Program-made: the position numbers and the translations under genes | Origin: Candidatus Binatia bacterium | GTDB lineage: Bacteria > Desulfobacterota > Binatia > DP-6 | Direction: 5' to 3' | NCBI GenBank assembly: GCA_041496545.1 | Contig: JBGQET010000007.1 | Span: 5,424 to 69,423, forward strand | DNA: 64,000 nucleotides | The notes under the pieces: model-generated | What the model saw: the letters and a program-made list of their open reading frames with translations, nothing else | Told to the model about the DNA's origin: nothing | The model's database searches: none | In this document: positions 1-64,000 of the stretch, in pieces | Numbering within the stretch: position 1 is the first letter of the stretch | How the letters are laid out: every line of letters starts with the position of its first letter

Positions 1-999
1 AAGCCGGCGAACGTGCCGTGGGCGGTGCTCGAGCGGAATCCGAGCGCCGTCTCGCGCCGGCTCGTCGAGGAGATCCAGGCGACGGGCTACTTCCTCCCGC
101 CGCGGCGCGTGACCGGCTACGCCGACGGCCGCGCCCTACTTCGGAGCCAGCACGCGATCGCGCTTCTCGTCGTGCCCCAGGACTTCCGGCGCGACGTCGA
201 GCGCGGCCGCCCCACCGTGCAGCTCCTCCTCGACGGCAGCGACCCGCTGACGGCCGCGCGCGTCGGCAGCTACATTGGACAGGTGGCCGCGACGCTCGAC
301 CTGCACGGCGGGCCGCCGCCGCCGGGGCCGGGCGACGCGCGCTCGCGTCTGCCGGGAGCCATCGACGTCCGCCAGCGCTTCTGGTTCAACCCGACGCTCG
401 CCGACCGCGTCTTCTTCCTCTCCGCGCTCGCCGGCATGCTGCTCACCAACCTCTGCCTCTCGGTCACCAGCCAGGGCCTGGTGGGCGAGCGCGAGCGCGG
501 CACCTACGAGCAGATGCTGGCGCTGCCGACGACGGTGCTGGAGATCGTCCTCGGCAAGATCAGCCCGTACGTCGTGGTCGCGTACGCGATCCTGATCGGG
601 TCGACGCTTGCGACCGGGATCGTCTTCGGCATCTGGCCGCGCGGGAGCTGGCTCGCGCTCCTCGTCGTCACGCTGCCGTTCGTGCTCGCCTCGCTCGCGA
701 TCGGCGTCTTCGTCTCGGTCCTCGCGCACCGGACGGCGCAGGCGGTGTTCATCACGGTGTTCTTCATCCTGCCGTCGTTCGTGCTGTCGGGCGTGATGTA
801 CCCCTATCAGCTCATGCCCCACGGGGTGCGCGAGGTGGGGGCGCTCTTGCCACTTCGCTGGTACCAGATCGCGCTCCGGCGAATCATCGAGCGCGGCGCG
901 GGATTGGCGGACGTCGTGGTGCCGATGCTGGCGCTGGCGGCGCTCTTCGCGGGGCTGCTCGGGCTGATCCGCTGGCGCATGCGGCCGCGGCTCGGGTGA
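1..999 (+). CDS. ABC-2 family transporter permease, C-terminal part; the 5' end lies outside the window
   Basis: The ORF 13..999 runs off the left edge. It encodes six or more hydrophobic helices with the character of an ABC-2 permease (…FFLSALAGMLLTNL…, …LPSFVLSGVMYP…). Confidence 0.7.
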   Translation, partial: KPANVPWAVLERNPSAVSRRLVEEIQATGYFLPPRRVTGYADGRALLRSQHAIALLVVPQDFRRDVERGRPTVQLLLDGSDPLTAARVGSYIGQVAATLDLHGGPPPPGPGDARSRLPGAIDVRQRFWFNPTLADRVFFLSALAGMLLTNLCLSVTSQGLVGERERGTYEQMLALPTTVLEIVLGKISPYVVVAYAILIGSTLATGIVFGIWPRGSWLALLVVTLPFVLASLAIGVFVSVLAHRTAQAVFITVFFILPSFVLSGVMYPYQLMPHGVREVGALLPLRWYQIALRRIIERGAGLADVVVPMLALAALFAGLLGLIRWRMRPRLG

Positions 1000-1297
1000 A
1001 CGCGCGGACCTGGAGTCGCGGCGTTCGTGGACGGGGCGCGGGGCGGCGGGGGTGGCGTCGCTGCTTCGGTTCGGCGCCGGGTCGACGGGCGTGGGATCGC
1101 GCGTCGGCCCTGCCTTGCAAGGTGGGGGATGAAGGACGATGACGCCGGCCTGCCTCTTGCACCTCTGGCTCGGCGAAGCGGAGGGCCTGGTGACGCACGT
1201 GAGTGTCATCGGCGAGCGCCCGGTGGTGACCGTCTTCGACGACGGGCGGTGGATCGAGCGGCCCGTCGTTCCGGAGGGGTTCCACCCCCGCGCGTAG

Positions 1298-2599
1298 CTA
1301 CGCGGCGCGCAGCGTCGCCAGCACGCCGTCGCGCGGGCGCAGCGTCACGAGCGGCTGCGCGACGACCGGGTGGCCGGGCACGAGGTCGAACCGATAGCGC
1401 TGCGCGATCGTGGCTACCACGAGTTGCGCCTCGAGCAGCGCGAAGTCCTCGCCGATGCAGCGGTGCGGGCCGCCGCCGAAGGGGAAGTACGCGTAGCGAG
1501 GGCGGCTGTTCGTACGCTCGGGCGCGAAGCGGTCGGGGTCGAAGGCCTCGGGGTTCTCCCAGAGCGCCGGGTGGCGGTGCGTGACGTAGGGGCTGAAGCC
1601 GACGAGCGTGCCGGCGGGGATTCGGAAGCCGTCGATCGTGTCCTCGGCGACCGCCTGGCGGCCGTTGCCCCACGCGGGCGGGTAGAGGCGCATGGCCTCC
1701 TCGATCACCTGACGGGTGTACGGCAGCGCCGGGAGGTCCTCGAGCGCCGGCACGCGGCCGGCGAGCACGCGGCGCAGCTCGTCGGCGAGCCGGCCGGCGA
1801 TCTCGGGATGTCGCGACAGCAGGTACCACGTCCACGAGAGCGCCACCGCGGTCGTCTCGTGCCCGGCGAAGAGGAACGTCATGACCTCGTCGCGGAGCTG
1901 GCGGTCGCTCATGGCCTCGCCGGTCTCCTCGTCGCGGGTGGCGAGCAGCATGGAGAGGAGGTCGCCCGTGTCGCGGCCGCTGGCGCGCCGCTCGGCGATG
2001 ATCCCGTAGACGATGCGATCGAGGGCACGGCGCGAGCGCCGGAAGCGGAGCGCGGCCGGCGTGGGCATGGGCACGAACATGGGGAGCGGGAGGATCTGGT
2101 GCATGCGGCGGTTCACGAACTCGAGGCCGATGGTGACGTCGCGGCTGACGCGGTCTGCTTCATCGGAGAGGTCGATGCCGAAGAGCGCGCGGCCCGCGAT
2201 CGCGAGCGTGAGGCGCTTCATCTCGTCGGCGATGTCGAGGGGCGCCCCGGAGGCGGCGTGCGGCGCCCAGCGCGCGAGCAGCGTCTCGGTGGCCTCGGTC
2301 ATCAGGGTCGCCAGCGCGCCGATGCGGGCGCGGTGGAAGGCGGGCTGGGCCAGGCGGCGCTGGCGGCGCCAGAACTCACCCTCGGTGGTGATGAGCCCGT
2401 CGCCGGCGAGGACCTTCACGCGGCCGAAGATGACGCCGCGCACATAGTTGTGGTTGTTGTCCTGGAGAATGTGCTTCACGTGCTCGGGATGCACCACCAG
2501 GGTGAAGCTCCATCGTGGTGTGGGCCCGTAGCGGAAGGTGACGACGTCGCCGTAGCAGCGCGCGGCGTCCATCAGCATGGCGATCGGGTCTCGGCGCAT
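1298..2599 (-). CDS. Cytochrome P450 monooxygenase
   Basis: It has the FPFGGGPHRCIG heme-thiolate loop, an ETTA I-helix motif and ExxR. The start could be the ATG at 2599 or lie upstream, because an in-frame PAPGP hinge-like motif sits before that Met. Confidence 0.85.
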   Translation of the reverse strand: MRRDPIAMLMDAARCYGDVVTFRYGPTPRWSFTLVVHPEHVKHILQDNNHNYVRGVIFGRVKVLAGDGLITTEGEFWRRQRRLAQPAFHRARIGALATLMTEATETLLARWAPHAASGAPLDIADEMKRLTLAIAGRALFGIDLSDEADRVSRDVTIGLEFVNRRMHQILPLPMFVPMPTPAALRFRRSRRALDRIVYGIIAERRASGRDTGDLLSMLLATRDEETGEAMSDRQLRDEVMTFLFAGHETTAVALSWTWYLLSRHPEIAGRLADELRRVLAGRVPALEDLPALPYTRQVIEEAMRLYPPAWGNGRQAVAEDTIDGFRIPAGTLVGFSPYVTHRHPALWENPEAFDPDRFAPERTNSRPRYAYFPFGGGPHRCIGEDFALLEAQLVVATIAQRYRFDLVPGHPVVAQPLVTLRPRDGVLATLRAA

Positions 2600-2716
2600 C
2601 GTGCGCAGGAAGCCCACCGGCGTTCGGTGGCGCGGGCCCGGGGCGGGTTCGGGTTCGCCGCGCCGGAGTTCGACGAGTACCCGTGGGTTTTCGACGCCCC
2701 GCGCCGCTACCAGAGC

Positions 2717-4375
2717 GTGCGGGTCTTCCGGCGGGGTGTGCTGCGCCGCCTCGTCGTCGACTGCACGCTCGCGCCGGCGGGCGGCGGCACCCGCGTCGAG
2801 TACGTGACGCGCGCCGAGCTGATCGGCGGTCCCGTCGGCGCCGTCGCGCGCTGGCAGTTTCGCCGCCGCGTCGGGCGCGGCCTGGTGGCGGTGCGCGCGC
2901 TGCTCGAAGCGCGCGCCGGCGGGAGCGACATCGCGTGGGTCTTCCGTTATCCGCGCGAAGACGAGGTTCGGGCGCGTGCCCGGCCGCTCGTCGACGCGCT
3001 GGTCGGCGCGCACCCCGCCGACGCGCCGCTCTACGCGCGACTCGTCGACACCATCGCCATCGCGCCCGACGCGGACGTCGCGCGCATGCGGCCCTACGAG
3101 TTGGCCGTGCGCTGGGGGCTCGCGCGCCGCGACGTGCTCGCCGCGTGCCTCCGTGCGACGAAGGGCGGGCTGCTCCGTCTCTCGTGGGACATCGTCTGCC
3201 CTTCGTGCGAGCAGCCGCCGGCGACCGCCACACGTCTCGCCGACGTGCCGACCGGCGGCCACTGCCCGATGTGCGACGTCGACTTCGCGGTCAGCTTCGA
3301 GCGCGGCGTCGAGGCGACGTTCGCGCCCTCGCCCGCGCTGCGCGACGCGGAGCGCCTCGTCTTCTGCCACGGCTCGCCGATGCGGACGCCGCACTGGGTG
3401 GCGCAGTTCCCGGTCGAGGGCGGTGCGGTGCGCACGATCGCCACCCAGCTGGGTGCCGGGCGCTACCGCGTGCAAGCCTCGGGCGCCGACGGCCGCGCCC
3501 TCTTCGACGTCGATCCCGACGACGGCGGCGCTCGCCTGGGCGTCACCATCCCGGGGCCCGCGGTGGGGACGCGGCCGGCCGTCGTGCTCGACACGCCCAT
3601 CGTGCGCGCCGGCGCGCTCGAGCTGGTGGTGCGGAACGACGACACCACGCCCCACCGCGTGCAGGTGGTCCACCGCGACTACGAGTCGCAGGCCGCCACG
3701 GCGGCCGACGTGACGGCGCTCGGCGTCTTCCGCGACCTCTTCGCCGAGGACGTGCTCAGCCCCGAGCAGCACGTCGGGGTCGGCCGCACGGTGATCCTCT
3801 TCACCGACCTCGTCGGCTCGACGGCGCTCTACGAGCGGGTCGGCGACGCGGCGGCGTACGGCCTCGTCCGCCGCCACTTCCGTCTCCTCTTCGACGCCGT
3901 GGAGCGTCATCGCGGCGCGGTCGTGAAGACGGTGGGCGACTGCGTGATGGCGTCGTTCGCGCGGCCGCTCGACGGCGCGCGCGCGGGACGGGCGGCGATC
4001 GAGGCGCTCGCGGGCTTGACCGACCGCGATGGGAACGCCCCGGGGTTGGCGCTCAGGGTCGGCGTGCACGTCGGGCCGTGCCTCGCCATCGAGGCCAACC
4101 GCGTCGCCGACTACTTCGGGCGGACGGTGAACCTCGCGGCGCGCGTCGAAGCGCAAGCCGGGCCGAACGAGATGGTGCTCTCGGCGAGCATGCGCGACGA
4201 CCCGGAGGTCGCGGCCTGGCTCGCCGCCGCGCCCGCGGACGGCGTCGCCGTCCGTGCCGACCGCTGCGTGGTGAAAGGGGTCGCGGGAGAGCTGGAGGTC
4301 GTGCGCGTGGGCGTTCCCGTCAGCCCGGCGGCGGGCGGAGGAGCGCGAACTCCGGATTCGCGTACGCGCGCGTGA
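2717..4375 (+). CDS. Class III adenylate/guanylate cyclase with an N-terminal uncharacterised domain
   Basis: The C-terminal cyclase homology domain is clear (ILFTDLVGSTALYE…TVGDCVMASF…RVGVHVGPC…FGRTVNLAARVE). GTG start candidates are at 2717 and 2738. It is divergent from the P450 gene. Confidence 0.8.
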   Translation: MRVFRRGVLRRLVVDCTLAPAGGGTRVEYVTRAELIGGPVGAVARWQFRRRVGRGLVAVRALLEARAGGSDIAWVFRYPREDEVRARARPLVDALVGAHPADAPLYARLVDTIAIAPDADVARMRPYELAVRWGLARRDVLAACLRATKGGLLRLSWDIVCPSCEQPPATATRLADVPTGGHCPMCDVDFAVSFERGVEATFAPSPALRDAERLVFCHGSPMRTPHWVAQFPVEGGAVRTIATQLGAGRYRVQASGADGRALFDVDPDDGGARLGVTIPGPAVGTRPAVVLDTPIVRAGALELVVRNDDTTPHRVQVVHRDYESQAATAADVTALGVFRDLFAEDVLSPEQHVGVGRTVILFTDLVGSTALYERVGDAAAYGLVRRHFRLLFDAVERHRGAVVKTVGDCVMASFARPLDGARAGRAAIEALAGLTDRDGNAPGLALRVGVHVGPCLAIEANRVADYFGRTVNLAARVEAQAGPNEMVLSASMRDDPEVAAWLAAAPADGVAVRADRCVVKGVAGELEVVRVGVPVSPAAGGGARTPDSRTRA

Positions 4376-5698
4376 AGCCGAGACGCTCGAGCGCCGCTGC
4401 ATCCTCGCGGTGCGCGAGCACGACGGGCGCGTGCGGGACGCGGTCCGGGGCGGCGGTCGAGCGCAGGTCCCGGTCGAGATAGAAGAGGCAAGCGGCGCGG
4501 AGGTTCGGGCTGTCGGTGCGGAAGCCTGCGAGCGGGCTCCGGTCGCCGGGGGCGAGCACCTCGAGGGCCGGACCGAGCGCTTTCAAGTGCGTTGCGGCGT
4601 GCGTGTGGACGCGGATGGGGAGCACGAGGAGCGCCAGCCCGAGCGCGGCGAACAAGCGCGTCGCGACCTGGGGCACGCGCGCGCGCCAGCCGTCGGGCAG
4701 GACGCGGTCGAGGCCGAGCGCGGTCAGGATGGCGGCGGGCGGGTAGAACTGGTGCAGGTAGCGCGCGCGGCGGCCCTGCGAGAGGTAGAGGAGTGCCAAG
4801 TACCCGCCCGCCCAGCAGAGCACGTAGAGGAGGTTGCGGTCGCGGGCGCGCGCCGCGCGCACGGCGGCGACGACGCCGACGGCGAGGAACGCGACCCACG
4901 GCCAGTCGTCCTTCACGAGGACGCTCAGGTACGACGCCGTCGGCCCGCGCCAGAGCCGTCCCGCGAGCCGGTCGACGACCTGGGTGTGGAAGTAGGTGTT
5001 CAGGAAGGGCTCCCCCCAGTGCACCACCTCGTAGACGTGCCAGGGCAGGCAGACCGCCGCGCCGAGCGCGACCGAGGCGAGAAAGCGCCAGGAGAGGAGG
5101 AGTCCGAGCCGTCGCTCGACGGCGCACCAGATGAGGAACAGGTAGGGGCCCGTCAGCCCGAAGACGCCCTTCGTCATGACCCCGAGACCCCACGCGACGC
5201 CGGCGAGCGCGAAGCCGCGCCCGCCCGCCGCCGCCCCGCGCACGTAGAGCCAGAGCGAGAGGAGGGTGAAGAACGTCACGCCCGAGTCGAGGCGGAAGGT
5301 GGCCGAGTTCCGCACGAAGCGTGGCGTGGTGGCGAGCACCAGCGCCGCGGTCAGCGCGAGCCGCTCGTCCACGAAGCGCCGCGCGAGCTGGAAGAGCACG
5401 ACGCAGGAGAGGACGCCGAAGAGCGCCGAGAAGAGCTTCGCCGCGAACACCGACGGGCCGAGGACGCGGTAGCTGGCGGCCGCGAGCCAGAACATGAGCG
5501 GGGGCTTGTTCCAGTAGTGCGTGTCGCCCAGCCAGAGGTTGAGCCAGTCCCCCGACCTGACGATGCCCTTCGCAACCGCGGCGTAGAGCACCTCGTCGCG
5601 GAAGAGGTCGCCCTCCCAGAGGCGCGCCATCATCGTGACCGCGGCGGCGAAGAGGACGAGCAGCAGGCCGCGGCGGCCGAGGGCGGGCTCGCTCACGG
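4320..5698 (-). CDS. Glycosyltransferase family 39 (ArnT/PMT-like, dolichyl- or undecaprenyl-phosphate sugar transferase)
   Basis: It is polytopic and shows GT39 features (…GDTHYWNKPPLMFWL…). A GTG start at 5698 overlaps the upstream cytochrome c stop by about 4 nt. Confidence 0.75.
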
Positions 5699-6556
5699 CG
5701 CGGAGAGGCTCGGCGCCCGGTACACCGGCGGGACGCGGAACACGTCGTGCGGATGGTCGCCGATGAAGCCGTCGAAGTCCTGCCCGAGCGTCTGCACGCC
5801 GGGGTCGTCGAGGAAGCGGCGGAGGGTGTCGTCGTCGCGGAAGGCGAACAGCGTGGTGAGGACGGTCTGCGGGCGGCGGCGGTCGACGAAGGTGTCGATG
5901 CCGAGGAGCCCGTTCCAGGTGAGGAAGCGGGGCCGGCCGGTGGCGGCGAACCACTGCTCGAAGTCGGCGAGCCGTCCCTCGCGCACGTCGTAGGTCTGGA
6001 CGAGGAAGCTCTTGGCCTCGCTGGGTGGCGGCGCGGGGAGGGCGGCGAGCGCCGGCGGGGTGGTGTGGACCGCGTGCGGGTTCGCGGGATCCACCTGCGC
6101 GGTGAGGTACGCGACCAGGTCGGCGAGCTGCGCCAGCGTCATGTCCGGGTAGGCGGGCATCACCGAGTGGCCGTCGGGGTCGAGGTAGCCCGGGCCGGCG
6201 ATCAGCACGGCGTCGGGGTTCAGGATCGACTCGACGAAGTACTCGGGCGGGTGATGGCTCCCCATGCCGGAGAGATCGGGCCCCGCACCCGCGGTGGGCG
6301 AGCCCTTCTCGCCCGCGATCGCGTGACACGCGGGGCAGCCGAGGTCGACGAACGCCCGTCGCCCGGCGACCGGGTCGCCCGGCGGCGGCGTCAGGCGCCA
6401 GCCGGGCGGCACGCCGCCGGCGCGGTGGAGCGCGTCCATCGAGATGCGGACGCCGGGTTCGCCGCGGCGGACCGCGCGCCCGCCGCCACCCCGCTCACCG
6501 CACGCGCCCGCGAGCAGCGCCGCGAGCCCGAGGGCGACCACCGACCTCCTGGGCAC
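5693..6556 (-). CDS. Mono-heme cytochrome c lipoprotein
   Basis: It has a lipoprotein signal peptide (LAALLAGACG) and a single CPACH heme-binding motif. Confidence 0.75.
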   Translation of the reverse strand: MPRRSVVALGLAALLAGACGERGGGGRAVRRGEPGVRISMDALHRAGGVPPGWRLTPPPGDPVAGRRAFVDLGCPACHAIAGEKGSPTAGAGPDLSGMGSHHPPEYFVESILNPDAVLIAGPGYLDPDGHSVMPAYPDMTLAQLADLVAYLTAQVDPANPHAVHTTPPALAALPAPPPSEAKSFLVQTYDVREGRLADFEQWFAATGRPRFLTWNGLLGIDTFVDRRRPQTVLTTLFAFRDDDTLRRFLDDPGVQTLGQDFDGFIGDHPHDVFRVPPVYRAPSLSAP

Positions 6557-7856
6557 CGAGGCCCTCTGTCACAAGCGGTCGGGCGTGCGCAAGCGACGAG
6601 GCGTCGCAACTCGAGCCGCTCGCTCCGGGGAGCGCGTCGAAGTAGAAGCCGGTGAGCGCGCACGCCTCGTCGTCCGGTGTCGCGCCGCCGACCGCGTTGG
6701 CGACGACGCACGCACCCGTGAAGCTGCGGCCTGGATAGGCCGGGTCGGCGGACGGGCAGGCGAGCGGATTCTGCACCTCGGTGCACGGCCTGGCCGGGCC
6801 CCCGCCGGGCAGACCGCGCGGCGTTCCGGGCGGCTCTCCCGCGCGCTCCTCGCAGCCGAGGCGCGTCGGGGTCGACACCCCGTTCTCGGTCCAGCACTCG
6901 TAGCGGAGCATCTGCCCGGCGCGCAGCAGCAAGGGCGGCTGGAGCGACCGCGTCCCCGGGTCGGTGTAGTCGACGGCGCCGAAGAAGTGCCGCCGCCCCG
7001 GCTCGAACGGGTTCGCCACCGCGTCGCCGCCGGCGAGGACGTTTCCACCCGCATCGACGACGTCGACGCCGAGGAAGCGTCCCCGCTCGTGCATGCGTCC
7101 GGTGATCGCGAGCACGCACACGTCCCCGGCGGGGCCGCCCCCGACGCCCGGTTCCCACACGTCGCGTACGGGTGGCTGGTCCGGGAGCAACGCGTTCAGC
7201 GCGGCCGTGGAGGCTTCCGTCGAGCGCAGCGCCGACGGCGGGACCAGCAGACCCAGCTCCGCCGACGCGGCCTCGAGCGGCAGCGCGATGCGCGGGGACC
7301 GATTGCGCGGCGCGCGCCGCAGCGTCGCCGACGCCGACCCGACCCGCGGCCGGTCCGCCCCGTTCACCCAGTTGATGTCGAGGAGGAAGCCGATGCCGCC
7401 CGGGCCCTCACCCGGGGCGCGCGGCGTCGGAGCGAGACGGAGCGCGACCCCCGGGGGCAGGGCCCGCCGGGCGCGGACGGCGAAGCCGCTCGCCACGAGT
7501 TGGCGACGATCGCGGTCGGACGGACCCAGAGCGAGGCAGGCGCGGCTCGACACCACTCGCCCCGCGTCGGCCGCGAACTCCGCGAACCGCTCGCCTCGGT
7601 ACAGGTAGACGAGGAAGTGCGCGATGCCGAAGGCGCCGCGTGCCCCCTGGACGCGCAGGTCCCAGCTTTCGAGATCGAAGGGCGTCGTCGCGCGCAGGGG
7701 GACGAAGACGCAGAGCTCCGGCCTGGTCCCCGCCGCGACGCTGACGTGCGGGAAGCGGAGCTTGACGGTGCGCGGCTCGCGCGCCGGCGCCGGGCGGCTG
7801 GCGAGCACGAGCAGCGCGACGAAGAAGCCGGCTCCACGCAGCGGCGTGCGGATCAT
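6495..7856 (-). CDS. Secreted PHM/DBH-like protein, a paralogue of the 52641..53825 protein with the copper ligands lost
   Basis: It has a signal peptide and aligns along its length with the 52641 protein (ELCVF/EVCEAL; LGCEE/LGCEAT; …DDEAC/…DDDMC). The HH, H, HxH and M positions are mostly substituted. Confidence 0.65.
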   Translation of the reverse strand: MIRTPLRGAGFFVALLVLASRPAPAREPRTVKLRFPHVSVAAGTRPELCVFVPLRATTPFDLESWDLRVQGARGAFGIAHFLVYLYRGERFAEFAADAGRVVSSRACLALGPSDRDRRQLVASGFAVRARRALPPGVALRLAPTPRAPGEGPGGIGFLLDINWVNGADRPRVGSASATLRRAPRNRSPRIALPLEAASAELGLLVPPSALRSTEASTAALNALLPDQPPVRDVWEPGVGGGPAGDVCVLAITGRMHERGRFLGVDVVDAGGNVLAGGDAVANPFEPGRRHFFGAVDYTDPGTRSLQPPLLLRAGQMLRYECWTENGVSTPTRLGCEERAGEPPGTPRGLPGGGPARPCTEVQNPLACPSADPAYPGRSFTGACVVANAVGGATPDDEACALTGFYFDALPGASGSSCDASSLAHARPLVTEGLGAQEVGGRPRARGAARGRVR

Positions 7857-7875
7857 CGGCCCCAGCGAGCAGCGA

Positions 7876-8925
7876 TCACGGGAAGGCGAGGCGCTTGCCG
7901 TGAGCCTTCACGCGAAAGTTGTCCGTCGAGCGCCCGAGCAGGCCGCCCGCGGCGTAGCTCGTCTGCACCGCGACGGGCGTGCCGGCGGGCGCGGGCAGCA
8001 CCGGGGCACGGAGCTTCACGGCGAGGAGGTAGTTGTCGATCTGGAAGCGACGGCGCACGAACCGCACGCCCATCGACAGGAGCCGATCGTCGCTGCTCGC
8101 CACGAACAGACGGCGGCCGCGCTGGCGGAGCCCGCCCAGCACCGCGCCGGCGCCGATCGTGACCCCGCCGGTGCTGGCGCGGAAGATCGCCGGCTTGCCG
8201 GGAAAGTCGAGGACTTCGTCGGGGTTCGGCGCGAAGAGCACCCTCATGGTCAAGGTTTTCGAGGTCACGCCCGCCGACACGACGACGGAGTCGGTGCTGC
8301 GACGGAACTGGTCCTTGTCGGGGACGGGTGTGGCCTGGCAGCTCGCGCGCACCACCAGCACGCCGCCGAGCGGCGACGGGAGCCCGCTCTGCTGGACGAC
8401 GCCGACGAGCGTGTAGCGGCCGTTGGCGTCCCGCGGCGAGCCCTCGAGGACGAGACCCGGCACCGCCGTGAGCCCCGTGGTGAGCGTCATCGGTAGGGTG
8501 AGCGCCGCGCCGCCGACCGTGAAGCCGAGCGGGAGGTCGGGGACGATGAACTCGCCGGTGCTGCCGCTGCGCGCGCCGGTGCTGCGCAAGAGCGCCACGA
8601 AGAAGCTCGGCAGCTCGAGCATGCTCGCGGTCCCGCCGGCGACGAACGGGCGCGCCGCGTCGGACTGCAGCGTGAACTGCGCGGTCTGATCCTGCATGTC
8701 GTAGGTGGTGTGCACGCCGTCGGGCGCGTTGGAGGGCGGGGCGGTCGCCGCGACGCCGCTGGCCGGGGCGTCGACCTCGAGGGGGTCGAAGGCGCACGTG
8801 CTGGGGAGCACGGGGACGTTGTGCGCCCCGGCCGCGCGTGCCGAGAGGAGCGCGGCCAGGACGAGGATCGAGCGCCGGAGCGCCATGATGGAGGTGAAGC
8901 TAGAAGCGCGCCGCGTACGACGCAA
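7876..8925 (-). CDS. Secreted hypothetical protein
   Basis: A signal peptide (MALRRSILVLAALLSARAAGA) is present from the alternative start at 8886. The gene sits first in the minus-strand operon 8925 to 4320. Confidence 0.6.
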   Translation of the reverse strand: MRRTRRASSFTSIMALRRSILVLAALLSARAAGAHNVPVLPSTCAFDPLEVDAPASGVAATAPPSNAPDGVHTTYDMQDQTAQFTLQSDAARPFVAGGTASMLELPSFFVALLRSTGARSGSTGEFIVPDLPLGFTVGGAALTLPMTLTTGLTAVPGLVLEGSPRDANGRYTLVGVVQQSGLPSPLGGVLVVRASCQATPVPDKDQFRRSTDSVVVSAGVTSKTLTMRVLFAPNPDEVLDFPGKPAIFRASTGGVTIGAGAVLGGLRQRGRRLFVASSDDRLLSMGVRFVRRRFQIDNYLLAVKLRAPVLPAPAGTPVAVQTSYAAGGLLGRSTDNFRVKAHGKRLAFP

Positions 8926-8981
8926 GCCCTCATGGGCGCGGCTTGAGAGCGCGCCGCCTTCGGGCTATTGACGGGCCGTCC

Positions 8982-9359
8982 ATGCGTTCCGCCGTGCTGC
9001 GCCGTCTCGGCGCCTCGCTGCTCGCCGTCGCCGTGCTGGCGGCGGGGCTCGCTGGCGAGACCCGGACGTGCCGGCAGTGCGCGCCGAGCTGCCCCATGCA
9101 CGCCAAGAAGCCCGGCTGTCACCACGGCGCGCGACCGTCGTGCCACCGCGAGGGCGGGCCGATGGGATTCCGCGCGGCGTGCGGGCACCGCGCCGATCCC
9201 GCGCTCCAGGCCGTCGCCATGCGGGCGCTCTTCTGCTCTCCCGCTGCCTCGGGTCGCGCCGTCGTCGCGCGACGCGTCGCTGTGCCCGAGCGCGAGCCGG
9301 ATCTCGGCGTCGCCCCCGAGCCGCCCACCGAGCCGCCGCGCGCCCCCGCCGTCGGTTGA
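8982..9359 (+). CDS. Small Cys/His/Met-rich exported protein, putative metal-binding
   Basis: A signal-like N-terminus is followed by CRQCAPSCPMH…GCHHG…SCH…ACGH. It lies directly upstream of the copCD cluster. Confidence 0.4.
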   Translation: MRSAVLRRLGASLLAVAVLAAGLAGETRTCRQCAPSCPMHAKKPGCHHGARPSCHREGGPMGFRAACGHRADPALQAVAMRALFCSPAASGRAVVARRVAVPEREPDLGVAPEPPTEPPRAPAVG

Positions 9360-9407
9360 GCCGACCGACTCCCGGATTGCCGCGCGCGCGCGGCGGAAGG
9401 GGCGCTC

Positions 9408-10334
9408 ATGCGAAATCGGATGGGCGCCGCGGGTGTGCTCGTCGTCTGCCTCGGGGCAGCGACGGCGCACGCTCACGGCGTCGTTGGAGAGCGATCGTTC
9501 ATCGAGCCATTCATCACCGAGGACGTGAACCCGAAGAACGAGTTCGTGATCGCACGACCGGAGTTCGATCATTCCCGCGACGGGAAGGAATTCTCGCTCG
9601 GCTTCGGCCTGGAGAAGAAGATATCGGATCGCTTCAGCCTCACGCTCGACTCGTCGTGGAACGACATCACCCCGAAGGCGGCGGACGAGCCGCACGCCAG
9701 CGGCTTCGGCAACCTCGGCCTCACCCTCAAGTACGCGTTCTTCATCAACCCGGCGCACGAGGCCATCGCCTCGTTCGCGATCGAGTCGACGGCGCCGACC
9801 GGCACCGCCGACGTCGGCGCGGAGCAGCGCGCGTCGTTCAAGCCCTTCGTGCTCTACGGCAAGGGCGCCGGCGACCTGCCGTCGTGCCTCAAGTACCTCC
9901 GCCCGCTCGCCGTGCAGGGCGACGCGGGCTTCGAGATCTCCCTCGACAACGACCGCACCACGACCCTCGTGCACAACGTCGCGATCCAGTACAGCATCCC
10001 GTACCTCCAGTCCGTCGTGCGCGACTTCGGCCTGCGCTGGCCGCTCAACAAACTGCTCCCCGTCGCCGAGTTCAACTTCGAGCACGGCGTGAACGGCGCG
10101 GAGCACGCCGTCCACAAGGTGACCACTACCCCGGGCATCGTCTACATGGACCGCTGGGTCGAGATCGGGATCGCGGGACGCTTCCCGCTCAACACCTCCG
10201 CGCACCGCGACCTCGACTGGGGCGTGATCGGCATCATCGACCTCTTCATCGACGACATCTTCCCGTGGTCCCGGTGGCAACCGATCGGTGGCATGGGGCT
10301 GCCGACGCCACCCGCCAACGAGCCAAAGTCGTGA
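9408..10334 (+). CDS. Secreted or outer-membrane protein, possibly an outer-membrane channel of the phenol-degradation (MetA-pathway) family
   Basis: It has a GGAAGGGG RBS and a signal peptide. Its stop overlaps the copC GTG start (GTGA). Confidence 0.6.
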   Translation: MRNRMGAAGVLVVCLGAATAHAHGVVGERSFIEPFITEDVNPKNEFVIARPEFDHSRDGKEFSLGFGLEKKISDRFSLTLDSSWNDITPKAADEPHASGFGNLGLTLKYAFFINPAHEAIASFAIESTAPTGTADVGAEQRASFKPFVLYGKGAGDLPSCLKYLRPLAVQGDAGFEISLDNDRTTTLVHNVAIQYSIPYLQSVVRDFGLRWPLNKLLPVAEFNFEHGVNGAEHAVHKVTTTPGIVYMDRWVEIGIAGRFPLNTSAHRDLDWGVIGIIDLFIDDIFPWSRWQPIGGMGLPTPPANEPKS

Positions 10335-10693
10335 AGCGCGGCGTCGCGGCGTTCGGTTTTCTCGTGGGTCTGCTCGCGCTCCGGCCGCCCCCGGCCGGAG
10401 CGCACGCCTTCCTCGACCACGCGGAGCCGCGGGTGGGGTCGAGCGTCGCGGCGCCTCCCACCCTGACGCTCGTCTTCACCGAGCCGGTCGAAGCCGGCTT
10501 CTCTCACCTCGCCCTCCGTGCGCCGGACGGCAAGCCGGTCGAGACGCCGGCGCTCGAGCAGCCGGCGCCGAACACGCTGCGTGTTGCGCTGCCGGCGCTC
10601 GCGCCGGGCGAGTACACCGTCGAGTGGGGCGTGGTCTCGGTCGACACGCATCCGACCGACGGCCGCTTCAACTTCTCCGTGAAGAAACCGTGA
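10331..10693 (+). CDS. copC: Copper resistance protein CopC (periplasmic copper chaperone)
   Basis: It has a signal peptide followed by the mature N-terminus HAFLDHAEP and a CopC-like beta-sandwich sequence. It is translationally coupled to both neighbours. Confidence 0.75.
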   Translation: MKRGVAAFGFLVGLLALRPPPAGAHAFLDHAEPRVGSSVAAPPTLTLVFTEPVEAGFSHLALRAPDGKPVETPALEQPAPNTLRVALPALAPGEYTVEWGVVSVDTHPTDGRFNFSVKKP

Positions 10694-11514
10694 ACGCGGC
10701 CTTCACGGTCACCGGCTGGCTCGACCTGGTGGCGACGGTGCTCCTCGCCGGCGGCCTCGTGTTCGCCGCGGCGGTCGCGACGCCCGCGGAAGCCGGCCGG
10801 CGGACGATGCGCGTGGCTGCCGACGCCCTCGCGCCGGTCCTCGTCGCGAGCTTCGCGCTGGTCGGCATCCGGATGCACGAGGTGGCGGGTGGCGAGGGCG
10901 TCGGATTCGTCGGCCGGCTCCTCGCCATGCACTGGGGGCGCTACTGGATCGGCCGCGCCGCCGGCCTCGTCGTGCTGCGCGTCGGGCTCGCGGCGGCGCG
11001 CCCGCGCTGGACCCTCCTCGCCGTCTTCGCCGTGCCGTGGCTCCTCCTGCGGAGCTCCCAGGGGCATGCGGGGGCGCACGGCACGGTGCCCGCGCTCGTC
11101 GACTGGGCGCACCTCGCGGGCGCCGCGGCGTGGCTCGGCGGTCTCGCGCAGATGGCGCTCCTCGCCGACGACGTGCCGGCCGCGGCGCGCCTGCGGCGCC
11201 TCGCGACGGCGGCGCTGGCGCTCGTCGTGCCCGCCGGCGTGTACGCGGCCTTCCTGCACGTCCCGAGCCTCGACCGGCTGCTGCACACGCCCTACGGGCA
11301 GACGCTCCTCGCGAAGCTCGCCCTGGTCGCCGTCCTCTTGACGCTCGGGGCCGCGAACCACTTCCGTCACGTGCCGGCGCTGGTCGCGGGGGACGCCGTT
11401 GCCGCCGTGCGGCTCCGGCGCACGGTGCGGATGGAGCTGGTGCTCGCCGCCGTGATCCTGCTGCTCAGCGCGCTCCTCGGCGTGCTGCCGATGCCGCACG
11501 AGCCGCCCTCGTGA
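10690..11514 (+). CDS. copD: Copper resistance protein CopD (inner-membrane copper transporter)
   Basis: It has eight predicted transmembrane helices with CopD family character. The GTG start overlaps the copC stop. Confidence 0.75.
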   Translation: MNAAFTVTGWLDLVATVLLAGGLVFAAAVATPAEAGRRTMRVAADALAPVLVASFALVGIRMHEVAGGEGVGFVGRLLAMHWGRYWIGRAAGLVVLRVGLAAARPRWTLLAVFAVPWLLLRSSQGHAGAHGTVPALVDWAHLAGAAAWLGGLAQMALLADDVPAAARLRRLATAALALVVPAGVYAAFLHVPSLDRLLHTPYGQTLLAKLALVAVLLTLGAANHFRHVPALVAGDAVAAVRLRRTVRMELVLAAVILLLSALLGVLPMPHEPPS

Positions 11515-11789
11515 GGCGACGCGCGCTTGCCGTCGTCCTGCTCGCGCTCGTCGCCTGCGGGCGCGACGTCGAGTACGTCGGCGCGGGCGAGGTGGTGTCC
11601 GTCGACGAGCCGCGGCTGCACGTGACGATCCGGCACGAGGACATTCCGGGGCTCATGGGCGCGATGACGATGCGCTTCGCGGTCGGCTCGCCCGACGTCC
11701 TGGCCGGCGTCGAGCCGGGGGCGCACGTCCGCTTCCGGTTGCGGCCCGCGGGCGGCGACTACGTCGTGACGCGGGTCGAGGCCCGCTGA
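11511..11789 (+). CDS. CusF-like periplasmic copper-binding lipoprotein
   Basis: It has a lipobox (LALVACG) and an H…M.M.F motif (IRHEDIPGLMGAMTMRF). The GTG start overlaps the copD stop. Confidence 0.65.
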   Translation: MRRRALAVVLLALVACGRDVEYVGAGEVVSVDEPRLHVTIRHEDIPGLMGAMTMRFAVGSPDVLAGVEPGAHVRFRLRPAGGDYVVTRVEAR

Positions 11790-11790
11790 G

Positions 11791-12492
11791 TCAGCGGCGG
11801 CGCAGCGAGTCGATGTACGCCACCAGGTCCCAGAGCTGCGGCGGCTCGAGGGCGTCGGCGTACGACGGCATGGGCGTGCCGTCGAGGCCGGTCACCAGCG
11901 AGCGGTAGACGTCGGCGGGCGCGCCGCCGTTCTTGAAGCGGGTGGGGAGGCGGAGGTCGGCGGGCAGGATGCGGAGCCCCGTCTCGTCCTTGAGCTGCTT
12001 CGCCGAGCCGCCGTCGCCGCGGCCGCGGTCGCCGTGGCAGGACGGGCAGCCGGCGCTCTCGTAGAGGTCGCGGCCGCGCGACGCCGCCGCGGCGTCGAGC
12101 GGCGGCGCCTCGGGGAGGGCGATGGGCGTGGGCGTCGCGCTCGCGAAGCCGGGGTAGAAGCGCTTCACGGCGGTGATCGCGAGGCGGCGCTCGCCCGCCG
12201 TGAGCCCGATGAAGGACGGCATGTAGCCCGGGATGCCGCGCTCGAGGGTGCGCAGGATATCCGCGTCGGTCGGCAATTGCCCGCTCGGCGTCGAGCGGAG
12301 CTTGAAGCGGCCGCGGGTGAAGTCGCGCGGGCGCGGCGACAGGTACTTGTTGATCGAGAAGTACGCGGGCCCGTCGCCGCGCCCGTCCTTGCCGTGGCAC
12401 CACGCGCAGGCGTGGTTGTAGACGGCGGTCGCGTCGTCGGCCGCGACGGCCGGGGCGGCGAGCGCGAGGACGAGGAGGACGGCCGTTCGCAT
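11791..12492 (-). CDS. Di-heme cytochrome c
   Basis: It has a signal peptide and two CxxCH motifs (CAWCH, CPSCH). Confidence 0.8.
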   Translation of the reverse strand: MRTAVLLVLALAAPAVAADDATAVYNHACAWCHGKDGRGDGPAYFSINKYLSPRPRDFTRGRFKLRSTPSGQLPTDADILRTLERGIPGYMPSFIGLTAGERRLAITAVKRFYPGFASATPTPIALPEAPPLDAAAASRGRDLYESAGCPSCHGDRGRGDGGSAKQLKDETGLRILPADLRLPTRFKNGGAPADVYRSLVTGLDGTPMPSYADALEPPQLWDLVAYIDSLRRR

Positions 12493-12494
12493 CG

Positions 12495-14123
12495 TCAGAG
12501 CGCGAAGTCGAAGCCGAGGAAGAGACCGTTCCGCCAGTTGCCGAAGGGGTGGCTGCCGCCCGGCGTGAGGTTGACGCTGTCGCGCAGCGAGAGGCTCAGG
12601 AGGGCGGGGATCGGGACCCTAGCCAGATTGTCGCCCTCGAAGACGTACCAGCGCATCTGGAGGTGCAGCACCTGCGACTGCCGCGGGCCCGGCTCGAAGA
12701 CGACGTCGCTCTTGAAGCCGCCGGCGCTCATCCAGTCGTAGCGCACCGACGGCACGAGCGAGTGCGTGAGGCGGTAGTCCACCTCCGCGGTGAGCCCGTC
12801 GGCGCGTCGCTTGAAGCGCCCGGCGAGGCGCGACGGGACGTTGAAGACCTGGTCGTGCATGTAGGCGCCGTAGGTGTCCCACGGGCCGCGGCGCAGGTTC
12901 CAGCCGACGCCCTGGCGGGAGACATCGAGGTCGCGTTGGTTCGTGATCGTGCCGACGCCGAGCGGCGGTGGCGGGCGGTGCTGCGTGACGGGGCCGCCGA
13001 AGTCGCCGAGCGGGATCGACGGCAGCGGCGCCGGCGAGAGGTAGAACACGCGGTACGCCTCCCAGCCGTAGTTGCCGAGCACGGAGACCGAGCCGGTCAG
13101 GCCGTCGCGGTCGCCGAAGTCCCAGCGCAGCATGCCGTACGGCACGGCGGTGTGCAGCCCGTCGGTGAACTCGGGTGCCGCGCCGGTCGTCGTGCCGAGC
13201 TGGTAGAGGAGGTGGGAGGCGAAGAGGCGGCCGTGGAGGTCGAGGCCGGGCGCGGCCTCGGCGTGGTAGAGGGTCGGCTCGGTGGCGAGGAGCGTGTGGT
13301 CGCCGCGCTTGAAGATGCCGAAGAACTTGGCGCCGAAGGCGTAGGGGTTGAGCGGCATGCGGAGGAGGAAGCCGGACTCCGAGGTATCGGCCGGCACGTC
13401 GTGGAAGAGCTGGCGGTCGACGGCGTAGGAGAAGTTGGTCGAGGGGTCGATGCGACCGAACATGATCATGGGGCCGTGACCGACGAGGCCGTCGCCCATG
13501 GTCGCCATGCCGTGCCCGCCGTGGTCCATGTCTCCCATGTCGTGGCCCATCTGCTCGTGGTCCATGTGGGCCATGTCGTGTCCGCCGTGGCCGTGGAGGC
13601 CGAGCAGCATGGGGACGTCGACCATGACGAACGCCTTCTGCATGCCGCCCGTGTTGCTGTTCACGAAGTCGCCGCGCTTGTTGATGTCGGTCTCGTGGAC
13701 GGTGTGCTCGAGCTCGATGAAGAGGCTCGTCGAGGGCGTGAGCGGACCCGCGATGTAGACGCTCGTGTGCTCGGGGACGGCGAAGCCGCCCCGCGAGCCC
13801 GGCGCGTCGTCGAACTGCGAGCGCTCGAACCACTCGCCCCGCGTCCAGATCGCCATGCCCTTGGTGAGCGCGTCCTTCCACGTCGACGGGAACGGCGTCC
13901 ACATCGTGCCCGGCGGCTTGAAGCCGTTCATGTGGAACTCCTCGCCGTAGGCGTTGAGGCGCGGAACGGCGGAGTGGCAGACCCCGCAGGCGAGGTTGTA
14001 GCGACGGGCGAAGGCGGGTAGCGCCGCCGCCGAACGCGCCGTGACGAGGAGAGCGACAAGAGCGAGCAGGCGGCGCGCGAGCATCGGTCGCGCCCGTATA
14101 CCGGCCCGTGCCCCCGGGCTCAA
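12495..14123 (-). CDS. Secreted CxxCH-containing protein with a Met/His-rich copper-binding-like region and a beta-barrel-like C-terminus
   Basis: It has a signal peptide, a CGVCH motif and the tract HGHGGHDMAHMDHEQMGHDMGDMDHGGHGM. The C-terminus is rich in aromatic/Gly strands. Confidence 0.7.
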   Translation of the reverse strand: MSPGARAGIRARPMLARRLLALVALLVTARSAAALPAFARRYNLACGVCHSAVPRLNAYGEEFHMNGFKPPGTMWTPFPSTWKDALTKGMAIWTRGEWFERSQFDDAPGSRGGFAVPEHTSVYIAGPLTPSTSLFIELEHTVHETDINKRGDFVNSNTGGMQKAFVMVDVPMLLGLHGHGGHDMAHMDHEQMGHDMGDMDHGGHGMATMGDGLVGHGPMIMFGRIDPSTNFSYAVDRQLFHDVPADTSESGFLLRMPLNPYAFGAKFFGIFKRGDHTLLATEPTLYHAEAAPGLDLHGRLFASHLLYQLGTTTGAAPEFTDGLHTAVPYGMLRWDFGDRDGLTGSVSVLGNYGWEAYRVFYLSPAPLPSIPLGDFGGPVTQHRPPPPLGVGTITNQRDLDVSRQGVGWNLRRGPWDTYGAYMHDQVFNVPSRLAGRFKRRADGLTAEVDYRLTHSLVPSVRYDWMSAGGFKSDVVFEPGPRQSQVLHLQMRWYVFEGDNLARVPIPALLSLSLRDSVNLTPGGSHPFGNWRNGLFLGFDFAL

Positions 14124-14238
14124 TCCTCAGAGCCGCCGGCCGGGGAGCCCGTGCCCGACCATCACCGCCGATCGGCTCGGTCGTGCGGAGCGGCCGTCCG
14201 CTGTCAGCGCGACGCGCGAGTACGCTAGACTCCGTCGC

Positions 14239-14898
14239 GTGGAGGCGACCTTCTGCTTCGTCGATCTCGCCGGCTTCACGGCCCTGACGGAAGCGCACGG
14301 GGATCAGGCGGCGGCGGACCTCGCGCTCGCCTTCGGCAGGCTCGTCGAGCAGGCGCTCCAGGGAGCGGGCCAGGTCGTCGACACCGTCGGAGACGCCGTG
14401 TTCGTGGTGGCCGAGCGGCCGGCGGAAGCGGTGCGGTTCGTCGGCCGGCTCTTCGACCGAGCAGCGACGGAGCCCGATTTCCCCGCCCTCCGTGTCGGCC
14501 TGCACCACGGCGAGGCGGTGGTGCGGAACGACCGGTACTTCGGCACCTCGGTGAACCTTGCGGCACGCGTCGCGTCGCAGGCCGGCGGGGACGAGATCCT
14601 CGCCACCCGCGGGGTCGCGGAGGCGGCACGAGCGGTCGGGATCGACGCCACGTCCCGCGGCACCGTCGCGCTCCGGAACATCCTCGAGCCCGTCGAGCTC
14701 TTCGTCCTGGCGATCGGACGGTTCCCCGAAACCGTGATCGACCCGGTCTGCCGCATGCGCGTGGAGCGGAACGGGGCCGCCGGCCGCCTGCGCTTCCAGG
14801 GCACGGAGTACTTCTTCTGCTCGCTCGACTGCACGGCGCGCTTCGCCGCCCGCCCCGCGGCGTACGCGGCGGGCGAGGCGCCGGCCTCCAGGTCTTGA
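14239..14898 (+). CDS. Nucleotidyl cyclase (class III cyclase homology domain) fused to a C-terminal YHS/TRASH metal-binding domain
   Basis: The cyclase part reads FCFVDLAGFTALTE…TVGDAVFVV…GLHHGEAV…FGTSVNLAARV. The C-terminus reads DPVCRMRV…YFFCSLDC. The start is uncertain, and the GTG at 14239 is the best candidate. Confidence 0.65.
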   Translation: MEATFCFVDLAGFTALTEAHGDQAAADLALAFGRLVEQALQGAGQVVDTVGDAVFVVAERPAEAVRFVGRLFDRAATEPDFPALRVGLHHGEAVVRNDRYFGTSVNLAARVASQAGGDEILATRGVAEAARAVGIDATSRGTVALRNILEPVELFVLAIGRFPETVIDPVCRMRVERNGAAGRLRFQGTEYFFCSLDCTARFAARPAAYAAGEAPASRS

Positions 14899-14971
14899 CG
14901 TCGAGCGCGTCCTCCGCGAGATACGGGCACGGTTATTGGATGCCCAGCTAGCAAGCCAAGGAGGGGAACGC

Positions 14972-15334
14972 ATGACGAGGAGAAAGATCAGGACGCTCGC
15001 GCTGGTCGCCGTGATGGCGACCGGCTTGGCCCTGCCCAACTTCCGGGCAGCCGTTGCCGATGAAATGAACATCGAGCAGCGAATCTCCACCGCGAAGACG
15101 GCCGCGGATCACGAAGCCATCGCCGCGTACTACGAGGAGCAGGCGAAGGCGGCGCGCGCGAAGGGCGAGGAGCACAAGCGGATGTCGGCCGATTACAGGA
15201 AGGCCGGCGGTTCCATGGCGAAGAGCCAGCTGCCCGAGCATTGCAACGGTCTGGCGGTGATCTACAGCGGTGCCGCGAAGCAGTACGACGCCCTCGCTGC
15301 GATGCATCGTAAGATGGCCAAAGCGGCGAAGTAG
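14972..15334 (+). CDS. Small secreted hypothetical protein
   Basis: An AAGGAGGGG RBS precedes the start, and a signal peptide is present (RTLALVAVMATGLALP). Confidence 0.55.
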   Translation: MTRRKIRTLALVAVMATGLALPNFRAAVADEMNIEQRISTAKTAADHEAIAAYYEEQAKAARAKGEEHKRMSADYRKAGGSMAKSQLPEHCNGLAVIYSGAAKQYDALAAMHRKMAKAAK

Positions 15335-15521
15335 GCGCGGCACTGCCGAGGTCGCGGGCCGTGAGGCGGCGACCCCGGACGGGATACCCCCGGGGTCCGT
15401 TCGCTCGGTCGCCCGTGGGAACCGGTCTGCGTCTGCCTTCTCAGTAATGGGAACGCCGGCTGCGGAGACGCACTCTTTGCCTCGGGCACGGTTTGTGCCA
15501 AATGGGCGAAGCGAGGATTGC

Positions 15522-15944
15522 ATGTCCGCGCTCACTCGGATGTTCCGCCGCTCGCGCACCTTGGTGGCGCTCCTCCTCGGCGTCTTGGTGCCGTACGTGT
15601 CGACTCGCTGCCTCCCCGGCTGCACGGTCGTGCACGGCGCCGCCGCGCATCATCATGCAGCGGTGACGCACGAGCGAGGCGGGGTGCATCGGCATGCGGC
15701 CCACGATGCCGAGCGTCCCGCGGATGCGGGGCATGACCACGACCAGCCGAGCTGCTGCCAAGTCACCGGAAAGCTCGCCGTCACGGTCCCGTCTCCCGCC
15801 GCAGGCATGGCGGGCCCGCTGCTGCGACCGGCCCTCCGGGTCGCGCCGACAGGACGTCTCTCAGCCGGCCGCACGCTCCCCCCGCCAGAATTCCTCGCGC
15901 ACGGTCCACCCGTCTACCTCCTCCACGCGACTCTCGTGATCTGA
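15522..15944 (+). CDS. His-rich exported protein upstream of the efflux operon, putative metal-binding
   Basis: It has a signal peptide and then AAHHHAAVTHERGGVHRHAAHDAERPADAGHDHD…CC. Confidence 0.5.
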   Translation: MSALTRMFRRSRTLVALLLGVLVPYVSTRCLPGCTVVHGAAAHHHAAVTHERGGVHRHAAHDAERPADAGHDHDQPSCCQVTGKLAVTVPSPAAGMAGPLLRPALRVAPTGRLSAGRTLPPPEFLAHGPPVYLLHATLVI

Positions 15945-16085
15945 TCCCCCGCCGCGCCCACCCGTGGAACGAGGTGGCGATGCGCCTGCGAGCCACCGGC
16001 GCTCCTCGGGGAGGGTCGTCGCGCCGGCGCCCATGCGGGCGTCTGCCCCCGACCGTGCGAACGGCAGGCGAGGGATGGGAGAGAC

Positions 16086-17426
16086 ATGAGGGCCAGGAGA
16101 TCGGAGACACGCGAGGTGCCGGCGAGCCGGCTCCGCCCGCTCCACGTCGGCAAGCGGCCGGCGCTCGTCGTCTGTGCGCTCGCGTGCATGACCGCGAGCG
16201 CGACGCGCCTCGCGCGCGCGGAGGAGGGGCGCCCGACGCTCGCGTCGCTGCTCGAGACCGCGCGGGTCCAGAACGCCGAGATCCGGGCGGCGGAGGCGCG
16301 CTACCAGGCGATGCGCCAGCGTCCCGTCCAGGAGCGCACGCTGCCCGACCCGACCATCGGCGCCCGGTATCACAACGAGAAGACGGACCGCCTCACGCTC
16401 GGTGAGTCCGACTTCTCGTTCCTCGAGTTCTCCGCCGAGCAGGAGGTGCCGTTCCCCGGCAAGCTCGGGCTCCGCGGCGACGTCGCGGCGCGCGAGGCCG
16501 ATCGTGAACGGGCGATGCGTGACGAGACCGTCCTCATGGTCCTCGCCAAGGTCGCGGGCGGCTACGCCGACCTGGCGGCCGTGGACCGCACCAGGACCGC
16601 ACTCGAGCAGAGCGCCGCTACCCTCGACCTCATGGTGCGGCAGGCGGGCGAGAGCTACGGCGTCGGCACGGTGGCGCAGGCCGACGTCCTCCGCGCGACG
16701 CTCGAACGCGCCGCGATCGAGGAGCGGCTCACCATGCTCACCCAGAAGCGGGTCGCCGCCGAAGCGACGCTGAACGTGCTGCTGGCGCGCCCGGCGGCCG
16801 AGCGCGTCGGGCCCGTCGCGCTGCCGGCGACGGTGCCGCCCCTCGAGACGCTGGAGGCCTGGGGGCGGCGCGTTCAGGACGAGGCGCCCGCCGTGCGGGC
16901 GGCACGCGAGGACGTGCTCCGGGCCGGCGCCGCGCTGAAGCTCGCCGAGCGCGAGTACTTTCCCGACTTCGCGCTGATGGGCGGATACACCGATAAGAGT
17001 CGGCTCTTGCCGGAGTGGGAATTCGGCGTTCGCGTGCGTGTTCCGCTCTACTTCTGGCGGCGCCAGGGCCCGGCGGTCGCCGAAGCCGTCCACAACCGGA
17101 CGGCGGCCGAGGAGACGCGCCGGAACACCGCGCTCACGCTCGACGGCCGCCTCCGCGAGCTGCACGCCATGGCCGAGTCCGGGCAGCGGCTCGTCGCGCT
17201 CTACCGCGACACGCTCATCCCGCAGGCGTCGCTCACGCTCGAGTCGACGCGCGCCTCCTACGTAGTCGGCCGCGTCGATTTCCTGACCATGCTGACCGCG
17301 TTCACGAGCCTCCTCGAGTACCGCATTCGGTACGCGGAGACGATGGGGAGCCTCTACCGCGCCCGCGCCGAGATCGGGCCGCTCGTCGGCGAGAGCCCAC
17401 TCGACTGGTGGAAGGAGTCGCCGTGA
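16086..17426 (+). CDS. cusC: TolC-family outer-membrane efflux protein (CusC-like)
   Basis: It has outer-membrane factor coiled-coil repeats. Its stop overlaps the start of the next gene. Confidence 0.8.
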   Translation: MRARRSETREVPASRLRPLHVGKRPALVVCALACMTASATRLARAEEGRPTLASLLETARVQNAEIRAAEARYQAMRQRPVQERTLPDPTIGARYHNEKTDRLTLGESDFSFLEFSAEQEVPFPGKLGLRGDVAAREADRERAMRDETVLMVLAKVAGGYADLAAVDRTRTALEQSAATLDLMVRQAGESYGVGTVAQADVLRATLERAAIEERLTMLTQKRVAAEATLNVLLARPAAERVGPVALPATVPPLETLEAWGRRVQDEAPAVRAAREDVLRAGAALKLAEREYFPDFALMGGYTDKSRLLPEWEFGVRVRVPLYFWRRQGPAVAEAVHNRTAAEETRRNTALTLDGRLRELHAMAESGQRLVALYRDTLIPQASLTLESTRASYVVGRVDFLTMLTAFTSLLEYRIRYAETMGSLYRARAEIGPLVGESPLDWWKESP

Positions 17427-18544
17427 TGCGCACGCTCGCGACGGTGATTCTGGCCGGCGCCGTCACGTGCGCGGCCGCGGCGGAGATCCCGTCGCACGGG
17501 GCGCACGCGGCGCACGAGGGCGCGCAGGTGGCGGTCCCCGGGATGGCCGAGGTCGAGGTGCCCGTCGAGCGCCGGCAGGCGATCGGGGTGCGGACGGCGG
17601 AGGTTGCCCGGCGCACGCTCACGCAGGGCGTTCGCACCGTGGGTCTCGTCGCCGCGGACGAGCGCCGCGTGCGCCGCATCCAGACGAAGGTCTCCGGATG
17701 GGTCGACGAGCTGCTCGTCGCCTACACCGGCGCGCTCGTGAAGGCGGGCGAGCCCATCCTCTCGATCTACAGCCCGGAGCTGGTCGCCGCGCAGCGTGAG
17801 TATCTCCTCGCCCGCCGGGCGGGTGGAGCCGCCGGGGGCTCGAGCGGCCTGCTCGTGCAGTCGGCGCGGATGCGGCTCAGGAACTGGGACCTGACCGACG
17901 CGCAGATCGAGGCGCTCGGGAGGAGCGGGGAGCCGAGGCGCTCGGTCGTCCTCCACTCGCCCATCGCCGGCTACGTGACGCTCAAGCCGGTGACGCAGGG
18001 CATGTACGTGACGCCCGAGATGGAGCTCTACCGCATCACCGACCTCGACGCCGTCTGGATCTGGGCCGATCTCTACGAGAGCGAGATCGAGCTCGTGGCG
18101 ATCGGGCAGACGGCGGCGATCTCGCTCGCGTCGGCTCCCGGACGCACCTTCACCGCCGTGGTGGCGTACGTGAGCCCCACGATGGAGCCCGCCACCCGCA
18201 CGCTCCGCGTGCGCTTCGACATCGACAACCGTGGCCACCCCCTCAAGCCGGGCATGTACGCGACCGTCGTCCTCGAAGCGCCGCTCGGCGAGGTGCTCGC
18301 GCTCCCGGAAGAAGCCGTCATCGACACGGGCGAGCGTCGCGTGGTCTTCGTCGAGACGGCGCCGGGCCGCTTCCAGCCACGCGAGGTCGAGCTCGGCCGC
18401 ACGGGCGAGGGCCACTACGAGGTGCTCGGCGGCCTCGAGGCGGGCGAGCGGGTGGTGGTGAGCGCGCAGTTCCTGCTCGACTCCGAGAGCCGGCTCCGCG
18501 CCGCCGGCCGCGGCCCGGCGCACGCGGGGCACGGAGGCCAGTGA
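17426..18544 (+). CDS. cusB: RND efflux membrane fusion protein (CusB-like)
   Basis: It has the periplasmic adaptor architecture (beta-barrel and lipoyl-like regions). Confidence 0.8.
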   Translation: MRTLATVILAGAVTCAAAAEIPSHGAHAAHEGAQVAVPGMAEVEVPVERRQAIGVRTAEVARRTLTQGVRTVGLVAADERRVRRIQTKVSGWVDELLVAYTGALVKAGEPILSIYSPELVAAQREYLLARRAGGAAGGSSGLLVQSARMRLRNWDLTDAQIEALGRSGEPRRSVVLHSPIAGYVTLKPVTQGMYVTPEMELYRITDLDAVWIWADLYESEIELVAIGQTAAISLASAPGRTFTAVVAYVSPTMEPATRTLRVRFDIDNRGHPLKPGMYATVVLEAPLGEVLALPEEAVIDTGERRVVFVETAPGRFQPREVELGRTGEGHYEVLGGLEAGERVVVSAQFLLDSESRLRAAGRGPAHAGHGGQ

Positions 18545-18548
18545 GGCG

Positions 18549-21500
18549 ATGGAACGGCTGATCGAGTTCTGCGGCCGCCGGCGCGCGCTCGTCTTCCTGG
18601 CGACGGGCCTCTTCGTAGCGTGGGGCGTCTGGGCCATTCGGCGGACGCCCGTCGACGCCCTGCCCGACCTCTCCGACACGCAGGTCATCGTCTTCACCGA
18701 GTGGATGGGCCGCAGCCCGAACCTCGTCGAGGACCAGATCACTTACCCGATCGTCACCACCTTCCTCGCCGCGCCCCACGTGAAGGTCGTCCGCGGCTTC
18801 ACGATGTTCGGCATGTCCTTCGTCTACATCGTCTTCGAGGACGGGACGGACATCTACTGGGCGCGGAGCCGAACGCTCGAGTACCTCGTGAAGCTCCAGG
18901 GACGCCTCCCGCCCGGCGTCACGCCCCAGATCGGGCCCGATGCGACCGGCCTCGGCTGGGTCTTCGAGTACGCGCTGGTCGACGACACCGGCCAGCACGA
19001 CCTCCAGCAGCTCCGGAGCTTCCAGGACTGGTACCTCCGGTACTGGCTCTCCTCCGTCCCGGGCGTCGCCGAGGTCGCCGGCGTCGGCGGGTACGAGAAG
19101 GAATACCAGATCGAGCTCGACCCGGTGCGGCTCCAGGCCTTCAACGTGTCGATCGGCGACATCGTGCAGGCCGTGCGGATGTCGAACGGCGACGTCGGCG
19201 GGCGGGTGATCGAGCTGGCGGAGCACGAGTACGCCGTGCGCGGCCGCGGCTACATCCAGTCCCGCGACGACCTGGCGAGCATCGCGGTCACGACGAACGC
19301 GGCCGGCACGCCGGTCCGGCTCGGCGACCTGGCGCGGATCCAGGTCGGCGGGGCGATCCGCCGCGGTTTCGCCGAGCTGGACGGACTCGGCGAGACGGTG
19401 GGCGGGATCGTCGTCATGCGCTTCGGCGAGAACGCGCTCGACGTGATCGAGCGGGTGAAGGCGAAGCTCGAGGAGATGAAGGCCGCCTTCCCGCCGGGCG
19501 TCCGGATCGTCACCACGTACGACCGCTCGGATCTCATCCGCGCCTCGGTGGCGACGCTCCGCGACAACCTCGTGCAGGTCATGGTCGTCGTGTGTCTCAC
19601 CGTCGTCGTCTTCCTCTTCCACGTGCGCTCCGCGCTCGTCCCGGCGATCACGCTGCCGGTCGCCGTCGTCCTCTCGTTCATCCCGATGGCCTACATGGGC
19701 CTCACCACCAACATCATGTCGCTGGCGGGGATCATCATCGCGGTCGGCGACATGGTCGACGCGGCCGTCGTGCTGGTGGAGAACGCCCACAAACGCCTCG
19801 AGCACGCGGGCCCCGACGCCGACCGCACGGCGGTCGTGATCGGCGCCGCCAAGGAGCTCGGCCCGCCGATCTTCGGGTCGCTCCTCGTCATCACGATTGC
19901 CTTCCTCCCGGTCTTCACGCTCCAGGCGCAGGAGGGCCGGCTCTTCAAGCCGCTCGCGTACACGAAGACCTTCTCGATGGCGTTCGCCTCCGTGCTCTCG
20001 GTGACGCTCGTCCCCGCGCTCATGGTGACCTTCGTGCGCGGCCGCATCCGCCCGGAGCGGGAGAACCCCGTGAACCGGGCCGTCATGGCCGCCTATCGGC
20101 CCGTGCTGCGCTTCTGCCTCGAGCGGCGGCGGCTCCTGATCGCGGCCGTCGTGCTCGCGCTCGGCGTCACGGTGGTGCCGTTCTTTCGGCTGGGCTCGGA
20201 GTTCATGCCGCCGCTCTACGAGGGTTCGCTTCTGTTCATGCCGATCACCGTCCCGGGCATCTCGATCGAGGAGGCGAAGCGCCTCGTCCAGGAGCAGGAC
20301 CGCCGGCTGAAGGAGTTCCCGGAGGTGGAGACGGTCTTCGGCAAGGCAGGCCGCGCCGAGACGCCGACCGACCCGGCGCCGCTCTCGATGATCGAGACCG
20401 TGGTGGCGTTGAAGCCGCGCACGGCGTGGCGGCCGGGCATGACGTGGGAGCGGCTCGTCCGCGAGATGGACGCCGCCGTCGCCATGCCGGGGCTCCAGGC
20501 GGCGTGGACGATGCCGATCAAGGCGCGGGTCGACATGCTGACGACCGGCATCCGCACGCCCGTCGGCGTCAAGGTCTTCGGCCCCGACCTCGAGGAGATC
20601 GCCCGCGTCGGCGAGTCGCTCGAGAACATCCTGCGCGACGTGCCCGGCACGCGATCGGTGTACGCGGAGCGGGAGCTCGGCGGCTTCTTCATCGACTTCG
20701 TCCCGGACCGGGCCGCGATCGCGCGCTACGGGCTTCGCCTGATGGACGTCATGAACGTCGTCGAGACGGCGATCGGAGGGCTCGACATCGACACCACCAT
20801 CGAGGGCCGCGAGCGCTACCGGGTGAATGTCCGCTACCCGCGCGAGCTGCGCGACACGCCCGAGGAGCTGGCGCGCGTGCTCGTGCCCATTCCCGCGCAG
20901 TCGGGCGGGCTCGGGCCCGCGAACGAAGGTCCCATGGACGGGACGCCGCGTCCCGGCGCCGACGCCATGAGCGGGGGACGCGTCGCGCACGTCCGCCTCG
21001 GGCAGCTCGGCCGGATCACCGCCGCCATGGGCCCCCCGATGATCAAGGACGAGGGCGGGTCGCTCACCGGCTGGGTCTACGTGGACACGTCGCGCAGCGA
21101 CCTCGGCGGCTACGTCGCGGAGGCGAAGCGCGCCGTCGCGCGTGAGCTCCGGCTGAAGCCCGGCTACTACCTCCGCTGGACGGGCACCTACGAGTTCCTC
21201 GAGCGGATGCAGGCGCGGATGCGGATCGTGATCCCGCTCACGGTGGGGATCATCCTGGCGATCCTCTTCGTGAACTTCGGCGGGCTCGCGCAGGCGCTGC
21301 TCGTGCTGTTCTCGGTGCCCTGCGCGGCGATGGGCTCGATCTGGCTCCTGTGGCTCCTTGGCTTCAATACGTCGGTGGCCGTGTGGGTCGGCATGATCGC
21401 GCTCCTCGGCGTTGCGGCCGAGACCGCCTCGATCATGGTGATCTACCTCGACGAGGGCTACGCGCGCTGGCAGGCCGACGGCCGCATCCACACCACGCGC

Positions 21501-21752
21501 GACCTGATCGAGATGGCGATGGAGTCCGCGGTGCTCCGCGTCCGTCCGCTCCTCATGACCGTCGCGATGAACATCTTCGGGCTCATCCCGGTCATGTTCG
21601 ACACCGGCATCGGCTCCGACGTCGCGAAGCGGATCGCCGCGCCGCTCTGGGGTGGCCTCGTCTCGCTCACGCTGCTGACGCTCGCCGTGATCCCGGCCCT
21701 GTACGTGATTTGGCGCGAGCGGCAGCTCCGCCACGCGGAGGCACGGCCGTGA
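18549..21752 (+). CDS. cusA: Heavy-metal efflux RND transporter, CusA/CzcA family
   Basis: It is 1067 aa. The N-terminal 400 aa are collinear with and very similar to E. coli CusA (…PVDALPDLSD.QVI…GPDATG.GW.FEYALVD…). Confidence 0.9.
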   Translation: MERLIEFCGRRRALVFLATGLFVAWGVWAIRRTPVDALPDLSDTQVIVFTEWMGRSPNLVEDQITYPIVTTFLAAPHVKVVRGFTMFGMSFVYIVFEDGTDIYWARSRTLEYLVKLQGRLPPGVTPQIGPDATGLGWVFEYALVDDTGQHDLQQLRSFQDWYLRYWLSSVPGVAEVAGVGGYEKEYQIELDPVRLQAFNVSIGDIVQAVRMSNGDVGGRVIELAEHEYAVRGRGYIQSRDDLASIAVTTNAAGTPVRLGDLARIQVGGAIRRGFAELDGLGETVGGIVVMRFGENALDVIERVKAKLEEMKAAFPPGVRIVTTYDRSDLIRASVATLRDNLVQVMVVVCLTVVVFLFHVRSALVPAITLPVAVVLSFIPMAYMGLTTNIMSLAGIIIAVGDMVDAAVVLVENAHKRLEHAGPDADRTAVVIGAAKELGPPIFGSLLVITIAFLPVFTLQAQEGRLFKPLAYTKTFSMAFASVLSVTLVPALMVTFVRGRIRPERENPVNRAVMAAYRPVLRFCLERRRLLIAAVVLALGVTVVPFFRLGSEFMPPLYEGSLLFMPITVPGISIEEAKRLVQEQDRRLKEFPEVETVFGKAGRAETPTDPAPLSMIETVVALKPRTAWRPGMTWERLVREMDAAVAMPGLQAAWTMPIKARVDMLTTGIRTPVGVKVFGPDLEEIARVGESLENILRDVPGTRSVYAERELGGFFIDFVPDRAAIARYGLRLMDVMNVVETAIGGLDIDTTIEGRERYRVNVRYPRELRDTPEELARVLVPIPAQSGGLGPANEGPMDGTPRPGADAMSGGRVAHVRLGQLGRITAAMGPPMIKDEGGSLTGWVYVDTSRSDLGGYVAEAKRAVARELRLKPGYYLRWTGTYEFLERMQARMRIVIPLTVGIILAILFVNFGGLAQALLVLFSVPCAAMGSIWLLWLLGFNTSVAVWVGMIALLGVAAETASIMVIYLDEGYARWQADGRIHTTRDLIEMAMESAVLRVRPLLMTVAMNIFGLIPVMFDTGIGSDVAKRIAAPLWGGLVSLTLLTLAVIPALYVIWRERQLRHAEARP

Positions 21753-24484
21753 CGACCGACACGCGCTGGCACGCGAAGGTCCCCGCCGACATCGCGCGCG
21801 AGCTTGGCACCGACCTCGTGCGCGGTCTCGACCCGGCGGAAGCGGCGGGCCGCCTCGCGCGCGACGGCCGCAACGAGCTCGAGCGCGGCGAGGCCGCCTC
21901 GCCGTGGTCGAGCTTCGTGGGGCAGTTCAAGAGCCTCGTCATCTGGGTCCTCATCGGGGCGGCCGTCATCTCGGGGCTGCTCGGTGAAGCCGTCGACGCG
22001 GGGGCGATCCTCGCCATCGTGGTGCTGAACGCGCTCATCGGCTTCGCCCAAGAGTACCGCGCCGAGCGCGCCGTCGCCGCGCTCGCGCGGCTGGCGGCGC
22101 CGCGGGCGCGCGTGCTTCGGGGCGGGCACGCGGCCGTCGTTCCCGCCGCCGAGATCGTGCGCGGCGACGTCCTCGTCCTCGACGCTGGCGATCTCGTGGG
22201 CGCGGATGCACGCCTCTTCGACGCCTCGGCGCTTCGCACGACGGAGGCGCCGCTCACCGGTGAGTCCGAGCCGGTGGACAAGCAGACCACTCCATGCCCT
22301 CCCGGGACCGCGCTCGCCGATCGGCGGAACATGGTCTTCCTCGGCACGAGCGTGGCGGGCGGCTCCGGCCGTGCGGTGGTGGTGGCGACGGGGATGGCGA
22401 CCGAAGTCGGACGCATCGCCTCGCTGCTCGAGACCGCGTCGAGCGGGGAGACGCCGCTCCAGCGCAAGCTCGACCAGGTCGGCCGGCGCCTGCTGTGGGC
22501 CTGCCTCGGCATCGTCGTGGTCGTCTTCCTGCTGGGGGCGCTGCGCGGCATCGCCCTCGGGGAGATGTTTCTCGGCGCGGTGAGCCTCGCCGTGGCCGCC
22601 ATCCCCGAGGGCCTGCCTGCCGTGGTGACGATCGCGCTCGCCGTCGGCGTGTCACGCATGGCCCGTCGCAACGCGCTCGTCCGCCGGCTGCCGTCGGTCG
22701 AGACGCTCGGCTGCGCGCAGGTGATCTGCACGGACAAGACGGGGACCCTGACCGTGGGCGAGATGACCGTCCGGCGGATCGTGACGGCCGAGCGGGTGGT
22801 CGCGGTCACGGGGGAGGGCTACGCGACCGAGGGGGGTTTCTTCCAGGACGGTGTCGCGATCGACCCGACCGGCGCGGCCGTGACGCGCGCGCTCCTGGAG
22901 GCCGCCGCAGCGTGTAACGATGCGGAGCTCGTGCGGCGCGACGGCCGCGTCGGCATCGTCGGCGACCCGACCGAGGCCGCGCTCCTGGTCGCGGCGGCGA
23001 AGGCCGGCATTGGCCGCGACAGCATCGAGACGGCGATGCCGAGGTTGGGCTCGATCCCCTTCGACTCCGACCGGAAGCGGATGACGGTGATCCGTCGCCG
23101 GGACGGCGTGCCGTGGGCGTTCGTCAAGGGCGCGCCCGAGGTGCTCCTCGAGCGCTGCACCGCCGTGCGGACGGAGCAGGGCGCGGAATCGTTGCGCGAG
23201 GTGGACCGGGCGCGCATGACCGAGGCGGCGGCGCTCATGGCGAACGAGGCCCTCCGCGTCCTCGCGCTTGCCGAGCGGCGGCTTCCCGGCGAGCCTCGTG
23301 CGGGCGCCGCCGACGAGGTTGAGCGCGACCTGGTCCTCCTCGGCCTGGTCGGTCTGCAGGACCCGCCGCGTGCCGAGGCGCTCGAGGCCGTCCGGAAGTG
23401 CAAGCGCGCGGGCATCCGCACGGTGATGATCACCGGCGACCATCCCGAGACCGCCCGCGCCATCGCACGCGAGCTCGAGATCCTGGAGCGCGGCGACGAG
23501 GCGATCGTCGGCCACGAGCTCGATGAGCTGTCGGACGCGCAGCTCGCCGAGCGCGTCGGTCGCGCTTCGGTGTACGCGCGCGTGACGGCCGAGCACAAGC
23601 TGCGGATCGTGCGTGCATGGAAGGCGAAGGGTGCCGTGGTCGCGATGACGGGCGACGGCGTGAACGACGCGCCGGCGCTGAAGGAGGCCTCGATCGGGAT
23701 CGCCATGGGCATCGCGGGCACCGAGGTCACCAAGGAAGCCGCGGACATGGTGATCACGGACGACAACTTCGCCTCGATCGTCGCCGCCGTCGAGGAGGGC
23801 CGCGGCATCTACGACAACATCGCCAAGACGCTCGCCTACCTGCTCGCCGGGAATGCCGGCGAGCTGCTCGTCACCCTGCTGGCCGTGCTCGTCGGCTGGC
23901 CGTTCCCGCTCCTCCCCATCCAGCTTCTCTGGATCAACCTCGTGACGGACGGCCTGCCGGCGCTCGCTCTCGCGACGGACCCGATCGACCCCGAGGTGCT
24001 GTCCCGGCCGCCACGGCGTCCCGAGGCGCAGCTCATGGACCGGCGCTTCCTCGGGCGGCTCGCCCTCACCGGGATTCTCACCGCCGCCGTCGCACTCGTC
24101 GGCTTCGCCTACGAGTATCGCATCGACCGCAACGTGATGGACGCGAGGAATGCGGCCTTCTCGGTGCTGGTGATCGCGGAGCTCCTGCGCTCCTTCGGCG
24201 CCCGGAGCGAGACCCGGACGGTCTGGGAGCTGGGGCTGCTGTCGAACGCGCGCCTCTTCGCCATCGTGGCCGTGAGCTTCGGCCTGCAGCTGACGATTCA
24301 CCACACGCCCGGGCTCGAAGTCGTGTTCGGGACGGAGCCGATCTCGCTCGGGCAGTGCGTCGCCTGGATCGCGCTCGGCGCGGTGCCGTCGATCCTGCTC
24401 GAGGGAATGAAGATCGTGGGCGCGCGCGGCTGGATCGACCCGGGCGCCGCGACAGCGCTCGGCGGCCGCCAGGGGGCGCGATGA
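21749..24484 (+). CDS. P2-type (SERCA/PMCA-like) cation-transporting P-type ATPase
   Basis: It has ICTDKTGTLT, the PEGLPAVVTIALAVG helix-4 motif (not CPC), TGDGVNDAPAL and MITGD. The GTG start overlaps the cusA stop. Confidence 0.85.
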   Translation: MTTDTRWHAKVPADIARELGTDLVRGLDPAEAAGRLARDGRNELERGEAASPWSSFVGQFKSLVIWVLIGAAVISGLLGEAVDAGAILAIVVLNALIGFAQEYRAERAVAALARLAAPRARVLRGGHAAVVPAAEIVRGDVLVLDAGDLVGADARLFDASALRTTEAPLTGESEPVDKQTTPCPPGTALADRRNMVFLGTSVAGGSGRAVVVATGMATEVGRIASLLETASSGETPLQRKLDQVGRRLLWACLGIVVVVFLLGALRGIALGEMFLGAVSLAVAAIPEGLPAVVTIALAVGVSRMARRNALVRRLPSVETLGCAQVICTDKTGTLTVGEMTVRRIVTAERVVAVTGEGYATEGGFFQDGVAIDPTGAAVTRALLEAAAACNDAELVRRDGRVGIVGDPTEAALLVAAAKAGIGRDSIETAMPRLGSIPFDSDRKRMTVIRRRDGVPWAFVKGAPEVLLERCTAVRTEQGAESLREVDRARMTEAAALMANEALRVLALAERRLPGEPRAGAADEVERDLVLLGLVGLQDPPRAEALEAVRKCKRAGIRTVMITGDHPETARAIARELEILERGDEAIVGHELDELSDAQLAERVGRASVYARVTAEHKLRIVRAWKAKGAVVAMTGDGVNDAPALKEASIGIAMGIAGTEVTKEAADMVITDDNFASIVAAVEEGRGIYDNIAKTLAYLLAGNAGELLVTLLAVLVGWPFPLLPIQLLWINLVTDGLPALALATDPIDPEVLSRPPRRPEAQLMDRRFLGRLALTGILTAAVALVGFAYEYRIDRNVMDARNAAFSVLVIAELLRSFGARSETRTVWELGLLSNARLFAIVAVSFGLQLTIHHTPGLEVVFGTEPISLGQCVAWIALGAVPSILLEGMKIVGARGWIDPGAATALGGRQGAR

Positions 24485-25581
24485 CCACCGACCCCGCGTC
24501 CGAGCCCGCGAGGCGGCCGGCCGGTGCGCTCGGCGCACGCCTCGCCCTCGCGCTGGGCGGCGGCGCCGCGCGGGGCCTCGCCCACATCGGCGTGCTCGAG
24601 GTGCTCGAGCGCGAAGGCATTCGCCCCGACTGCATCGTCGGGAGCAGCATCGGCGGTCTGATCGGAGCGCTCAGCGCGAGCGGCCTGCGCTCGGGGGAGA
24701 TCCGGCGGCTGGCGCGAGGCTTCCACTTCCCGCGCTGGTTCGTTCCCGGGGCCGCGGTGCGGTGGGAGTCCGTCTTCGCCCCTGCGGTCCCGATCCTCTC
24801 CGGCCTGTCGTTCGAGGAGCTGGTGACGCCGCTGGTGGTCACGGCCGTCGACCTCGAGGCCGGCACCCAGGTAATTCTCCGCGCGGGGTCCCTGCTTCCC
24901 GCGGTGCGGGCGACTTGTGCGGTGCCCGGCGTGCTCCCGCCCGAGAAGATCGGGAGCCGCTGGCTCGTGGACGGGGGGCTGGTGAACATTCTGCCCGTGG
25001 ACGTCGCGTGGCTGGTCGAGCCGGACGTGGTGATCGCCGTCAAGGTCGGTGCCACGCGCGCTCGCCATGTCCCCCAGCTCGGCTGGCGCCTCACCGGTCT
25101 CCTCTCGTGGCTGGGTAGCGTGGTGCCGAACCCGGCCACCGCGAAGGTGTCGTTCGAGGTTCTCGTCCGCGCCGCGGAGATCGTCCTCGATCGGCAGACC
25201 GCGCTCGCCACCGCGATGACCGGTCCCGAGGTCCTCGTCGAGCCGGAGCTGCACGACATCGGGCTGCGCGACTTCGATCGGCTCGACGACGCCGTCAAGG
25301 CAGGGCGCCGCGCCGCCGACGAAGTCTTGCCGGAGCTCCTCCGACTGCTCGAAGCACCGCCCAGCTCGGCCGTGCGCAGCCAGCTCGTGTTGACGCTCCG
25401 TTTCGACCCGGTGTGCGCCATGGTGGTCAGCCCCCCTCGTGCCCGCGCGCGGGCGGAGCACGCCGGTACGACGTACTACTTTTGCTCGGCGAATTGCCGC
25501 GATTGCTTCGAGCGCGACCCGGAACGGTTCCTCACCGGCAAGGCGCTCGCGTTTCTCACCAGCCGGGGGGCGCCGCAGTGA
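24481..25581 (+). CDS. Patatin-like phospholipase fused to a C-terminal YHS/TRASH domain
   Basis: It has the GGGAARG oxyanion motif, GSSIGG nucleophile and a DGG motif. The C-terminus reads DPVCAMVV…YYFCSANC. The ATG start overlaps the ATPase stop. Confidence 0.85.
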   Translation: MTTDPASEPARRPAGALGARLALALGGGAARGLAHIGVLEVLEREGIRPDCIVGSSIGGLIGALSASGLRSGEIRRLARGFHFPRWFVPGAAVRWESVFAPAVPILSGLSFEELVTPLVVTAVDLEAGTQVILRAGSLLPAVRATCAVPGVLPPEKIGSRWLVDGGLVNILPVDVAWLVEPDVVIAVKVGATRARHVPQLGWRLTGLLSWLGSVVPNPATAKVSFEVLVRAAEIVLDRQTALATAMTGPEVLVEPELHDIGLRDFDRLDDAVKAGRRAADEVLPELLRLLEAPPSSAVRSQLVLTLRFDPVCAMVVSPPRARARAEHAGTTYYFCSANCRDCFERDPERFLTGKALAFLTSRGAPQ

Positions 25582-25964
25582 CGGGCCATGGGCGAACAGG
25601 CGACGCCGATCTCCGAAGCGGCCGCCGGCCGCGGCTCCCGCGTCATGGCGGGGGTGCAGCGGCACCACGTGACGCTCGGCGCGTTCCCGCCGTCGGCGAC
25701 GGGATTGAGCTTCCGATTCAGTGTGGGCATCCCGACTGCGAATGCCGCGACGCGTGCTGCCGAGTACGCCGGACGACTCGTCGCTGCGTTCCCAGCCTTG
25801 AAGGCTGGGACGGCGTTTCGTCTCATACTTGAGAACGTCGGGGCGGGGGTCCCGCCATGCAGGTGCGTGCCGGGCGGCGGTCCAATTGCAGAAGCACCGA
25901 GGTGGGCCCCTGGCTTTCGAGGATACCCGTGCACGACCGAGGACCAGAACAACCTGCCTCCCGC

Positions 25965-26726
25965 ATGCGATTCAAGGTCGGCGTCATGGGAGGCGCCACC
26001 GGCGTAGCGTCGCGAGAGATACTCGAGAAAGCTCACGCGCTCGGACGCGCGATCGCCAAGACCGGCTGCGTCCTCGTCACCGGCGGATGTCCGGGCCTCC
26101 CGCTCGCCGCCGCCTGCGGGGCGAAGGAGGAGGGAGGCTTCGTGGTCGGCATCTCACCCGGGCTGAGCCTCGACGAGCACGTCTACAAGTACGGCTCTCC
26201 AACCGACTTCCATGACGTCCTGATCTTCACGGGCAGCGGGCTCATGGGACGGGAGGTCGTCAACATCCGCAGCTCCGACATCGTGGTGATCATCGGCGGG
26301 CGCAGCGGCACGCTCGGCGAGCTTGCCATCTCCTACGACGAGGGGAAGCTGATCGGCGTGCTGACCGGCACCGGCGGGATCAGCGACATGGTCGCCGACA
26401 TCCTCGCCGCGTGCGCCAAGGACACCGGCGCGCGGGTCGTCTACGACGCGGATCCGGAGCGCCTGGTCGACCGGCTTCTGCGCCTCTACCGCTCGGAGCA
26501 CCGGCGAAAGCCGTCGTGCTTCTGCGCGGAACGCCGGCCGGACGAGGGAGAGCCCGCCACCCGCGTGTTCCGCGACCCGGTGTGCGGGATGCCGCTCGTC
26601 GCGACCTCCGCGGCCGCGGAGCGTACGGCCGGCGGGGAGCGCCATCTTTTCTGCTCGGTGGCATGTGCCAATCGGTTCGATGCGAATCCGGGTGCCTACA
26701 CCGACGCGAGGGAGCGCCATGCCTGA
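25965..26726 (+). CDS. LOG/TIGR00725-family Rossmann nucleotide-binding protein fused to a C-terminal YHS/TRASH domain
   Basis: It has the GGxGTxxE motif ([12 protein letters not shown]). The C-terminus reads DPVCGMPL…HLFCSVAC. Confidence 0.75.
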
Positions 26727-26899
26727 TCGCACGCTCCACTTCCTCGGCGGCGCAGGTACGGTCACCGGGTCGAAGCATCTCGTCACGGTGGGAGGCCGTC
26801 GGATCCTGCTCGACTGCGGCCTGTTCCAAGGGGCTCAAGGAGCTCCGGCTACTCAACTGGCAAGCGCCTCCATTCGAGCCGCACGCGATCGACGGATGA
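26719..26899 (+). pseudogene. MBL-fold (beta-CASP RNase-like) metallo-hydrolase, N-terminal remnant that is frameshifted and truncated
   Basis: [38 protein letters not shown] reads correctly, then the homology shifts frame ([21 protein letters not shown]) and stops before the HxHxDH motif. Confidence 0.65.
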
Positions 26900-26996
26900 C
26901 AAGCACCCGGCGGGCCACCCGGGAGGGCTCTATTCGATGAAAGGCCGATGCAACGAGCCGCGCGGCCAAAAGCGCGGCGGCAGGAGGAACACGACG

Positions 26997-27407
26997 ATGA
27001 CGCAGAGGAGCTTCACAGTCTGGACGATAGTTGCGCTCGGCATCCTGGGCACGGCGCTGGCGCGAGCCGGGAACGTTTCCGCACCTCCGTCCGGCTACAC
27101 CGGTAAGCTCGACGACCGGCAGATGATCTGCATGACGCAGGACACGGTCCAAGCCAAGCCTGGCCTCGCAGAGGAGTACAAGGGCAAGCGCTACTACCTC
27201 TGCTGCGAGGGGTGCCGCGCCGCCTTCGAGGCGAGCCCGGACCGCTACGCGCGCGCGACCGACCCCGTGAACGGCCAGCAGGTGGACAAGGCCGACGCCC
27301 CAGTCTACGCGTACGGCGGGCGGGCCTACTACTTCAGCTCGGCGGAGACACAGGCGGCGTTCGCGCGGGAGCCGGGGCGCTATCTGAAGGGCTCGCCGGC
27401 GCCGTGA
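26997..27407 (+). CDS. Secreted protein with two tandem YHS/TRASH-like domains
   Basis: It has a signal peptide, then KRYYLCCEGCRAAFEASPDRY and DPVNGQQV…GRAYYFSSAETQAAFAREPGRY. The second domain lacks the Cys residues. Confidence 0.65.
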   Translation: MTQRSFTVWTIVALGILGTALARAGNVSAPPSGYTGKLDDRQMICMTQDTVQAKPGLAEEYKGKRYYLCCEGCRAAFEASPDRYARATDPVNGQQVDKADAPVYAYGGRAYYFSSAETQAAFAREPGRYLKGSPAP

Positions 27408-27425
27408 AGCCGCGCGGTCGGCACC

Positions 27426-28442
27426 ATGGACACCGAGCGAGCCCGAGCCGTGATGCCGGCGGTGCGCGCAATCCTCGCGGGCCTCCTCCTGCTGGCGACC
27501 GCCCGCGCGCGTGGCGCCGAGCCGAGACCCCTCGACGTGGGCACTGGCGAACATTTGGTCGTCGTGGCTCCGCACCCCGATGACGAGACGCTCGGCGCCG
27601 GCGGCCTGATCCAGCGGGTGCTCGAGCGCGGTGGCGCGGTTCGCGTCGTGCTCGTGACGGCCGGCGACGGGTACGTCGAGGCCGTCGTGCACGAGACGGG
27701 TCGGCCCCGGCCGCGTCCAGCCGACTACATCGCATACGGCGAACGCCGGCTTCGCGAGGCGCGTCGGGCCCTTCGCGAGCTCGGCGGCGACGCCATCCGC
27801 GCGGAGCATCTGCTCGGCTTCCCGGACGGCGGTCTGGATTCGCTCTTGACCGCGCACTGGCAGCGGATGTCCCCCGAGCGCTCCGCGACCACCGACGCTT
27901 CCCGGCCGCCCTACCCGGAGGCGGAGCATCCCGAGGCGCACTACGACGGCGACGATCTGCGCGCCGCGCTTCTCCGGTGCTCCCGCGAGATCCGTCCGAC
28001 GCTGATCGCGTTCCCCGACCCGGCCGACCGCCATCCGGATCATCACGCCGCGGGACTCTTCACGCTCCTCGCCGTGGACGACATGGCGCGCGCCAAGGAG
28101 ACACTGCCCCGCCTCGTCGCTTACCTCGTTCACTGGCCGCACTGGCCGCCGGGCTGGGACGCCGCGGCGCCGTCGCCCGACGTCACGGCAGCGCCGCTCG
28201 AGCTGCCGCGGACGCTTCCCGCACGGGGACTCGCGCGCGCCGTTCTCACTCTAAGCGACGGGGAGGTCGTCGCGAAGGGCGCCGCTCTCGCTCGGTACGC
28301 GAGCCAGCAGCGGGAGGTCAGGCCGCTGTTGGCGGCGTTCGTGCGTCGCACGGAGCCGTTCACGGTCTTCACACTTGCGGAGCTGCGGCGGATCGAGGAG
28401 ATGACCGCGCGTTGCGGCCGACCGCGTTCGCGCGATAGGTAG
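27426..28442 (+). CDS. PIG-L/LmbE-family N-acetylglucosaminyl deacetylase
   Basis: It has the VVAPHPDDETLGAGG motif and a possible signal peptide. Confidence 0.75.
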   Translation: MDTERARAVMPAVRAILAGLLLLATARARGAEPRPLDVGTGEHLVVVAPHPDDETLGAGGLIQRVLERGGAVRVVLVTAGDGYVEAVVHETGRPRPRPADYIAYGERRLREARRALRELGGDAIRAEHLLGFPDGGLDSLLTAHWQRMSPERSATTDASRPPYPEAEHPEAHYDGDDLRAALLRCSREIRPTLIAFPDPADRHPDHHAAGLFTLLAVDDMARAKETLPRLVAYLVHWPHWPPGWDAAAPSPDVTAAPLELPRTLPARGLARAVLTLSDGEVVAKGAALARYASQQREVRPLLAAFVRRTEPFTVFTLAELRRIEEMTARCGRPRSRDR

Positions 28443-28446
28443 ACCG

Positions 28447-28791
28447 GTGCTGCGCAATCTCTGTCGGAACCTCCTCCACGAACCCGGCCGCACGGCGCTC
28501 AGCACGCTAGCGGTCGCGGCGGCGATCACGCTCGTCCTCGTATTCGAAGGCTTCCGCGTCGGCCTCTACCATCAGGTCCGCGCCTTCCCCGAAGGGATGC
28601 CGGCCGACCTGATCGCGACGCAGGCCGGCGTGTCGAACATCCTCGGTGCACGGTCGGTTCTCCCGCAGAGCGCCCGTGCCGACGTCCAGGCCGTGCCCGG
28701 GGTGAAGGCAGCGCACCCCCTCGGCGGCACGCCGATCATCTACACGAAGGGGACACGCAGCGCGCCCAAGGAGCCGGAGCGATACGCGTAG
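28447..28791 (+). pseudogene. FtsX/MacB-type ABC permease, N-terminal fragment
   Basis: MLRNLCRNLLHEPGRTALSTLAVAAAITLVLV is a canonical FtsX permease N-terminus. The ORF stops after 114 aa with no transmembrane helices 2–4. Confidence 0.55.
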
Positions 28792-29099
28792 GGCTCGGGA
28801 GGCGGCCGGTGAACGCGCCTCACGCGCGCGACGCGATCGCGGCGACGATCGGGCGCTCCGGCCGCATCCCCGTCGAGATGCGCGCGAGCTGCCGGACGGC
28901 GAATTCGACCTCGCACAGCAGCCCGAGGCTCCGGCGGTTCAGGTGGCAGTTCGCCGCCATCCGCGGCCAGAGCGGCGCCAGCCCATCCCGGAGCCATGCC
29001 CGCCATGACCCATCCGCGCGGACGTGCTCGATGAGAAGAGGCCCGGGGTGGCGCATGCCCCACCCCGGGCCTCCGACCGAATGGCGTCCGTCAAGGAGC

Positions 29100-29738
29100 T
29101 CAACCCGCGGGCTTCATGACCGGGCGTGCGACGCGGGGGTTTTGTCGCGGCTGCGACGGCGTCGGACACCGGCTGCGAAGAGAGTACACGTCATCATAGA
29201 TTGGGCAGTCTGCGATGCAGAAGGTGAAGTTGTTCTGGTAGTCGAGCCCCGCCTCGGCGCACCCGAACAAGCACAGGTGGAAGTTCGCGTCGGCGGTGGT
29301 CAGGCACGCCGCGTCCCCCCCGGCCCAGATGGTGTCGCCATCCGCGATCAGCAGGCACGCCTTCTTGTCCGCCTTGCGGGTCACGATGCACGCCTTGCGG
29401 CAGGCCTTCTCGGTGGCCAGCACTGCAGCCGCGCACGTCGACTGCTTCGTCACGCACGACTTCGCGCATTTCACGCTGGCGGGGGCCGCGAAGCAATTGG
29501 AGAAGGCGGTCTGGAAGTCCGTCAAGCAGGTGGCCGCTCGCGTGATGCGACACATCTTGAACTTGTGCCGCGTCCGACGAACGCAGGCCCCGGTGGCGCG
29601 GCCGTACCGGTGCGGCTGCAGCGTGGTGGTCGTGGTGCTGGTGGTCGTGGTGGTCGTCACTTGCGCGTGCGCGGTGCCCCGGAGCAGCACGGCACCCGCC
29701 ACGATCCCGGCTGCTACGCCTTTCGATACTCGAAACAT
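29100..29738 (-). CDS. Secreted Cys-rich protein with a poly-Thr linker
   Basis: It has a signal peptide, a T-rich tract (TTTTTTSTTTTT) and about 20 Cys in the mature part. Local GC is lower. Confidence 0.65.
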   Translation of the reverse strand: MFRVSKGVAAGIVAGAVLLRGTAHAQVTTTTTTSTTTTTLQPHRYGRATGACVRRTRHKFKMCRITRAATCLTDFQTAFSNCFAAPASVKCAKSCVTKQSTCAAAVLATEKACRKACIVTRKADKKACLLIADGDTIWAGGDAACLTTADANFHLCLFGCAEAGLDYQNNFTFCIADCPIYDDVYSLRSRCPTPSQPRQNPRVARPVMKPAG

Positions 29739-29780
29739 GCCAAGTCTCCCTCTGCGAGCCGCCGGTCCTCTCCGGTCGGG

Positions 29781-31244
29781 CTAGAACTTCACCAGCGCGT
29801 CGAGCTGGAAGCGCGAGAGCGTCGGGTTGCTCGTTCCGGCCGGGCGGTTGATGAAGTTCGAGAAGTAGCCCCGGGCGCTGATCGTGAGCGGGTTCAGGAG
29901 CTGGTAGTCGATGCCCACGCCGGGGCCCGCCTGGTTCGTCCCGCCGTTCGGGCCGAAGTCGCTCGCCGTGAAGGCCGAGATCGTCGCCTCCTGGCCGAGG
30001 TGCTCGTAGAAGCCCCAGAGCGACCAGTCGCCCTTGCTCTTCGTCTGACCGAGCCGGACGCCGGCCTGCCAGCCGTGGGCGTCGTCGGTCGCCGCCAGCC
30101 AGTTGTAGACGTAGTCGATCCAGAGGCGCAGTGGCTGCGCCGCGACCACGTTCGGGATGTTCGCCGCGAGCAGGAAGTTCGACTGGTTGAAGCCGCTCTG
30201 GTAGCCCGTGATCGCCTGGAACGCGGCTGGCCGCTTCCCGCCCTTCGCCGTCGGCGGCTGGATGGTCTGCGTCACGAGCAGGTTCTGGTTCGAGGCCGCG
30301 ATCACGGTGTTCAGGTTCGAGTTCGCGACCGGCGCACCCGACGCCGTGAACGCCGTCGTGTTCCGGCTCTGCGCCTGGGCGATCTGGTCCGCGTTGAGCC
30401 ACCAGTACTGCCCGAGGCCCGCCTCGAGCCCGACGGAGCCGATGTGGGTGGTCGGGTTCACCTGGCCCCCGAACATCCACCCGTCCTCCTTGTTCGCGAT
30501 CTCGTTGAACGTCCACTGGAGGGCGTGGACCTTCACCTGGTCGAGGGCGCCGAGCGGCTTGTCGAGGAGCTGGAACGTCTCGGAGAGGCCTTCGGGCGAG
30601 AGGTCCTCGTCGAGGAACATCTCGTCGGTGCGGAAGATCGGGTTCGGGAACTTGCCCGCGGTGATGCTCGCCACCCCGGGTCGCATGCCGAAGCTCTTCC
30701 CCGGCGTGAAGGTGAGGAAGGCCCAGTCGAGGTTGAAGTTCTTGCGGTTGAAGTTGCCGGTGAGCGTTTCGTTGGTGGAGATCGGGTCGTTGATGTTGCC
30801 GCTGGCGCCGCGGATGGTCGCCGACAGCTCGTCGCTGAACGCGACGCGCGCGCCGAGGCGGGCGCGGACGCGCTCGCGGTTGCGCGCGGTGGTATCCGCG
30901 TTCTTGACGTGCGGTTGGTGGTAGAAGCCCTCGTGCCGGCCCCGCACGTCGCCGAAGACGGTCGTACGCTTCATCCAGTCCGCGAGATCGACGGCGGGCT
31001 TCTTCGCCACCTCGGCACTCGCCGCCTTGGCTTGCTCCGCCGCGTCCTGCACCTGCTTCTGGGTCGCCTGGCCGATGGCCTTCTGCTGCTCCAACATGGC
31101 CTTCAGCTCTTGCATCTGCTGCTGCGTCCGGCGGAGCTGCTCCTCCAGCGCCCGGATGCGTTTCTCCGCGGGCGTCTCGGCCGCCGCCACGCGCGCGATC
31201 AGCGCCAGCAGCGCCATCGCGATGAGACCAGACTTGGCAGACAT
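29781..31244 (-). CDS. Outer-membrane porin with an N-terminal coiled coil
   Basis: It has a signal peptide, a Q/E-rich coiled coil and alternating beta-strand pattern, and it ends in …LVKF. Confidence 0.7.
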   Translation of the reverse strand: MSAKSGLIAMALLALIARVAAAETPAEKRIRALEEQLRRTQQQMQELKAMLEQQKAIGQATQKQVQDAAEQAKAASAEVAKKPAVDLADWMKRTTVFGDVRGRHEGFYHQPHVKNADTTARNRERVRARLGARVAFSDELSATIRGASGNINDPISTNETLTGNFNRKNFNLDWAFLTFTPGKSFGMRPGVASITAGKFPNPIFRTDEMFLDEDLSPEGLSETFQLLDKPLGALDQVKVHALQWTFNEIANKEDGWMFGGQVNPTTHIGSVGLEAGLGQYWWLNADQIAQAQSRNTTAFTASGAPVANSNLNTVIAASNQNLLVTQTIQPPTAKGGKRPAAFQAITGYQSGFNQSNFLLAANIPNVVAAQPLRLWIDYVYNWLAATDDAHGWQAGVRLGQTKSKGDWSLWGFYEHLGQEATISAFTASDFGPNGGTNQAGPGVGIDYQLLNPLTISARGYFSNFINRPAGTSNPTLSRFQLDALVKF

Positions 31245-31340
31245 GCGATCCTCCGATCGACTGCATGCCCGCCTCCGGTACGTCCGGTCAGCAGTGCGAT
31301 GTTTCTGGGTGGGTGCCTCCCGTTGCCGGGTCGGCAGCGC

Positions 31341-31510
31341 GGCAGCTATCGATCAGACGGCTCAGAACGCGGCAAACGAACCTTCTCCGTGCGGTCCACC
31401 TGGACCACGACCCCGTCCTGGACGATCGCGGTCACGGTCCCGAAGCGGAGCCCGCGGAGTGCGGCCCGGATTCGCTCCAGCGCTTCCACCGTCTCGTCCT
31501 CTTCCATGGC
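31341..31510 (-). CDS. YezD/DUF2292-like small protein; it is shorter than the cutoff of the ORF track
   Basis: A manual minus-strand translation gives MEEDETVEALERIRAALRGLRFGTVTAIVQDGVVVQVDRTEKVRL…. It lies immediately downstream of cysA. Confidence 0.45.
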
Positions 31511-31518
31511 TGCACTCC

Positions 31519-32577
31519 TCAGATCTGGTAGTCGTGGATGAAGACCTTGACGTCCCTGGGTGAGGCGTAGACGGTCTCGTCGATCTTGAGCCGCAGCTCC
31601 TCGTAGCGCTCCCGGTCCACGTTCACGGTCAGCTCGACGCCGAAGTCGACGGCGACCAGCCGCACCTTGACGATGGCCCCGGCCGGGTTGATGTGCAGCA
31701 CCTTCGCCGCCAGGCCGGGGCGCCCGTTCTTCACGCGCAGGATCTCGAGGTCGTGCGAGCGGATGAAGGCCGTCGCCGGCCGCCGCTCGTCGTGCGGGTG
31801 CTGGGGGTAGGAGATGTCGAAGCTGCCCAGCTCGACCTTCCCGCGCTGCACGTGGCCGTGGAAGACGTTCACGTTGCCGAGGAAGTCCATCACGAAGGGG
31901 CTCGCCGGCTGCTCGAAGATCTCCTGCGGCGTGCCGACCTGCTCGACCTGGCCGTGGTTCATGATGACGACGCGGTCGGCCACCTCGAAGGCCTCCTCCT
32001 GGTCGTGCGTCACGAACACGGTCGTGACGTGGATATCATCGTGCAGGCGGCGGAGCCACTGCCGGAGGTCCTGGCGGACCTTGGCGTCGAGCGCGCCGAA
32101 GGGCTCGTCGAGCAGCAACACCTTGGGCTCGGCGGCGAGCGCACGCGCGAGCGCGACGCGCTGGCGCTGCCCGCCGGAGAGCTGCGACGGCCGTGCCTTC
32201 TCGATCCCGTGGAGCTGGATCAAGCGCAGCAGCTCGCGGACGCGCTCGTTCACCTTCGCCTTCGGCCAGTGCCGCACGCGGAGCCCAAAGGCGATGTTCT
32301 CGAACACGCTCATGTGGCGGAAGAGCGCGTAGTGCTGGAAGACGAAGCCGACGTTGCGCTCCCGGACGCTCGCCTCGGTGACGTCCTCGTCGAGGTAGCG
32401 GACGGTGCCCGAGTCGGGCGTCTCGAGCCCGGCGATGACGCGGAGGAGCGTCGTCTTCCCGGAGCCCGACGGCCCGAGGAGCGCGAGCAGCGCGCCGCCG
32501 GGGACCTCGAGGCTCACGTTGTCGAGTGCCAGGAAGTCCCCGAAGCGCTTGGTCACGCGGATGGCGGTGATGCTCAT
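31519..32577 (-). CDS. cysA: Sulfate/thiosulfate ABC transporter ATP-binding protein
   Basis: It has Walker A (GPSGSGKTT), the [15 protein letters not shown] signature and a C-terminal regulatory domain. Confidence 0.9.
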
Positions 32578-33434
32578 GCGGCCTCCCCTTCGCTGTGCAT
32601 GCGGACGGCTTCCGCCAGGTCGCGGCGCGTCTTCCATTCGAGCGCCGTCTTCACGACGAGCGTGACCACGGCGAGGAAGGTGAGCACCGAGGCGACCGCG
32701 AACGCCCCCGGCATGTTGTACTCCTGGAAGAGCTTCTCCACGCGGAGCGGCATGGTGTCGGTCTGCCCGGTGATACGCCCCGACACCACGTACACCGCGC
32801 CGAACTCCCCCATGGCGCGCGCGTTCGCCAGGATGATCCCGTAGAGGAGGCCCCACTTGATGTTGGGGATCGTGATGCGCCGGAAGACCTGCCAGCCCGA
32901 CGCCCCCAGGCTCACCGCCGCGATCTCCTCGTCGGGGCCGATCGCCTCCATGACGGGGATCAGCTCGCGCGCGATGAACGGGAAGGTGACGAAGGTGGTA
33001 GCGAGGACGATGCCCGGCAGCGCGAAGATGACCTTCACGTCGTGCGCGCGGAGCCAGGGACCGAAGTAGCCCTGCAGACCGAAGAGCAGCACGAACACCA
33101 GACCCGCGACGACGGGCGAGACCGAGAACGGCAGGTCGATGAGGGCCGTGAGCAGCGTGCGGCCGGGGAAGCGGAAGCGCGCGATCGTCCACGCCGCCGC
33201 GACGCCGAAGAGCAGGTTCGCGACCACGGCGAGCGGCGCCACGACGAGCGTCAAGCGGACCGCCGACCAGGTGTCGGCGTCGGCGGTGATGCTCCGCCAG
33301 TACGCGCCGGGGCCGTTCGCGAACGCTTCGACGAAGATGTCGACGAGTGGCAGCCCGACGAGCAGGCCCATGACGCCGATGGCGAGCCCGACGAGCGCCC
33401 AGCGGACGGCGGGATGATCCTCGCGGCTATGCAT
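32574..33434 (-). CDS. cysW: Sulfate ABC transporter permease
   Basis: It is an ABC permease carrying the EAA-like loop. Confidence 0.85.
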
Positions 33435-34251
33435 AGATCCGCTTGCTCCAGCGCTCGAGCAGGTTGATCGCGACCAGCGTCAGGAAGGAGAAGACGAGCA
33501 GCACGACCGCGACCGCGGTCGCTTCGCCGTAGGCGAACTCTTCGAGGCGGGACACGATCAGGACCGGCGCGATCTCGGTCTTGAACGGCATGTTGCCCGA
33601 CACGAAGACGACCGAGCCGTACTCCCCGAGCGCGCGCGCGAAGGCGAGCGCGAAGCCGGTGATGGCGGCCGGCACGAGCGGCGCCAGCACGACGCGGCGG
33701 ACGGTCTGCCAGCGCGACGCCCCGAGGCACGCCGCCGCCTCCTCGACGTCGGGCTCGATGCGCTCGAGCACGGGCTCGAGCGTGCGCACGACGAAGGGGA
33801 AGCCGGTGAAGACGAGCACGAGCACGATCGCCGTCCGCGAGTACGCGCCGTGGACGCCGAGCGGGACGAGGAAGCGGCCGATCCAGCCGCGCTCCACGTA
33901 GAGGTTCGAGTAGACGAGCCCGGCGACGGCCGTCGGCAGCGCGAACGGCAGGTCGACGAGCGCGTCCATGAGACGCTTGCCGGGGAACTCGTAGCGGACG
34001 AGCACCCAGGCGACGAGCGTGCCGAGCACCACGTTGATGGCGCCGGCGGCGAGCGAGGCGGCGAAGGTGAGCCGGTACGCCGCCAGCGCTCGCTCCGTCG
34101 AGACGGCCGCCCAGAAGCGGTCCAGCGGCAGCGTCGACGCCTTCACGAAGCAAGCGGCGAGCGGCACCAGGATCAGCACCGTGAGGTAGCTGACCGTGAA
34201 GCCGAGGCTCAGACGGAACCCCGGCAGCACGCGGCGGTTCACGTCGCTCAT
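33427..34251 (-). CDS. cysT: Sulfate ABC transporter permease
   Basis: It is an ABC permease translationally coupled on both sides. Confidence 0.85.
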   Translation of the reverse strand: MSDVNRRVLPGFRLSLGFTVSYLTVLILVPLAACFVKASTLPLDRFWAAVSTERALAAYRLTFAASLAAGAINVVLGTLVAWVLVRYEFPGKRLMDALVDLPFALPTAVAGLVYSNLYVERGWIGRFLVPLGVHGAYSRTAIVLVLVFTGFPFVVRTLEPVLERIEPDVEEAAACLGASRWQTVRRVVLAPLVPAAITGFALAFARALGEYGSVVFVSGNMPFKTEIAPVLIVSRLEEFAYGEATAVAVVLLVFSFLTLVAINLLERWSKRIYA

Positions 34252-35246
34252 GGCTTGTAGATCCCGTCGAAGACCTTGCCCTCGCCGAAGAACTTCTGGA
34301 AGGCGTCGTCCCAGTCCTTGGCGACGGCTGTGACCGGGAAGAGCTTCACGTCGCGGAGCTCGGTGTGTCGCTTCAGCACCGCTTCGTCGACCGGCCGGTA
34401 GTGGTGCTTGGCGATGGTCTCCTGACCCGCGGGCGTCCAGAGGTACTCGAGGTACGCCTTGGCGGCCGCCTCGGTGTGGTGGCGCTTGGCGTTCGCGTCC
34501 ACCACCGCGACGGGCGGCTCGGCCAGGATGCTCGCCGACGGGTAGATGATCTCCAGCTCGCCCTTCGACTCCTCGACCTCGAGGTACGCCTCGTTCTCCC
34601 AGGTGAGGTGCACGTCGCCGATGCCCTTCTGCGCGAAGGTCGTCGTCGAGCCGCGCGCCCCGGAGTCGAGCACCGGCACCTGCTTGTAGAGCTTGGTCAC
34701 GTAGTCGAGCGCCGCCGCGTCCGAGCCGCCGCGCGAGACGACCTGTCCCCAGGCGGCGAGGAACGAGAGCTTCCCGTTGCCCGACGTCTTCGGGCTCGGG
34801 GTGATGATCTGGTTGCCCGGCTTCACGAGGTCCGGCCAGTCCTTGACGCCCTTGGGGTTCCCCTTGCGGACGACGAACACGATCGTCGACCGATACGGGA
34901 TCGAGTTGTTCGGGAGCTCCTTCTGCCACCCTTCGTCGATGAGGCCCGCTTTGCGGACCTGCTCGGTGTCGGGGAGGAGGGCGAGCGTCACGACGTCGGC
35001 TTCGAGCCCGTCGATCACCGCGCGGGCCTGGGCGCTCGAGCCGCCGTGCGACTGCTTGACGTCGACGGTCACGCCGGTCTTCTGCTCGTACTGCCTGGCG
35101 AACTGCTGGTTCAGGTCTTTCCACAGCTCCCGCGTCGGGTCGTACGAGACGTTCAGCAGCTCCAGCGTCGCGGCCCCCCCGACGCCGTGCACGGCGAGGA
35201 GGGCGGTCGTGGTGAGGAGCAGGGTCTTCCAGGGCGTCATTGCCAT
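34248..35246 (-). CDS. sbp: Sulfate/thiosulfate-binding periplasmic protein
   Basis: It has a signal peptide and the Sbp/CysP fold sequence, with a GGAAGGA RBS. Confidence 0.85.
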   Translation of the reverse strand: MAMTPWKTLLLTTTALLAVHGVGGAATLELLNVSYDPTRELWKDLNQQFARQYEQKTGVTVDVKQSHGGSSAQARAVIDGLEADVVTLALLPDTEQVRKAGLIDEGWQKELPNNSIPYRSTIVFVVRKGNPKGVKDWPDLVKPGNQIITPSPKTSGNGKLSFLAAWGQVVSRGGSDAAALDYVTKLYKQVPVLDSGARGSTTTFAQKGIGDVHLTWENEAYLEVEESKGELEIIYPSASILAEPPVAVVDANAKRHHTEAAAKAYLEYLWTPAGQETIAKHHYRPVDEAVLKRHTELRDVKLFPVTAVAKDWDDAFQKFFGEGKVFDGIYKP

Positions 35247-35272
35247 TCCTTCCGATATTTTCGACTCGAAAC

Positions 35273-35312
35273 CAAAAAAAAGGCCCGGGGGCGTGAGCCT
35301 CCCGGGCCTTTT
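35273..35312 (-). terminator. GC-rich hairpin flanked by A8 and T4, with U8 on the minus strand: an intrinsic terminator or attenuator
   Basis: The stem is ggcccggg…cccgggcc. On the minus strand it is followed by TTTTTTTT, and the sbp RBS and ATG come 27 nt later. Confidence 0.6.
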
Positions 35313-35586
35313 GGTCGGAGCGTTCAGGGGTTCAGATCATGGGCACGCAGAACGCATGGCGACCGCCGGCGTGAGAGGCCGTGACCTCATACAGCAACAA
35401 CACGCGGTCGCGAGGAGAGCGTTCACGCGTCCGGGTATGCCCGAGGTGCGCGACCCGTGTCAAGTACTTTCCCCGACGACGCGACGTTGCCGGCTGCGGC
35501 GGCGAGCGCTTCGGCGAGCGCGGTCTCGTCTTGCTTCACCCCGACTGCCCGTGTAGGCCGCTCAACACAAGAAGGAGGAGGGCCGC

Positions 35587-36204
35587 ATGAAGATATACGA
35601 CTTCGTCGGAGCGCCGAACCCGAAGAAGCTGCGCGTGTACCTGGCCGAGAAGGGGCTCACGATCCCGCTCGAGCAGGTGAACATCGCGGCGGGCGAGAAC
35701 CGCAAGCCCGAGTTCCTGAAGAAGAACCCGGCGGGTGGCCTGCCGGTGCTGGAGCTGGACGACGGCAGCCATCTGCCCGAGTCGCTCGCCATCATCGAGT
35801 ACCTGGAGGAGCTGCACCCCAACCCGCCCATGATCGGCACCACGCCGCTCGAGCGGGCCCGCGTGCGCGCCCTCGAGCGTGTCTGCGAGCTCGGCGTGCT
35901 GTCACGGGTGGCCGCCTACTTCCAGAACTCGCACCCGTTCATGGCCGGGCGAATCAAGCAGTCGGCCGACGCGGCGGAGAACGCCCGCACCGGCCTCGCG
36001 GGGGTGCTCAAGATGCTGGACGCGCACGTCGGCAAGGGGCCGTTCATCGCGGGCCCGCGCCCGACGATCGCCGACTGCACGCTCTACGCGTCGTACGAGT
36101 TCGGGGAGTTCGCCGGCATCCCGCTCGGCGAGGTGGATCCGTCGCTCCGCAACCTGGCCGCCTGGCACGCCGGCTTCCGCGAGCGTCCGAGCGCGCGCAG
36201 CTGA
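35587..36204 (+). CDS. Glutathione S-transferase
   Basis: It has an N-terminal thioredoxin-like GST domain (…GGLPVLELDDG…) and a GAAGGAGGAGG RBS. Confidence 0.85.
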   Translation: MKIYDFVGAPNPKKLRVYLAEKGLTIPLEQVNIAAGENRKPEFLKKNPAGGLPVLELDDGSHLPESLAIIEYLEELHPNPPMIGTTPLERARVRALERVCELGVLSRVAAYFQNSHPFMAGRIKQSADAAENARTGLAGVLKMLDAHVGKGPFIAGPRPTIADCTLYASYEFGEFAGIPLGEVDPSLRNLAAWHAGFRERPSARS

Positions 36205-36223
36205 TCGGGCCGCCGGGGGCTCG

Positions 36224-36631
36224 ATGTTCGCGGTGTCCCCCGACAAGGCGCGGGCGCTCGAGCGCCGCATGGAGGCACTCGGCGTGCGCGCCGCGGACCT
36301 GGAGGAGCACTTCGTCCGCTCCGGCGGCAAGGGCGGACAGAACGTCAACAAGGTCGCGACCTGCGTCGTCCTGCGCCACGTCCCGACCGGCGTCATGGTG
36401 AAGTGTCAGCAGGAGCGCTCGCAGGCGCTCAACCGGTTCCTCGCCCGCCGTCTTCTCCTGGACAAGCTGGAGGCGCGTGCCCGTGGCATCACCGATGCGG
36501 CGGCCCGCGAGCGGGCGCGCATCCGTCGCCAGAAGCGCCGCCGCTCGCGCCGCGCGGACGCGAAGCGGCTCGCGGCCAAGCGGGCGCTGGGCGAGAAAAA
36601 AGCGGCGCGGCGATCTCCGGCGGAGGAGTAG
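36224..36631 (+). CDS. arfB: Peptidyl-tRNA hydrolase ArfB-like (release-factor GGQ domain protein)
   Basis: It has a GGQ motif (SGGKGGQNVNKV) and a basic C-terminal tail, about 135 aa in all. Confidence 0.75.
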   Translation: MFAVSPDKARALERRMEALGVRAADLEEHFVRSGGKGGQNVNKVATCVVLRHVPTGVMVKCQQERSQALNRFLARRLLLDKLEARARGITDAAARERARIRRQKRRRSRRADAKRLAAKRALGEKKAARRSPAEE

Positions 36632-36653
36632 CGGCGGTCGGTCCCTCCCGGTC

Positions 36654-37364
36654 CTACGCCGGGTAGAGCCGCTTCAGTAGGGCCGACAGCTCGCCGAGCG
36701 GCATCTGACCCGGGCCCGTCGGGCGACCGACGGACGCGTACGTCAGCAGCGAACCGGCGGCGGGGAACACGACGCGCGACACGGTGCCGAGGGGACCCAT
36801 CGCGATCGTCACGACGCCGCGGTCGCGGGCGGCGAGCGTCACCTCCAGCAGCGTGCGCACGTCGTCCAGGGTGCGGGCGTGCGCGGCGAGCTTCGTCAAG
36901 TCGGCGCCGAGCGACTCGGCGCGGTCGATGAGGCCGAGCAGGGCCGCGCGCGGGGGCGTCGTGTCGAAGGCGTGGGCGGAGAGGATGACGGTGCGGCCGG
37001 CGGCGCGGGCGCGGGGGACGATCTCCGCCACCACGCCGGCGGCGGCGATCTCGACGTCCACGGCGTCGGCGTGCGGCAGGCCGGCGGCGTAGATCGCCGT
37101 GCGCTGGGCGTCGTCGAGCGCGCTGCCGCCGCCCTCGGCGGCGGAGCGCACGGTCAGGATGACGGGGCGGCCGGCGGCCCGGAGACGGGCGAGCGCAGCG
37201 CCGATCCGGTCGGGCTGCGGGTCCCGGAAGAGGTCGGCGCGCAGCTCGACGAGGTCCGCGCCCTCGGCAGCGGCGAGCGCCTCGAGCTCCTCCTCGCCGC
37301 CGGCGGCGACGACGCGCGGGACGTCCCCGAGCGTCACGCCGCCGATCGTGCGCGCCCGTCCCAT
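36654..37364 (-). CDS. aroD: 3-dehydroquinate dehydratase, type I
   Basis: It has a type I DHQase-like TIM-barrel sequence. Confidence 0.7.
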   Translation of the reverse strand: MGRARTIGGVTLGDVPRVVAAGGEEELEALAAAEGADLVELRADLFRDPQPDRIGAALARLRAAGRPVILTVRSAAEGGGSALDDAQRTAIYAAGLPHADAVDVEIAAAGVVAEIVPRARAAGRTVILSAHAFDTTPPRAALLGLIDRAESLGADLTKLAAHARTLDDVRTLLEVTLAARDRGVVTIAMGPLGTVSRVVFPAAGSLLTYASVGRPTGPGQMPLGELSALLKRLYPA

Positions 37365-37367
37365 GCG

Positions 37368-38183
37368 CTAGGGGGCGGGGACCGAGCGGACGCGGGCGCG
37401 CTGGAGAACCTCCACCGAGTCGCCCACGAAGGCGCCGCTGAAGCGCCCGTTGGTGCCGAGATGGATCTTACCGTTCGGCGCGTAGACCGTGGCGTCGACC
37501 GTGCTCCGCGCCTCGGCGCGGAACGCGGCGCGTCCGCCGCCGCCCTCGACGTTCACGCGGATGGCGCGCGCGTCGAGCCCACCCGGCGCGGTGAGGATCG
37601 ATTCCTCGCGCAGCTGGACCTGGTCGCGCACGTTGAGCGTGCAGAGGGGGGCGAGGCAGAGGATCTGCCCGCCGCGCGTCACGTCGATCGAGCGCACGTC
37701 GTAGGTGCCGCCGGCGAGCGTCAACCGGCTCTTGGTGCCGACCCTGATCTTGCCGTACTCGCCCGCGACCAATCCCTCCTGGCGGGAGCGGGCGGGCAGC
37801 TTCACGTCGAGGACGCCCGGGACGACGCGGACGATCTGCAGGCGGCCGTCGAGCGGCAGCGTCAGGTGGCCGCACGTGACGCTCACGTCGCCCTCGACCA
37901 CGCGACAGAGGAAGCCGGCGGCGTGCGAGTGCGGGCCGAGCTTGACCGTGTCGGCCGCCACCAGCCCGGAGACCCGGGCGCGGTTGCGCAGCCAGACCGA
38001 GCCCAGGTCGAGGTTGCAGCCGACGTCCCCACCGTCCACGCGCGCGAAGGAGCCGATCATCACGTCCGAGATCCCGAAGACGGCGTAGTCGAAGGCTCGC
38101 GTGGGCAGGGTGCCGGCCAGGGCGGTCGCGGCCCACAGGATCGGGGCCGCCGCCAGGGCCGTCCAGGTCGAAGCGCGTCTCAT
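37368..38183 (-). CDS. Secreted hypothetical protein
   Basis: It has a signal peptide (WTALAAAPILWAATALAG) and a repetitive beta-rich sequence. Confidence 0.55.
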   Translation of the reverse strand: MRRASTWTALAAAPILWAATALAGTLPTRAFDYAVFGISDVMIGSFARVDGGDVGCNLDLGSVWLRNRARVSGLVAADTVKLGPHSHAAGFLCRVVEGDVSVTCGHLTLPLDGRLQIVRVVPGVLDVKLPARSRQEGLVAGEYGKIRVGTKSRLTLAGGTYDVRSIDVTRGGQILCLAPLCTLNVRDQVQLREESILTAPGGLDARAIRVNVEGGGGRAAFRAEARSTVDATVYAPNGKIHLGTNGRFSGAFVGDSVEVLQRARVRSVPAP

Positions 38184-38296
38184 GGGGTCACCTCCTCGGA
38201 CGGCTCCAGTATGCCGGTGCGGCGACGAGCGCAAAAGCACTCGGGAGCGAAGGCCCCTGGCTTGCGGCCGGGCGCCTATATTAAGGTGGCGCCCGG

Positions 38297-39694
38297 ATGG
38301 TGGGGCTCGTCCGGATCGGCGCGTACTTTCCGCGCCGGCGCCTCGAGCGGGCGCTGATCGGCAAGGCGTGGGGCGTGCGCCCACCGGCCGGCAGCCGGAC
38401 GGTGGCGGCCATCGACCAGGACGTCGTCACCATGGCCGTCGACGCCGTCCTCGACTGCCTCGGCGACGACGACCCGGCGGCCGTCGACGCGCTCTACTTC
38501 GCCAGCACGACCTCGCCCTGGGGTGAGAAGCAGGCCGCGAGCCTGGTGGCGACGGCGGCCGACCTGCCGCGCACGGTCGCGGTCGCGGACTTCGCGGGCT
38601 CGGTCCGGGCGGGGCTCGGCGCGCTCCGCGCCGCGCTCGACGGCGTCGCGGCGGGGAGCCTCCGCCGGGCGATCGTGGTCGCGGCCGACGCGCGGCTCGC
38701 GGCGCCGGAGTCGGAGCTCGAGGGTCTCCTCGGCGACGGCGCCGCGGCGGTCACGCTCGGGCGCGAGGACGTCGTCGCCGAGCTGGTCGCGTCGGCTTCC
38801 GTGTCGGAGGAGTTCACGTACCTCTGGCGCATGGCGGGCGAGCGCTACGTCGAGGCGAGCGAGCCGCGCTTCGGCGCGACCTACGGCTTCGGCCGCGACG
38901 TCGCCGAAGCGCTCGGCCTGGCGCTGCGCAAGGCGGAGCTGCCGCCGGGGCGCGTCGCTGCGCTGGCGCTCGCCGCGCCCGACGCACGCGCCGCCGCCGA
39001 GGTCGCCAAGCGCGCCGGCTTCGACCCGGGCCGCCAGCTCGTCCCCTCGCTGCTCGCCGACGCCGGCGTGCTCGGCGCGCCCGAGCCGCTCGTGCTCCTC
39101 GCGCGCGCGCTCGAGACGGCCGAGCCAGGCGACTTCCTCGCCGTCGGCGCGTGGGGCGATGGCGCCGACGTCATGATCTTCCGCGCCACCGACCGGCTGC
39201 CGGCGGCGCGCCCGCGTCCGCTCGCCGACCGCCTGGCCCGTGGCCTCCCGCTGCCGTCCTACGAACGCTATCTCCGCGCGCGCGGCGTGCTGCCGGGCGA
39301 GCCCATCATCGACACGGTGACCAGCATCGTCGAGTGGAAGGAGCTCCGCCAGGACATCCGCTTGTACGGCAGCCGGTGCGACGAGTGCGGGCTCGTGCAG
39401 TACCCGCAGACGCGCGTCTGCCTCGGCTGCCGCGCGCGCGACCGTCTGCTGGAGCACAAGCTCGCCAAGCGCGGCGTCGTGTTCACGTTCACCATCGACA
39501 ACCTCTCGCCCGCGCTCGAGCACCCGATGCCGATGGCGGTGATCGACCTCGAGGGCGGCGGTCGCGTGTACCTCCAGATGACCGATTCGGCCGAGGGCGA
39601 GGTGAAGATCGGCACGCCGGTGGAGTTGACGTTCCGCCGTCTGCACGAGGCGGAAGGACACCCCAACTATTTCTGGAAGGCACGGCCCGCATGA
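38297..39694 (+). CDS. HMG-CoA synthase-like thiolase-fold protein fused to a DUF35 OB-fold / Zn-ribbon domain
   Basis: It has an N-terminal KAS-III/HMGCS-like fold and a C-terminal rubredoxin-like Zn ribbon (CDECG…CLGC) plus OB fold. Confidence 0.75.
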   Translation: MVGLVRIGAYFPRRRLERALIGKAWGVRPPAGSRTVAAIDQDVVTMAVDAVLDCLGDDDPAAVDALYFASTTSPWGEKQAASLVATAADLPRTVAVADFAGSVRAGLGALRAALDGVAAGSLRRAIVVAADARLAAPESELEGLLGDGAAAVTLGREDVVAELVASASVSEEFTYLWRMAGERYVEASEPRFGATYGFGRDVAEALGLALRKAELPPGRVAALALAAPDARAAAEVAKRAGFDPGRQLVPSLLADAGVLGAPEPLVLLARALETAEPGDFLAVGAWGDGADVMIFRATDRLPAARPRPLADRLARGLPLPSYERYLRARGVLPGEPIIDTVTSIVEWKELRQDIRLYGSRCDECGLVQYPQTRVCLGCRARDRLLEHKLAKRGVVFTFTIDNLSPALEHPMPMAVIDLEGGGRVYLQMTDSAEGEVKIGTPVELTFRRLHEAEGHPNYFWKARPA

Positions 39695-40836
39695 GAGACC
39701 AGGTGGCGGTAATCGGCGTCGGCTGCACCAAGTTCGGCGACCGCTTCGAGCGCGGCTACGAGGAGCTGATCTGCGACGCCGCCTTCGAGGCCTACGCCGA
39801 CGCCGGGATCGAGCCGTCGCAGATCCAGGCGGCGTACCTCGGCACGTATCTCCCCGGCGCGGGCGGCGGGAAGGCGGCGGTGTCGCTCGCCGACGCGCTC
39901 CGCCTCTACGACCGACCGATCACGCGCGTCGAGAACTACTGCGCGACGGGCACCGACGCCTTCCGGAACGGCTGCATGGCGGTCGCGGCCGGCCTCTACG
40001 ACGTCGTGCTCGTGGTCGGCGCCGAGAAGCTGAAGGACCGCGGCGGGCGCGGTCTCCCGCGCCTTGGCCATCCGCTGCTTGCCAAGGGCAACACCGCGCC
40101 CGGCCTCTTCGCGCTCGCCGCCAACCGCTACATGCACACCTTCGGCCTCGGCCGCGAGACGCTCGCCAAGGTGGCGGTGAAGAACCACAAGAACGGCGCC
40201 AAGAACGAACGAGCCCATCTCCGGATGGAGGTGACCGAGGAGCAGGTGCTGAAGGCGCCGATCATCGCCTGGCCCTTCGGCCTCTTCGACTGCTGCCCCA
40301 CGACCGACGGCGCCGCCGCCGCGATCGTCTGCCGCGCCGACCTCGCGAAGCGCTTCAAGAAGCCACCCATCATGCTGAAGGGTGCCGGCCTCGCGGTCGC
40401 GACGGGCCGTCCCTACTTCGACCCGACGTTCGACTACCTCGGCTTCCGCTCCACGCAGGCCGCGGCACGGCAAGCGTACGCGATGGCGGGTATCACGCCG
40501 CGCGACGTCGACTTCGCGGAGGTCCACGACTGCTTCACCTGGACCGAGATTTCGAACATCGAGGACCTCGGCTTCTGCGAGAAGGGGCACGGCGGCGGGC
40601 TCGTCGAGGAAGGCCGCACCGCGCTCGAGGGCGACATCCCGATCAACCCGAGCGGCGGGCTCAAGTCCTTCGGCCATCCGATCGGGGCGAGCGGCGTCCG
40701 CATGATCACCGAGTGCGTGATGCAGCTCCGCGGCGAGGCGGGCGCCCGCCAGATCCGCGACGCGGAGATCGGCCTCGCGCACAACGTCGGCGGGCCCGGC
40801 TCCGTCGCCTGCGTGGTCGTCCTCGGCCGCTCCTAG
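39691..40836 (+). CDS. Thiolase-like protein (SCP-x/nonspecific lipid-transfer thiolase type)
   Basis: VIGVGCTKFG marks the N-terminal Cys region and GGLKSFGHPIGASG the C-terminus. The ATG start overlaps the upstream stop. Confidence 0.8.
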   Translation: MRDQVAVIGVGCTKFGDRFERGYEELICDAAFEAYADAGIEPSQIQAAYLGTYLPGAGGGKAAVSLADALRLYDRPITRVENYCATGTDAFRNGCMAVAAGLYDVVLVVGAEKLKDRGGRGLPRLGHPLLAKGNTAPGLFALAANRYMHTFGLGRETLAKVAVKNHKNGAKNERAHLRMEVTEEQVLKAPIIAWPFGLFDCCPTTDGAAAAIVCRADLAKRFKKPPIMLKGAGLAVATGRPYFDPTFDYLGFRSTQAAARQAYAMAGITPRDVDFAEVHDCFTWTEISNIEDLGFCEKGHGGGLVEEGRTALEGDIPINPSGGLKSFGHPIGASGVRMITECVMQLRGEAGARQIRDAEIGLAHNVGGPGSVACVVVLGRS

Positions 40837-40846
40837 CGGGGTTCGC

Positions 40847-41392
40847 GTGGCCCGCCGCTGGGGGCTGCTCGCCGCCTACACGGCCCTGATCTACACCACG
40901 CTGCCGCTCGGTCCCGCCGCCGGCCGCGCTCTCATCCGCTCCGCGCCCGGGGCGTGGCTCCTCGGCCCGGGGCTCGTCGCGCTCGTCGTCGGCGGCGCCG
41001 TGGCGCTCGTCGTCGTGCTCGGGCGTCGCGCCGCGCCGGCACGCGCCTACGCCATGCTCGCGCTCACGGCGGCGGGCTATGCGGCGGCGCTCGCCTGGCT
41101 CCACGCGCAGCAGCTCGAGCGCGTCCACCTTCCCGAGTACGGGCTCGCCGGCTGGCTCGCCTGGCGCGCCGTCGCCCCGCTCGTCGCCGGGGAGACGGCC
41201 GGCTACGCGACGGGCGCGCTGGTCGCGTCGGCGATCGGCTGGGGCGACGAGCTCCTCCAGGCGATCGTCCCGGGCCGCGTCTACGATCTCCGCGACGTCG
41301 CCGCCAACGCCCTCGGCGCCGTCCTGGGTCTGCTGCTCGTCGCGACGCTGCGCTGCGGATCGCGGCTCACTCGCCCGGGATCGCGAGCGTGA
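40847..41392 (+). CDS. VanZ-family membrane protein
   Basis: It has four transmembrane helices and a VanZ-like C-terminal motif (…DELLQAIVPGRVYDLRDVAANALGA…). Confidence 0.6.
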   Translation: MARRWGLLAAYTALIYTTLPLGPAAGRALIRSAPGAWLLGPGLVALVVGGAVALVVVLGRRAAPARAYAMLALTAAGYAAALAWLHAQQLERVHLPEYGLAGWLAWRAVAPLVAGETAGYATGALVASAIGWGDELLQAIVPGRVYDLRDVAANALGAVLGLLLVATLRCGSRLTRPGSRA

Positions 41393-41421
41393 GCTTGCGG
41401 TAGTAGTTCTGGCATCCGTCC

Positions 41422-41895
41422 TCAGCGCCGGATGCTGAGCACGAGGATCAGGAACACCATCAGGATCATCGCCGCCAGGAAGAAGCCCGAGAACGTGCGG
41501 AAACCCGACACGTTCGAGTTGACCCCCGCGACGTCGTCCTTGAGCGCGTCGATCTGCTGCTTGACGGTGCTGCTCTCGACGTAGAGGCCCTTCACCTCCT
41601 CGCGGAGCGCTTTCACCTCCTGGTCGGTGGCGAGCTGCTCGTCGTGGCGGGCGGCGAGATCACCGCGCATCGTGTCGAGGGCCTCCTTCGACTGCTGGAT
41701 CTGCTCGCTGAGGCCGCGCTGCGCGTCGGCGAGCTGGCGGAGGAACGAGGCCTCGTCGCGCGCGGAGGCGGCCGGCGTGCGCGCCGTCGCACCCGAACGC
41801 GGGCGACGCGCCGGGGCGGTCTCCTCGTTCTCCTGCGCCGCCGCCGCGCCGCCGAGGACGAGGGCGAGGCAGAGGAGCGTGGCGGGGGCGCGCAT
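41422..41895 (-). CDS. Coiled-coil protein with a signal peptide and a C-terminal transmembrane anchor
   Basis: The N-terminus reads MRAPATLLCLALVLGGAAAA. A coiled coil follows, then the C-terminal helix FFLAAMILMVFLILVL. Confidence 0.55.
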   Translation of the reverse strand: MRAPATLLCLALVLGGAAAAQENEETAPARRPRSGATARTPAASARDEASFLRQLADAQRGLSEQIQQSKEALDTMRGDLAARHDEQLATDQEVKALREEVKGLYVESSTVKQQIDALKDDVAGVNSNVSGFRTFSGFFLAAMILMVFLILVLSIRR

Positions 41896-41936
41896 GGCGG
41901 CACGTCTCATAGTGGCGGGCGGAACCCCGGTCAAGG

Positions 41937-43229
41937 TCAGGGTCGGAGGCGCTCCAGCATGCGGGGGAAGGGGATCGTCTCGCGCACGTGATGGAGGCCG
42001 CAGAGCCATGCGACGCAGCGCTCGACGCCCATGCCGAAGCCGGCGTGCGGCACGGTGCCGTAGCGGCGGAGGTCGAGGTACCAGCCGAAGGCGTCGAGCG
42101 GCAGCCCGTGGGCACGGATCTTCGCCTCCAGGACCGCGGCGTCGTCCTCGCGTTGCCCGCCGCCGATGATCTCGCCGTAGCCTTCGGGCGCGAGCACGTC
42201 GACGCAGAGCGCGAGCCGCGGCTCGGCCGGGTCGGCCTTCATGTAGAAGGCCTTCGCCTCGGCGGGATAGCGGTGCACCATCACCGGACGGTCGAACTCT
42301 TGCGACAGCGCCGTCTCCTCGTCGCCGCCGAAGTCCGCGCCCCACTCGACGGGGAAGCCCTTGCGCCGGAGGACCTCGATGGCCTCGCCGTAGCTGATGC
42401 GCGGGAAGGGCTTCTCGACGCGCGCGAGCGGCGCCGGGTCTCTCCCGAGGACGGCGAGCTCGGCGGCTCGGCGCTCGCGGACGGCGCGTACGACGTGCAC
42501 CAGGAAGTCCTCGGCGAGGTCCATGTCCTCGTCGAGGCCGGCGAACGCCATCTCCGGCTCCACCATCCAGAACTCCGTCAGGTGCCGCCGCGTCTTCGAC
42601 TTCTCGGCGCGGAACGTGGGCCCGAAGCAGTACACCTTGCCGAAGGCGAGCGCGCCCGCTTCGAGATAGAGCTGCCCGCTCTGCGTGAGATACGCGGTTT
42701 CGCCGAAGTACTCGACGGGGAAGAGCGTCGTCGTGCCCTCGCACGCGGCCGGGGTGAGGATCGGCGCGTCGAAGGCGGTGAAGCCGTGGCCGTCCAGGTA
42801 CTCGCGGCACGCGCGCTCGACCTCGGCCCGCACGCGCAGGAGCGCGTGCTGCCGCGACGACCGCACCCAGAGGTGGCGGTGGTCGAGCAGGAAGGCGGGT
42901 CCGTGCTCCTTCGGCGTGATCGGGTAGTCCGCGCTCTGGCTGACGACCCGGAGATCCGTCACGCCCAGCTCGAAGCCGATCGGTGCCCGCGCGTCGGCGC
43001 GCACCGTGCCCGTCACCTCGAGCGCCGACTCCTGCGGCAGGTGGTCGGCGGCGGCGAACGTCTCGGCGGGCACCTCCGCCTTCACCATGACGCACTGGAT
43101 GGTGCCCGTGCCGTCGCGCACCTGGAGGAAGTGGATCTTCCCGCTCGAGCGCCGCGCCGTGAGCCAGCCGCGGAGCGTGACCGTCTGCCCCGCGAACTCG
43201 CTGATGCGCTCGACGGTCGCGACCGGCAT
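41937..43229 (-). CDS. asnS: Asparagine--tRNA ligase
   Basis: It has an N-terminal OB fold and class II aaRS motifs (…FRAE.S.T.RHL.EF.M.E.E…GGG.RE…). Confidence 0.85.
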
Positions 43230-43339
43230 GCCCCGCTGCCATAGCAGATGGCGGCGTCGAGGCAAGCCGCGACGCCGAGCCGGGCAACTTGTCGGCACCG
43301 CGAGCGCCCGGCTAGAGTCGCCGCCCGGAAGGAGATGCC

Positions 43340-44479
43340 ATGCTCGGCTTTCGCCTGAACGAGGAGCAGGAGAGCTTTCGCGCGGCCGTCCGCGGCTTCG
43401 CCGAGAAGGAGCTCGCGCCGCGCGTCGAGGAGCTGGAGCGGACGGAGACGTTCCCGGTGGACCTCTTCCGCCAGCTCGGACGCCTCGGCTATCTCGGGGT
43501 CGGCATCTCCGAGGAGTACGGCGGCAGCGGCGGCGACATGGTGATGCGCTGCCTCCTCATCGAGGAGATCGCGCGCATCAACTGCGGCTTCGCGGCGGCG
43601 CTGCTCGCGCACGTCGGTCTCGCCACCATCCCGCTCATCAAGTTCGGCACCGAGGCGCAGAAGCAGGAGTACCTCGGCCCCGCGCTGCGCGGCGAGAAGC
43701 TCGGCGCCTTCGGGCTCTCGGAGCCCAACTCCGGCTCCGACGCCGCCTCCATCCGCACCACCGCCGAGCGGCGCGGCGACCAGTACGTCATCAACGGCAG
43801 CAAGATGTTCATCACCAACGGGAACATCGCCGACTACTGCATGGTGGCCGCCTACACCGACCGCACGCGGCGCGGCGCGGGCATCTCGATGTTCATCGTC
43901 GACACCGAGACACCCGGCTTCTCCGTGTCGCGAAAGCTCAAGAAGACCGGGCATCACACCTCGGAGACGGCCGCGCTCACTTTCGAGGACATGCACGTGC
44001 CGGCGTCGGCGCTCTTGGGCGGCGTCGAGGGCGGCTTCAAGCAGGTGACGGGCACGCTCGAGGGCGGGCGCATCACGCACGCGGCGCGCTCCGTCGGCGT
44101 CAGCCAGGCGGCGCTCGAGGCGGCGCTCCAGTACGCGCAGGAGCGCGAGCAGTTCGGGCAGAAGATCGCCAAGTTCCAGGCCATCAAGTTCAAGCTCGCC
44201 CGCATGGCGATGGAGGTCGAGACCGCACGCACGATGATGTGGCGGGCGGCATGGCTCTTCGACCAGGGCCCCTGCATGCGCGAAGCGGCGATGGCGAAGC
44301 TCTTCGCCTCGGAGGTGGCGCAGCGGGTGACGTGGGAAGCCGTCCAGGTCTTCGGCGGCTACGGCTACATCACGGAGTTCCCCGTCGAGCGCTTCTGGCG
44401 CGACGCCCGCCTGATGACCATCACCGAGGGGACCACGGAGATCCAGCTCATCCTGATCGCCCGGGAGCTGGGACTGTGA
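43340..44479 (+). CDS. Acyl-CoA dehydrogenase
   Basis: It has the canonical ACAD N-terminal, middle and C-terminal domains. Confidence 0.9.
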
Positions 44480-44520
44480 GGGGCCTCGCAACTCCGGCCA
44501 GGCGCTGGTATGATCCCATA

Positions 44521-44922
44521 ATGGGGATGGGTCGGATGTGGCGATGGGGACTGGCGAGCGCGCTGCTGGCTGCGCTCGCCGTCAGTTGCGGGCCGACGTC
44601 GAAGAAGTCGCCCTTCCACGACGAGTCGAAGGATGCGCCCGAGCTCTCGGCCGTCCACCTGCGGGACGGCTTCGACGGGGCCTCGGTGGTCGACCTCCTC
44701 GGCCCGCAGGAGAAGGGTGCCGTGGAGCGCTCGGGGATGTCCTTCGGCGCCGATCCGGACGGCCCTCCCGGCGCGCCGCCGCGGAGGAACGTCTCGGCCG
44801 ACGACGACGAGCCGAAGACCGGCTTCGGCCGCGCCATGGACACCGCCGGCAAGGTCGGCGTGACCCTGCTCGGCGTCGGCGTGTCGGTTGGTGCCGTCGT
44901 GGCGCCGTTCTTCCTCTTCTAG
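44521..44922 (+). CDS. Small lipoprotein, hypothetical
   Basis: It has a lipobox (LAALAVSCG) and a hydrophobic C-terminus. Confidence 0.55.
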   Translation: MGMGRMWRWGLASALLAALAVSCGPTSKKSPFHDESKDAPELSAVHLRDGFDGASVVDLLGPQEKGAVERSGMSFGADPDGPPGAPPRRNVSADDDEPKTGFGRAMDTAGKVGVTLLGVGVSVGAVVAPFFLF

Positions 44923-44929
44923 GGCCTTC

Positions 44930-45181
44930 GTGCGCGTCCTCCGCGCGACGGCGGTGGCGGCCGCGGTCGGCGGAATCCTCTGGCTGATGCTCGACTCGCG
45001 CCTCGTCAGCCCGCAAGTCGCGCCCCGCCTGGCGTCGCTCTCGCTCGGCGGCCTCGGCGCGATCTTCGGCCTCGGCGCCTGGGCGACGGCGGTCGGCGGG
45101 CAGCCGGAGCGCGCACCGCTCCTCGCGGGACTCTCGCTCGGTGCAGGCGGCTACGCGCTGCTCCGCCTCATCGCCTTCTGA
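44930..45181 (+). CDS. Small membrane protein, hypothetical
   Basis: It has two predicted transmembrane helices. The start is ambiguous (ATG 44888 or GTG 44930). Confidence 0.35.
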   Translation: MRVLRATAVAAAVGGILWLMLDSRLVSPQVAPRLASLSLGGLGAIFGLGAWATAVGGQPERAPLLAGLSLGAGGYALLRLIAF

Positions 45182-45233
45182 CCCGCGACGCGCCGAGCAG
45201 ACCGCCCGCATCGTGCGCGCCTGCGGAGTCTCC

Positions 45234-45520
45234 ATGCGGGACATCCTCCTCCACCCGACGGGGGGCGTCATCGGGCGGCGGGAAGCGTGCGACGTCGACA
45301 TCGACGCCATCAACGCGGCGGCCAAGGCGACGGGCATCGTGCTCGAGCTCGACGCCTACCCGACCGGCTCGATCTGGAGGACGTGCGCGAGTGGGGCGTC
45401 CCCCCCGGCGCGGCGGGCCTGGGCGACGGCGGCCGACGTGCTCAACAGGCGGCGTGTGTGGAGGCCCTTTTTCGCGGCGTTGAAGGGCGGGGCGCACAGA
45501 ACATAGCGCAAGGCGTGTAG
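45234..45520 (+). pseudogene. PHP-domain (PolX / histidinol-phosphatase-like) C-terminal fragment, frameshifted
   Basis: MRDILLHPTGGVIGRREACDVDIDAINAAAKATGIVLELDAYP reads correctly. The homology then continues in another frame (DRLDLEDVREWGVP…). No upstream part of the gene is present. Confidence 0.55.
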
Positions 45521-45705
45521 CGCTAATCTAAGTAGCCTAATCTAGGGGCAGTCCGGTTGTCGTTCGTTGTCGTTGGCCGAGTTCGTACAGTATTGACCCC
45601 GGAGATGCGCTCGCCGTGCACGCGCCAGATGACGGACTCCGCCGCTCGCTCCCGGATGCTCCGCACAAACGTTCGCAGCGGGCGTACGCCTCCAGCGCGG
45701 GGACA

Positions 45706-46125
45706 ATGGACGAGCCCGTGCCGAAGCGTGCGTCGCCCATGGCGGTCTTTCAGCGTGCCGTGCGCGACGCTTTCACCTTCCTCGAGACCGAGTACGGTTT
45801 TCGACTCACGGTCGCCGACGAAACACACGTGCGATTCGAGTCGGATCGCATCCGTCTCTCGATCTGCCGTGGCCCCGGGCGCAATCAGCTCCGCCTCGAG
45901 ATCGGTCGTCGTGACCTCGAGGGCGACCCGCCAGTCGGCTTGCCCGAGCTGCTCGCCGTCTCCGGCGGCCGGAAGGGCTTCAGGGCGGAGCGCGAAATCC
46001 TCGCCCGCAACGTGCTCGAGGTCGCGAGCGTCGTCCGGACCCTGGGGCACGCCCTGCTCCGCGGCGACCCGGCCGCCTTCCGGCGCGTGCACGGCCGGCG
46101 CGCCCGCGAAGGGAGGCCGGCATAG
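45706..46125 (+). CDS. Hypothetical protein
   Basis: The ORF has typical codon usage. No family was recognised. Confidence 0.45.
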   Translation: MDEPVPKRASPMAVFQRAVRDAFTFLETEYGFRLTVADETHVRFESDRIRLSICRGPGRNQLRLEIGRRDLEGDPPVGLPELLAVSGGRKGFRAEREILARNVLEVASVVRTLGHALLRGDPAAFRRVHGRRAREGRPA

Positions 46126-46146
46126 CGTGGGCGCAGCGAAGGGACG

Positions 46147-47955
46147 ATGGAGCGCCTGACTCGTAACACCGCGCTCGGCATCGCCGAAGGCGAGGATCGC
46201 GGGGCGTCGGCCGGCGACCGGTCGCCGGCCGCGGCGCCCTTCGTCGGCAGGCGCGACGATCGTCGCATGCTCGACGCGGCGCTCCGCGCCGCGATCGGCG
46301 GCGAGGGCCAGGCCGTGCTCGTGGCCGGAGAGCCGGGAAGCGGGAAGAGCCGCCTGCTGGCCTGGCTCGGGGACCGGGCGAGCGGTCTCGGCGCGCGTGT
46401 CCTGAGCGCCCAGTGCCTCGGCGGCCCGGCCGAACCGCCCTACTGGCCCTGGATCGAGATACTGCGGACCTACGCGCGCCAGGTGCCGCCCGATGCCGTC
46501 CGATCGGTCTTCCGCGGCGCTGCCGGGCGGCTCGCCCCGCTCGTGCCCGAGCTCGCCCAGCTCCCCTCGGACCCGAGCGACGCCTGGGGCGACGGCGAGG
46601 GCCTCTTTTGGCGGCTCGACGCCTTCGGCGGCTCGCTCCGTCAGGTGGCGCTCGCAGACCCCCTCGTCATTCTCATCGAAGACCTCCACCTCGCCGACAC
46701 CCCCTCGCTCCTGGTCTTCGAGTGGGTGGCCCGGGAGATCGGCGACGAGCGCTTGCTTCTGGTCGCGACCTACCGCGACTGCGACGTCGGCCCGCAACAC
46801 CCGCTGTCGGACACGCTGACCGAGCTCGTCCGGCTGCCGCGATTCGATCGCCTGGTGCTGTCGCCGCTCACACGCGAGGACGTCGGCGACTATCTCGCGC
46901 TTCTGACGGGCACGAGCCCCGCGGCCGCCGCGGTGGATGCGATCTACGCCTACACCGCGGGCAATGCGATGTTCGTGAGCGAGGTCGCCCGCCAATCGGT
47001 ACGGGAGCGGCTCCCGCTCGGCGCCCAGGACTGCGCCTCGCGTGCCGTGCCGCTCGCGATCCGCGATTTCGTCCGTGGACGGATCGGGCGGCTGCGGACG
47101 TATTGCACGCGCGTGCTCACGGCGGCAGCCGTGATCGGCCGGCAATTTCCGCTCACCCTGCTCTGCGAAGTCCTCGCCCAGCCCGAAGACGACGTCATCG
47201 AATCGCTCGAGGAGGGGCTCGCCCTGCAGCTCGTCGCGCGCGACGCCTCAGCCCCGGGCCACTATCATTTTGCCGCCCCCGTCCTGCACGCCGCCATCCT
47301 GGGCATGATCCCCCCGAGCCAGCGCGCCCGGCTCGAGCGGCGCTGCGCCCGACTGGTCGCGACTCCCGACGATGCGACGAGCCCGGCGCCGTGCGACCCT
47401 CAAGCCGCCGTCATGCGCCGCGACGGCGAATTCTGGACCATCGTGTTCGCGGACACCGTCATGCGACTGCGCGACTCGACCGGCCTGCGGTGCCTGTCGC
47501 ATCTGCTGCGTCACCCGGGCCGCGATCTCCTGGCGCTCGACGTGGCGGTGCTGGCGAGCGGGAACGGCACCGAGGCGGTCGCGGAGCGCGCGGGCGGAAC
47601 GGTGATCGATGCCCGCGCGCGCGATACGTACAAACAGCGGATCCGGGAGCTCGAAGCCGAAGCCGGCGAAGCCGAGCGCTGCAACGATTTCGACCGCGTG
47701 CGCCGGGTCCGAACGGAGCTCGATTTCCTCCTCCGAGAGCTCGCACACGGGCTCGGCCTCGGCAACCGGATGCGCACCCACGTGGGTCCGGCCGAGCGCG
47801 CACGGATCAACGTGACGCGCACCATCAAGACGGCGATCAAGAAGATCACCGCCGCCGACCCCCGGCTCGGCCGCCACCTCACCGCCACGGTCCATACGGG
47901 CGTCTACTGCTCGTACAACCCGGATCCGCGACTGCCGATCGCCTGGACCTCCTGA
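46147..47955 (+). CDS. AAA_16-type P-loop ATPase (STAND/MalT-like N-terminus) with no recognisable output domain
   Basis: It has Walker A (GEPGSGKSRLL) and Walker B (LVILIEDLHLAD). The C-terminal 300 aa could not be assigned. Confidence 0.75.
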   Translation: MERLTRNTALGIAEGEDRGASAGDRSPAAAPFVGRRDDRRMLDAALRAAIGGEGQAVLVAGEPGSGKSRLLAWLGDRASGLGARVLSAQCLGGPAEPPYWPWIEILRTYARQVPPDAVRSVFRGAAGRLAPLVPELAQLPSDPSDAWGDGEGLFWRLDAFGGSLRQVALADPLVILIEDLHLADTPSLLVFEWVAREIGDERLLLVATYRDCDVGPQHPLSDTLTELVRLPRFDRLVLSPLTREDVGDYLALLTGTSPAAAAVDAIYAYTAGNAMFVSEVARQSVRERLPLGAQDCASRAVPLAIRDFVRGRIGRLRTYCTRVLTAAAVIGRQFPLTLLCEVLAQPEDDVIESLEEGLALQLVARDASAPGHYHFAAPVLHAAILGMIPPSQRARLERRCARLVATPDDATSPAPCDPQAAVMRRDGEFWTIVFADTVMRLRDSTGLRCLSHLLRHPGRDLLALDVAVLASGNGTEAVAERAGGTVIDARARDTYKQRIRELEAEAGEAERCNDFDRVRRVRTELDFLLRELAHGLGLGNRMRTHVGPAERARINVTRTIKTAIKKITAADPRLGRHLTATVHTGVYCSYNPDPRLPIAWTS

Positions 47956-48189
47956 CGCGAGGGTCTGGGTACCTAGAACCCTCTCCGGTGGAACGTCCGT
48001 CCGCCGCCCGGCCGCGGCACCGCGCGGCCACGGCGATTTCCTGGGCCTCCTGACGCCCTACGGCAGCGCGCGGGTACGTACGAGCGGGATCCCGGCGAAC
48101 ATCCGTTCCTTCCGGGCGAACTCCAGCAGGGTGACAGGGATCTCACTGGTGGGACCCGGGCTGGGCCCAAGGGCCCGAAGGATAAAGCG

Positions 48190-49074
48190 ATGAACCGCAT
48201 CCGATACACTATCGCGGCCATGGTCGGGTTCCTGGTGACCGCGCCCATGGCGACCGTCTACACGGCGGGTCCGCCGACGGTGAGCAATTTCTCTATCGCG
48301 GACGTCACCAACGGCGGTGTCCTGACGGAGGTGGACGGAAGCCACGGGGTGCCGGGCGACGTCGTGCGAGTCGGCTACGTGCAGCGGAACTTCAACGAGG
48401 GCGTCCCCGGCGCCGCGACCGACCCGTTTGCGTGGTGCGCCTGGAAGAACGGTGGGAACGAGATCACCCTCGGCTGGGCGACCGTCAACCAGTTCGGCGA
48501 CTTTGCGCTCCCGAATCTGTCGACACAGGTCTATCCGACCAACCCCACCGACGTGTGCGCCTCCGGCTTGATGACACAGATCATCACTCACTCGAATTTC
48601 GGCCCGTCCACGGTGCCCGTCCTGCACTGGCTGAACATTGGCAAGCCCGCGAACGGCATACGGACCGTTGCCGGCTCCATCCAGTACGCCACTCAGGTCG
48701 CGGCGATGGTCGCCGACGGCCCGAAGGACGTCGACGGCGGCGAGAACCACGCGGACCTGAGCACCGACGGCATCGGCGCCGGGCGGCAGGTGAGCTGGAA
48801 GGGGAACGGCGGCACGTTCCAGTCGCCGACCTGCAACGTGGTCGATGAAACGAACATCGGGTCTCCGACGCAGGAGTTCCCCTTCATCGTCGGCAAGCTC
48901 GTCGGCCACGCGCCCGGCGGCTCGGTGCTGGCGATCGCCAAGGGAACTCGACCGGCACTGCGGAATCCGCAGACGATCTACGTCAAGGTGAACATCAAGG
49001 GTCTCCCGGGATGCGGCGGGGGCGGGTTCGGCAGCGGCGCCGGCCTCCTCGGCAGCATCTTCAAGTTCCTCTAG
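48190..49074 (+). CDS. Secreted hypothetical protein
   Basis: It has a signal peptide and lower GC, and it ends Gly-rich (GCGGGGFGSGAGLLGSIFKFL). Confidence 0.6.
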   Translation: MNRIRYTIAAMVGFLVTAPMATVYTAGPPTVSNFSIADVTNGGVLTEVDGSHGVPGDVVRVGYVQRNFNEGVPGAATDPFAWCAWKNGGNEITLGWATVNQFGDFALPNLSTQVYPTNPTDVCASGLMTQIITHSNFGPSTVPVLHWLNIGKPANGIRTVAGSIQYATQVAAMVADGPKDVDGGENHADLSTDGIGAGRQVSWKGNGGTFQSPTCNVVDETNIGSPTQEFPFIVGKLVGHAPGGSVLAIAKGTRPALRNPQTIYVKVNIKGLPGCGGGGFGSGAGLLGSIFKFL

Positions 49075-49136
49075 CCGTCGCGCGGGAACCGGCGTCCATG
49101 TGGCCGCCGGTTCCCGCCCTACTGGAGAGCCATCCC

Positions 49137-50993
49137 ATGTATCCTCACTTCCCCGTGATTCAGCTACACGCGATCGGCACGCTGGTCCGCATCGAGTCCT
49201 ACCCGGCGGCCCACGTCATCGGGCTTCTGGTCCTCGTCGTGATGACGCTCCGCCTCTACGCACGCGACGTCCGCCCGACAGCCACGCTACTCGATCCGTT
49301 CCTCTTCGGCGTCCCGGCCGCGATGCTGGGTGCGAGCGTCCTGGGGTCGCTCACGGCGGGGACATGGCTCCCCGAGCACCTCTCGCTCGCCCCGTCGGTT
49401 CTGTGGACGGGCCACCGGTCCGCGTACGGCGGGTTGCTTGCGGGCGTGGCCGTGGCGGCGCTCGTCGCACGACTCCGACGGATCGACGTCTTGTGCTTCC
49501 TCGATGCGGGCGCGCCTGGCCTGGCCTTCGCGACCTGCTGCGCCCGCATCGGCTGCTTTCTCGGCGGCTGCTGCTACGGCCTTCCTACCGCGTCGGTGCT
49601 GGGCGTGCGCTTTCCCGACGGCCACCCGGGGATGGCAAAGCTCCTGCCCGGTGATCCACGCGGCCTCCATCCGACGCAGCTCTATCTGGCTGCCGCCGCG
49701 CTGGCGATCGGGCTCGTCCTGCTTGCGCTCCGTCGCCGGCAGTGGGGCCGACCCGGACATCGCTTCGCGCTCGGCGCCGCGCTCTACGCCGCTACGACGT
49801 TCGCCGTCGAGCTCCTGCGGGACGACCCGGGCCGCTGGTTCGCCCTCGGCCTCTCCCACACGCAGTGGATCAGCATCGCGATCGTGCTGGCGACGGCCGT
49901 GGTTCTCGGGCGCTCGCCGCGCTTCGCCCGCCGCCGGACGCCCGCGGTCGCCGTCGGTCTTCTGCTGGTCCTCGCCACGACTCCGGCGCGCGCCCAGAGC
50001 GCCGACGACGCGTTCAACGCCATCGCGGAAGGCCTCGTCACCCGTAACCCGACCGCTTCCGTCCTCGTCGCCCAGCTCCTCGAGCTGGGCGGCGGCGGCC
50101 CGCTCACCACTTGGGCGCGGATCGCCAAAGGCGCCGACGGGCTGCTCCAGGGCGACCTCGGGGGCGCGATCGCGCAATGGCAAGCGGCGGCCGCCGCGGA
50201 CCCCGGCACGGCGTGGAGCGCCCAGGCCGACCTCGCGCTCGGCCTGGGGTACATGATGGCCGGCGCCCGCGGCGGGGCCGCGGATGCGCTGGCGGCCGCC
50301 GCCGAGCACGGCGAAGGTGACACGGTCGCGTACGCGGAGGTGTCACTCGGCCGGCTGCAAGCCGTGGCGGGGGACTACGCCGGCGCCGAGCGAAGCTTCC
50401 GACGCGTGTTCGAGGACTACTCCGCCGTCGGAGTTGCCGACGACGCCGCCCTCGGCCTCGCCAAGAGCCTCGTCGCCCAGGACCGACGCGCGGAGGCGCG
50501 CGAGGTGCTCGCCGTTGCGCACGGGCGCTACTGGCATCGCGGGGCGTACATGGTCGCGCGGCGCAACCGGCCGCTTCCGTTCGACCAGGTGGGCAGCCTC
50601 ACGCCCGCGCAGCTCGGGGAGGCGCTCAGGGCGCGCGCCGCCGGCGCGGCCACCCGCGGCGTCTTGCCGATCTACGCCGTGCTCGCGGCGCTGACCGATC
50701 ACTACTCCGGCCCGGACCTCGAGCGGCTCCGTCACCAGATCGCCCGCGCGCCCGGGGCGACGTCCGACCGACCGGCGGCGGCTGCCGTGGTCCAGGCTCG
50801 AGCGGTCGAGCCGGGCGCCGCATCGCAAGCGAGCTCACGCGGGCACTCCACGCCGCGACCACTCGCAGCCGGTCACCGGCAAGGGTTCGGCCGCGTGGCG
50901 GTCGCGTTGCTCGCCCTCGTCGCCACGACCGTAGCGTGGCTGCGCCGGGCCCGCCGGGGTGGACAACCGGGGCGCGGCGCGGTCTACCGATAA
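49137..50993 (+). CDS. Prolipoprotein diacylglyceryl transferase (Lgt)-like membrane domain fused to a C-terminal TPR-like domain
   Basis: Lgt signatures are present (ARIGCFLGGCCYG, HPTQLY). An Ala-rich TPR-like tail ends in a transmembrane segment. Confidence 0.7.
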   Translation: MYPHFPVIQLHAIGTLVRIESYPAAHVIGLLVLVVMTLRLYARDVRPTATLLDPFLFGVPAAMLGASVLGSLTAGTWLPEHLSLAPSVLWTGHRSAYGGLLAGVAVAALVARLRRIDVLCFLDAGAPGLAFATCCARIGCFLGGCCYGLPTASVLGVRFPDGHPGMAKLLPGDPRGLHPTQLYLAAAALAIGLVLLALRRRQWGRPGHRFALGAALYAATTFAVELLRDDPGRWFALGLSHTQWISIAIVLATAVVLGRSPRFARRRTPAVAVGLLLVLATTPARAQSADDAFNAIAEGLVTRNPTASVLVAQLLELGGGGPLTTWARIAKGADGLLQGDLGGAIAQWQAAAAADPGTAWSAQADLALGLGYMMAGARGGAADALAAAAEHGEGDTVAYAEVSLGRLQAVAGDYAGAERSFRRVFEDYSAVGVADDAALGLAKSLVAQDRRAEAREVLAVAHGRYWHRGAYMVARRNRPLPFDQVGSLTPAQLGEALRARAAGAATRGVLPIYAVLAALTDHYSGPDLERLRHQIARAPGATSDRPAAAAVVQARAVEPGAASQASSRGHSTPRPLAAGHRQGFGRVAVALLALVATTVAWLRRARRGGQPGRGAVYR

Positions 50994-51035
50994 AAATTGC
51001 TCGGCGCGCCGAGGATCGCTAGGCACCGGTACCTC

Positions 51036-52589
51036 ATGCGGATCCTGCTCATCGCTCCCCGCAATCCCGAGTCCTTCTGGACCTGGGACCGCATCCTGCC
51101 GACGATCGGCACGCGGTGCTTCTTCCCCAACCTCTCGCTGCCGACGGTGGCCGCGCTCACGCCGCCCGAGCACGAGGTCGTCTGCTGCGACGAGAACGTC
51201 GAGCCGATCGACTTCGACGCCGAAGCCGACATCGTGGGCGTGACCGGCTACGTCGTGCACCTGCGGCGCGTCCTGGAGATCGTGGACGAGCTCAAGCGCC
51301 GCGGGCGCTTCGTCGTCGTCGGCGGCCCGGTCGCCTCGCTCTGCCCGGAGCGCTTTCGCGACCGCGCCGACGTCGTGTTCATCGACGAAGCCGAGGAGAC
51401 CTGGCCGCGCTTCCTCCGCGACCGGGCCGAGGGCCGGTGGCAGCACGAGTACCGCATGGAGGAGAAGCCGAGCCTGGAGAACGCGCCGCTCCCGCGCTTC
51501 GACCTGCTCAAGCTCGACCGCTACCGGACGATGACCGTACAGTTCGCGCGCGGCTGTCCCTACAGTTGCGAGTTCTGCGACATCATCGCGATGTACGGGC
51601 GGCGGCCGCGCAGCAAGACGGTCGAGCAGTTGATGCGGGAGGTCGCCGAGCTGGCGCGCCTCGGGGTGCGCAACGTCTTCATCGTCGACGACAACTTCAT
51701 CGGGGACAAGAAGAAGGCCAAGGCGCTGCTCCGCACGCTCGCCGCCTGGCAAGCGGAGCACGGCTACCCGCTCGAGTTCTTCACGGAGCTCTCGCTCAAC
51801 GTGGCGCAGGACGCCGAGCTGCTCGAGCTGCTCCGGGCGGCGCGCTTCACGACCGTCTTCATCGGCATCGAGTCACCGCGCGCGGCAAGCCTCCAGGAGA
51901 CGAAGAAGACGCAGAACCTCCGCGAGGACATGGTGGCGGCCGTGCACCGCGTGCAGGAGGCCGGCATCGAGGTGATGGCCGGCATGATCGTCGGCTTCGA
52001 CCACGACGACGCGGAGATCTTCGACGAGCACCTCCGCTTCATCGAGGAAGCCCGCCTCCCGGTGGCGATGACCGTCATGCTGAACGCCATGCCGCGGACG
52101 CCCCTCTACGAACGGGTGAAGCGCGAGGGCCGCCTGCTCGCCGAGTCGGTGGGCGACTGCTTCACGCTCACGAACATCGTGCCGCAGAGGATGTCGCTGC
52201 TCGCGCTGTACGAGGGCTACCAGCGCCTCCTGCGCACGCTCTACGACTACGACACGTATCGGCGCCGCGCGATGGCGCTCGTCCTCGCCAAGGGGCGCGA
52301 CGTCCGCACGCGGTCGCTCGCGGGCTGGCGCGACCTCCCGCTCTTCTTCCGCCTCCTCTGGACGTGCGTGCTCGGCGCCTCGCGCGACTACCGGCGCATG
52401 ACGCTCGCCATGATGGGCGAGACCGCCCGGCGCCGTCCCGAGCATCTCCGTCTCGCGGCCGCGCTCGCCCTCAAACACAAGCACCTGCACGGCTACGTGC
52501 AAGACGTCTCGGCGCAGCTCGACGGCGCCATCGCGGAGCTGCGTCGGGCGTCCGAAGGGGCGGGGGCACTGCGGCAGGCCGTGTCCTGA
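51036..52589 (+). CDS. B12-binding domain radical SAM protein (class B rSAM, DUF4070-type C-terminus)
   Basis: It has an N-terminal cobalamin-binding domain and the CPYSCEFCD rSAM cluster motif. Confidence 0.85.
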   Translation: MRILLIAPRNPESFWTWDRILPTIGTRCFFPNLSLPTVAALTPPEHEVVCCDENVEPIDFDAEADIVGVTGYVVHLRRVLEIVDELKRRGRFVVVGGPVASLCPERFRDRADVVFIDEAEETWPRFLRDRAEGRWQHEYRMEEKPSLENAPLPRFDLLKLDRYRTMTVQFARGCPYSCEFCDIIAMYGRRPRSKTVEQLMREVAELARLGVRNVFIVDDNFIGDKKKAKALLRTLAAWQAEHGYPLEFFTELSLNVAQDAELLELLRAARFTTVFIGIESPRAASLQETKKTQNLREDMVAAVHRVQEAGIEVMAGMIVGFDHDDAEIFDEHLRFIEEARLPVAMTVMLNAMPRTPLYERVKREGRLLAESVGDCFTLTNIVPQRMSLLALYEGYQRLLRTLYDYDTYRRRAMALVLAKGRDVRTRSLAGWRDLPLFFRLLWTCVLGASRDYRRMTLAMMGETARRRPEHLRLAAALALKHKHLHGYVQDVSAQLDGAIAELRRASEGAGALRQAVS

Positions 52590-52640
52590 AGGGCTGGACG
52601 TCCCGGGCCGCCCCGGTCTAGAGAAGGAGCCGAGGCGGCC

Positions 52641-53825
52641 ATGCGACGCATCGTGATCGGGCTCGTGCTCGCCTGTTTGGCGGCGCCCGCCATCGCCCAC
52701 GAGCGGGTCGTGCACCTGAAGGTCGGCCCGTTCTGGGTCCCCGCCAAGCGCGACCGCGAGGTGTGCGAGGCGCTGCGCATCCCGCGCGTGGCCGGGATGG
52801 ACGTCGTCAGCTTCGAAGCCCGCTCGCGCACCGGCAACGGCGTCGGCTCGCACCACTTCGTCGCCTACGCCTACCGGGGCGCGAACAGCGCCGCCTTCCC
52901 GAAGGGCATCGTCGACGACCCGGGCTGCAACGGCTTCGGACCCTCCGACTTCTTCACCACCCGCGGCTTCATCGCCGGCTCGGGCGGCGAGTACCAGCGC
53001 GGGCGCTGGCTCATCACGCGCGGCGGCTTCCCGGACGGGCTCGCGCTGCGCATGTCCGGCCCCGCCGACGCGCCGCGCGACACCTACGTCGTCCTCAACT
53101 CGCACTACTTCAACGACAACCCGACCCGGCCGGGCCGCGCGCTCGTGCGTCTCACGCTGCGTCTCGCGCCCGCCGACCCGCGAAAGCGCGTGCTCCGCAT
53201 GCTGACCGAGGTGACCGCCAGCCGCGACATCTTCGTCCCCCCGGGCGGGACGGCGACCGTCGAGGCGACCTGGCAGGCCGACGGGCGGCCGAACCCGGGC
53301 ACCGAGGGCGCCGCCAACCCGGCCCGCGACGTCTGCCTTCTCTACCTCGGCGCCCACATGCACAAGCGCGGCCGGCGCTTCCTCCTCACCTACGAGGAGG
53401 ACGGCAAGCCGCCCCAGGAGATCCTCGACGTGCGCGACTATCTCCATCCCGGCATCGCGTACTTCGGCCGCGGCCGCTTGCTGCACGCGTACACGGCGGA
53501 GAACGGGCACCCGCGGTTCCGCTACGCTTGCACGCACGAGAACGGCGCCGAGGGCGTGCCCCTCAAGCTCGGCTGCGAAGCGACGCCCGGCGTCGTTCCC
53601 GGGCTCAAGTGGACGGACGCCGAGGCGCGCGGCATCTCGCCGCTCGACGCCCACGCGCGCCCGTGCGGCGCGGGCGGCGTGAACTGCGCCGGCGAGCCCT
53701 GCGTCGCGGCCAACCTCGTCTTCGGCCCGCTCTCCGACGACGACATGTGCGTGCTGCCCGGCGCACTCTACGACCCGCTGCCCGGCGTGCCGCCCGAGCA
53801 AGCGTGCAACCCCTTCGGCTTCTGA
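52641..53825 (+). CDS. Secreted copper type II ascorbate-dependent monooxygenase homologue (PHM/DBH-like) with all ligand positions intact
   Basis: It has a signal peptide. The copper-ligand motifs align with PHM (see the corresponding finding). Confidence 0.75.
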   Translation: MRRIVIGLVLACLAAPAIAHERVVHLKVGPFWVPAKRDREVCEALRIPRVAGMDVVSFEARSRTGNGVGSHHFVAYAYRGANSAAFPKGIVDDPGCNGFGPSDFFTTRGFIAGSGGEYQRGRWLITRGGFPDGLALRMSGPADAPRDTYVVLNSHYFNDNPTRPGRALVRLTLRLAPADPRKRVLRMLTEVTASRDIFVPPGGTATVEATWQADGRPNPGTEGAANPARDVCLLYLGAHMHKRGRRFLLTYEEDGKPPQEILDVRDYLHPGIAYFGRGRLLHAYTAENGHPRFRYACTHENGAEGVPLKLGCEATPGVVPGLKWTDAEARGISPLDAHARPCGAGGVNCAGEPCVAANLVFGPLSDDDMCVLPGALYDPLPGVPPEQACNPFGF

Positions 53826-53839
53826 CGAGGAGCGCGACC

Positions 53840-54364
53840 ATGCAGCGCCGGATCCGTCTCGCCTGTCTCTCGGCCGTCGCCCTGCCGGCGCTCGCCTTCG
53901 CCGGCGGCTTCAACAAGACGTACCTCGTGCCCGCGTTCCTCGGCTGCGCCGGGCCCGCCACCTGCGCACCGCAGCGCGAGTCGCTCTACCGCTTCGACTC
54001 CGCCGTCCTGCGCAACTCCGCGTCGCGCTTCCTCGTCCCGGGCAAGGTTGCCTTCATGTTCGAGATCAAGGGCGTGCGTGACGGGGGCGGAAACCTCGTC
54101 ACCACCAACACGGCCGACCGCAGTGACGACTTCAAGCTCGTCTCGATCCCGGGCCAGATCACGATCACGGGCCTCGGCACGTTCCCCGCCGACGCCATTC
54201 CCGAGGTCGTCCTGCCGCTCGACCTGAAGAACGGCGCCGGCAAGCTCTCGTTCAAGACCCCCGAGGCGACGCCGCCCGGCCTCGTCTCCGACGGCGGCGG
54301 CATCGTCGTCCTCGACAACCAGGGCAAGCGGCTGGCGGTCGTCGGCGCGATGTCGAAGCCGTAG
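53840..54364 (+). CDS. Secreted hypothetical protein
   Basis: It has a signal peptide (LACLSAVALPALAFAG) and lies 15 nt downstream of the monooxygenase-like gene. Confidence 0.6.
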   Translation: MQRRIRLACLSAVALPALAFAGGFNKTYLVPAFLGCAGPATCAPQRESLYRFDSAVLRNSASRFLVPGKVAFMFEIKGVRDGGGNLVTTNTADRSDDFKLVSIPGQITITGLGTFPADAIPEVVLPLDLKNGAGKLSFKTPEATPPGLVSDGGGIVVLDNQGKRLAVVGAMSKP

Positions 54365-54374
54365 CGGTCGGCCG

Positions 54375-55868
54375 CTACTCGGCGAACGCGCCCCCGGAGC
54401 GGCCGGCGACGCCGCTCGCCTTCAGCTCGCGGGCGAGCGTCTCGGCGAGCGTGCTGTGGTACCGGCCGTAGGAGAAGTAGAGGACGAGCCCGACCGCGAG
54501 CCAGACGAGCAAGCGGAGCCAGTTCTCGGGGCCGAGGTAGCACATCAAGCCGAAGTTGCTCAGGATGCCCAGGATGGGGACGAGCGGGACGAGCGGCGTG
54601 CGGAAGGGTCGGGGCAGCTCGGGGTGCGTGCGTCGCATCACCAGGACCGCGAAGCACACGATGACGAACGCCATCAGCGTGCCGATGTTTACCAGCTGGG
54701 CGAGGATCGTGAGCGGGAAGAGCGCGGCGACGGTGGCCACCAGGACCCCGGTGAGCGCGGTCGCCTTGTGCGGCGTCCGGAAGCGCTCGTGGACGGCGGC
54801 GAAGAAGCTGCGCGGGATGAGGCCGTCGCGCGCCATGGCGAGCAGGATGCGGGCCTGGCTCAGCAGCAGCACGAGGAGCACGCTGGTGAGGCCGATCACC
54901 GCGCCGGCCGAGATCAGGTACTTGGCGACGTTCAAGCCGCGATCGCCGAAGGCGTGCGCCACCGGCGCGTCGAGGTTGATCTGGTGGTACGGCACCATGC
55001 CGGTCAGCACCGCGGCGACGAGGATGTAGAGGACCGTGCAGAGCCCCAGCGAGGCGAGGATGCCGATCGGCACGTCGCGCTGCGGGTTGCGTGCCTCCTC
55101 GGCGTGGGTGGAGACCGAGTCGAAGCCGATGTAGGCGAAGAAGATGTACGCTGCACCCTTGAAGACGCCCGAGTAGCCGTAGGGCAGGAACGGGTGCCAG
55201 TTCTCCGGCCGGATGTAGCGCCAGCCGACGAAGATCACGAACAGCACGACGACGAGCTTCAAGACCACCATGGCGGCGTTGAAGGTCGCGCTCTCGCGGA
55301 TGCCGACGACGAGGATCACCGACACCGCGAGCACGACGAGCGCCGCCGGCAGGTTGCAGTAGGCGCCGGTCACCTCGAGGGCGTGGGTCGCGGGGTTGAA
55401 GTCGATCGGGTTCCCGATCCAGCGCGCGGGAAGCTGGATCCCGAAGAGCTCGAGGAGCGCGATCAGGTAGTGCGACCAGCCGTGCGCCACCGCGCTCGAC
55501 GCGACGGCGTACTCGAGGATCAGGTCCCAGCCGATGATCCAGGCGAACAGCTCGCCGAGCGTCGCGTAGGCGTAGGTGTAGGCACTGCCGGCGACGGGAA
55601 CCATCGACGCGAACTCGGCGTAGCAGAGCCCCGCGAACGCGCAGGCGCTGCCCGCGACGATGAACGACAGCACGAGCCCCGGCCCGGCGTACTGGTTGGC
55701 GGCGAGCCCGGTCAGCACGAAGATGCCGGCGCCGATGATGGCGCCGACGCCGAGGGCCGTCAGCGTGATCGGGCCGAGGACGCGCCGCAGCCGGTGCTCG
55801 CCGGCGAGCTCCGCCAGCAGGACCTCCACCGGCTTGACCGCGAAGAGCCCACTCGGCGCCGCCATCAC
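54375..55868 (-). CDS. APC-family amino acid permease (cationic amino acid transporter type)
   Basis: It has 12–14 transmembrane helices and an APC signature region. Confidence 0.85.
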   Translation of the reverse strand: MMAAPSGLFAVKPVEVLLAELAGEHRLRRVLGPITLTALGVGAIIGAGIFVLTGLAANQYAGPGLVLSFIVAGSACAFAGLCYAEFASMVPVAGSAYTYAYATLGELFAWIIGWDLILEYAVASSAVAHGWSHYLIALLELFGIQLPARWIGNPIDFNPATHALEVTGAYCNLPAALVVLAVSVILVVGIRESATFNAAMVVLKLVVVLFVIFVGWRYIRPENWHPFLPYGYSGVFKGAAYIFFAYIGFDSVSTHAEEARNPQRDVPIGILASLGLCTVLYILVAAVLTGMVPYHQINLDAPVAHAFGDRGLNVAKYLISAGAVIGLTSVLLVLLLSQARILLAMARDGLIPRSFFAAVHERFRTPHKATALTGVLVATVAALFPLTILAQLVNIGTLMAFVIVCFAVLVMRRTHPELPRPFRTPLVPLVPILGILSNFGLMCYLGPENWLRLLVWLAVGLVLYFSYGRYHSTLAETLARELKASGVAGRSGGAFAE

Positions 55869-55932
55869 CCACCTCCCCGCGTCATGCGCCGCGCCTAACA
55901 GGTTTGCCGCGGGCCCGCAACGCGCCCGGCGC

Positions 55933-57228
55933 CTACTGCGCCTCCAGCTCGGCTAGCCGGGCGCTCAGCGCGGCGAGCAGCGCGGCGTGGCCCGGGTCGA
56001 AGGCGAGGTTGACCAGCTCGTAGGGGTCGCCTTGCAGGTCGTACAGCTCGTCGGCGATGCCGAAGGTCGTCTCGGTGTGGATGTACTTCCAGCGATCGGT
56101 GCGCACGGCGGAGGACGGCAGGATCAGGAAGGTGACGAAGTTCTCGAACAGGAGATCCGTCCGCCAGCCGGCGGCGCTTCCGTCGAGGAGCGGCACGAGG
56201 CTCGCTCCGTCGACCGGCCCGGGCACCGTCGCGCCGGCGACGGCGGCGATCGTCGGCGCGAGGTCGATGTTGGCGACCAGCTCGTCGGCCCGCCGGCCGA
56301 GGGGCACGAGCGCGGGGTAGCGGATCGCGAACGGAACGCGGATCGCCTCCTCGTAGAGCGTCTCCTTGAACGTCCACCAGTGCTCGAGGAGGTGGAGGCC
56401 GTTGTCGGAGAGGAAGATCACCATGGTGTCGTCGGCGAGGCCGAGCTGCTCGAGCCGGGCGAGCAAGGCGGCGACCGCTTCGTCGACGGCGAGCAGCGAC
56501 TCCAGCATGCCGATCCGGAGCTGGTCCGTCTGAACGCTCCGGTCCGCTTGCGTGATCGCCTTCTGGAACTGCACCCAGACGGGCTTGAGGGACACGTCGG
56601 GCTCTTCCCAGTTGGGCGGCCGCCAGGGCGGCACGCCGGCGAAGCGGCCGACGTGGCGGGGCGCCGGGATCGCCGGGTCGTGGGGGGCGAAGGGGGCGAA
56701 GAGGGCGAAGAACGGTCGCCGGGCGTTCTGCTCGATGAAGGCGAGCGTGCGGTCGCGCATCACGTCCGTCGAGTAGTCTTCCTCCTGGTGTCCGTGCTTG
56801 ACGGCGACGCCGTTCTCGCTGACCGTGTAGTCGAAGTAGAGCGGCCCGTCCTGGACGAACGCCTGCCAGGCGTCCCAGCCGGGGGGCACGCCGGGGGCGA
56901 TGAGGTAGTACGCGTTCATGTACTTCCCGAAGAGCCCAGTCTGATAGCCCGCGGCGTGGAGCCAGACGGGGAGCGCGAAGGTCGGATCGAACAGCGGCGC
57001 GCCGCCGCGAGGCGGCGCGTTGGTGAGCACGCCGTGGTTGTGCGCGTAGCGCCCCGTCAAGATGCTGGCGCGGCTCGGACAGCAGAGGGAGGTGGTGACG
57101 AAGCCGTTCTGGAACTCCACGCCTCGCTTCACGATCTCGTGCTGCACGACCGGCATCACGTCCACCTGGTCCCAGCGCTGATCGTCACCGGGACGCCCCG
57201 CGAATCCCGTGCGGGCGGGACGGCGCAA
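55933..57228 (-). CDS. Sulfatase (formylglycine-dependent); the N-terminus is anomalous
   Basis: It has the CCPSRASILTGRY CxPxR motif. There is no signal peptide, and the start overlaps the 3' end of the upstream gene. Confidence 0.75.
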   Translation of the reverse strand: MRRPARTGFAGRPGDDQRWDQVDVMPVVQHEIVKRGVEFQNGFVTTSLCCPSRASILTGRYAHNHGVLTNAPPRGGAPLFDPTFALPVWLHAAGYQTGLFGKYMNAYYLIAPGVPPGWDAWQAFVQDGPLYFDYTVSENGVAVKHGHQEEDYSTDVMRDRTLAFIEQNARRPFFALFAPFAPHDPAIPAPRHVGRFAGVPPWRPPNWEEPDVSLKPVWVQFQKAITQADRSVQTDQLRIGMLESLLAVDEAVAALLARLEQLGLADDTMVIFLSDNGLHLLEHWWTFKETLYEEAIRVPFAIRYPALVPLGRRADELVANIDLAPTIAAVAGATVPGPVDGASLVPLLDGSAAGWRTDLLFENFVTFLILPSSAVRTDRWKYIHTETTFGIADELYDLQGDPYELVNLAFDPGHAALLAALSARLAELEAQ

Positions 57229-57632
57229 CGCGAGAGGACGCGATCGAAGGCCCCCGCCGACCGGAGCTGCTGTCGCTCCCCGGCCCGACGCTCCGCGACG
57301 CGGTCGGTGAGGAAGCGGCCGGCCGACCGGAAGACCGCGCGCTGGCAGCGCACCTGTTCGCCCACCGAGGTGGCGTCGAGCGGGGGAAGCGCCGGCGACC
57401 CGGAGAACAGCTCGACCATGCTCGCGACCGCCGTGCCCGCGCAGGGGGGCGGAGGAGGCGAGGAGCAGCGCGGGCCGGAGCCGGCGACGAATCGCCGGGA
57501 CGCGCAGCCCAGTGCCGCGCGCGCCGCCCGCCGCACGATCTCGACCTCGGACTGCGTGGTGCAGCGGGCGCGCGCCGCGCCCGGCAGCGTCGCCGCCAGC
57601 GAGAGGGCGAGGAGGAAGCGGCCCGCCGTCAT
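57156..57632 (-). CDS. Small secreted Cys-containing hypothetical protein
   Basis: It has a signal peptide (RFLLALSLAATLPGAARA). Its stop shares 1 nt with the internal Met codon of the sulfatase. Confidence 0.45.
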   Translation of the reverse strand: MTAGRFLLALSLAATLPGAARARCTTQSEVEIVRRAARAALGCASRRFVAGSGPRCSSPPPPPCAGTAVASMVELFSGSPALPPLDATSVGEQVRCQRAVFRSAGRFLTDRVAERRAGERQQLRSAGAFDRVLSRCAVPPARDSRGVPVTISAGTRWT

Positions 57633-57669
57633 CCTTGCCCGTGACCCTACGACCGGGCGCGCGCCGCGG

Positions 57670-58530
57670 TCAACCGCCAAGCGTCGCCGCGACGTGCGCC
57701 GCGTAGCGCGCCTGGAGGAGCCGCGTGACCGCGCCCGGGCGGCCGGCGGCGAGCGGGTGCCCGTCGAGCCGGACGACGGGGAGAATCTCGACCGTCGACG
57801 CGGTGAGGAACGCCTCGGCGGCGGCGCGGAGCCGCGCCGGCGTCACGGGCTCCTCGCGCACCGCGAGGCCGGCGCGCCGGGCGAGCCGGATGACGAGCGC
57901 GCGCGTCACGCCCGGCAAGAGGCCGGCGGAGAGCGGCGGGGTCACCAGCGCGCCGCGCTCGAGGAGGAAGAGGTTCGTCGTCGTCCCCTCCGTGACCTCG
58001 CGGGCCGCGTTCACGTAGAGGCCCTCGTCGGCACGCCGGCGCGCGATCACGAGCCGCCCGACGACGGCGCTCGCGTTGCCGATGAGCTTCATGCCGGCCC
58101 ACGGCGGCGCCACCTCGCGCGGGAACGGCAGCAGCACGACGGCGACGCCGTCGCGCTGCCGCCGCGCCAGGTCGGGCGGCAGGCGCCGGACGGTCAGGAG
58201 GCGCGTCGGCGAGACGCGGCGCGTGGGGTAGAGCGCGTCGCCGGCGGCGCCGCGCGTGACGGTCAGCCGAACCGCCGCGTCGGCGAGGGCGTTGCGCGAG
58301 ACGAGGAGACGCGTCGCACGCTCCCAGCGCGCGGGCGGCCCGGGCGGCGGGAGGCGGAGCGCGCGCGCCGCGGCCGCCATGCGGCGGAGGTGCGCCGCCA
58401 CCGCGAACGGGCGCCCGCCGTAGGTGCGCCACGTCTCGTAGACGCCGTCACCGTGGAGGAGTCCCCGGTCGAGCGCGGAGACGCGGGCGGCGGCGGCGGG
58501 AACGAGCCGCCCGTTCAGCCAGACGAGCAC
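57670..58530 (-). CDS. pabC: Aminotransferase class IV (aminodeoxychorismate lyase-like)
   Basis: It has the fold-type IV PLP enzyme sequence. The GTG start overlaps the pabB 3' end. Confidence 0.7.
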   Translation of the reverse strand: MLVWLNGRLVPAAAARVSALDRGLLHGDGVYETWRTYGGRPFAVAAHLRRMAAAARALRLPPPGPPARWERATRLLVSRNALADAAVRLTVTRGAAGDALYPTRRVSPTRLLTVRRLPPDLARRQRDGVAVVLLPFPREVAPPWAGMKLIGNASAVVGRLVIARRRADEGLYVNAAREVTEGTTTNLFLLERGALVTPPLSAGLLPGVTRALVIRLARRAGLAVREEPVTPARLRAAAEAFLTASTVEILPVVRLDGHPLAAGRPGAVTRLLQARYAAHVAATLGG

Positions 58531-59876
58531 CGCTCGAGCAACGGCGCGTCGGCGCCGAGGGCGAGGCGGAGAGCCGCCGTCTTGAGCCACGCCTCGTCGA
58601 GCTCGCGCTCGGGATCGGAGTCGGCGACGACACCGCCGCCGGCGTGCCACGCCAGCACGCCGCCCTGCACGACCGCGGTGCGGATCGCGAGCCCGAGCTC
58701 GAGGTCGCCCCCCGGGTGAAGCAGCCCGAAGGCGCCGGTGTACGCCCCGCGCGGCGCGGCCTCCAGCTCCGCGATGATCTGCATGGCGCGGATCTTGGGC
58801 GCGCCGGTGATCGAGCCGCCCGGGAAGGTGGCGCCGAGGAGTCGCGCCAGGCCGACGTCGGGCGCGAGCCGCGCCGACACCGTCGAGACGAGATGATGGA
58901 CGCTCGGATGCGTTTCGATCCGTGCGTAGTCTTCCACCGCCACCGACCCGACCTCGGCGACCCGCCCGAGGTCGTTCCGCTCGAGGTCGACGATCATCAC
59001 GTGCTCGGCGCGCTCCTTGGGGTCGTGGGCGAGCTCGGCGGCGAGCGCCGCGTCGGCCGCGGGCGAGGCGCCGCGCGGCCGCGTGCCCTTGATCGGCCGC
59101 GTCTCGACGCGGCGCCCGCGGCGGCGGAGGAACAGCTCGGGCGAGTTGGCGACGAGACGGGCGTCGCCCAGGTCGAGGTAGGCGCCGTACGCCATCGGGT
59201 GACGGCGGGTGAGCGCGGCGTAAAGCGCCCACGCCGGCGCGGCGAGCGGCGCCCGGAAGGGCTGCGTCAGGTTCACCTGGTAGACATCGCCCGCGGCGAG
59301 ATAGGCGAGGATGCGGCGGACGGCGTCGCGGTAGGCGCCCGGCGTTCGCGCCGCGGCGAGCGGCGCGGCGACGAGCGGTCCTTCCCACGCCGGCGCCGGC
59401 GCGGCGAGCCGTTCCAGCCACGGGGCGCGCGCGCTCGCCGGGTCGGCCGAGACGAGGGCGTACTGCCCGCGCGCGCGCTCGTAGACGACGAGCGGGTCGT
59501 AGCGGGCCAGCACGGCGAGCGGCAGCGCGGGCGCGGGGAGCGGGCCCGCGGCGGGCTCGGTCAGGTGGCCGAGCTCGTAGGCGAAGCAGCCGACGACGCC
59601 GCCGGCGAGCGGGAAGGGGAGGGCGGGATCGACGGGTGTTGCGGCGACGAAGCGCTCGATCGCCGCCAGCGGGTCGTCGCGCGGCACGTCGTCGTCGCCC
59701 TCGCACGCCACGCGGCCGTCGGCGAGGACGCGGAGCACGGCGCGCGGCGCGCAGCCGAGCAGCGTGACCGGGTGCGCCGGGTCGGGAACGTCGAGCAGGA
59801 AGGCGCCGCGCTCGCCGGCGAGGCTCGCCAGCACGTCGAGCGGGTCGCGCCGCAGCGCGAGCGGGACGAGCGCCAT
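58515..59876 (-). CDS. pabB: Aminodeoxychorismate / anthranilate synthase component I
   Basis: It has the chorismate-binding domain (…PIKGT.PRG…FPGGSITGAPK…). Confidence 0.8.
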   Translation of the reverse strand: MALVPLALRRDPLDVLASLAGERGAFLLDVPDPAHPVTLLGCAPRAVLRVLADGRVACEGDDDVPRDDPLAAIERFVAATPVDPALPFPLAGGVVGCFAYELGHLTEPAAGPLPAPALPLAVLARYDPLVVYERARGQYALVSADPASARAPWLERLAAPAPAWEGPLVAAPLAAARTPGAYRDAVRRILAYLAAGDVYQVNLTQPFRAPLAAPAWALYAALTRRHPMAYGAYLDLGDARLVANSPELFLRRRGRRVETRPIKGTRPRGASPAADAALAAELAHDPKERAEHVMIVDLERNDLGRVAEVGSVAVEDYARIETHPSVHHLVSTVSARLAPDVGLARLLGATFPGGSITGAPKIRAMQIIAELEAAPRGAYTGAFGLLHPGGDLELGLAIRTAVVQGGVLAWHAGGGVVADSDPERELDEAWLKTAALRLALGADAPLLERCSSG

Positions 59877-59996
59877 CGCGGCGGATCGTAGGGGCCGCTC
59901 GGCGGTGCGTCAAGCCGACTCGCCGTCTCGAACCGGGCCTTGCGTCCCGCCGGGGCACCGTCTAGCGTGCGCGCCGTGAACGCCGCCGTGAGCCTG

Positions 59997-60872
59997 ATGG
60001 AGCGGGTGCTGCCGGCCGTGGTCCACGTCCGTGCAGACATCCCGGAGACGCATCCGTCGTCGCGGCTGCTCGGCACCGAACGCATGGGCTCCGGCGCGGT
60101 GGTTGACGCAGACGGCCTCGTCCTCACCGTGAACTACGTCGTGCTCGGCGCAGAGCAGGTGAAGGTGACGCTGCTCGATCAGCGCGTCTTCGTGGCCGAC
60201 GTCGTGCGGCACGACTTCGTCTCGGGCCTGGCACTGCTCCGCCTCGCCGGGCAGCGCCTCCCCACCATCCCGCTCGCGCGCACCGACGAGCTCGCGCTCG
60301 GCGACGATATCTTCATCGTGGCGAGCGTTGGCGAGGGCGCGGCGCGCGTCTCGAACGGCGCCGTCAGCTACCTGGGACCCTTCGACGCCAACTGGGAGTA
60401 CGTCCTCGAGCGCGGCGTCATGACGACGGCCATGAACCCCGGCCTGGGCGGCGGCCCGCTCTGCGACACGCGCGGCCGCATGGTGGGCGTCGTGTCCCTC
60501 AACCTGAACGAGATCGGGCGTTTCTCGCTCGCCATCCCGGCCGACTACTACCTCGACGCGCGCGACGCCTTCGTCGCCGGCCGGCGCCCCGCCGATGGCA
60601 CGCGGGCCTGGCTCGGCATCTTCTGCTACGCCCTCCAGGAGCGCGTCGTGATCGCCGGCCTGCTGCCCGACGGCCCGGGCGAGCGCGCGGGGCTCAAAGC
60701 GGGCGACGTCATCGTCGCGGTCGACGGGCACGACGTCGCCGACCGGCGTTCGCTCTACCGGCTCCTCTGGACGCACCGGCCCGGCGAGCAGGTCACGCTC
60801 CGCATCGTCCGTGGCAAGGACGAGCGCACCGTCACCGTCGCCTCGGGCGACGCCGAGGAGTTCTTCGCCTAG
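59997..60872 (+). CDS. Trypsin-like serine protease with a C-terminal PDZ domain (HtrA-like, no signal peptide)
   Basis: It has the His, Asp and Ser regions (GSGAVVD…LTVNYV; GLGGGPL) and a PDZ domain (GLKAGDVIVAVDG). Confidence 0.75.
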   Translation: MERVLPAVVHVRADIPETHPSSRLLGTERMGSGAVVDADGLVLTVNYVVLGAEQVKVTLLDQRVFVADVVRHDFVSGLALLRLAGQRLPTIPLARTDELALGDDIFIVASVGEGAARVSNGAVSYLGPFDANWEYVLERGVMTTAMNPGLGGGPLCDTRGRMVGVVSLNLNEIGRFSLAIPADYYLDARDAFVAGRRPADGTRAWLGIFCYALQERVVIAGLLPDGPGERAGLKAGDVIVAVDGHDVADRRSLYRLLWTHRPGEQVTLRIVRGKDERTVTVASGDAEEFFA

Positions 60873-60892
60873 GCCCCGGGGTGCGCGCCACC

Positions 60893-62548
60893 ATGCCCCT
60901 CGGCGACTTCCTGGTCGCCTACCTCCGGAAGATCGGCGTCACCCATCTCTTCGGCATCCCGGGCGACCTGGTGCTTCGGCTCTTCGTCCGCTTCGGGCGC
61001 CCGCATGGGCTCCAGATCGTGACCCTGTCGCACGAGCCGGGCGTCGGCTTCGCCGCCGACGGCTACGCGCGCGCGACGGGACGGATCGGCGTCGCGTGCG
61101 TGACGTACGGCGCCGGCGGGCACAACATGGTGAACCCGGTCGCGGGCTCGTTCTCCGAGCGCGTGCCCGTGCTGGTGATCAGCGGCGGTCCCGGCGAGGA
61201 GGAGCGGCGGCTCGGCACGCTCATCCACCACCAGGCGAAGGAGATCGAGTCTCAGCTCCGCATCTACCAGGAGGTCACCTGCGCGGCTCGCGTGCTCGAC
61301 GACCCCGCGACCGCCGCCGAGGCCGTGCACGACGTCGTCCGCCGCGTGTGGCGCGAGCAGCAGCCCGGCTACCTCGAGATCCACCGCGACATGGTGGAGC
61401 GTCGCATCCCCGTGCCGCCGGCCATCCAGGAGTTCGACGGCGTGCTCCACTTCTCGCGTTCGGACGATCGGAAAGTCACCGAGGCGGTGCGCGACACCGC
61501 CGAGCGCTGGAACGCCGCGCGCCGGCCGCTCGTCATGGTCGGCATCGAGACGTGGCGGTTCCGGGTGCAGCGCGAAGTCCGTGCGCTGGCCGAGAAGATG
61601 GGCGCGCCGGTCACGACCAGCGTGCTCGCCAAGGGCGCCTTCCCGATGGACCACCCGCTCTTCATGGGCGTCGACATCGGGCGCATCTCGCCCCCGCCGA
61701 TCCGCCGCCGCGTGCTGCGCGCCGACCTGGTGCTCTCGCTCGGCACGCTGCTCACCGACATGGACCTCGGCGGGCGCCCGCCGCAGATCATCCGCAGCCG
61801 CTCGATCTGGGCCGTCAACAACCGCGTCAACGTCAGCTACCATACCTATACCGACGTCAACATCCGCGACTTCGTCCGCGGGCTCCTGCGCGCGCGCCTC
61901 CGGCGGCACCGGGAGCGCGTCGAGTACGTCGACAACCTCCCACCCGAGCCGGCGCGCGTCGCGCCGCGGCTCCGCGTCACGGACCTGCTGCACGAGGTGA
62001 ACCGCTTCCTCCGCGGGCGGCGCGGCTACGGCGTCGTCGCGGAGTCGGGCGACATGCTGTTCGCCGGCCTCGACGTGAAGGTCGAGCGCGGGGGCGGGTA
62101 TCTCGCGCAGGCCTTCTACGCCTCGATGGGGTTCGGCGTGCCGGGCGCGCTCGGCGCGCAGCTCGGTGCCGGCTTCCGGCCGCTCGTGCTGTGCGGCGAC
62201 GGCGCGTTCCAGATGACGGGTCCCGAGATCGCGCAAGCGCCGCGCTACGGGTTGAACCCCATCGTGGTGGTCGTGAACAACGGCGGCTGGCAGATCTTCC
62301 GTCCCGTGGTCGCGCGCCCCGACCTGCTCGCGGTCCCGAATTGGCCCTACGCCGCGCTCGCGCAGCAGTGGGGCGGGCACGGCTTCGTCGTGTCGCGCGC
62401 CGACGAGCTGCGCGCGGCGCTCGCCGAGGCGGCGCGCGTCCCGTCGTTCGTCGTGATCGAGGCGCGCGTCGCGCCCGACGACCACTCGCCGGTGTCGCGC
62501 AAGTACATCCAGGCCTCCGCGCGCCGCGGCGGCAAGGCGGCCGCGTGA
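60893..62548 (+). CDS. Thiamine-diphosphate-dependent 2-keto-acid decarboxylase (indolepyruvate/pyruvate decarboxylase family)
   Basis: It has the N-terminal Pyr domain (GIPGD…), a central domain and a C-terminal PP domain (GDGAFQMT…NNGG). Confidence 0.85.
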   Translation: MPLGDFLVAYLRKIGVTHLFGIPGDLVLRLFVRFGRPHGLQIVTLSHEPGVGFAADGYARATGRIGVACVTYGAGGHNMVNPVAGSFSERVPVLVISGGPGEEERRLGTLIHHQAKEIESQLRIYQEVTCAARVLDDPATAAEAVHDVVRRVWREQQPGYLEIHRDMVERRIPVPPAIQEFDGVLHFSRSDDRKVTEAVRDTAERWNAARRPLVMVGIETWRFRVQREVRALAEKMGAPVTTSVLAKGAFPMDHPLFMGVDIGRISPPPIRRRVLRADLVLSLGTLLTDMDLGGRPPQIIRSRSIWAVNNRVNVSYHTYTDVNIRDFVRGLLRARLRRHRERVEYVDNLPPEPARVAPRLRVTDLLHEVNRFLRGRRGYGVVAESGDMLFAGLDVKVERGGGYLAQAFYASMGFGVPGALGAQLGAGFRPLVLCGDGAFQMTGPEIAQAPRYGLNPIVVVVNNGGWQIFRPVVARPDLLAVPNWPYAALAQQWGGHGFVVSRADELRAALAEAARVPSFVVIEARVAPDDHSPVSRKYIQASARRGGKAAA

Positions 62549-64000
62549 TCGCCCCGCGGCGCCTCTACGACCCGCTCGTCGCGGGGTTCCGCTGGCAGGT
62601 GCCGGAGGAGTTCAACTTCGGCGCGCTCGTCGACGCCTGGGCGACCGACCGCAGCCGCGTCGCCCTCTACTGGGAGGACGAAGCCGGCCGCGGCGAGCGC
62701 CACACCTTCTGGGACGTGAAGCAGGCCTCCAACCGCGTGATGAACGCGCTCGCCGGCCTCGGCGTTCGCCGCGGCGACCCGGTGCTCGTCATGCTGCCGC
62801 GCGTCCCGGCGTGGCAGGCGGCGGTGATCGGCGGCTTGAAGCTCGGGGCGCTCGTCATCCCGTGCACGGCGTCGCTGCGCGCCAAGGACATCGCGTACCG
62901 CGCCCGCCACAGCGGCGCGCGCGCCATCGTGACGACGGTCGAGCAGGCGTCCGAGGTCGACGCCGCCGAGGCGCCCGATCTGACGGTTCGCCTCGCGCTC
63001 GGCGGCGCGCCCGCCGGCTGGCACGACCTCGACGCGGTCCTCGCCCGCGCCTCGACCGGCGGCGTGCCGGCGCGGACGCGCAGCGACGAGCCCGCGCTCT
63101 GCTTCTACACCTCGGGGACGACCAAGGACCCGAAGGCCGTGCTGCACGCGCACGCCTACACCTTCGCGCACCGCTACACGGGTGAGTACTGGCTCGACCT
63201 CCAGCGGAGCGACCTCCACTGGACGACGTCGGACACCGGCTGGGCGAAGGCCGCGTACGGCGTCCTCTTCGGCCCCTGGATGAACGGCGTGCCGGTCTTC
63301 ATGTACCAGGGCCGCTTCGACCCCGAGCGCGAGCTCGACCTCCTCGAGGAGAAGGAGATCTCGGTCTTCTGCGCGCCGCCGACCGAGTACCGCCTGCTCG
63401 TGAAGCAGGACCTGAAGCGCCGTCGCTTGCCGCGGCTCCGGCACTGCGCGGGCGCGGGCGAGCCGCTCAACCCGGAGGTGATCCACGCCTGGCACGACGC
63501 CTTCGGCCTCCTCGTCCACGACGGCTACGGCCAGACCGAGACCGGGCTCCTGGCCGCCAACCTCCCCGGCCTTCCCATCCGCCCCGGCTCGATGGGGAAG
63601 CCCTTCCCCGGCCACGAGGTGCGCGTGATCGGCGAGGGCGACGCCGAGCTGCCCCCCGACGAGATCGGCGAGCTCGCCGTCCGCGGCCAGCCGCCCACCC
63701 TCTTCAAGGAGTACTGGAAGGACCCCGCGGAGACCGCCGCCCGCCGCCGGGGCGAGTGGTATCTCACCGGCGACCGCGCCCGCCGCGACGCCGACGGCTA
63801 TCTCTGGTTCGTCGGCCGCGCCGACGACCTCATCATCTCCGCCGGCTACCGCATCGGCCCCTTCGAGGTGGAGAGCGCGCTGCTCGAGCACCCGGCGGTG
63901 CTGGAGTCCGCCGTCGTCGCCAGCCCCGATCCGACGCGCGGCGAGGTCGTGAAGGCGTTCGTCGTGCTGCGCACGGGGCACGCGCCCGGCGACGCGCTCG
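62545..64000 (+). CDS. AMP-forming acyl-CoA synthetase; the 3' end lies outside the window
   Basis: It has YTSGTTKDPKAV and GYGQTETG motifs. The GTG start overlaps the upstream stop, and there is no stop before the window end. Confidence 0.8.
   Translation, partial: MIAPRRLYDPLVAGFRWQVPEEFNFGALVDAWATDRSRVALYWEDEAGRGERHTFWDVKQASNRVMNALAGLGVRRGDPVLVMLPRVPAWQAAVIGGLKLGALVIPCTASLRAKDIAYRARHSGARAIVTTVEQASEVDAAEAPDLTVRLALGGAPAGWHDLDAVLARASTGGVPARTRSDEPALCFYTSGTTKDPKAVLHAHAYTFAHRYTGEYWLDLQRSDLHWTTSDTGWAKAAYGVLFGPWMNGVPVFMYQGRFDPERELDLLEEKEISVFCAPPTEYRLLVKQDLKRRRLPRLRHCAGAGEPLNPEVIHAWHDAFGLLVHDGYGQTETGLLAANLPGLPIRPGSMGKPFPGHEVRVIGEGDAELPPDEIGELAVRGQPPTLFKEYWKDPAETAARRRGEWYLTGDRARRDADGYLWFVGRADDLIISAGYRIGPFEVESALLEHPAVLESAVVASPDPTRGEVVKAFVVLRTGHAPGDAL

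Follow-up and report, generated by a model that had tools for sequence, protein, structure and literature searches.

The gene analyzed here lies within a stretch of 64,000 nucleotides (the window), and its product is probably a class IIIc nucleotidyl cyclase of the cytoplasm, controlled by a YHS metal sensor at its C-terminus, which would turn copper into a cyclic-nucleotide signal; the copper part of this reading is taken by analogy from MpAC, a mycobacterial adenylyl cyclase of the same architecture. At the two positions that specify the base, the usual Lys/Asp pair is replaced by Asp48/Arg99, and the product can therefore not safely be called cAMP. Features of the gene, the protein, and the surrounding DNA are collected in Table 1.

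Table 1 Features of the cyclase-YHS gene and its surroundings (positions in the window)
Feature	Position	Strand	Details
copC	10331-10693	+	PF04234; copper genes within 10331..11789
copD	10690-11514	+	PF05425
cusF-like	11511-11789	+	PF11604
Diheme cytochrome c	11791..12492	-	PF13442 + PF00034; co-directional with Met/His-rich protein
Met/His-rich secreted protein	12495..14084	-	N-terminal CxxCH, no family match; divergent from cyclase
-10-like hexamer TAGACT	14226..14231	+	Ends 7 nt before GTG; read from sequence
Cyclase-YHS gene	14239..14898	+	219 aa, GTG start, TGA stop; ORF list and sequence
Cyclase homology domain	14245..14679	+	PF00211 Guanylate_cyc envelope, aa 3-147
Asp9, first catalytic metal-binding Asp	14263..14265	+	Aligns with Rv1264 D222; 199/199 family sequences
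Asp48, at adenine-specifying Lys position	14380..14382	+	Rv1264 K261, Ma1120 K101; HMM alignment
Asp52, second catalytic metal-binding Asp	14392..14394	+	Aligns with Rv1264 D265; 199/199
Arg99, at adenine-specifying Asp position	14533..14535	+	Rv1264 D312, Ma1120 D157; HMM alignment
Asn106 ... Arg110 (NLAAR), transition-state-stabilizing pair	14554..14568	+	Rv1264 N319/R323; both 199/199
YHS domain	14734..14871	+	PF04945, aa 166-211
Asp168, putative copper ligand	14740-14742	+	199/199
Cys171, putative copper ligand	14749-14751	+	198/199
Cys194, putative copper ligand	14818-14820	+	199/199
Cys198, putative copper ligand	14830-14832	+	199/199
Two small ORFs between cyclase and cusC	14972..15944	+	120-aa secreted; 140-aa His-rich DUF2946-like
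cusC	16086-17426	+	Heavy-metal RND efflux system cusCBA, 16086..21752
cusB	17423-18544	+	Heavy-metal RND efflux system
cusA	18549-21752	+	TIGR00914 CusA/CzcA, 1072 bits
P-type ATPase, type IIA (PMR1/SERCA-like)	21749..24484	+	TIGR01522 700 bits, TIGR01116 655 bits
Patatin-like phospholipase with C-terminal YHS	24481..25581	+	PF01734 + PF04945
SLOG cluster4 / TIGR00725 (LOG-like) protein with C-terminal YHS	25965..26726	+	PF18306 + PF04945
Secreted protein with two YHS-like repeats	26937..27407	+	PF04945, 65.9 bits, two stretches

Gene, start codon, and domain architecture

The original prediction read this gene as a fusion of a minimal class III cyclase with a C-terminal YHS/TRASH domain. A Pfam search with the window protein placed both halves of the fusion above threshold (PF00211, E value of 3.6e-11 and 43.4 bits against a cut-off of 21.9; PF04945, E value of 1.5e-10 and 41.4 bits against a cut-off of 30.3), and the peptide motifs quoted for the fusion are present; the YHS half of the double label stands, whereas the TRASH model stayed below threshold at 14 bits in that search. 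The prediction was staked on a C-terminus that matches YHS and on the catalytic Asp, Asn, and Arg residues, and all of these are in place.

The start codon, which had been left in doubt, is well supported as GTG 14239 by homolog N-termini and by codon-position scoring. In the homolog search, a 96%-identical protein of 219 aa begins at the same point; the start lies exactly four residues ahead of the first beta-strand motif in 85 of 121 proteins (the window protein and 120 listed homologs, the best 120 of 3701); and an independent codon-position score chose the same codon. No signal peptide was found in the window protein, whose N-terminus opens directly with the first beta-strand. The position of the TAGACT hexamer, together with the lack of a Shine-Dalgarno sequence before GTG 14239, suggests by inference that the transcript may be leaderless. 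A consensus promoter scan of the intergenic region (14085-14238) returned nothing, and a short palindrome at 14089-14108 is either near or within the divergent gene at its 5' end, according to which start codon that gene uses; conservation across this region is uninformative because the sole close relative, locus L082, is 97% identical in DNA. A terminator-like match at 14234-14249 includes the start codon; it was treated as chance, and no riboswitch or other RNA element was matched by Rfam across the whole 64-kb window.

An AF2 monomer model of the window protein (pLDDT of 91.3, pTM of 0.83) superposes on Ma1120 at 1.5-1.7 Å over ~160 residues with a target TM-score of ~0.9, matches the structures of Ma1120, Rv1264, and Rv1900c with a probability of 1.00, and extends the cyclase fold to about residue 158 (nucleotide 14712). 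Profile matches to the window protein had E values of 9e-30 for the Rv1264 catalytic domain and 2e-23 for Ma1120, and the dimerization arm, which lies between strands four and five, aligns without gaps to that of the class IIIc prototype Rv1264. Every one of the best matches in sequence and in structure is a class IIIc enzyme; by alignment and by model, the protein is classed as a class III cyclase with the short arm of class IIIc.

Homologs of the full protein number 3701, falling into ~500 clusters at 50% identity and found in 374 species genomes, with a spread over Binatia, Myxococcota, Betaproteobacteria, and Actinomycetota. The best 120 of the 3701 are 206 to 268 aa long; 95 of them carry both the YHS and the cyclase Pfam records, one carries neither, and the others have one of the two. 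The family is large and widespread compared with the about 26 such sequences known to the 2015 study of MpAC, in which the physiological role was left open (PMC4626032).

Catalytic residues and the base-specifying pair

The metal and substrate residues, which the original prediction singled out for checking, fall into two groups: the catalytic Asp, Asp, Asn, and Arg are invariant in 199 relatives, but the base-specifying pair is Asp48/Arg99 and not Lys/Asp. The putative copper ligands of the YHS domain have the same spacing as D178/C181/C204/C208 of the Mycobacterium phlei enzyme, offset by 10 residues, and a Cys-to-Cys gap of 22 residues is shared by 197 of 198 family sequences.

At the position of residue 48, the 199 family sequences have mostly Lys (85) or Asp (75), followed by Ser (18) and Glu (13), and at the position of residue 99 they have Asp (84), Arg (80), or Ser (19); as pairs, K/D occurs 84 times and D/R 56 times. 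Lys/Asp is retained in ~81% of the family clusters, and the remaining fifth or so, which includes the window protein, has an acid plus Arg or one of the guanylate-cyclase-like pairs E/S, E/G, and E/H. The window protein lacks the Lys plus Asp of adenylyl cyclases, and its Asp plus Arg also differs from the Glu plus C/S/T/H/A/G of guanylate cyclases; the guanylate cyclases surveyed in PMC4215837 have C/S/T/H/A/G at the second position, where Arg is absent. Because Lys/Asp is replaced by Asp48/Arg99, we file the protein as a nucleotidyl rather than an adenylyl cyclase. Judged by these residues, GTP is a possible substrate, and cGMP or a mixed specificity is a live possibility since an acid plus a hydrogen-bond donor suits guanine better than adenine, although the resemblance of Asp48/Arg99 to the acid-plus-donor pattern of guanylate cyclases is one of analogy only. 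We found no characterized precedent for an Asp/Arg pair. Pocket-lining positions 95, 100, 103, 49, and 55 co-vary with the pair, a measure confounded by shared ancestry, which suggests a remodeled pocket rather than a neutral swap. A neighbor-joining tree (without support values) requires at least 13 class changes of the pair, which suggests repeated switching across the family rather than a single origin of the Asp/Arg state.

It is quite possible, if on balance doubtful, that the protein is a copper-activated adenylyl cyclase that makes cAMP as MpAC does, with Asp48/Arg99 as a neutral, charge-compensated swap. The two positions change jointly as a charge swap, as the K/D and D/R counts show, which looks like the preservation of a salt bridge, and the D/R mini-clade of the window nests among K/D sequences in the neighbor-joining tree, K/D members reaching 62-63% identity to the window protein. 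Class IIIc enzymes also tolerate noncanonical pairs; Rv1900c (Asn/Asp) and Rv0386 (Gln/Asn) both reportedly still make cAMP. Nor is the pair an absolute determinant, since wild-type Ma1120, with K/D, already shows residual guanylate cyclase activity (PMC4215837). Against a neutral swap, the exchanged donor and acceptor would, without a flip of the base, oppose the wrong adenine atoms (N1 acceptor, N6 donor); the occurrence in the same family of pairs listed for guanylate cyclases and the co-varying pocket also speak against it, ancestry being a confounder of the latter.

Genomic neighborhood and the link to copper

The setting first described for the gene, between a Met/His-rich protein with a cytochrome c and cusCBA, is right: the Met/His-rich protein and diheme cytochrome c genes lie upstream and are divergent, and cusCBA (Pfam matches PF02321 and PF16576) lies downstream, beyond two small ORFs that are both retained in the 96%-identical locus L082. 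The P-type ATPase gene that follows cusA does not encode a P1B-type copper pump: the copper-type model TIGR01511 scores 154 bits against 700 and 655 for the two type IIA models, which themselves score below their equivalog cut-offs. In a Pfam survey of the ~55 genes of the 64-kb window, we found no cyclic-nucleotide receptor (no PF00027 or GAF domain) and no classical copper regulator (CueR, CsoR, or CusRS).

In the clade of the window protein, all three informative members (the window itself, L082 with 96% and L081 with 68% identity) adjoin a cusCBA-type RND system, and gene order varies: in L081, the cyclase gene lies 84 bp after cusA. At another locus, L024, the cyclase gene is followed by a multicopper oxidase gene and then by cusCBA. 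Among 80 species-level loci, ~25 have a P1B copper ATPase, multicopper oxidase, CsoR-like repressor, or Cus RND gene within 7 kb and ~55 have no recognizable copper gene nearby; P1B ATPases with their own N-terminal YHS recur beside cyclase-YHS genes at 11 of the 80. Cus/RND genes occur within 10 kb in only 6 of the 80, so that a fixed operon with cus was rejected as a general rule; a link to cus exists in the clade of the window and in several Binatia loci only. On long contigs, three further members of the Asp/Arg type lie among unrelated genes. Because most loci are without a recognizable copper gene, cyclase-YHS genes are usually stand-alone, and their association with cus may be confined to particular lineages. 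The repeated placement beside copper efflux and detoxification genes gives a testable role in copper homeostasis, and this enrichment lends indirect support to a cyclase activity that would be switched on by copper. The gene had been put forward as a candidate copper-responsive source of cyclic nucleotide, and as a candidate it is upheld by its domains, by its conserved catalytic and YHS residues, and, by analogy, by the Cu2+-activated MpAC.

The patatin-YHS and SLOG-YHS genes downstream had been taken, together with the cyclase, to point to a shared metal-sensing logic. Both genes are real: the best 120 of 889 patatin-YHS homologs all have the patatin domain and all but one a recorded YHS match, and 118 among the best 120 of 4881 SLOG-YHS homologs have the same two-domain record. 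We found no paper on patatin-YHS proteins. Their co-location with the cyclase is limited to this genome, as neither gene was found within 10 kb of cyclase-YHS at any of the 80 other loci, and the two form an adjacent pair elsewhere too, at a locus that has neither copper genes nor a cyclase; we therefore rejected them as partners of the cyclase.

That the YHS domain senses another thiophilic metal (Zn, Cd, Ag, or Fe) or thiol oxidation, or is a structural zinc-ribbon-like cap, seems to us unlikely. Cus-type RND systems also export Ag(I). The adjacent P-type ATPase is a Ca2+-type pump and patatin-YHS and SLOG-YHS also occur away from copper genes, both of which would fit a YHS domain that serves something other than copper, as would the Cd coordinated by the YHS/TRASH domain of ribosomal L24e and the metal-free crystal of toluene-4-monooxygenase (as reviewed in PMC4626032). 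MpAC, however, was not activated by Zn2+, Fe2+, Fe3+, Cr3+, Co2+, or Ni2+, and quenching with EDTA reversed the copper effect, which argues against oxidation (PMC4626032); all four ligands are fully or almost fully conserved across the family, and the recurrent neighbors (P1B ATPases with N-terminal YHS, multicopper oxidases, and CsoR-like repressors) are copper-specific.

Patatin phospholipases and SLOG-type domains are typical modules, as effectors or sensors, of cyclic-nucleotide defense systems. An anti-phage or other nonhomeostatic cyclic-nucleotide system, such as a Pycsar-like pyrimidine cyclase with patatin and SLOG effectors, is nonetheless highly improbable, and a Pycsar or CBASS-type assignment was rejected, as the PADLOC matches (PycC at 17 bits, with an E value of 7e-4 over 57 residues; phospholipase effector at 26 bits; PsyrA at 17 bits) are marginal and limited to generic core motifs, no Pycsar-type effector is adjacent, and the patatin and SLOG genes lie ~10 kb off, beyond cusCBA and the ATPase, carry YHS rather than cyclic-nucleotide sensor domains, and are not found together with the cyclase at any of the 80 other loci.

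Proposed mechanism

The analysis itself establishes the identity of the domains, the conservation of residues, the size of the family, and the statistics of the neighborhoods; for the dimer mechanism, the copper activation, the product, and the physiological output of the YHS-regulated cyclase, we infer the following. Class III cyclases form their active sites from two copies in a head-to-tail dimer. By analogy, Asp9 and Asp52 of one chain would bind two catalytic Mg2+/Mn2+ ions, and Asn106, Arg110, and residues 48 and 99 of the partner chain would complete each active site. Copper bound at Asp168/Cys171/Cys194/Cys198 would, as in MpAC, switch the catalytic dimer from inactive to active; a rise in cytoplasmic copper would thus become a cyclic-nucleotide signal, to be read by a receptor that would be encoded elsewhere in the genome. 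Since the gene stands first in a co-directional array that includes cusCBA, the signal plausibly feeds copper tolerance in this lineage. For the copper activation we extrapolate from one enzyme only, MpAC, which is not particularly close, and the study of MpAC used Cu2+ in vitro, whereas copper in the cytoplasm is Cu(I).

Significance

We put forward, as a tentative and rather unlikely extension, that the Asp/Arg branch and the Glu/Arg, Ser/Arg, and Glu/Ser branches are copper-activated guanylate cyclases or have another non-adenine specificity, and that in this genome the protein is the only copper sensor of the cop/cus island and steers copper efflux through a receptor encoded elsewhere. If this is true, Binatia-like bacteria and many Betaproteobacteria possess a copper-to-cGMP signaling route. 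Variants that make cGMP would be a rare case of bacterial cGMP signaling with a defined input and would offer a compact, genetically encodable copper-to-cyclic-nucleotide switch; if the variants still make cAMP, the window protein is an ordinary extra member of a known family.

Comparison with known systems

The N-terminal YHS/TRASH domain of copper P1B-type ATPases is the same small Asp/Cys-Cys-Cys domain, but it is carried there on a transporter and here on a signaling enzyme; copper binding by the YHS of P1B-type ATPases has not been demonstrated (PMC4626032). Guanylate cyclases such as Cya2 of Synechocystis (Glu/Gly, PDB 2w01) and the eukaryotic enzymes (Glu/Cys) share with the window protein an acid at the Lys position, and the family members with E/S, E/G, and E/H have pairs listed for guanylate cyclases. 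The window protein differs from them in having Asp rather than Glu and, in second place, Arg, which is outside the residues listed for known guanylate cyclases, and has Ala109 where Cya2 has a Tyr that aids specificity; class IIIc adenylyl cyclases are much closer to it in sequence and fold.

The closest solved catalytic domains are those of Rv1264, the pH-sensing class IIIc adenylyl cyclase of M. tuberculosis (PDB 1y10/1y11), and Ma1120, a minimal class IIIc cyclase of M. avium (PDB 4wp3 and others), both with the same short dimerization arm as the window protein. Both have the Lys/Asp pair; Rv1264 has an N-terminal pH-sensing domain that regulates it, whereas Ma1120 has no YHS and has Ala164 instead of the Asn that the window protein keeps.

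The nearest system in architecture is MpAC (GenBank EID14989.1), the CHD-YHS enzyme of Mycobacterium (Mycolicibacterium) phlei, which Linder (2015) described as a 233-aa class IIIc adenylyl cyclase activated by Cu2+ via its YHS domain (PMC4626032). With Mg2+, it was active only upon addition of 1-10 μM Cu2+, and the isolated catalytic domain was not activated (PMC4626032). The CHD-YHS architecture is thus already published and annotated and is not new; a search by title phrase found no follow-up to the 2015 study. We made the comparison through the residue numbering given in the paper and through mycobacterial relatives from a genome scan, among which the nearest fetched Mycolicibacterium relative, L070, is 47% identical to the window protein and has the canonical Lys/Asp. 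Both proteins (233 and 219 aa) are cytoplasmic and consist of one class IIIc CHD, a short linker, and one C-terminal YHS with no other domains; both have the two metal Asp residues and the Asn/Arg pair, and the YHS ligands Asp-x-x-Cys ... Cys-x-x-x-Cys are identically spaced. MpAC has all six canonical residues, including Lys/Asp, whereas the window protein has Asp48/Arg99, and copper activation was measured for MpAC but is carried over to the window protein by analogy. The two also differ in what surrounds them: the physiological context of MpAC was left open in the 2015 study, whereas the window gene heads the cusCBA array inside a cop/cus island.

The cyclase-YHS gene

The fusion of a nucleotidyl cyclase to a YHS domain proposed in the original prediction is borne out: both the forward-strand ORF and the peptide motifs quoted from it are present, and the 219-residue product matches Pfam PF00211 (cyclase homology domain [CHD]; residues 3 to 147, 43.4 bits, cut-off 21.9) and PF04945 (YHS; residues 166 to 211, 41.4 bits, cut-off 30.3), whereas the TRASH models of Pfam gave sub-threshold scores only. 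The start codon had been flagged as uncertain, and we consider the GTG at 14239 settled because a 219-aa homologue with 96% identity is called from the identical start, exactly four residues precede the first strand motif in 85 of 121 called proteins (the window protein and 120 listed homologues), and an independent codon-position score selects the same codon. No Shine-Dalgarno sequence lies ahead of this GTG and a -10-like TAGACT ends 7 nt 5' of it, so a leaderless mRNA is possible; a consensus promoter scan found no promoter.

A check of the cyclase domain found the catalytic residues Asp9, Asp52, Asn106, and Arg110 all present and invariant among 199 aligned family members, as are Asp168, Cys194, and Cys198 of the YHS domain; Cys171 is retained in 198 of the 199, and the YHS Cys-to-Cys spacing is constant across the family. 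Judged from sequence, the window protein retains every catalytic and metal-sensor residue apart from the base-recognising pair and belongs to the published CHD-YHS copper-sensor type of class IIIc nucleotidyl cyclases. Among solved sequences it is closest to two mycobacterial enzymes of class IIIc, Rv1264 (E 9e-30) and Ma1120, and an AlphaFold2 model (pLDDT 91.3, pTM 0.83) superposes on Ma1120 at 1.5 to 1.7 Å over about 160 residues.

A homology search with the window protein returned 3701 proteins; the best 120 are 206 to 268 aa long with YHS and/or cyclase Pfam matches (both domains on record in 95, neither in one), and several homologues carry the JGI label "class 3 adenylate cyclase/YHS domain-containing protein." Searched exhaustively with a profile, 1.84 billion cluster representatives yielded 506 clusters at E ≤ 1e-30. 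When one genome was scanned for each species, relatives turned up in 374 genomes, most of them from Binatia, Myxococcota, Betaproteobacteria, and Actinomycetota (Mycobacterium among the last). Some members have an extra N-terminal domain of about 230 aa: in representatives P0448, P0457, P0473, P0482, P0483, P0497, P0505, and P0507 (about 440 to 460 aa), CHD-YHS makes up roughly the last 215 residues.

The base-specifying pair

In a profile alignment, Asp48 and Arg99 of the window protein fall on K261 and D312 of Rv1264, the two adenine-specifying residues of that enzyme. Among the 199 close relatives this pair shows two main states plus scatter (K/D in 84, D/R in 56, D/S in 14, S/R in 12, E/R in 11, and a few others), and K/D accounts for 114 (81%) of a redundancy-reduced set of 141 full-length cluster representatives, where the other pairs include E/R (6), E/S (4), D/R (2), E/G, E/H, and D/S. 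In guanylate cyclases the first position is Glu and the second is C, S, T, H, A, or G (PMC4215837); E/S, E/G, and E/H match these residues, so the CHD-YHS family has members with textbook guanylate cyclase pairs. The acid-plus-Arg group, to which the window protein belongs, is larger than this textbook group. A quick neighbour-joining tree without support values requires the pair class to change at least 13 times and places the D/R mini-clade of the window among K/D sequences; co-variation with the pair is strongest at positions flanking it (95, 100, 103, 49, and 55), a signal confounded by shared ancestry.

Hydrogen-bond logic suggests that an acid at position 48 could accept from N1-H and N2-H of guanine and that Arg99 could donate to O6, while adenine would meet Asp48/Arg99 with the wrong polarity unless the base flips. 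Alternatively, the change from K/D to D/R may be a neutral, charge-compensated swap, in which case the window enzyme would still make cAMP; this is plausible because Rv1900c and Rv0386, class IIIc enzymes with odd pairs, are still adenylyl cyclases. The product may be cAMP or cGMP.

Genomic context

Features in and near the copper island of the window
Feature	Position	Strand	Remarks
ORF, 1034 aa	1298-4402	-	cytochrome P450 domain in C-terminal 400 residues
Copper island, ~18 kb	9400-27400		around cyclase-YHS
copC, copD, cusF-like gene	10331-11789		upstream of cyclase-YHS
Dihaem cytochrome c			divergent from cyclase-YHS
Met/His-rich secreted protein, 529 aa	12495-14084	-	divergent from cyclase-YHS; CxxCH motif
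Cyclase-YHS, 219 aa	14239-14898	+	
Two small ORFs, then cusC, cusB, cusA		+	follow cyclase-YHS; cusA: TIGR00914, 1072 bits
P-type ATPase, Ca2+-type (PMR1/SERCA-like)	21749-24484	+	between cusA and patatin-YHS
Patatin-YHS, SLOG cluster4/TIGR00725-YHS	24481-26726		downstream of P-type ATPase
Secreted double-YHS protein			downstream of P-type ATPase

Within the cop/cus island, cyclase-YHS alone among the cytoplasmic proteins is predicted to sense metal and to signal. A Pfam survey that covered essentially every gene in the 64-kb window detected neither cNMP-binding nor GAF proteins and no CueR/MerR, CsoR, or CusRS-type copper regulator, and no Rfam family matched anywhere in the window. The Met/His-rich protein, co-directional with the dihaem cytochrome c gene, carries, besides an insert rich in Met and His (HGHGGHDMAHMDHEQMGHDMGDMDHGGHGM), a haem-binding CGVCH just past its signal peptide; searches of Pfam and NCBIfam gave no match to it, and it may resemble outer-membrane cytochromes of the Cyt572 type. 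The P-type ATPase gene overlaps the stop of cusA with its start and the start of patatin-YHS with its stop; it was rejected as a copper P1B pump, its best NCBIfam matches being PMR1- and SERCA-type (700 and 655 bits, below the equivalog cut-offs). Outside the island, the roughly 600 N-terminal residues of the P450 ORF have no Pfam match, and this long N-terminus may reflect a miscalled start (72% GC).

The cusCBA link is retained within the window's own clade despite rearrangement: a 96% identical relative (L082) has the same gene order, and a 68% identical one (L081) lies 84 bp behind cusB-cusA. At L024, a Binatia locus, a multicopper oxidase gene comes after the cyclase, with cusCBA next in line. 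When all ORFs within 7 kb were clustered across 80 species-level loci, the recurrent neighbours included P1B copper ATPases that themselves carry YHS at the N-terminus (11 loci), an ABC-transporter ATPase fused to YHS at its C-terminus (10 loci: L017, at 11770-12621, and nine others; a further enzyme-YHS fusion), multicopper oxidases (8), CsoR-like repressors (6), and ArsR (5). A strictly copper-related gene is present in about 25 of the 80 loci, where chance alone would give roughly a few percent; the majority of loci nevertheless lack one, and three D/R members located on long contigs are flanked by unrelated genes. The cyclase-YHS gene is therefore a self-contained unit, often but not obligatorily beside copper genes.

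The metal-sensing logic that the original prediction extended to the patatin-YHS and SLOG-YHS genes gained no support from this comparison: none of the 80 other loci has either gene inside 10 kb of its cyclase, so a joint system was rejected, and the two adjoin each other at a locus without copper gene or cyclase (L086, 10001-12953). They are a conserved gene pair from large, strongly conserved families (889 patatin-YHS homologues, the best 120 at 57 to 100% identity; 4881 SLOG4-YHS homologues, the best 120 at 70 to 100%), with non-identical top matches at 57 to 79% from Binatia, "Deltaproteobacteria," and, for SLOG-YHS only, planctomycete MAGs; they illustrate how widely enzymes use YHS as a C-terminal module. 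PADLOC matches of all three fusions to defence families were marginal. A public MAG contig (L083; GCA_041492335.1, JBGPWT010000025.1) encodes a patatin-YHS 100% identical to that of the window, and its gene order agrees with the window's from about position 21.5 kb on. Proteins closely related to those of the window are annotated Candidatus Binatia, so a Binatia-like bacterium is the probable source of the window.

Comparison with a characterized CHD-YHS cyclase

The overall reading of the gene was correct, and its kind is already known; what is worth following is the variant base-specifying pair, the family size, and the copper-efflux context. A copper-responsive cyclase, as originally proposed, is probably right by analogy yet not new, since this architecture was characterized in MpAC of M. 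phlei, a 233-aa adenylyl cyclase in which a linker of 8 residues joins the class IIIc domain to a YHS domain at the C-terminus (Linder 2015, PLoS One, PMC4626032). With Mg2+, MpAC is inactive until 1 to 10 μM Cu2+ turns it on; the catalytic domain alone shows no such activation, MpAC does not respond to Zn, Fe, Cr, Co, or Ni, and EDTA reverses the effect of Cu2+. The proposed ligands are D178, C181, C204, and C208; about 26 CHD-YHS sequences were known in 2015, and the physiological role was left open (PMC4626032). For the window protein, the most likely mechanism by this analogy is that copper bound to the YHS domain would activate the cyclase dimer, in line with the measurements on MpAC, and the YHS Cys-to-Cys spacing of the two proteins is identical, with an offset of 10 residues.

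What the first reader, a model, noticed from the sequence alone, without database searches (positions are those of the whole stretch)
16086..25581. cusCBA-like RND efflux operon translationally coupled to a P2-type (non-CPC) ATPase and a patatin gene
The gene order is cusC–cusB–cusA–ATPase–patatin, with overlapping junctions at 17424–17428, 21749–21752 and 24481–24484. Copper or silver RND systems normally partner with P1B CopA-type pumps. Here the ATPase carries PEGL in helix 4 (P2A/P2B-like, Ca2+/Mn2+/H+ type) and no CPC/CPH motif. A phospholipase is co-transcribed. This combination is unusual.
Basis: seen in the sequence. Interest (0 to 1): 0.6.

Follow-up and report, generated by a model that had tools for sequence, protein, structure and literature searches.

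The report
Copper efflux operon with calcium-type pump
A copper/silver efflux operon (cusCBA) carries, fused into the same transcription unit, a calcium-pump-type ATPase and a lipase with a copper-sensing tail, and the pump-plus-cusCBA pairing recurs in many bacterial phyla although I found no description of it in the literature I could search.

Summary
Five + strand genes run 16086-25581: cusC-like OMP, cusB-like adaptor, cusA, a P-type ATPase and a patatin-like lipase. They are joined by TGATG, GTGA and ATGA overlaps and one 4-nt gap.

- **CusA** is a true Cu(I)/Ag(I) type: E=0 to E. coli CusA, and the M573/M623/M672 cluster and D405 are kept.
- **The ATPase** is a complete P2A pump nearest LMCA1, SPCA1 and SERCA. 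It has no metal-binding N-domain and no CPC. All seven SERCA Ca2+-site positions are occupied SERCA-style. It is the only P-type ATPase in the window.
- **The pairing is not chance.** Of 80 ATPase relatives from different species, 19 have a CusA-like RND within 10 kb and 11 have it directly adjacent. Of 80 CusA relatives, 20 carry this P2A pump and 10 carry a P1B pump. A Legionella plasmid carries ATPase-TolC-MFP-CusA.
the patatin has a C-terminal YHS domain, shown to act as a copper sensor in a Mycobacterium phlei cyclase. The operon sits in a 19-kb copper island that also encodes cyclase-YHS, SLOG-YHS and a periplasmic YHS protein.

What the P2A pump transports, and why it travels with cusCBA, is unresolved. 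My best guess is Ca2+-type cation export co-expressed with copper efflux. Interest is moderate to high; this is a new variant of known kinds.

The parts
16086..17426 (+). cusC-like outer-membrane factor (446 aa)
   Evidence: Pfam OEP 3.8e-33. GC3 is 0.93. Signal peptide with an ALAC lipobox-like motif.
17426..18544 (+). cusB-like periplasmic adaptor (372 aa; alternative GTG start at 17423)
   Evidence: HlyD_D23 1.8e-74. Aligns to E. coli CusB residues 83-394 at 6e-44. The start overlaps the cusC stop.
18549..21752 (+). cusA, a Cu(I)/Ag(I)-type HME-RND pump (1067 aa)
   Evidence: TIGR00914 scores 1072 bits against a cut-off of 701. E=0 to E. coli CusA 3k07, with M573, M623, M672 and D405 aligned and conserved.
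21749..24484 (+). P2A (SERCA/LMCA1-like) P-type ATPase (911 aa)
   Evidence: Cation_ATPase_N, E1-E2_ATPase, Cation_ATPase and Cation_ATPase_C. Best PDB hits are LMCA1 at 7.7e-181, SPCA1 and SERCA. Ion-site residues were read. GTGA overlap with cusA.
24481..25581 (+). cytoplasmic patatin-like lipid hydrolase with a C-terminal YHS (copper-sensor-type) domain (366 aa)
   Evidence: Patatin 3.8e-25 and YHS 6.6e-11. GGGAARG, GSSIG and DGG motifs, and the D plus 3 Cys of YHS, are present in the translation. More than 120 clusters share the same two-domain architecture. ATGA overlap with the ATPase.
25790..25810 (+). 9-bp GC-rich hairpin after the last gene; candidate operon terminator
   Evidence: RNA fold of 25740-25850: MFE -53.9 kcal/mol, z = -2.69. 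The tail is T-poor, so this is tentative.
10331..11789 (+). copC-copD-cusF genes (context: copper island)
   Evidence: Pfam CopC 1.1e-21, CopD 1.5e-20, CusF_Ec 6.8e-19.
12495..14084 (-). secreted protein with a CxxCH motif and a Met/His-rich stretch (context)
   Evidence: Translation. No Pfam or NCBIfam hit.
14239..14898 (+). class III nucleotide cyclase with a C-terminal YHS domain (context)
   Evidence: Guanylate_cyc 3.6e-11 and YHS 1.5e-10. Same architecture as the Cu-activated M. phlei cyclase (PMC4626032).
14972..15334 (+). small secreted helical protein of a family that often accompanies cusCBA
   Evidence: Homologues in 24 of 80 CusA-anchored loci, often between cusA and the P2A ATPase. 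Conserved DH / HC / HR positions.
25965..26726 (+). SLOG/LOG-like (LDcluster4) enzyme with a C-terminal YHS domain (context)
   Evidence: LDcluster4 3.9e-45 and YHS 3.6e-8. Homologues lie near the ATPase in L002 and L005 and near patatin-YHS in L087.
26937..27407 (+). secreted protein with two YHS domains (context)
   Evidence: YHS 4.7e-18 in two stretches. Signal peptide in the translation.

Best explanation
This is a five-gene, translationally coupled copper-stress operon inside a roughly 19-kb copper island (copCD-cusF to the PIG-L gene, about 9.4-28.8 kb).

CusCBA removes Cu(I)/Ag(I) across the envelope; this is shown by homology and by the intact three-methionine site.

The fourth gene is a catalytically complete SERCA-like P2A ATPase with both oxygen-ligand cation sites intact. 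I infer that it exports a hard, Ca2+-type cation from the cytoplasm in exchange for protons. Ca2+ is the most likely substrate, possibly Mn2+ as well. I infer that it does not transport copper.

The ATPase is a recurrent, partly mobile partner of cusCBA. The two pumps are therefore made together. I infer that this keeps cytosolic and envelope divalent-cation balance when Cu/Ag stress perturbs the membrane.

The fifth gene is a cytoplasmic patatin-like lipid hydrolase. By analogy with the characterised cyclase-YHS, I infer that its C-terminal YHS domain binds copper and switches the enzyme on when copper reaches the cytoplasm, so that membrane lipids are remodelled or repaired.

The neighbouring cyclase-YHS and SLOG-YHS genes would be parallel copper-gated enzymes.
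For: - **Operon anatomy and Shine-Dalgarno sequences:**
- **CusA identity and Met triad:**
- **ATPase family and motifs:**
- **ATPase ion site:** M4 E, M5 N and E, M6 N/T/D and M8 E are all present. LMCA1 has A and R, and SPCA1 has S..A and M, at the site-I positions.
- **No soft ligands:** the window's ATPase subgroup has no conserved Met, Cys or His in the transmembrane ion path.
- **Linkage seen from the ATPase side:** 19 of 80 species have a CusA-like RND within 10 kb and 11 have it adjacent; the figure is 11 of 43 when both flanks are at least 4 kb. In one search, 19 linked RNDs keep the Met triad (14 from the scan, plus the hand-picked L002-L004).
- **Linkage seen from the CusA side:** 20 of 80 loci carry the P2A pump against 10 of 80 with a P1B pump.
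- **Same module elsewhere:** Binatus, Methylomirabilota, Methylosarcina (there next to CusRS, a multicopper oxidase, CopB and a P1B pump) and a Legionella plasmid.
- **Copper context in the window:** CopC, CopD, CusF, a Met/His-rich protein and four YHS proteins.
- **YHS as a copper sensor:** Cu2+ at 1-10 uM switches on the M. phlei cyclase-YHS (PMC4626032). All three cytoplasmic YHS domains here keep the Asp and three Cys.
- **Patatin-YHS distribution:** it is a large family, and 4 of 6 sampled members lie within 3 kb downstream of an OEP-MFP-RND triad.
- **Precedent for P2A substrates:** bacterial P2A pumps exporting Ca2+/Mn2+ are documented (S. pneumoniae MgtA, reviewed in PMC11672702).
Against: No experiment or expression data bear on any step. 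A physiological reason why Ca2+ export should be tied to copper efflux is not established, so the "homeostasis under Cu stress" step is a guess. The ATPase falls just below NCBIfam's equivalog cut-offs for both PMR1-type (700.5 against 798.3) and SERCA-type (655.4 against 703.4) Ca2+ pumps, so it is not a curated member of either. Tight, ancient operon linkage with a Cu(I) pump would more naturally suggest a shared substrate. No regulator is visible in the island, so copper induction is inferred from context only. Cu activation of a patatin through YHS has never been shown.
Confidence: 0.45

Rival explanations
1. The P2A ATPase is the inner-membrane feeder of CusCBA. On this reading it is a functional analogue of CopA/SilP that moves Cu(I)/Ag(I) from the cytoplasm to the periplasm through a non-canonical site, and CusCBA then expels the metal.
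For: Translational coupling is conserved across phyla. The P2A pump is linked twice as often as a P1B pump in this CusA clade. No P1B ATPase is present anywhere in the 64-kb window. The two-step P-type plus RND relay is the established logic for Cu and Zn (own knowledge: CopA/CusCFBA, ZntA or CzcP/CzcCBA). A more distant subgroup of the family carries conserved His/Cys next to the ion site.
Against: The window protein's ion site consists only of oxygen ligands identical to SERCA's, and it has no conserved Met, Cys or His in the transmembrane path. There is no HMA/HMBD domain. P2A and P1B pumps co-occur in some loci (L005, L104), so the P2A pump does not simply replace CopA. The rest of the genome was not seen and may encode CopA.
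Confidence: 0.15
2. The ATPase detoxifies a different toxic cation that mimics Ca2+, such as Cd2+, Pb2+, excess Mn2+ or a lanthanide. The module would then be a two-metal resistance cassette.
For: Ca2+-type sites of P2A pumps accept Mn2+ (SPCA1 and pneumococcal MgtA; PMC11672702). The module looks mobile: a resolvase lies upstream in Binatus, it is on a Legionella plasmid, and proteins are 65-80% identical across phyla. It sits beside multi-metal genes in Methylosarcina.
Against: The linked RND is specifically the Met-triad Cu/Ag type in 19 of the linked loci, not a Czc-type divalent pump. Nothing in the sequence singles out any of these metals.
Confidence: 0.2
3. The ATPase and patatin genes are passengers in a mobile metal island. 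Adjacency reflects hitch-hiking rather than a shared function.
For: There are signs of mobility (resolvase, plasmid, integrase, IS elements). Gene order varies: the ATPase lies before or after cusCBA, and on the opposite strand in L002.
Against: The linkage persists down to 47-50% ATPase identity in distant phyla and with different CusA clades. It is often kept with overlapping or near-overlapping reading frames. It is recovered independently from both anchors at about 25%, far above what one to a few HME-RND genes per genome would give by chance (inference).
Confidence: 0.07
4. The cyclase, patatin and SLOG genes form a CBASS/Pycsar-like anti-phage signalling system that happens to lie next to cusCBA.
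For: The domain triad of nucleotide cyclase, patatin effector and SLOG sensor resembles defence systems. There are weak PADLOC and NCBIfam hits to phospholipase effectors and PycC.
Against: The hits are partial (about 55 residues, E 1e-6 to 1e-2) and far below family cut-offs. Each enzyme carries its own YHS metal domain. Patatin-YHS recurs next to HME-RND pumps and multicopper oxidase genes rather than defence genes.
Confidence: 0.03

Closest known systems
E. coli CusCFBA with CopA, and the plasmid Sil system (silCFBA with silP)
   Same: There is a tripartite Cu(I)/Ag(I) RND pump with the CusA three-methionine site and D405. A P-type ATPase is associated with it; in Sil it is encoded next to it.
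   Different: The ATPase here is P2A (PEGL, Ca2+-type oxygen site, Cation_ATPase_N/C domains), not P1B (CPC, HMA domain). cusF is not in the operon and lies about 4 kb upstream. The region of CusB that carries the N-terminal methionine site has no counterpart.
SERCA, LMCA1 and SPCA1 (P2A Ca2+ or Ca2+/Mn2+ ATPases)
   Same: The domain set and catalytic motifs match. The best structural-database hits are LMCA1 at 7.7e-181 and SPCA1 at 8e-178. The cation-site residues match SERCA's two-site pattern.
   Different: LMCA1 and SPCA1 have only one site, with A/R or S/A/M at the site-I positions. The window pump scores below NCBIfam equivalog cut-offs. None of the characterised pumps is encoded in a copper-efflux operon.
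Mycobacterium phlei class IIIc adenylyl cyclase with a C-terminal YHS domain (Linder 2015, PMC4626032)
   Same: A C-terminal YHS domain with a conserved Asp and three Cys is fused to an enzyme. The window's cyclase-YHS (14239-14898) has the same architecture.
   Different: In the operon the YHS domain is fused to a patatin lipase, and next door to a SLOG/LOG-like enzyme. Copper gating of these enzymes is untested.
RssA-type patatin-like phospholipases
   Same: The GGGxxG oxyanion loop, the GxSxG serine and the DGG aspartate are present. The best NCBIfam hit is RssA at 3.8e-33.
   Different: The score is far below the RssA cut-off (115 against 272). The protein carries an extra YHS domain and sits in an HME-RND/copper gene context.

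Membership tests
CusA-type (Cu/Ag) HME-RND | Score above the curated cut-off of the CusA/CzcA family model | tested here: met
   TIGR00914 scores 1072 bits against a cut-off of 701.45. E=0 to E. coli CusA.
CusA-type (Cu/Ag) HME-RND | Three-methionine Cu(I)/Ag(I) site (E. coli M573, M623, M672) and the proton-relay D405 | tested here: met
   All four residues align and are identical. The TM4 motif is AVGDMVDAAVVLVEN.
CusB adaptor | CusB-type barrel-sandwich and hairpin domains | tested here: met
   HlyD_D23 at 250 bits and HlyD_D4. Aligns to CusB residues 83-394. The NCBIfam CusB subfamily cut-off is not reached (165.7 against 390).
CusB adaptor | N-terminal methionine metal site that accepts Cu from CusF (E. 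coli M49/M64/M66; own knowledge) | tested here: inconclusive
   The alignment starts at E. coli residue 83. The short N-terminal segment has one Met and three His.
P1B heavy-metal ATPase (CopA/SilP) | CPC/CPH-type transmembrane motif and an HMA/HMBD N-terminal metal-binding domain | tested here: not met
   M4 reads AIPEGLP. There is no HMA/HMBD hit. P1B models score far below cut-off, for example TIGR01511 at 154.5 against 397.
P2A Ca2+-ATPase (SERCA/PMR1 type) | P-type catalytic motifs (DKTGT, TGES, GDGVND) with Cation_ATPase_N and Cation_ATPase_C domains | tested here: met
P2A Ca2+-ATPase (SERCA/PMR1 type) | Ca2+-site residues equivalent to SERCA E309, N768, E771, N796, T799, D800 and E908 (numbering from own knowledge) | tested here: met
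   AIPEGLP, AGNAGE, NLVTDGLP and IAELL were read against the LMCA1 and SPCA1 alignments and across 84 family members. SERCA itself aligned only through M6, so the M8 equivalence rests on the LMCA1 R795 and SPCA1 Asp column.
P2A Ca2+-ATPase (SERCA/PMR1 type) | Score above NCBIfam equivalog cut-offs | tested here: not met
   PMR1-type scores 700.5 against 798.3. SERCA-type scores 655.4 against 703.4.
P2A Ca2+-ATPase (SERCA/PMR1 type) | Ca2+-dependent ATP hydrolysis and transport | not testable with these tools
   This requires biochemistry.
Patatin-like phospholipase | Pfam Patatin above cut-off, with the GGGxxG, GxSxG and DG[GA] catalytic motifs | tested here: met
   89.7 bits against a cut-off of 27.7. 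GGGAARG, GSSIG and VDGGL are in the translation.
YHS/TRASH metal-binding domain | Pfam YHS above cut-off, with the conserved Asp and three Cys proposed as Cu ligands (PMC4626032) | tested here: met
   42.5 bits against a cut-off of 30.3. The segment reads DPVC...FCSANC. Copper binding itself was not testable.
CBASS / Pycsar defence systems | Full-length matches to a defence cyclase and a cognate effector | tested here: not met
   Only partial, weak PADLOC hits. CBASS_lipase scores 20.7 bits against a cut-off of 200.

The most novel reading that the evidence does not exclude
A clade of SERCA-like P2A ATPases has been recruited as a dedicated, co-evolving component of Cu/Ag RND efflux systems. 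The recruitment could work by handling the metal itself in a non-canonical way, or because Ca2+-type cation or proton movement is mechanistically needed for copper efflux or envelope protection. In parallel, YHS domains would define a set of copper-gated enzymes (cyclase, patatin lipase, LOG-like hydrolase) that form a post-translational copper-stress response.
Probability: 0.25. Interest if true: 0.8.

Novelty: new variant of a known kind. Interest (0 to 1): 0.62.

Why it matters
Textbook copper resistance pairs CusCBA with a P1B CopA-type pump. Here, and in about a quarter of sampled relatives from many phyla, the operon partner is a Ca2+-pump-type P2A ATPase. In this CusA clade that pairing is twice as frequent as a P1B pump. 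Either bacterial copper defence has an unrecognised dependence on Ca2+-type cation transport, or a P2 ATPase has an unexpected substrate. Both possibilities are directly testable in culturable carriers such as Methylosarcina fibrata or the Legionella plasmid. The patatin-YHS, SLOG-YHS and cyclase-YHS proteins extend the single biochemical precedent for YHS as a copper switch to new enzyme classes. This points to copper-gated lipid and nucleotide chemistry.

Tried and rejected
- **Heavy-metal ligands in the ATPase.** I looked for CPC, an HMA domain and conserved transmembrane Met/Cys/His. None is present in the window's subgroup.
- **A second, P1B-type ATPase in the window.** A six-frame scan for DKTGT/GDGxND found only the P2A gene.
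- **Riboswitch or other RNA leader** (for example a Mn/Ca yybP-ykoY element). There are no Rfam matches in 9-30 kb.
- **Sigma-70 promoters and intrinsic terminators.** The scans were uninformative in this 72% GC DNA: 0 promoters, and terminator hits at the level expected by chance. Only a hairpin after the patatin gene stood out.
- **Anti-phage defence reading** of cyclase, patatin and SLOG. Rejected on the PADLOC result and on gene context.
- **Plasmid database search.** It gave one informative hit, a Legionella plasmid at 58% identity; the rest were below 50%.
- **Literature.** Nine full-text searches found the YHS-cyclase paper. They found no description of the P2A-cusCBA linkage or of patatin-YHS. 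The library lacks most subscription journals, so absence is not proof.
- **Organism identity.** It was not recovered; cluster look-up returned no taxon names.


Full report
**Observation**

The window is about 72% GC, so raw ORF lists are crowded with spurious frames. A GC3-based gene call leaves one clean + strand series:

| Coordinates | Length |
|---|---|
| 16086-17426 | 446 aa |
| 17423/17426-18544 | 372 aa |
| 18549-21752 | 1067 aa |
| 21749-24484 | 911 aa |
| 24481-25581 | 366 aa |

The junctions read directly from the DNA are TGATG at 17424-17428, a 4-nt gap at 18545-18548, GTGA at 21749-21752 and ATGA at 24481-24484. Each is preceded by a purine-rich Shine-Dalgarno-like run. A 9-bp GC-rich hairpin at 25790-25810 follows the last gene. 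The next gene starts only at 25965.

**What the five genes are**

Pfam and NCBIfam identify the following:
- an OEP outer-membrane factor;
- a CusB/CzcB-type adaptor;
- a CusA/CzcA-family RND pump (1072 bits against a cut-off of 701);
- a P-type ATPase with Cation_ATPase_N, E1-E2_ATPase, Cation_ATPase and Cation_ATPase_C;

The RND aligns end to end with E. coli CusA (E=0). The Cu(I)/Ag(I)-binding methionines M573, M623 and M672 and the proton-relay D405 are all conserved. It is a genuine Cu/Ag pump, not a Czc-type divalent pump. The adaptor aligns with E. coli CusB residues 83-394. The N-terminal segment that carries CusB's methionine site in E. coli has no counterpart here.

**Classifying the ATPase**

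The best solved relatives are Listeria LMCA1 (7.7e-181), human SPCA1 (8e-178) and then SERCA (9e-147). P1B models score far below their cut-offs, and there is no HMA/HMBD domain and no CPC. DKTGT, TGES, KGAPE and GDGVND are present.

| Helix | Window | LMCA1 | SPCA1 |
|---|---|---|---|
| M4 | AIPEGLP | – | – |
| M5 | AGNAGE | AGNLGA | STSIAA |
| M6 | NLVTDGLP | NLVNDSLP | NIIMDGPP |
| M8 | IAELL | Arg at the E position | Asp at the E position |

From my own knowledge of SERCA1a, its ligands are E309, N768, E771, N796, T799, D800 and E908. The window protein therefore has the full two-site SERCA pattern, made only of oxygen ligands.

A scan of 84 aligned family members found no conserved Met, Cys or His in the transmembrane ion path of the window's subgroup. 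A more distant subgroup (below 52% identity; Omnitrophota, Aminicenantes, Planctomycetota) has Gln at the M8 position and conserved His/Cys on M5 and M8. I record this but did not pursue it.

The protein scores just under NCBIfam's equivalog cut-offs for PMR1-type and SERCA-type pumps. It is a P2A pump of Ca2+ type, but not a curated member of either equivalog.

**Is the juxtaposition chance?**

It is not.
- *Sequence conservation.* Homologues of the ATPase at 65-79% identity occur in Binatia, Methylomirabilota, Methylococcales, Nitrotoga and Hyphomicrobium.
- *Hand-picked contexts*:
  - a 99% relative has identical downstream genes;
  - a 79% relative has cyclase-YHS, cytochrome c, the ATPase, a methyltransferase and a SLOG gene next to an oppositely oriented cusCBA;
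  - Binatus has OEP-CusB-CusA-ATPase in the same order, behind a resolvase;
  - Methylomirabilota has ATPase-OEP-CusB-CusA;
  - Methylosarcina fibrata has CusRS, cytochrome c, YHS-SLOG, a multicopper oxidase, CopB, the ATPase, a P1B ATPase and a Czc-type triad.
- *Plasmid.* A Legionella plasmid carries ATPase-TolC-MFP-CusA with overlapping reading frames.
- *Unbiased scan from the ATPase* (one genome per species). Of 80 relatives at 46-70% identity, 19 have a CusA-like RND within the fetched flanks and 11 have it directly adjacent on the same strand. The count is 11 of 43 when both flanks are at least 4 kb. In one search, 19 linked RNDs keep the Met triad (14 from this scan, plus the hand-picked L002-L004).
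- *Reciprocal scan from CusA in metagenomes*. Of 80 loci, 20 carry this P2A ATPase and 10 carry a P1B ATPase (7 against 4 of 25 with both flanks at least 4 kb).

Genomes hold only one to a few HME-RND genes (own knowledge). About 25% co-occurrence within 10 kb, seen from both anchors and across at least eight phyla, is therefore far above chance. The ATPase is linked with different CusA clades. For example, L002 has 79% ATPase identity but only 42% CusA identity on the other strand. This argues for repeated selection of the pairing rather than a single inherited accident.

**Surroundings**

The operon lies in a copper island. In order, the island contains:
- an unknown gene (9435-10334);
- copC, copD and cusF (10331-11789);
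- a cytochrome c, and a secreted CxxCH protein with a Met/His-rich stretch, both on the minus strand (11791-14084);
- a class III cyclase with a C-terminal YHS domain (14239-14898);
- a small secreted helical protein (14972-15334);
- a His-rich protein with a weak DUF2946 match (15522-15944);
- the operon itself;
- a SLOG/LOG-like enzyme with a C-terminal YHS domain (25965-26726);
- a secreted protein with two YHS domains (26937-27407);
- a PIG-L deacetylase (27450-28442).

The P2A gene is the only P-type ATPase in the 64 kb. No regulator gene is evident in the island.

**The patatin-YHS protein**

It has no signal peptide. It keeps the patatin catalytic motifs GGGAARG, GSSIG and DGG, and the YHS Asp and three Cys. 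The fusion is a large family: more than 120 clusters at 57-78% identity, all with both domains.

Only the 99% relative keeps ATPase-patatin adjacency. Four of six sampled family members lie within 3 kb downstream of an OEP-MFP-HME-RND triad. Some of these also sit beside a multicopper oxidase, DUF411 or P1B pumps. One member sits next to SLOG-YHS and one is isolated.

The one biochemical precedent for YHS is the M. phlei class IIIc adenylyl cyclase. Its C-terminal YHS domain makes the enzyme switch on at 1-10 uM Cu2+ (PMC4626032). The window's own cyclase-YHS has that architecture. By analogy, patatin-YHS and SLOG-YHS are candidate copper-gated enzymes. This step is inferred, not shown.

**Mechanism**

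*Shown by sequence:*
- a Cu/Ag-type CusCBA;
- a catalytically complete P2A pump with Ca2+-type sites;
- a competent patatin with a metal-sensor-type domain;
- tight translational coupling between the genes;
- recurrent linkage of each accessory gene with HME-RND pumps.

*Inferred:* the operon is a copper-stress unit. CusCBA clears Cu(I)/Ag(I). The P2A pump exports a Ca2+-type cation and takes up protons. The patatin is activated by cytoplasmic copper to remodel or repair membrane lipid.

The weakest step is the reason why a Ca2+-type pump should accompany copper efflux. I rank the alternatives as follows:

| Reading | Confidence |
|---|---|
| Ca2+/Mn2+-type export co-expressed with Cu efflux | 0.45 |
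| Export of a toxic Ca2+ mimic (Cd, Pb, Mn, lanthanide) | 0.2 |
| Non-canonical Cu/Ag feeder for CusCBA | 0.15 |
| Hitch-hiking in a mobile island | 0.07 |
| Defence system | 0.03 |

The feeder model is attractive on genomic logic. It is contradicted by the all-oxygen ion site and by the co-occurrence of P1B pumps in some loci.

**Comparison with known systems, and novelty**

Every part belongs to a known family. The combination, however, does not appear in what I know of Cus/Sil/Cop systems. Nine full-text searches also found no description of it. That library omits most subscription journals. I therefore rate it a new variant of known kinds: a conserved cusCBA plus P2A-ATPase module, with patatin-YHS as a second recurrent accessory.

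It would surprise a metal-transport specialist. It also opens a concrete, testable question about what a SERCA-like pump does in copper resistance. Interest is 0.62.

Noticed in passing
window 14239-14898, 25965-26726, 26937-27407: Besides the patatin, three further YHS-domain proteins lie in the same island: a class III cyclase-YHS, a SLOG/LOG-like (LDcluster4, TIGR00725-like) enzyme-YHS, and a secreted protein with two YHS domains whose second copy has lost the cysteines. SLOG-YHS homologues recur near the P2A ATPase or patatin-YHS in L002, L005, L087 and L118.
   Followed up: partly
window 14972-15334: A 120-aa secreted helical protein with no Pfam or NCBIfam hit belongs to a family found in 24 of 80 CusA-anchored loci, often in the order cusA, this gene, P2A ATPase. 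The alignment shows invariant DH..A..YE, HC and HR positions and a signal peptide or lipobox. It could be an unrecognised periplasmic metal-binding partner of Cus systems.
   Followed up: partly
window 12495-14084 (- strand): A 529-aa secreted protein with a CxxCH heme motif near the N-terminus and a Met/His-rich stretch (HGHGGHDMAHMDHEQMGHDMGDMDHGGHGMATMGD). It has no family hit. A di-heme-type cytochrome c gene lies immediately downstream on the same strand.
   Followed up: no
window 15522-15944: A small His-rich protein (AAAHHHAAVTHERGGVHRHAAHDAERPADAGHDHD...CC) with a weak DUF2946 match lies directly upstream of cusC. The gene call is weaker than for its neighbours (GC3 0.81).
   Followed up: no
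window 18549-21752, CusA residues 783-814: There is a 32-residue Gly/Pro-rich insertion (AQSGGLGPANEGPMDGTPRPGADAMSGGRVAH) relative to E. coli CusA, between the two aligned blocks.
   Followed up: no
loci L026-L085 (ATPase relatives below 52% identity): A second subgroup of the ATPase family (Omnitrophota, Aminicenantes, Planctomycetota, Brocadia) has Gln instead of Glu at the M8 site. It also has conserved His696/Cys701 on M5 and Cys/His on M8 (LLSCNxGEI, CSQLFHS). Several members are also directly downstream of a Met-triad cusA. These soft ligands beside the ion site could mean a different substrate.
   Followed up: partly
L086 (Legionella sp. MW5194 plasmid NZ_CP045733.1, 149222-161287): The plasmid operon ATPase-TolC-MFP-CusA continues, with overlapping genes, into an MBL-fold hydrolase, a thymidine phosphorylase family protein and ribose-phosphate pyrophosphokinase. 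This is a nucleotide-metabolism trio, reminiscent of the SLOG/LOG theme elsewhere.
   Followed up: no
L002, L004, L087, L089, L171, L172: Other genes recur around the P2A ATPase, patatin-YHS and cusCBA: a UbiE-like methyltransferase of about 200-217 aa, a GH57 glycoside hydrolase, MgtC, NmeDI_C-domain proteins and a cytochrome bc-type cluster.
   Followed up: no
window 1298-4402 (- strand): A 1034-aa protein whose C-terminal 410 residues are a cytochrome P450 (7.8e-90). The N-terminal 600 residues have no Pfam match.
   Followed up: no

Follow-up and report, generated by a model that had tools for sequence, protein, structure and literature searches.

The 64,000-nucleotide stretch of DNA analysed here (the window) contains a chromosomal copper/silver-resistance island of an uncultured high-GC bacterium, in which YHS domains are fused to a class III cyclase, a patatin-like acyl hydrolase, and a SLOG-family protein. 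The fusions are real, common among uncultured bacteria, and essentially unstudied. On balance, our analysis somewhat favours a reading in which the island's YHS enzymes would respond directly to copper, each YHS domain binding Cu(I) and gating its own enzymatic domain, in parallel and with no cascade between them.

The island runs from copC-copD-cusF, by way of the cyclase-YHS gene, to cusC-cusB-cusA, a P2A-type ATPase gene, and patatin-YHS. Located 3′ of the latter, in order, are SLOG-YHS, a β-CASP RNase remnant, a tandem-YHS gene, and a PIG-L gene (Table 1). The RND pump scores 1072 bits against TIGR00914 (cut-off 701), has E. coli CusA as its best solved match with the Met573/623/672 triad conserved, and carries the TM4 motif AVGDMVDAAVVLVEN. 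By these sequence criteria the pump is a true CusA and the set is CusCBA. The start of the CusB-like protein is tentatively placed at MRTLATV. No CusRS regulator is present among the ORFs scanned. The initial annotation placed the YHS genes in a copper-efflux operon with a P-type ATPase; CusCBA, with CopC, CopD and CusF upstream, upholds the copper context, but the ATPase is of the P2A/Ca type. It scores 700 bits against a PMR1-type model and 655 bits against a SERCA-type model, and its assignment as a copper/heavy-metal P1B pump was rejected on scores under the P1B model cut-offs and on its P2A-like domains.

Stop and start codons overlap as GTGA between cusA and the ATPase gene (21749-21752), and as ATGA between the ATPase gene and patatin-YHS (24481-24484). 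All three downstream YHS genes had been described as coupled to cusCBA and the ATPase, and this is so for patatin-YHS only. SLOG-YHS and the secreted tandem-YHS gene are not translationally coupled, because gaps of 383 and 270 nt, respectively, lie 5′ of them. The inverted repeat between patatin-YHS and SLOG-YHS might be a terminator; this reading is weak, since a simple terminator scan makes no call there.

Table 1. Features of the copper/silver island and the basis of each assignment
Feature	Position	Strand	Basis
Periplasmic copper genes (CopC/CopD/CusF-like)	10288..11789	+	Pfam
CopC	about 10310-10693	+	Pfam CopC, 77.8 bits
CopD	end at 11514	+	Pfam CopD, 72.6 bits
CusF-like gene	11511-11789	+	Pfam CusF_Ec, 67.9 bits
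Class III cyclase with C-terminal YHS, 219 aa	14239..14898	+	Pfam, homologues, alignment
CusC-like outer-membrane factor	16086..17426	+	Pfam OEP, 115 bits
CusB-like membrane fusion protein	17453..18544	+	Pfam HlyD_D23, 249 bits; CusB hairpin domain
CusA-type heavy-metal RND pump	18549..21752	+	TIGR00914, E. coli CusA match
P2A-type (Ca/Mn-type) P-type ATPase	21749..24484	+	Pfam Cation_ATPase_N/C domains, PEGLP motif
Patatin-like acyl hydrolase with C-terminal YHS, 366 aa	24481..25581	+	Pfam, homologues, AF2
YHS module of the patatin protein, residues 309-353	25405..25539	+	Pfam YHS, 42.5 bits
Perfect 10-bp inverted repeat TCCCAGCCTT/AAGGCTGGGA, then GTTTCGTCTC	25790..25810	+	Between patatin-YHS and SLOG-YHS
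SLOG cluster-4 (TIGR00725-like) domain with C-terminal YHS, 253 aa	25965..26726	+	Pfam, NCBIfam, AF2
TTHA0252-type MBL/β-CASP ribonuclease pseudogene remnant	26719..26899	+	tblastn
Secreted protein with two YHS-like modules, 136 aa	26997..27407	+	Pfam, sequence
PIG-L/LmbE-family deacetylase with hydrophobic N-terminus	27426..28442	+	Pfam PF02585, 96.9 bits

The YHS assignments in three consecutive genes and the upstream cyclase are confirmed, as all four exceed the gathering score (30.3) of Pfam PF04945, and a six-frame scan of the window finds the motif DPVCxM...FCSxxC confined to these four genes. The initial annotation also regarded the fusions as undescribed architectures. For the cyclase this does not hold, since such an enzyme has been published from Mycobacterium phlei; it is activated in vitro by 1–10 µM Cu2+, and only when the YHS domain is present (Linder 2015, PMC4626032). 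Patatin-YHS and SLOG-YHS are absent from the searchable literature. In metagenomes they are abundant, with hundreds to thousands of clusters that bear generic names only, and both domains occur in nearly all of the top 120 clusters per search. Glycogen phosphorylase and P1B ATPases likewise carry fused YHS domains, which in SLOG proteins are found at either the C- or the N-terminus, depending on lineage. Judged from sequence, these fusions look like independent events.

The catalytic and ligand residues are intact. Patatin-YHS, which lacks a signal peptide, consists of a Patatin domain (residues 23-177, 89.7 bits) followed by the YHS module, with a GGGAARG oxyanion hole, a G-S-S56-I-G nucleophile motif, D164-G-G, and D309/C312/C335/C339 as the YHS ligands predicted from the sequence. 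Among 120 homologues (the top 120 clusters of the search, 57 to 100% identical), D309, C312, M314, C335, C339, and patatin D164 are invariant, and S56 is conserved in at least 90%. The AF2 model (pLDDT 85.8, pTM 0.85) has PlpD of Pseudomonas aeruginosa (PDB 5fya) as its best solved match at 32% identity, and RssA is the best NCBIfam match. Both relatives share the Ser-Asp dyad and glycine-rich oxyanion loop. PlpD, however, is a secreted type Vd passenger with POTRA and β-barrel domains, and RssA has no metal domain. Patatin-YHS is not an RssA equivalog, because it scores 115 bits against the RssA model, under the cut-off of 272.

The CBASS lipases CapV and CapE also share the patatin fold and are gated by a small ligand through oligomerisation. 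Conceptually, they are thus a precedent for the gating of a bacterial patatin, although the identity to patatin-YHS is about 20% and the ligand proposed here is a metal on an added domain. As structural relatives of patatin-YHS they also lend something to the account we consider least probable, in which a copper-activated cyclase would make a nucleotide signal, the SLOG protein would process or sense it, and the patatin would act as a membrane-destroying effector in a CBASS/Pycsar-like suicide or damage response. All three genes are present in the window, and the cyclase has an unusual base-specifying pair. Yet patatin-YHS is nearer to PlpD/RssA than to CapV and scores 20.7 bits against the CBASS lipase model (cut-off 200), no CD-NTase partner is seen for it, and PADLOC matches are marginal and partial, with no gene reaching a defence-system model. 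A sensor domain on each protein would, moreover, be unneeded in a serial pathway, and the genes are placed inside protective efflux operons.

SLOG-YHS consists of a PF18306 LDcluster4 domain (residues 3-167, 153.6 bits) and a YHS domain (residues 204-247, 33.7 bits), with a GGRSGTLGE motif and an additional invariant C185-F-C187 in the linker. The top 120 clusters of the search all retain C207 and C230, and at least 90% of them retain D204 and C234. The AF2 model has a pLDDT of 85.2. The protein had been called a LOG protein; kinship to TIGR00725 stands (86 bits, under the cut-off of 106.9), but it is better described as SLOG cluster 4, closest to molybdenum-cofactor (Moco) carrier proteins (MCPs) rather than to cytokinin LOGs. 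By profile and fold, its closest solved relatives are RoMCP of Rippkaea (6y01, E 3e-14), TM1055, and Chlamydomonas MCP (2iz5, E 1.5e-12), with TM-scores normalised to target of 0.85-0.88 at 28-30% identity and a common GG-x2-GT-x2-E loop, whereas LOG proteins reach only about 1e-5. These relatives have neither a YHS domain nor an RNase partner.

In other genomes, SLOG(-YHS) is usually paired with a protein closely homologous to the Thermus thermophilus RNase TTHA0252 (E 3e-85 to PDB 2dkf). An overlapping β-CASP ribonuclease is the most conserved neighbour of the SLOG gene, directly in 12 of 33 loci and nearby in five more. In the window, however, only a frameshifted stump remains: the first ~60 codons are kept, with a +1 frameshift near 26830 and an end before the HxHxDH motif. 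An 8-nt overlap joins its ATG to the SLOG-YHS stop, as in loci L086 and L088. In tblastn the stump matches residues 6-60 encoded by the intact L086 and L088 genes (465 aa) at 72-82% identity. No description of this SLOG/β-CASP pairing was found in the literature. About half of the pairs in the 33 metagenome loci are without YHS, so the domain is dispensable for the core function, a point against the copper-gating reading.

These relatives raise an improbable alternative, namely that SLOG-YHS is a Moco or molybdopterin carrier like the algal and cyanobacterial MCPs and no nucleotide-processing enzyme, its YHS domain keeping the dithiolene cofactor free of copper, or clearing copper from it, under copper stress. 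RoMCP binds Moco and passes it to apo-nitrate reductase (PMC7470044), and a Mo-enzyme gene is located near a related island (L169). Against this, the ribonuclease as most conserved neighbour points to chemistry on RNA or nucleotides, no genes for Moco biosynthesis are seen adjoining SLOG-YHS, and 28-30% identity leaves the ligand unfixed.

The secreted protein has an N-terminal signal-like segment, MTQRSFTVWTIVALGILGTALARA, and its family, tandem-YHS proteins of 130-160 aa, is widespread. It had been presented as having two YHS modules with the DPVCxM motif. Pfam does find two stretches (65.9 bits), but module 1 retains three Cys with no Asp, and module 2 has lost all Cys (DPVNGQ...YYFSSAE). 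The PIG-L gene starts 18 nt past it; its product is 72% identical to the PIG-L adjoining SLOG-YHS in a Binatia MAG (L087), and a PIG-L gene is present in L090 too.

Synteny with metal-efflux genes is conserved in other genomes. For 17 patatin-YHS loci, 8 kb or more of context is available; 11 of them have a Cus-like OEP/MFP/RND set within 10 kb, mostly on the same strand, and represent Gemmatimonadota, Myxococcota/'Deltaproteobacteria', and Gamma- and Betaproteobacteria MAGs. In one locus (L170), a multicopper oxidase adjoins patatin-YHS. About half of the 33 metagenome SLOG(-YHS) loci have a heavy-metal RND pump, P-type ATPase, or multicopper oxidase alongside; L095, for example, has a YHS-HMBD P1B ATPase and a CDF transporter nearby. 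Other loci speak against a copper role: in six of the 17 around patatin-YHS, and in roughly half of those around SLOG, no metal gene lies within 10 kb, and some neighbourhoods hold GH65, G6PD, GH57, or phosphorylase, suggestive of carbohydrate or reserve metabolism instead.

Redox switching is a common role of Cys-rich Zn sites. It is conceivable, though highly unlikely, that YHS is a thiol switch that would control the enzymes through Cys3 oxidation and Zn release, as part of a general response to oxidative conditions or starvation and not to copper. Certain neighbourhoods do contain Usp, G6PD/6PGD, glycogen enzymes, and cytochromes instead of metal pumps, but the link to Cus-type pumps, multicopper oxidase, and P1B ATPases is both strong and specific, and the cyclase precedent is copper-specific. 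The neighbourhoods likewise bear on the cyclase-to-lipase cascade. Cyclase-YHS is divergent from and adjacent to patatin-YHS in L169, but as a rule the genes are found separately: of 16 genome loci with patatin-YHS, just four also have SLOG-YHS, the cyclase query matches those 16 patatin-YHS loci only through its YHS part, and the patatin query matches the 33 SLOG loci in the same way. The metal-gated module of the initial annotation thus gains a direct precedent in the M. phlei cyclase, while its serial or toxin-like logic is not sustained; because the genes mostly occur separately, parallel copper-gated enzymes are preferred.

The copper-gating reading is favoured because YHS has been recruited to SLOG at either end, patatin-YHS is located beside Cus, and the M. 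phlei cyclase responds to Cu2+. Three cytoplasmic enzymes (the class III cyclase, the patatin-like serine-Asp acyl hydrolase, and the SLOG cluster-4 protein) each carry an Asp-Cys3 YHS domain in the same polypeptide. We infer copper as the ligand, as well as the direction of regulation and the substrates. Once efflux is saturated, each YHS domain would bind cytoplasmic Cu(I), and possibly Ag(I), and so turn its own enzyme on or off post-translationally, probably through a change in oligomerisation or domain docking. Patatin-YHS, co-translated with the Cus pump, may hydrolyse or remodel membrane lipids during copper stress; SLOG-YHS would normally partner the overlapping TTHA0252-type RNase (decayed here) and act on a nucleotide or pterin ligand; and the secreted tandem-YHS protein may be a periplasmic metal-binding accessory.

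A rather unlikely, though credible, alternative is that YHS serves as a zinc ribbon for structure or docking, with constitutive Zn, and mediates dimerisation or tethering to partners such as P-type ATPases or metallochaperones, and that the copper context reflects only co-transfer of island genes. The related TRASH fold of ribosomal L24e is structural, and the toluene-4-monooxygenase YHS is metal-free in the crystal with no known regulatory role (PMC4626032). A weak match to the phenol hydroxylase subunit (ranks 39-40) is seen for the YHS region of the patatin-YHS model, and the many SLOG/β-CASP pairs without YHS are likewise compatible with a zinc ribbon. Conversely, activation in the cyclase precedent is metal-specific, and YHS has been recruited repeatedly, at either terminus, to unrelated enzymes within metal islands. 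Also against a zinc ribbon are the invariant Met314 by Cys312 in patatin-YHS and the extra CFC of the SLOG linker, as Met beside Cys and CFC are typical soft-metal ligands.

Among known systems, E. coli CusCFBA Cu(I)/Ag(I) efflux shares the cusC, cusB, cusA order, the three-methionine CusA site, and a CusF-like gene nearby; here, however, the operon runs on into the P2A ATPase and patatin-YHS, and cusF is 5 kb off. The N-terminal YHS/TRASH domains of P1B copper ATPases and those of toluene/phenol monooxygenase subunits belong to the same Pfam family and share the ligand motif. In the island, by contrast, YHS is found on soluble enzymes, mostly C-terminally, and the operon's P2A ATPase is without it. 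The class IIIc adenylyl cyclase of M. phlei matches the window's cyclase-YHS (Guanylate_cyc 43.6 bits, YHS 41.2 bits) in size and architecture, with a catalytic domain, a short linker, and a C-terminal YHS domain with Asp and three Cys as ligands (PMC4626032). It differs in its canonical Lys/Asp base-recognition pair, which alignment and a residue-pair census show to be Asp/Arg in the window, and no Cus island has been reported around the mycobacterial gene. Although patatin-YHS and SLOG-YHS use unrelated catalytic folds, the M. phlei enzyme provides a working model for their control.

With a G+C content of about 72%, the window is rich in spurious open reading frames, from which true genes were separated by third-position GC. 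Membership of the YHS family was judged against the PF04945 gathering score of 30.3 bits, which patatin-YHS, SLOG-YHS, tandem-YHS and cyclase-YHS all exceed in a profile search. Profiles for PF04945 and for the enzyme domains show that the three genes singled out in the initial annotation are real and have the architectures described there, and a six-frame motif scan of the window confined the DPVCxM...FCSxxC signature to the four YHS genes. In the three cytoplasmic proteins (patatin-YHS, SLOG-YHS and cyclase-YHS), the signature brings a complete ligand set of the form Asp/Cys-x2-Cys ... Cys-x3-Cys, invariant or at least 90% conserved among homologues. It holds less well for tandem-YHS, whose first module keeps three Cys but lacks the Asp, and whose second module has no Cys at all. 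A signal-like N-terminus is found on both tandem-YHS and the downstream PIG-L deacetylase. The remainder of the window consists of ordinary chromosomal housekeeping genes.

Coordinates of the YHS genes and neighboring features in the window
Feature	Position	Strand	Description
c-type cytochrome	11791-12492	-	Two-domain; adjoins the 542-aa secreted protein
542-aa secreted protein	12495-14123	-	No Pfam matches; His/Met-rich tract HGHGGHDMAHMDHEQMGHDMGDMDHGGHGM
Cyclase-YHS	14239-14898	+	Class III cyclase, C-terminal YHS; YHS 41.2 bits (Pfam)
Secreted helical protein	14972-15334	+	~120 aa; no Pfam matches; AKTAADHEAIAAYYEEQAK...EHC...
Small His-rich protein	15522-15944	+	Weak DUF2946 match; immediately upstream of cusC
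P2A (Ca/Mn-type) ATPase	21749-24484	+	Translationally coupled within the Cus operon
Patatin-YHS	24481-25581	+	366 aa; Patatin (PF01734, cut-off 27.7 bits) residues 23-177, 89.7 bits; YHS 309-353, 42.5 bits (Pfam)
Inverted repeat	25790-25810	+	Perfect 10-bp repeat with T-rich tail (repeat search)
SLOG-YHS	25965-26726	+	253 aa; SLOG cluster 4 (PF18306, cut-off 26.3 bits) residues 3-167, 153.6 bits; YHS 204-247, 33.7 bits
Beta-CASP RNase remnant	26719-26899	+	Frameshifted 60-codon stump, TTHA0252-type
Tandem-YHS	26997-27407	+	136 aa; two YHS stretches, 65.9 bits (Pfam)
PIG-L/LmbE deacetylase	27426-28442	+	Hydrophobic N-terminus; 18 nt past tandem-YHS

Cyclase-YHS is 219 aa long; in a 232-aa query, Guanylate_cyc spans residues 15-160 and YHS residues 179-224. 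It has the AC-YHS architecture of Linder 2015, namely a single class III catalytic domain joined through a short linker to a C-terminal YHS, with a total length of 216-473 aa. More than 100 homologues of 211-268 aa (most 213-236) were recovered, nearly all with both domains. With residue positions assigned from the class III motif, both metal-binding Asp residues are retained, as are the Asn and the Arg, and the Lys/Asp base pair is replaced by Asp/Arg, leaving the set of six canonical catalytic residues incomplete. The base-specifying pair is D/R in 48 and K/D in 38 of the 108 homologues parsed, and neither K/R nor D/D occurs. Asp/Arg is a charge-swapped, covarying pair, so that the product may be other than cAMP.

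The enzymatic precedent comes from the 233-aa cyclase-YHS of M. phlei, which is stimulated about six-fold by 1-10 uM Cu2+ with Mn2+ and turned from inactive to active by copper with Mg2+; its isolated catalytic domain shows no copper response, and one Asp and three Cys were proposed as its YHS ligands (Linder 2015, PMC4626032). Since the architecture is published, the novelty first claimed for cyclase-YHS does not stand. By analogy with the M. phlei enzyme, copper (or silver) would be the YHS ligand, and metal binding would alter enzyme activity, perhaps via oligomerisation. Cyclases, CapV-type patatins and molybdenum cofactor (Moco) carrier proteins (MCPs) or LOG proteins are all oligomeric. 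Two rival readings of the same Cys-rich module, as a structural or docking zinc ribbon or as a thiol redox switch, have to be set against the copper response of the M. phlei enzyme. If the metal is structural zinc, the finding shrinks to a common, generically annotated domain architecture.

Patatin-YHS is a patatin-like phospholipase by motif as well as by profile: the G-G-G-x-[KR]-G oxyanion loop, G-x-S-x-G nucleophile and D-G-[AG] catalytic Asp are represented by GGGAARG, GSS56IG and D164GG. Its best 120 homologues all have D164, D309, C312, M314, C335 and C339, and at least 90% of them keep S56. The AlphaFold model is confident (pLDDT 85.8, pTM 0.85), and the best match among solved structures is PlpD of P. 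aeruginosa (32% identity). CapV and CapE, the ligand-gated lipases of CBASS, rank behind PlpD, at about 20% identity, and the RssA equivalog NF007623 gives 115 bits against a cut-off of 272. The model for CapV-type CBASS effector lipases (NF041079) gives 20.7 bits against a cut-off of 200, and PADLOC phospholipase-effector matches reach at most 26 bits over the N-terminal 55 residues. No window ORF scanned contains a CD-NTase domain, and a known defence system was rejected, the NCBIfam CBASS and Pycsar models and PADLOC having yielded marginal partial matches only.

The efflux genes upstream of patatin-YHS encode a true Cus system of the Cu(I)/Ag(I) type. The RND pump scores 1072 bits with the CusA/CzcA model TIGR00914, E. 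coli CusA is the solved structure that it matches best, and it is preceded by a CusB-type adaptor (HlyD_D23, CusB hairpin) and an OEP (Pfam). CopC, CopD and CusF-like genes lie 5-8 kb upstream (Pfam). M573, M623 and M672, the three-methionine site of CusA and its functional triad, are conserved as LFMPIT, LSMIET and RVDML. These positions were counted along an alignment to PDB 3t51, whose solved chain has seven extra residues. TM4 of the window pump reads AVG...DAA...VEN, and among linked pumps at related loci the motif is A[IV]G...DAA...EN in six and SIG...DGA...VEN in four. In the motif classes attributed to Nies 2003, the former is CusA-type and DFG...DGA marks divalent-cation pumps. A CzcA-type pump was ruled out on this basis, DFG...DGA being found in none of 13 linked RND pumps.

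The ATPase encoded between cusA and patatin-YHS is not a copper pump. It has Cation_ATPase_N/C domains and a PEGLP motif, its best matches are PMR1/SERCA Ca-type P2A models, and it remains below P1B cut-offs (TIGR01525, 235.7 bits against 346); a P1B copper ATPase was accordingly rejected. A 51% identical orthologue at a related locus (L100, 5544-8201) likewise lies between RND components and SLOG-YHS. Since GTGA is common to the cusA stop and the ATPase start, and ATGA to the ATPase stop and the patatin-YHS start, cusCBA, the ATPase and patatin-YHS constitute one translationally coupled unit. The coupling originally proposed for all three YHS genes therefore stands for patatin-YHS but not for SLOG-YHS or tandem-YHS, which are preceded by gaps of 383 and 270 nt. 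The inverted repeat lies within the 383-nt gap and may terminate the cus-ATPase-patatin transcript. It is the sole hairpin and came from the repeat search; predicted sigma-70 promoters and terminators did not exceed shuffled expectation, and Rfam gave no matches to regulatory RNAs across the whole window. A coding remnant in this gap was discounted, as tblastn found no match there to the 267-aa gene that occupies the equivalent place in L088, another related locus.

Conservation of this arrangement was assessed by tblastn of window proteins against fetched loci. The patatin-YHS protein and the same surrounding gene order occur on an NCBI MAG contig (JBGPWT010000025.1, GCA_041492335.1). Of the 17 loci, the window included, for which 8 kb or more of context is available, 11 have a Cus-like OEP/MFP/RND set no further than 10 kb from patatin-YHS, usually adjoining it on either side and sharing its strand. 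The linked RND pump is 43-55% identical to that of the window in ten loci; in L170, the set was identified by Pfam, and a multicopper oxidase is additionally present near patatin-YHS. Full-length patatin-YHS was found in 16 species-representative genome loci, every one a MAG and none a cultured isolate, with labels that span Gemmatimonadales, Binatia, 'Deltaproteobacteria'/Myxococcales, Syntrophaceae, Gammaproteobacteria, Burkholderiales and others; the synteny crosses phyla.

The domain named "LOG" in the initial annotation is instead SLOG cluster 4. The cytokinin LOG model NF058542 gives 33.4 bits against an equivalog cut-off of 300, and the motif GGRSGTLGE is one residue longer than the PGGxGTxxE of LOG proteins. 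A cytokinin-type LOG was thus set aside as the family, the LOG profile (E ~1e-5) also being clearly weaker than MCP/TM1055. Because the narrower TIGR00725 equivalog scores 86 bits, under its cut-off of 106.9, TIGR00725 membership applies at the family level only. By sequence profile and by fold (predicted model pLDDT 85.2), the nearest relatives are TM1055 and the MCPs of Chlamydomonas and Rippkaea, with E-values of 3e-14 to 6y01 and 1.5e-12 to 2iz5, and a TM-score to target of 0.85-0.88. This relationship speaks for a rival reading of SLOG-YHS as a Moco carrier, since Moco is bound by the Rippkaea protein RoMCP, which passes it on to apo-nitrate reductase (PMC7470044). Across the best 120 SLOG-YHS homologues, a C-F-C is invariant in the linker ahead of YHS.

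The 270-nt "gap" after SLOG-YHS is occupied by a beta-CASP RNase remnant. Its reading frame opens with an ATG at 26719, giving an 8-nt overlap with the SLOG-YHS stop. Over the first 60 codons it shares 72-82% identity with the N-terminal part of a 465-aa MBL/beta-CASP protein (tblastn), but the frame has a +1 frameshift near 26830 and ends ahead of the HxHxDH motif. In L086 and L088, an intact MBL/beta-CASP gene overlaps SLOG-YHS by the identical 8 nt, and this intact partner is a close homologue of the Thermus RNase TTHA0252 (E 3e-85). The window SLOG-YHS has therefore lost its usual RNase partner.

Across 33 metagenome loci with at least 5 kb of context, the beta-CASP RNase is immediately downstream of SLOG in 12 and nearby in 5 more; many metagenome loci retain the intact pair. 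Near SLOG, 7 of these 33 loci have a heavy-metal RND pump, 10 a P-type ATPase and 2 a multicopper oxidase. In L095, for instance, the gene order is cusCBA, SLOG-YHS, beta-CASP, DUF2231, YHS-HMBD P1B ATPase, CDF and LOG. YHS is C-terminal on SLOG in 12 of the 33, N-terminal in several and missing in about half; N-terminal YHS also occurs on P1B ATPases and glycogen phosphorylase of related islands. Such repeated fusion in either orientation is a classic signature of a functional link between module and host.

Examples of N-terminal YHS on SLOG cluster 4 (Pfam) are L130 7412-8152, L135 1596-2504, L149 9857-10585 and L155 9965-10738. A YHS-headed glycogen phosphorylase lies just upstream of SLOG in L087 (2185-4032) and also in L124, L143, L146 and L167, and L088 has GH57, CBM48 and NTP-transferase genes nearby. 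These neighbors hint that YHS islands may be connected with glucan reserves.

Several further genes accompany these islands. The PIG-L/LmbE deacetylase of the window is 72% identical to L087 9457-10458, beside SLOG-YHS in a Binatia MAG, and also occurs in L090; it is a conserved member of the YHS gene module. The secreted helical protein has several paralogues per island in L087, L088, L130, L138 and L149, and its family is possibly a periplasmic metal-island accessory. Both the c-type cytochrome and the 542-aa protein lie between the cop genes and cyclase-YHS. Related islands (L087 4351-5766, L088 6231-7649, L090 3742-5112) share a conserved ~470-aa protein that the window lacks; it has no Pfam matches and carries the Cys-rich motifs CACADR... 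and CTCGHPCPP.

The YHS enzymes mostly occur apart, the window, L088 and L169 being exceptions. Of the 16 genome loci with patatin-YHS, only 4 also have SLOG-YHS; the cyclase query in those 16 loci, and the patatin query in the 33 SLOG loci, matched via the YHS part only. In L169, cyclase-YHS is divergently adjacent to patatin-YHS. It had been suggested that cyclase, LOG and patatin form a nucleotide cascade with toxin-like logic. Because of this pattern of co-occurrence and the negative CBASS and PADLOC results, that reading is rated lowest. The preferred one is that the island is a copper/silver-resistance locus in which several enzymes, working side by side, would each sense metal in cis through YHS. 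The substrate of patatin-YHS might, speculatively, be membrane phospholipid, and SLOG might act on a pterin or on NMPs that the 5'-3' RNase releases.

The proteins themselves are abundant. Patatin-YHS has 889 matches, of which the best 120 clusters (90% identity) are 57-100% identical to the query, with both Pfam domains in 119. For SLOG-YHS, with 4881 matches, none of the best 120 falls below 70% identity, and both domains are present in 118. Cyclase-YHS has 3220 matches, most of the 120 listed being 213-236 aa. The tandem-YHS family (130-160 aa) has dozens of representatives at 50% identity, and versions with 3-9 repeats exist. Database names are generic: 'NTE family protein' or 'patatin-like phospholipase' for patatin-YHS, and 'YHS domain-containing protein' or 'TIGR00725 family' for SLOG-YHS. 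The searchable literature contained no paper combining patatin and YHS, nothing relevant linking patatin with cusA, nothing on LDcluster4 or TIGR00725, and no description of the SLOG/beta-CASP RNase pair within metal islands. The novelty claimed for patatin-YHS and SLOG-YHS thus survives as a lack of study, but not as rarity.

Copper tolerance is usually attributed to pumps, oxidases, chaperones and transcriptional sensors. With its own copper-type module, and co-translated with CusCBA in several phyla, a conserved phospholipase would add an enzymatic membrane-lipid arm to these, and the SLOG/beta-CASP pair gives a starting point for working out what the orphan TIGR00725/MCP-like family does. 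A broader and distinctly doubtful proposal is that YHS is a portable post-translational copper switch on catabolic and remodelling enzymes across many uncultured phyla, its hosts being the phospholipase, the SLOG/RNase pair, glycogen phosphorylase, the base-altered cyclase and pumps. If so, no transcription factor would be needed for cytoplasmic copper to re-programme the metabolism of lipids, RNA/nucleotides, glycogen and second messengers directly, and the Cus-linked patatin would represent the first bacterial phospholipase gated by copper. YHS-controlled enzymes are nevertheless a known kind, and the patatin-YHS/SLOG-YHS system is not categorically new; it would extend the sole biochemical example of a YHS switch, the mycobacterial cyclase, to unrelated folds.
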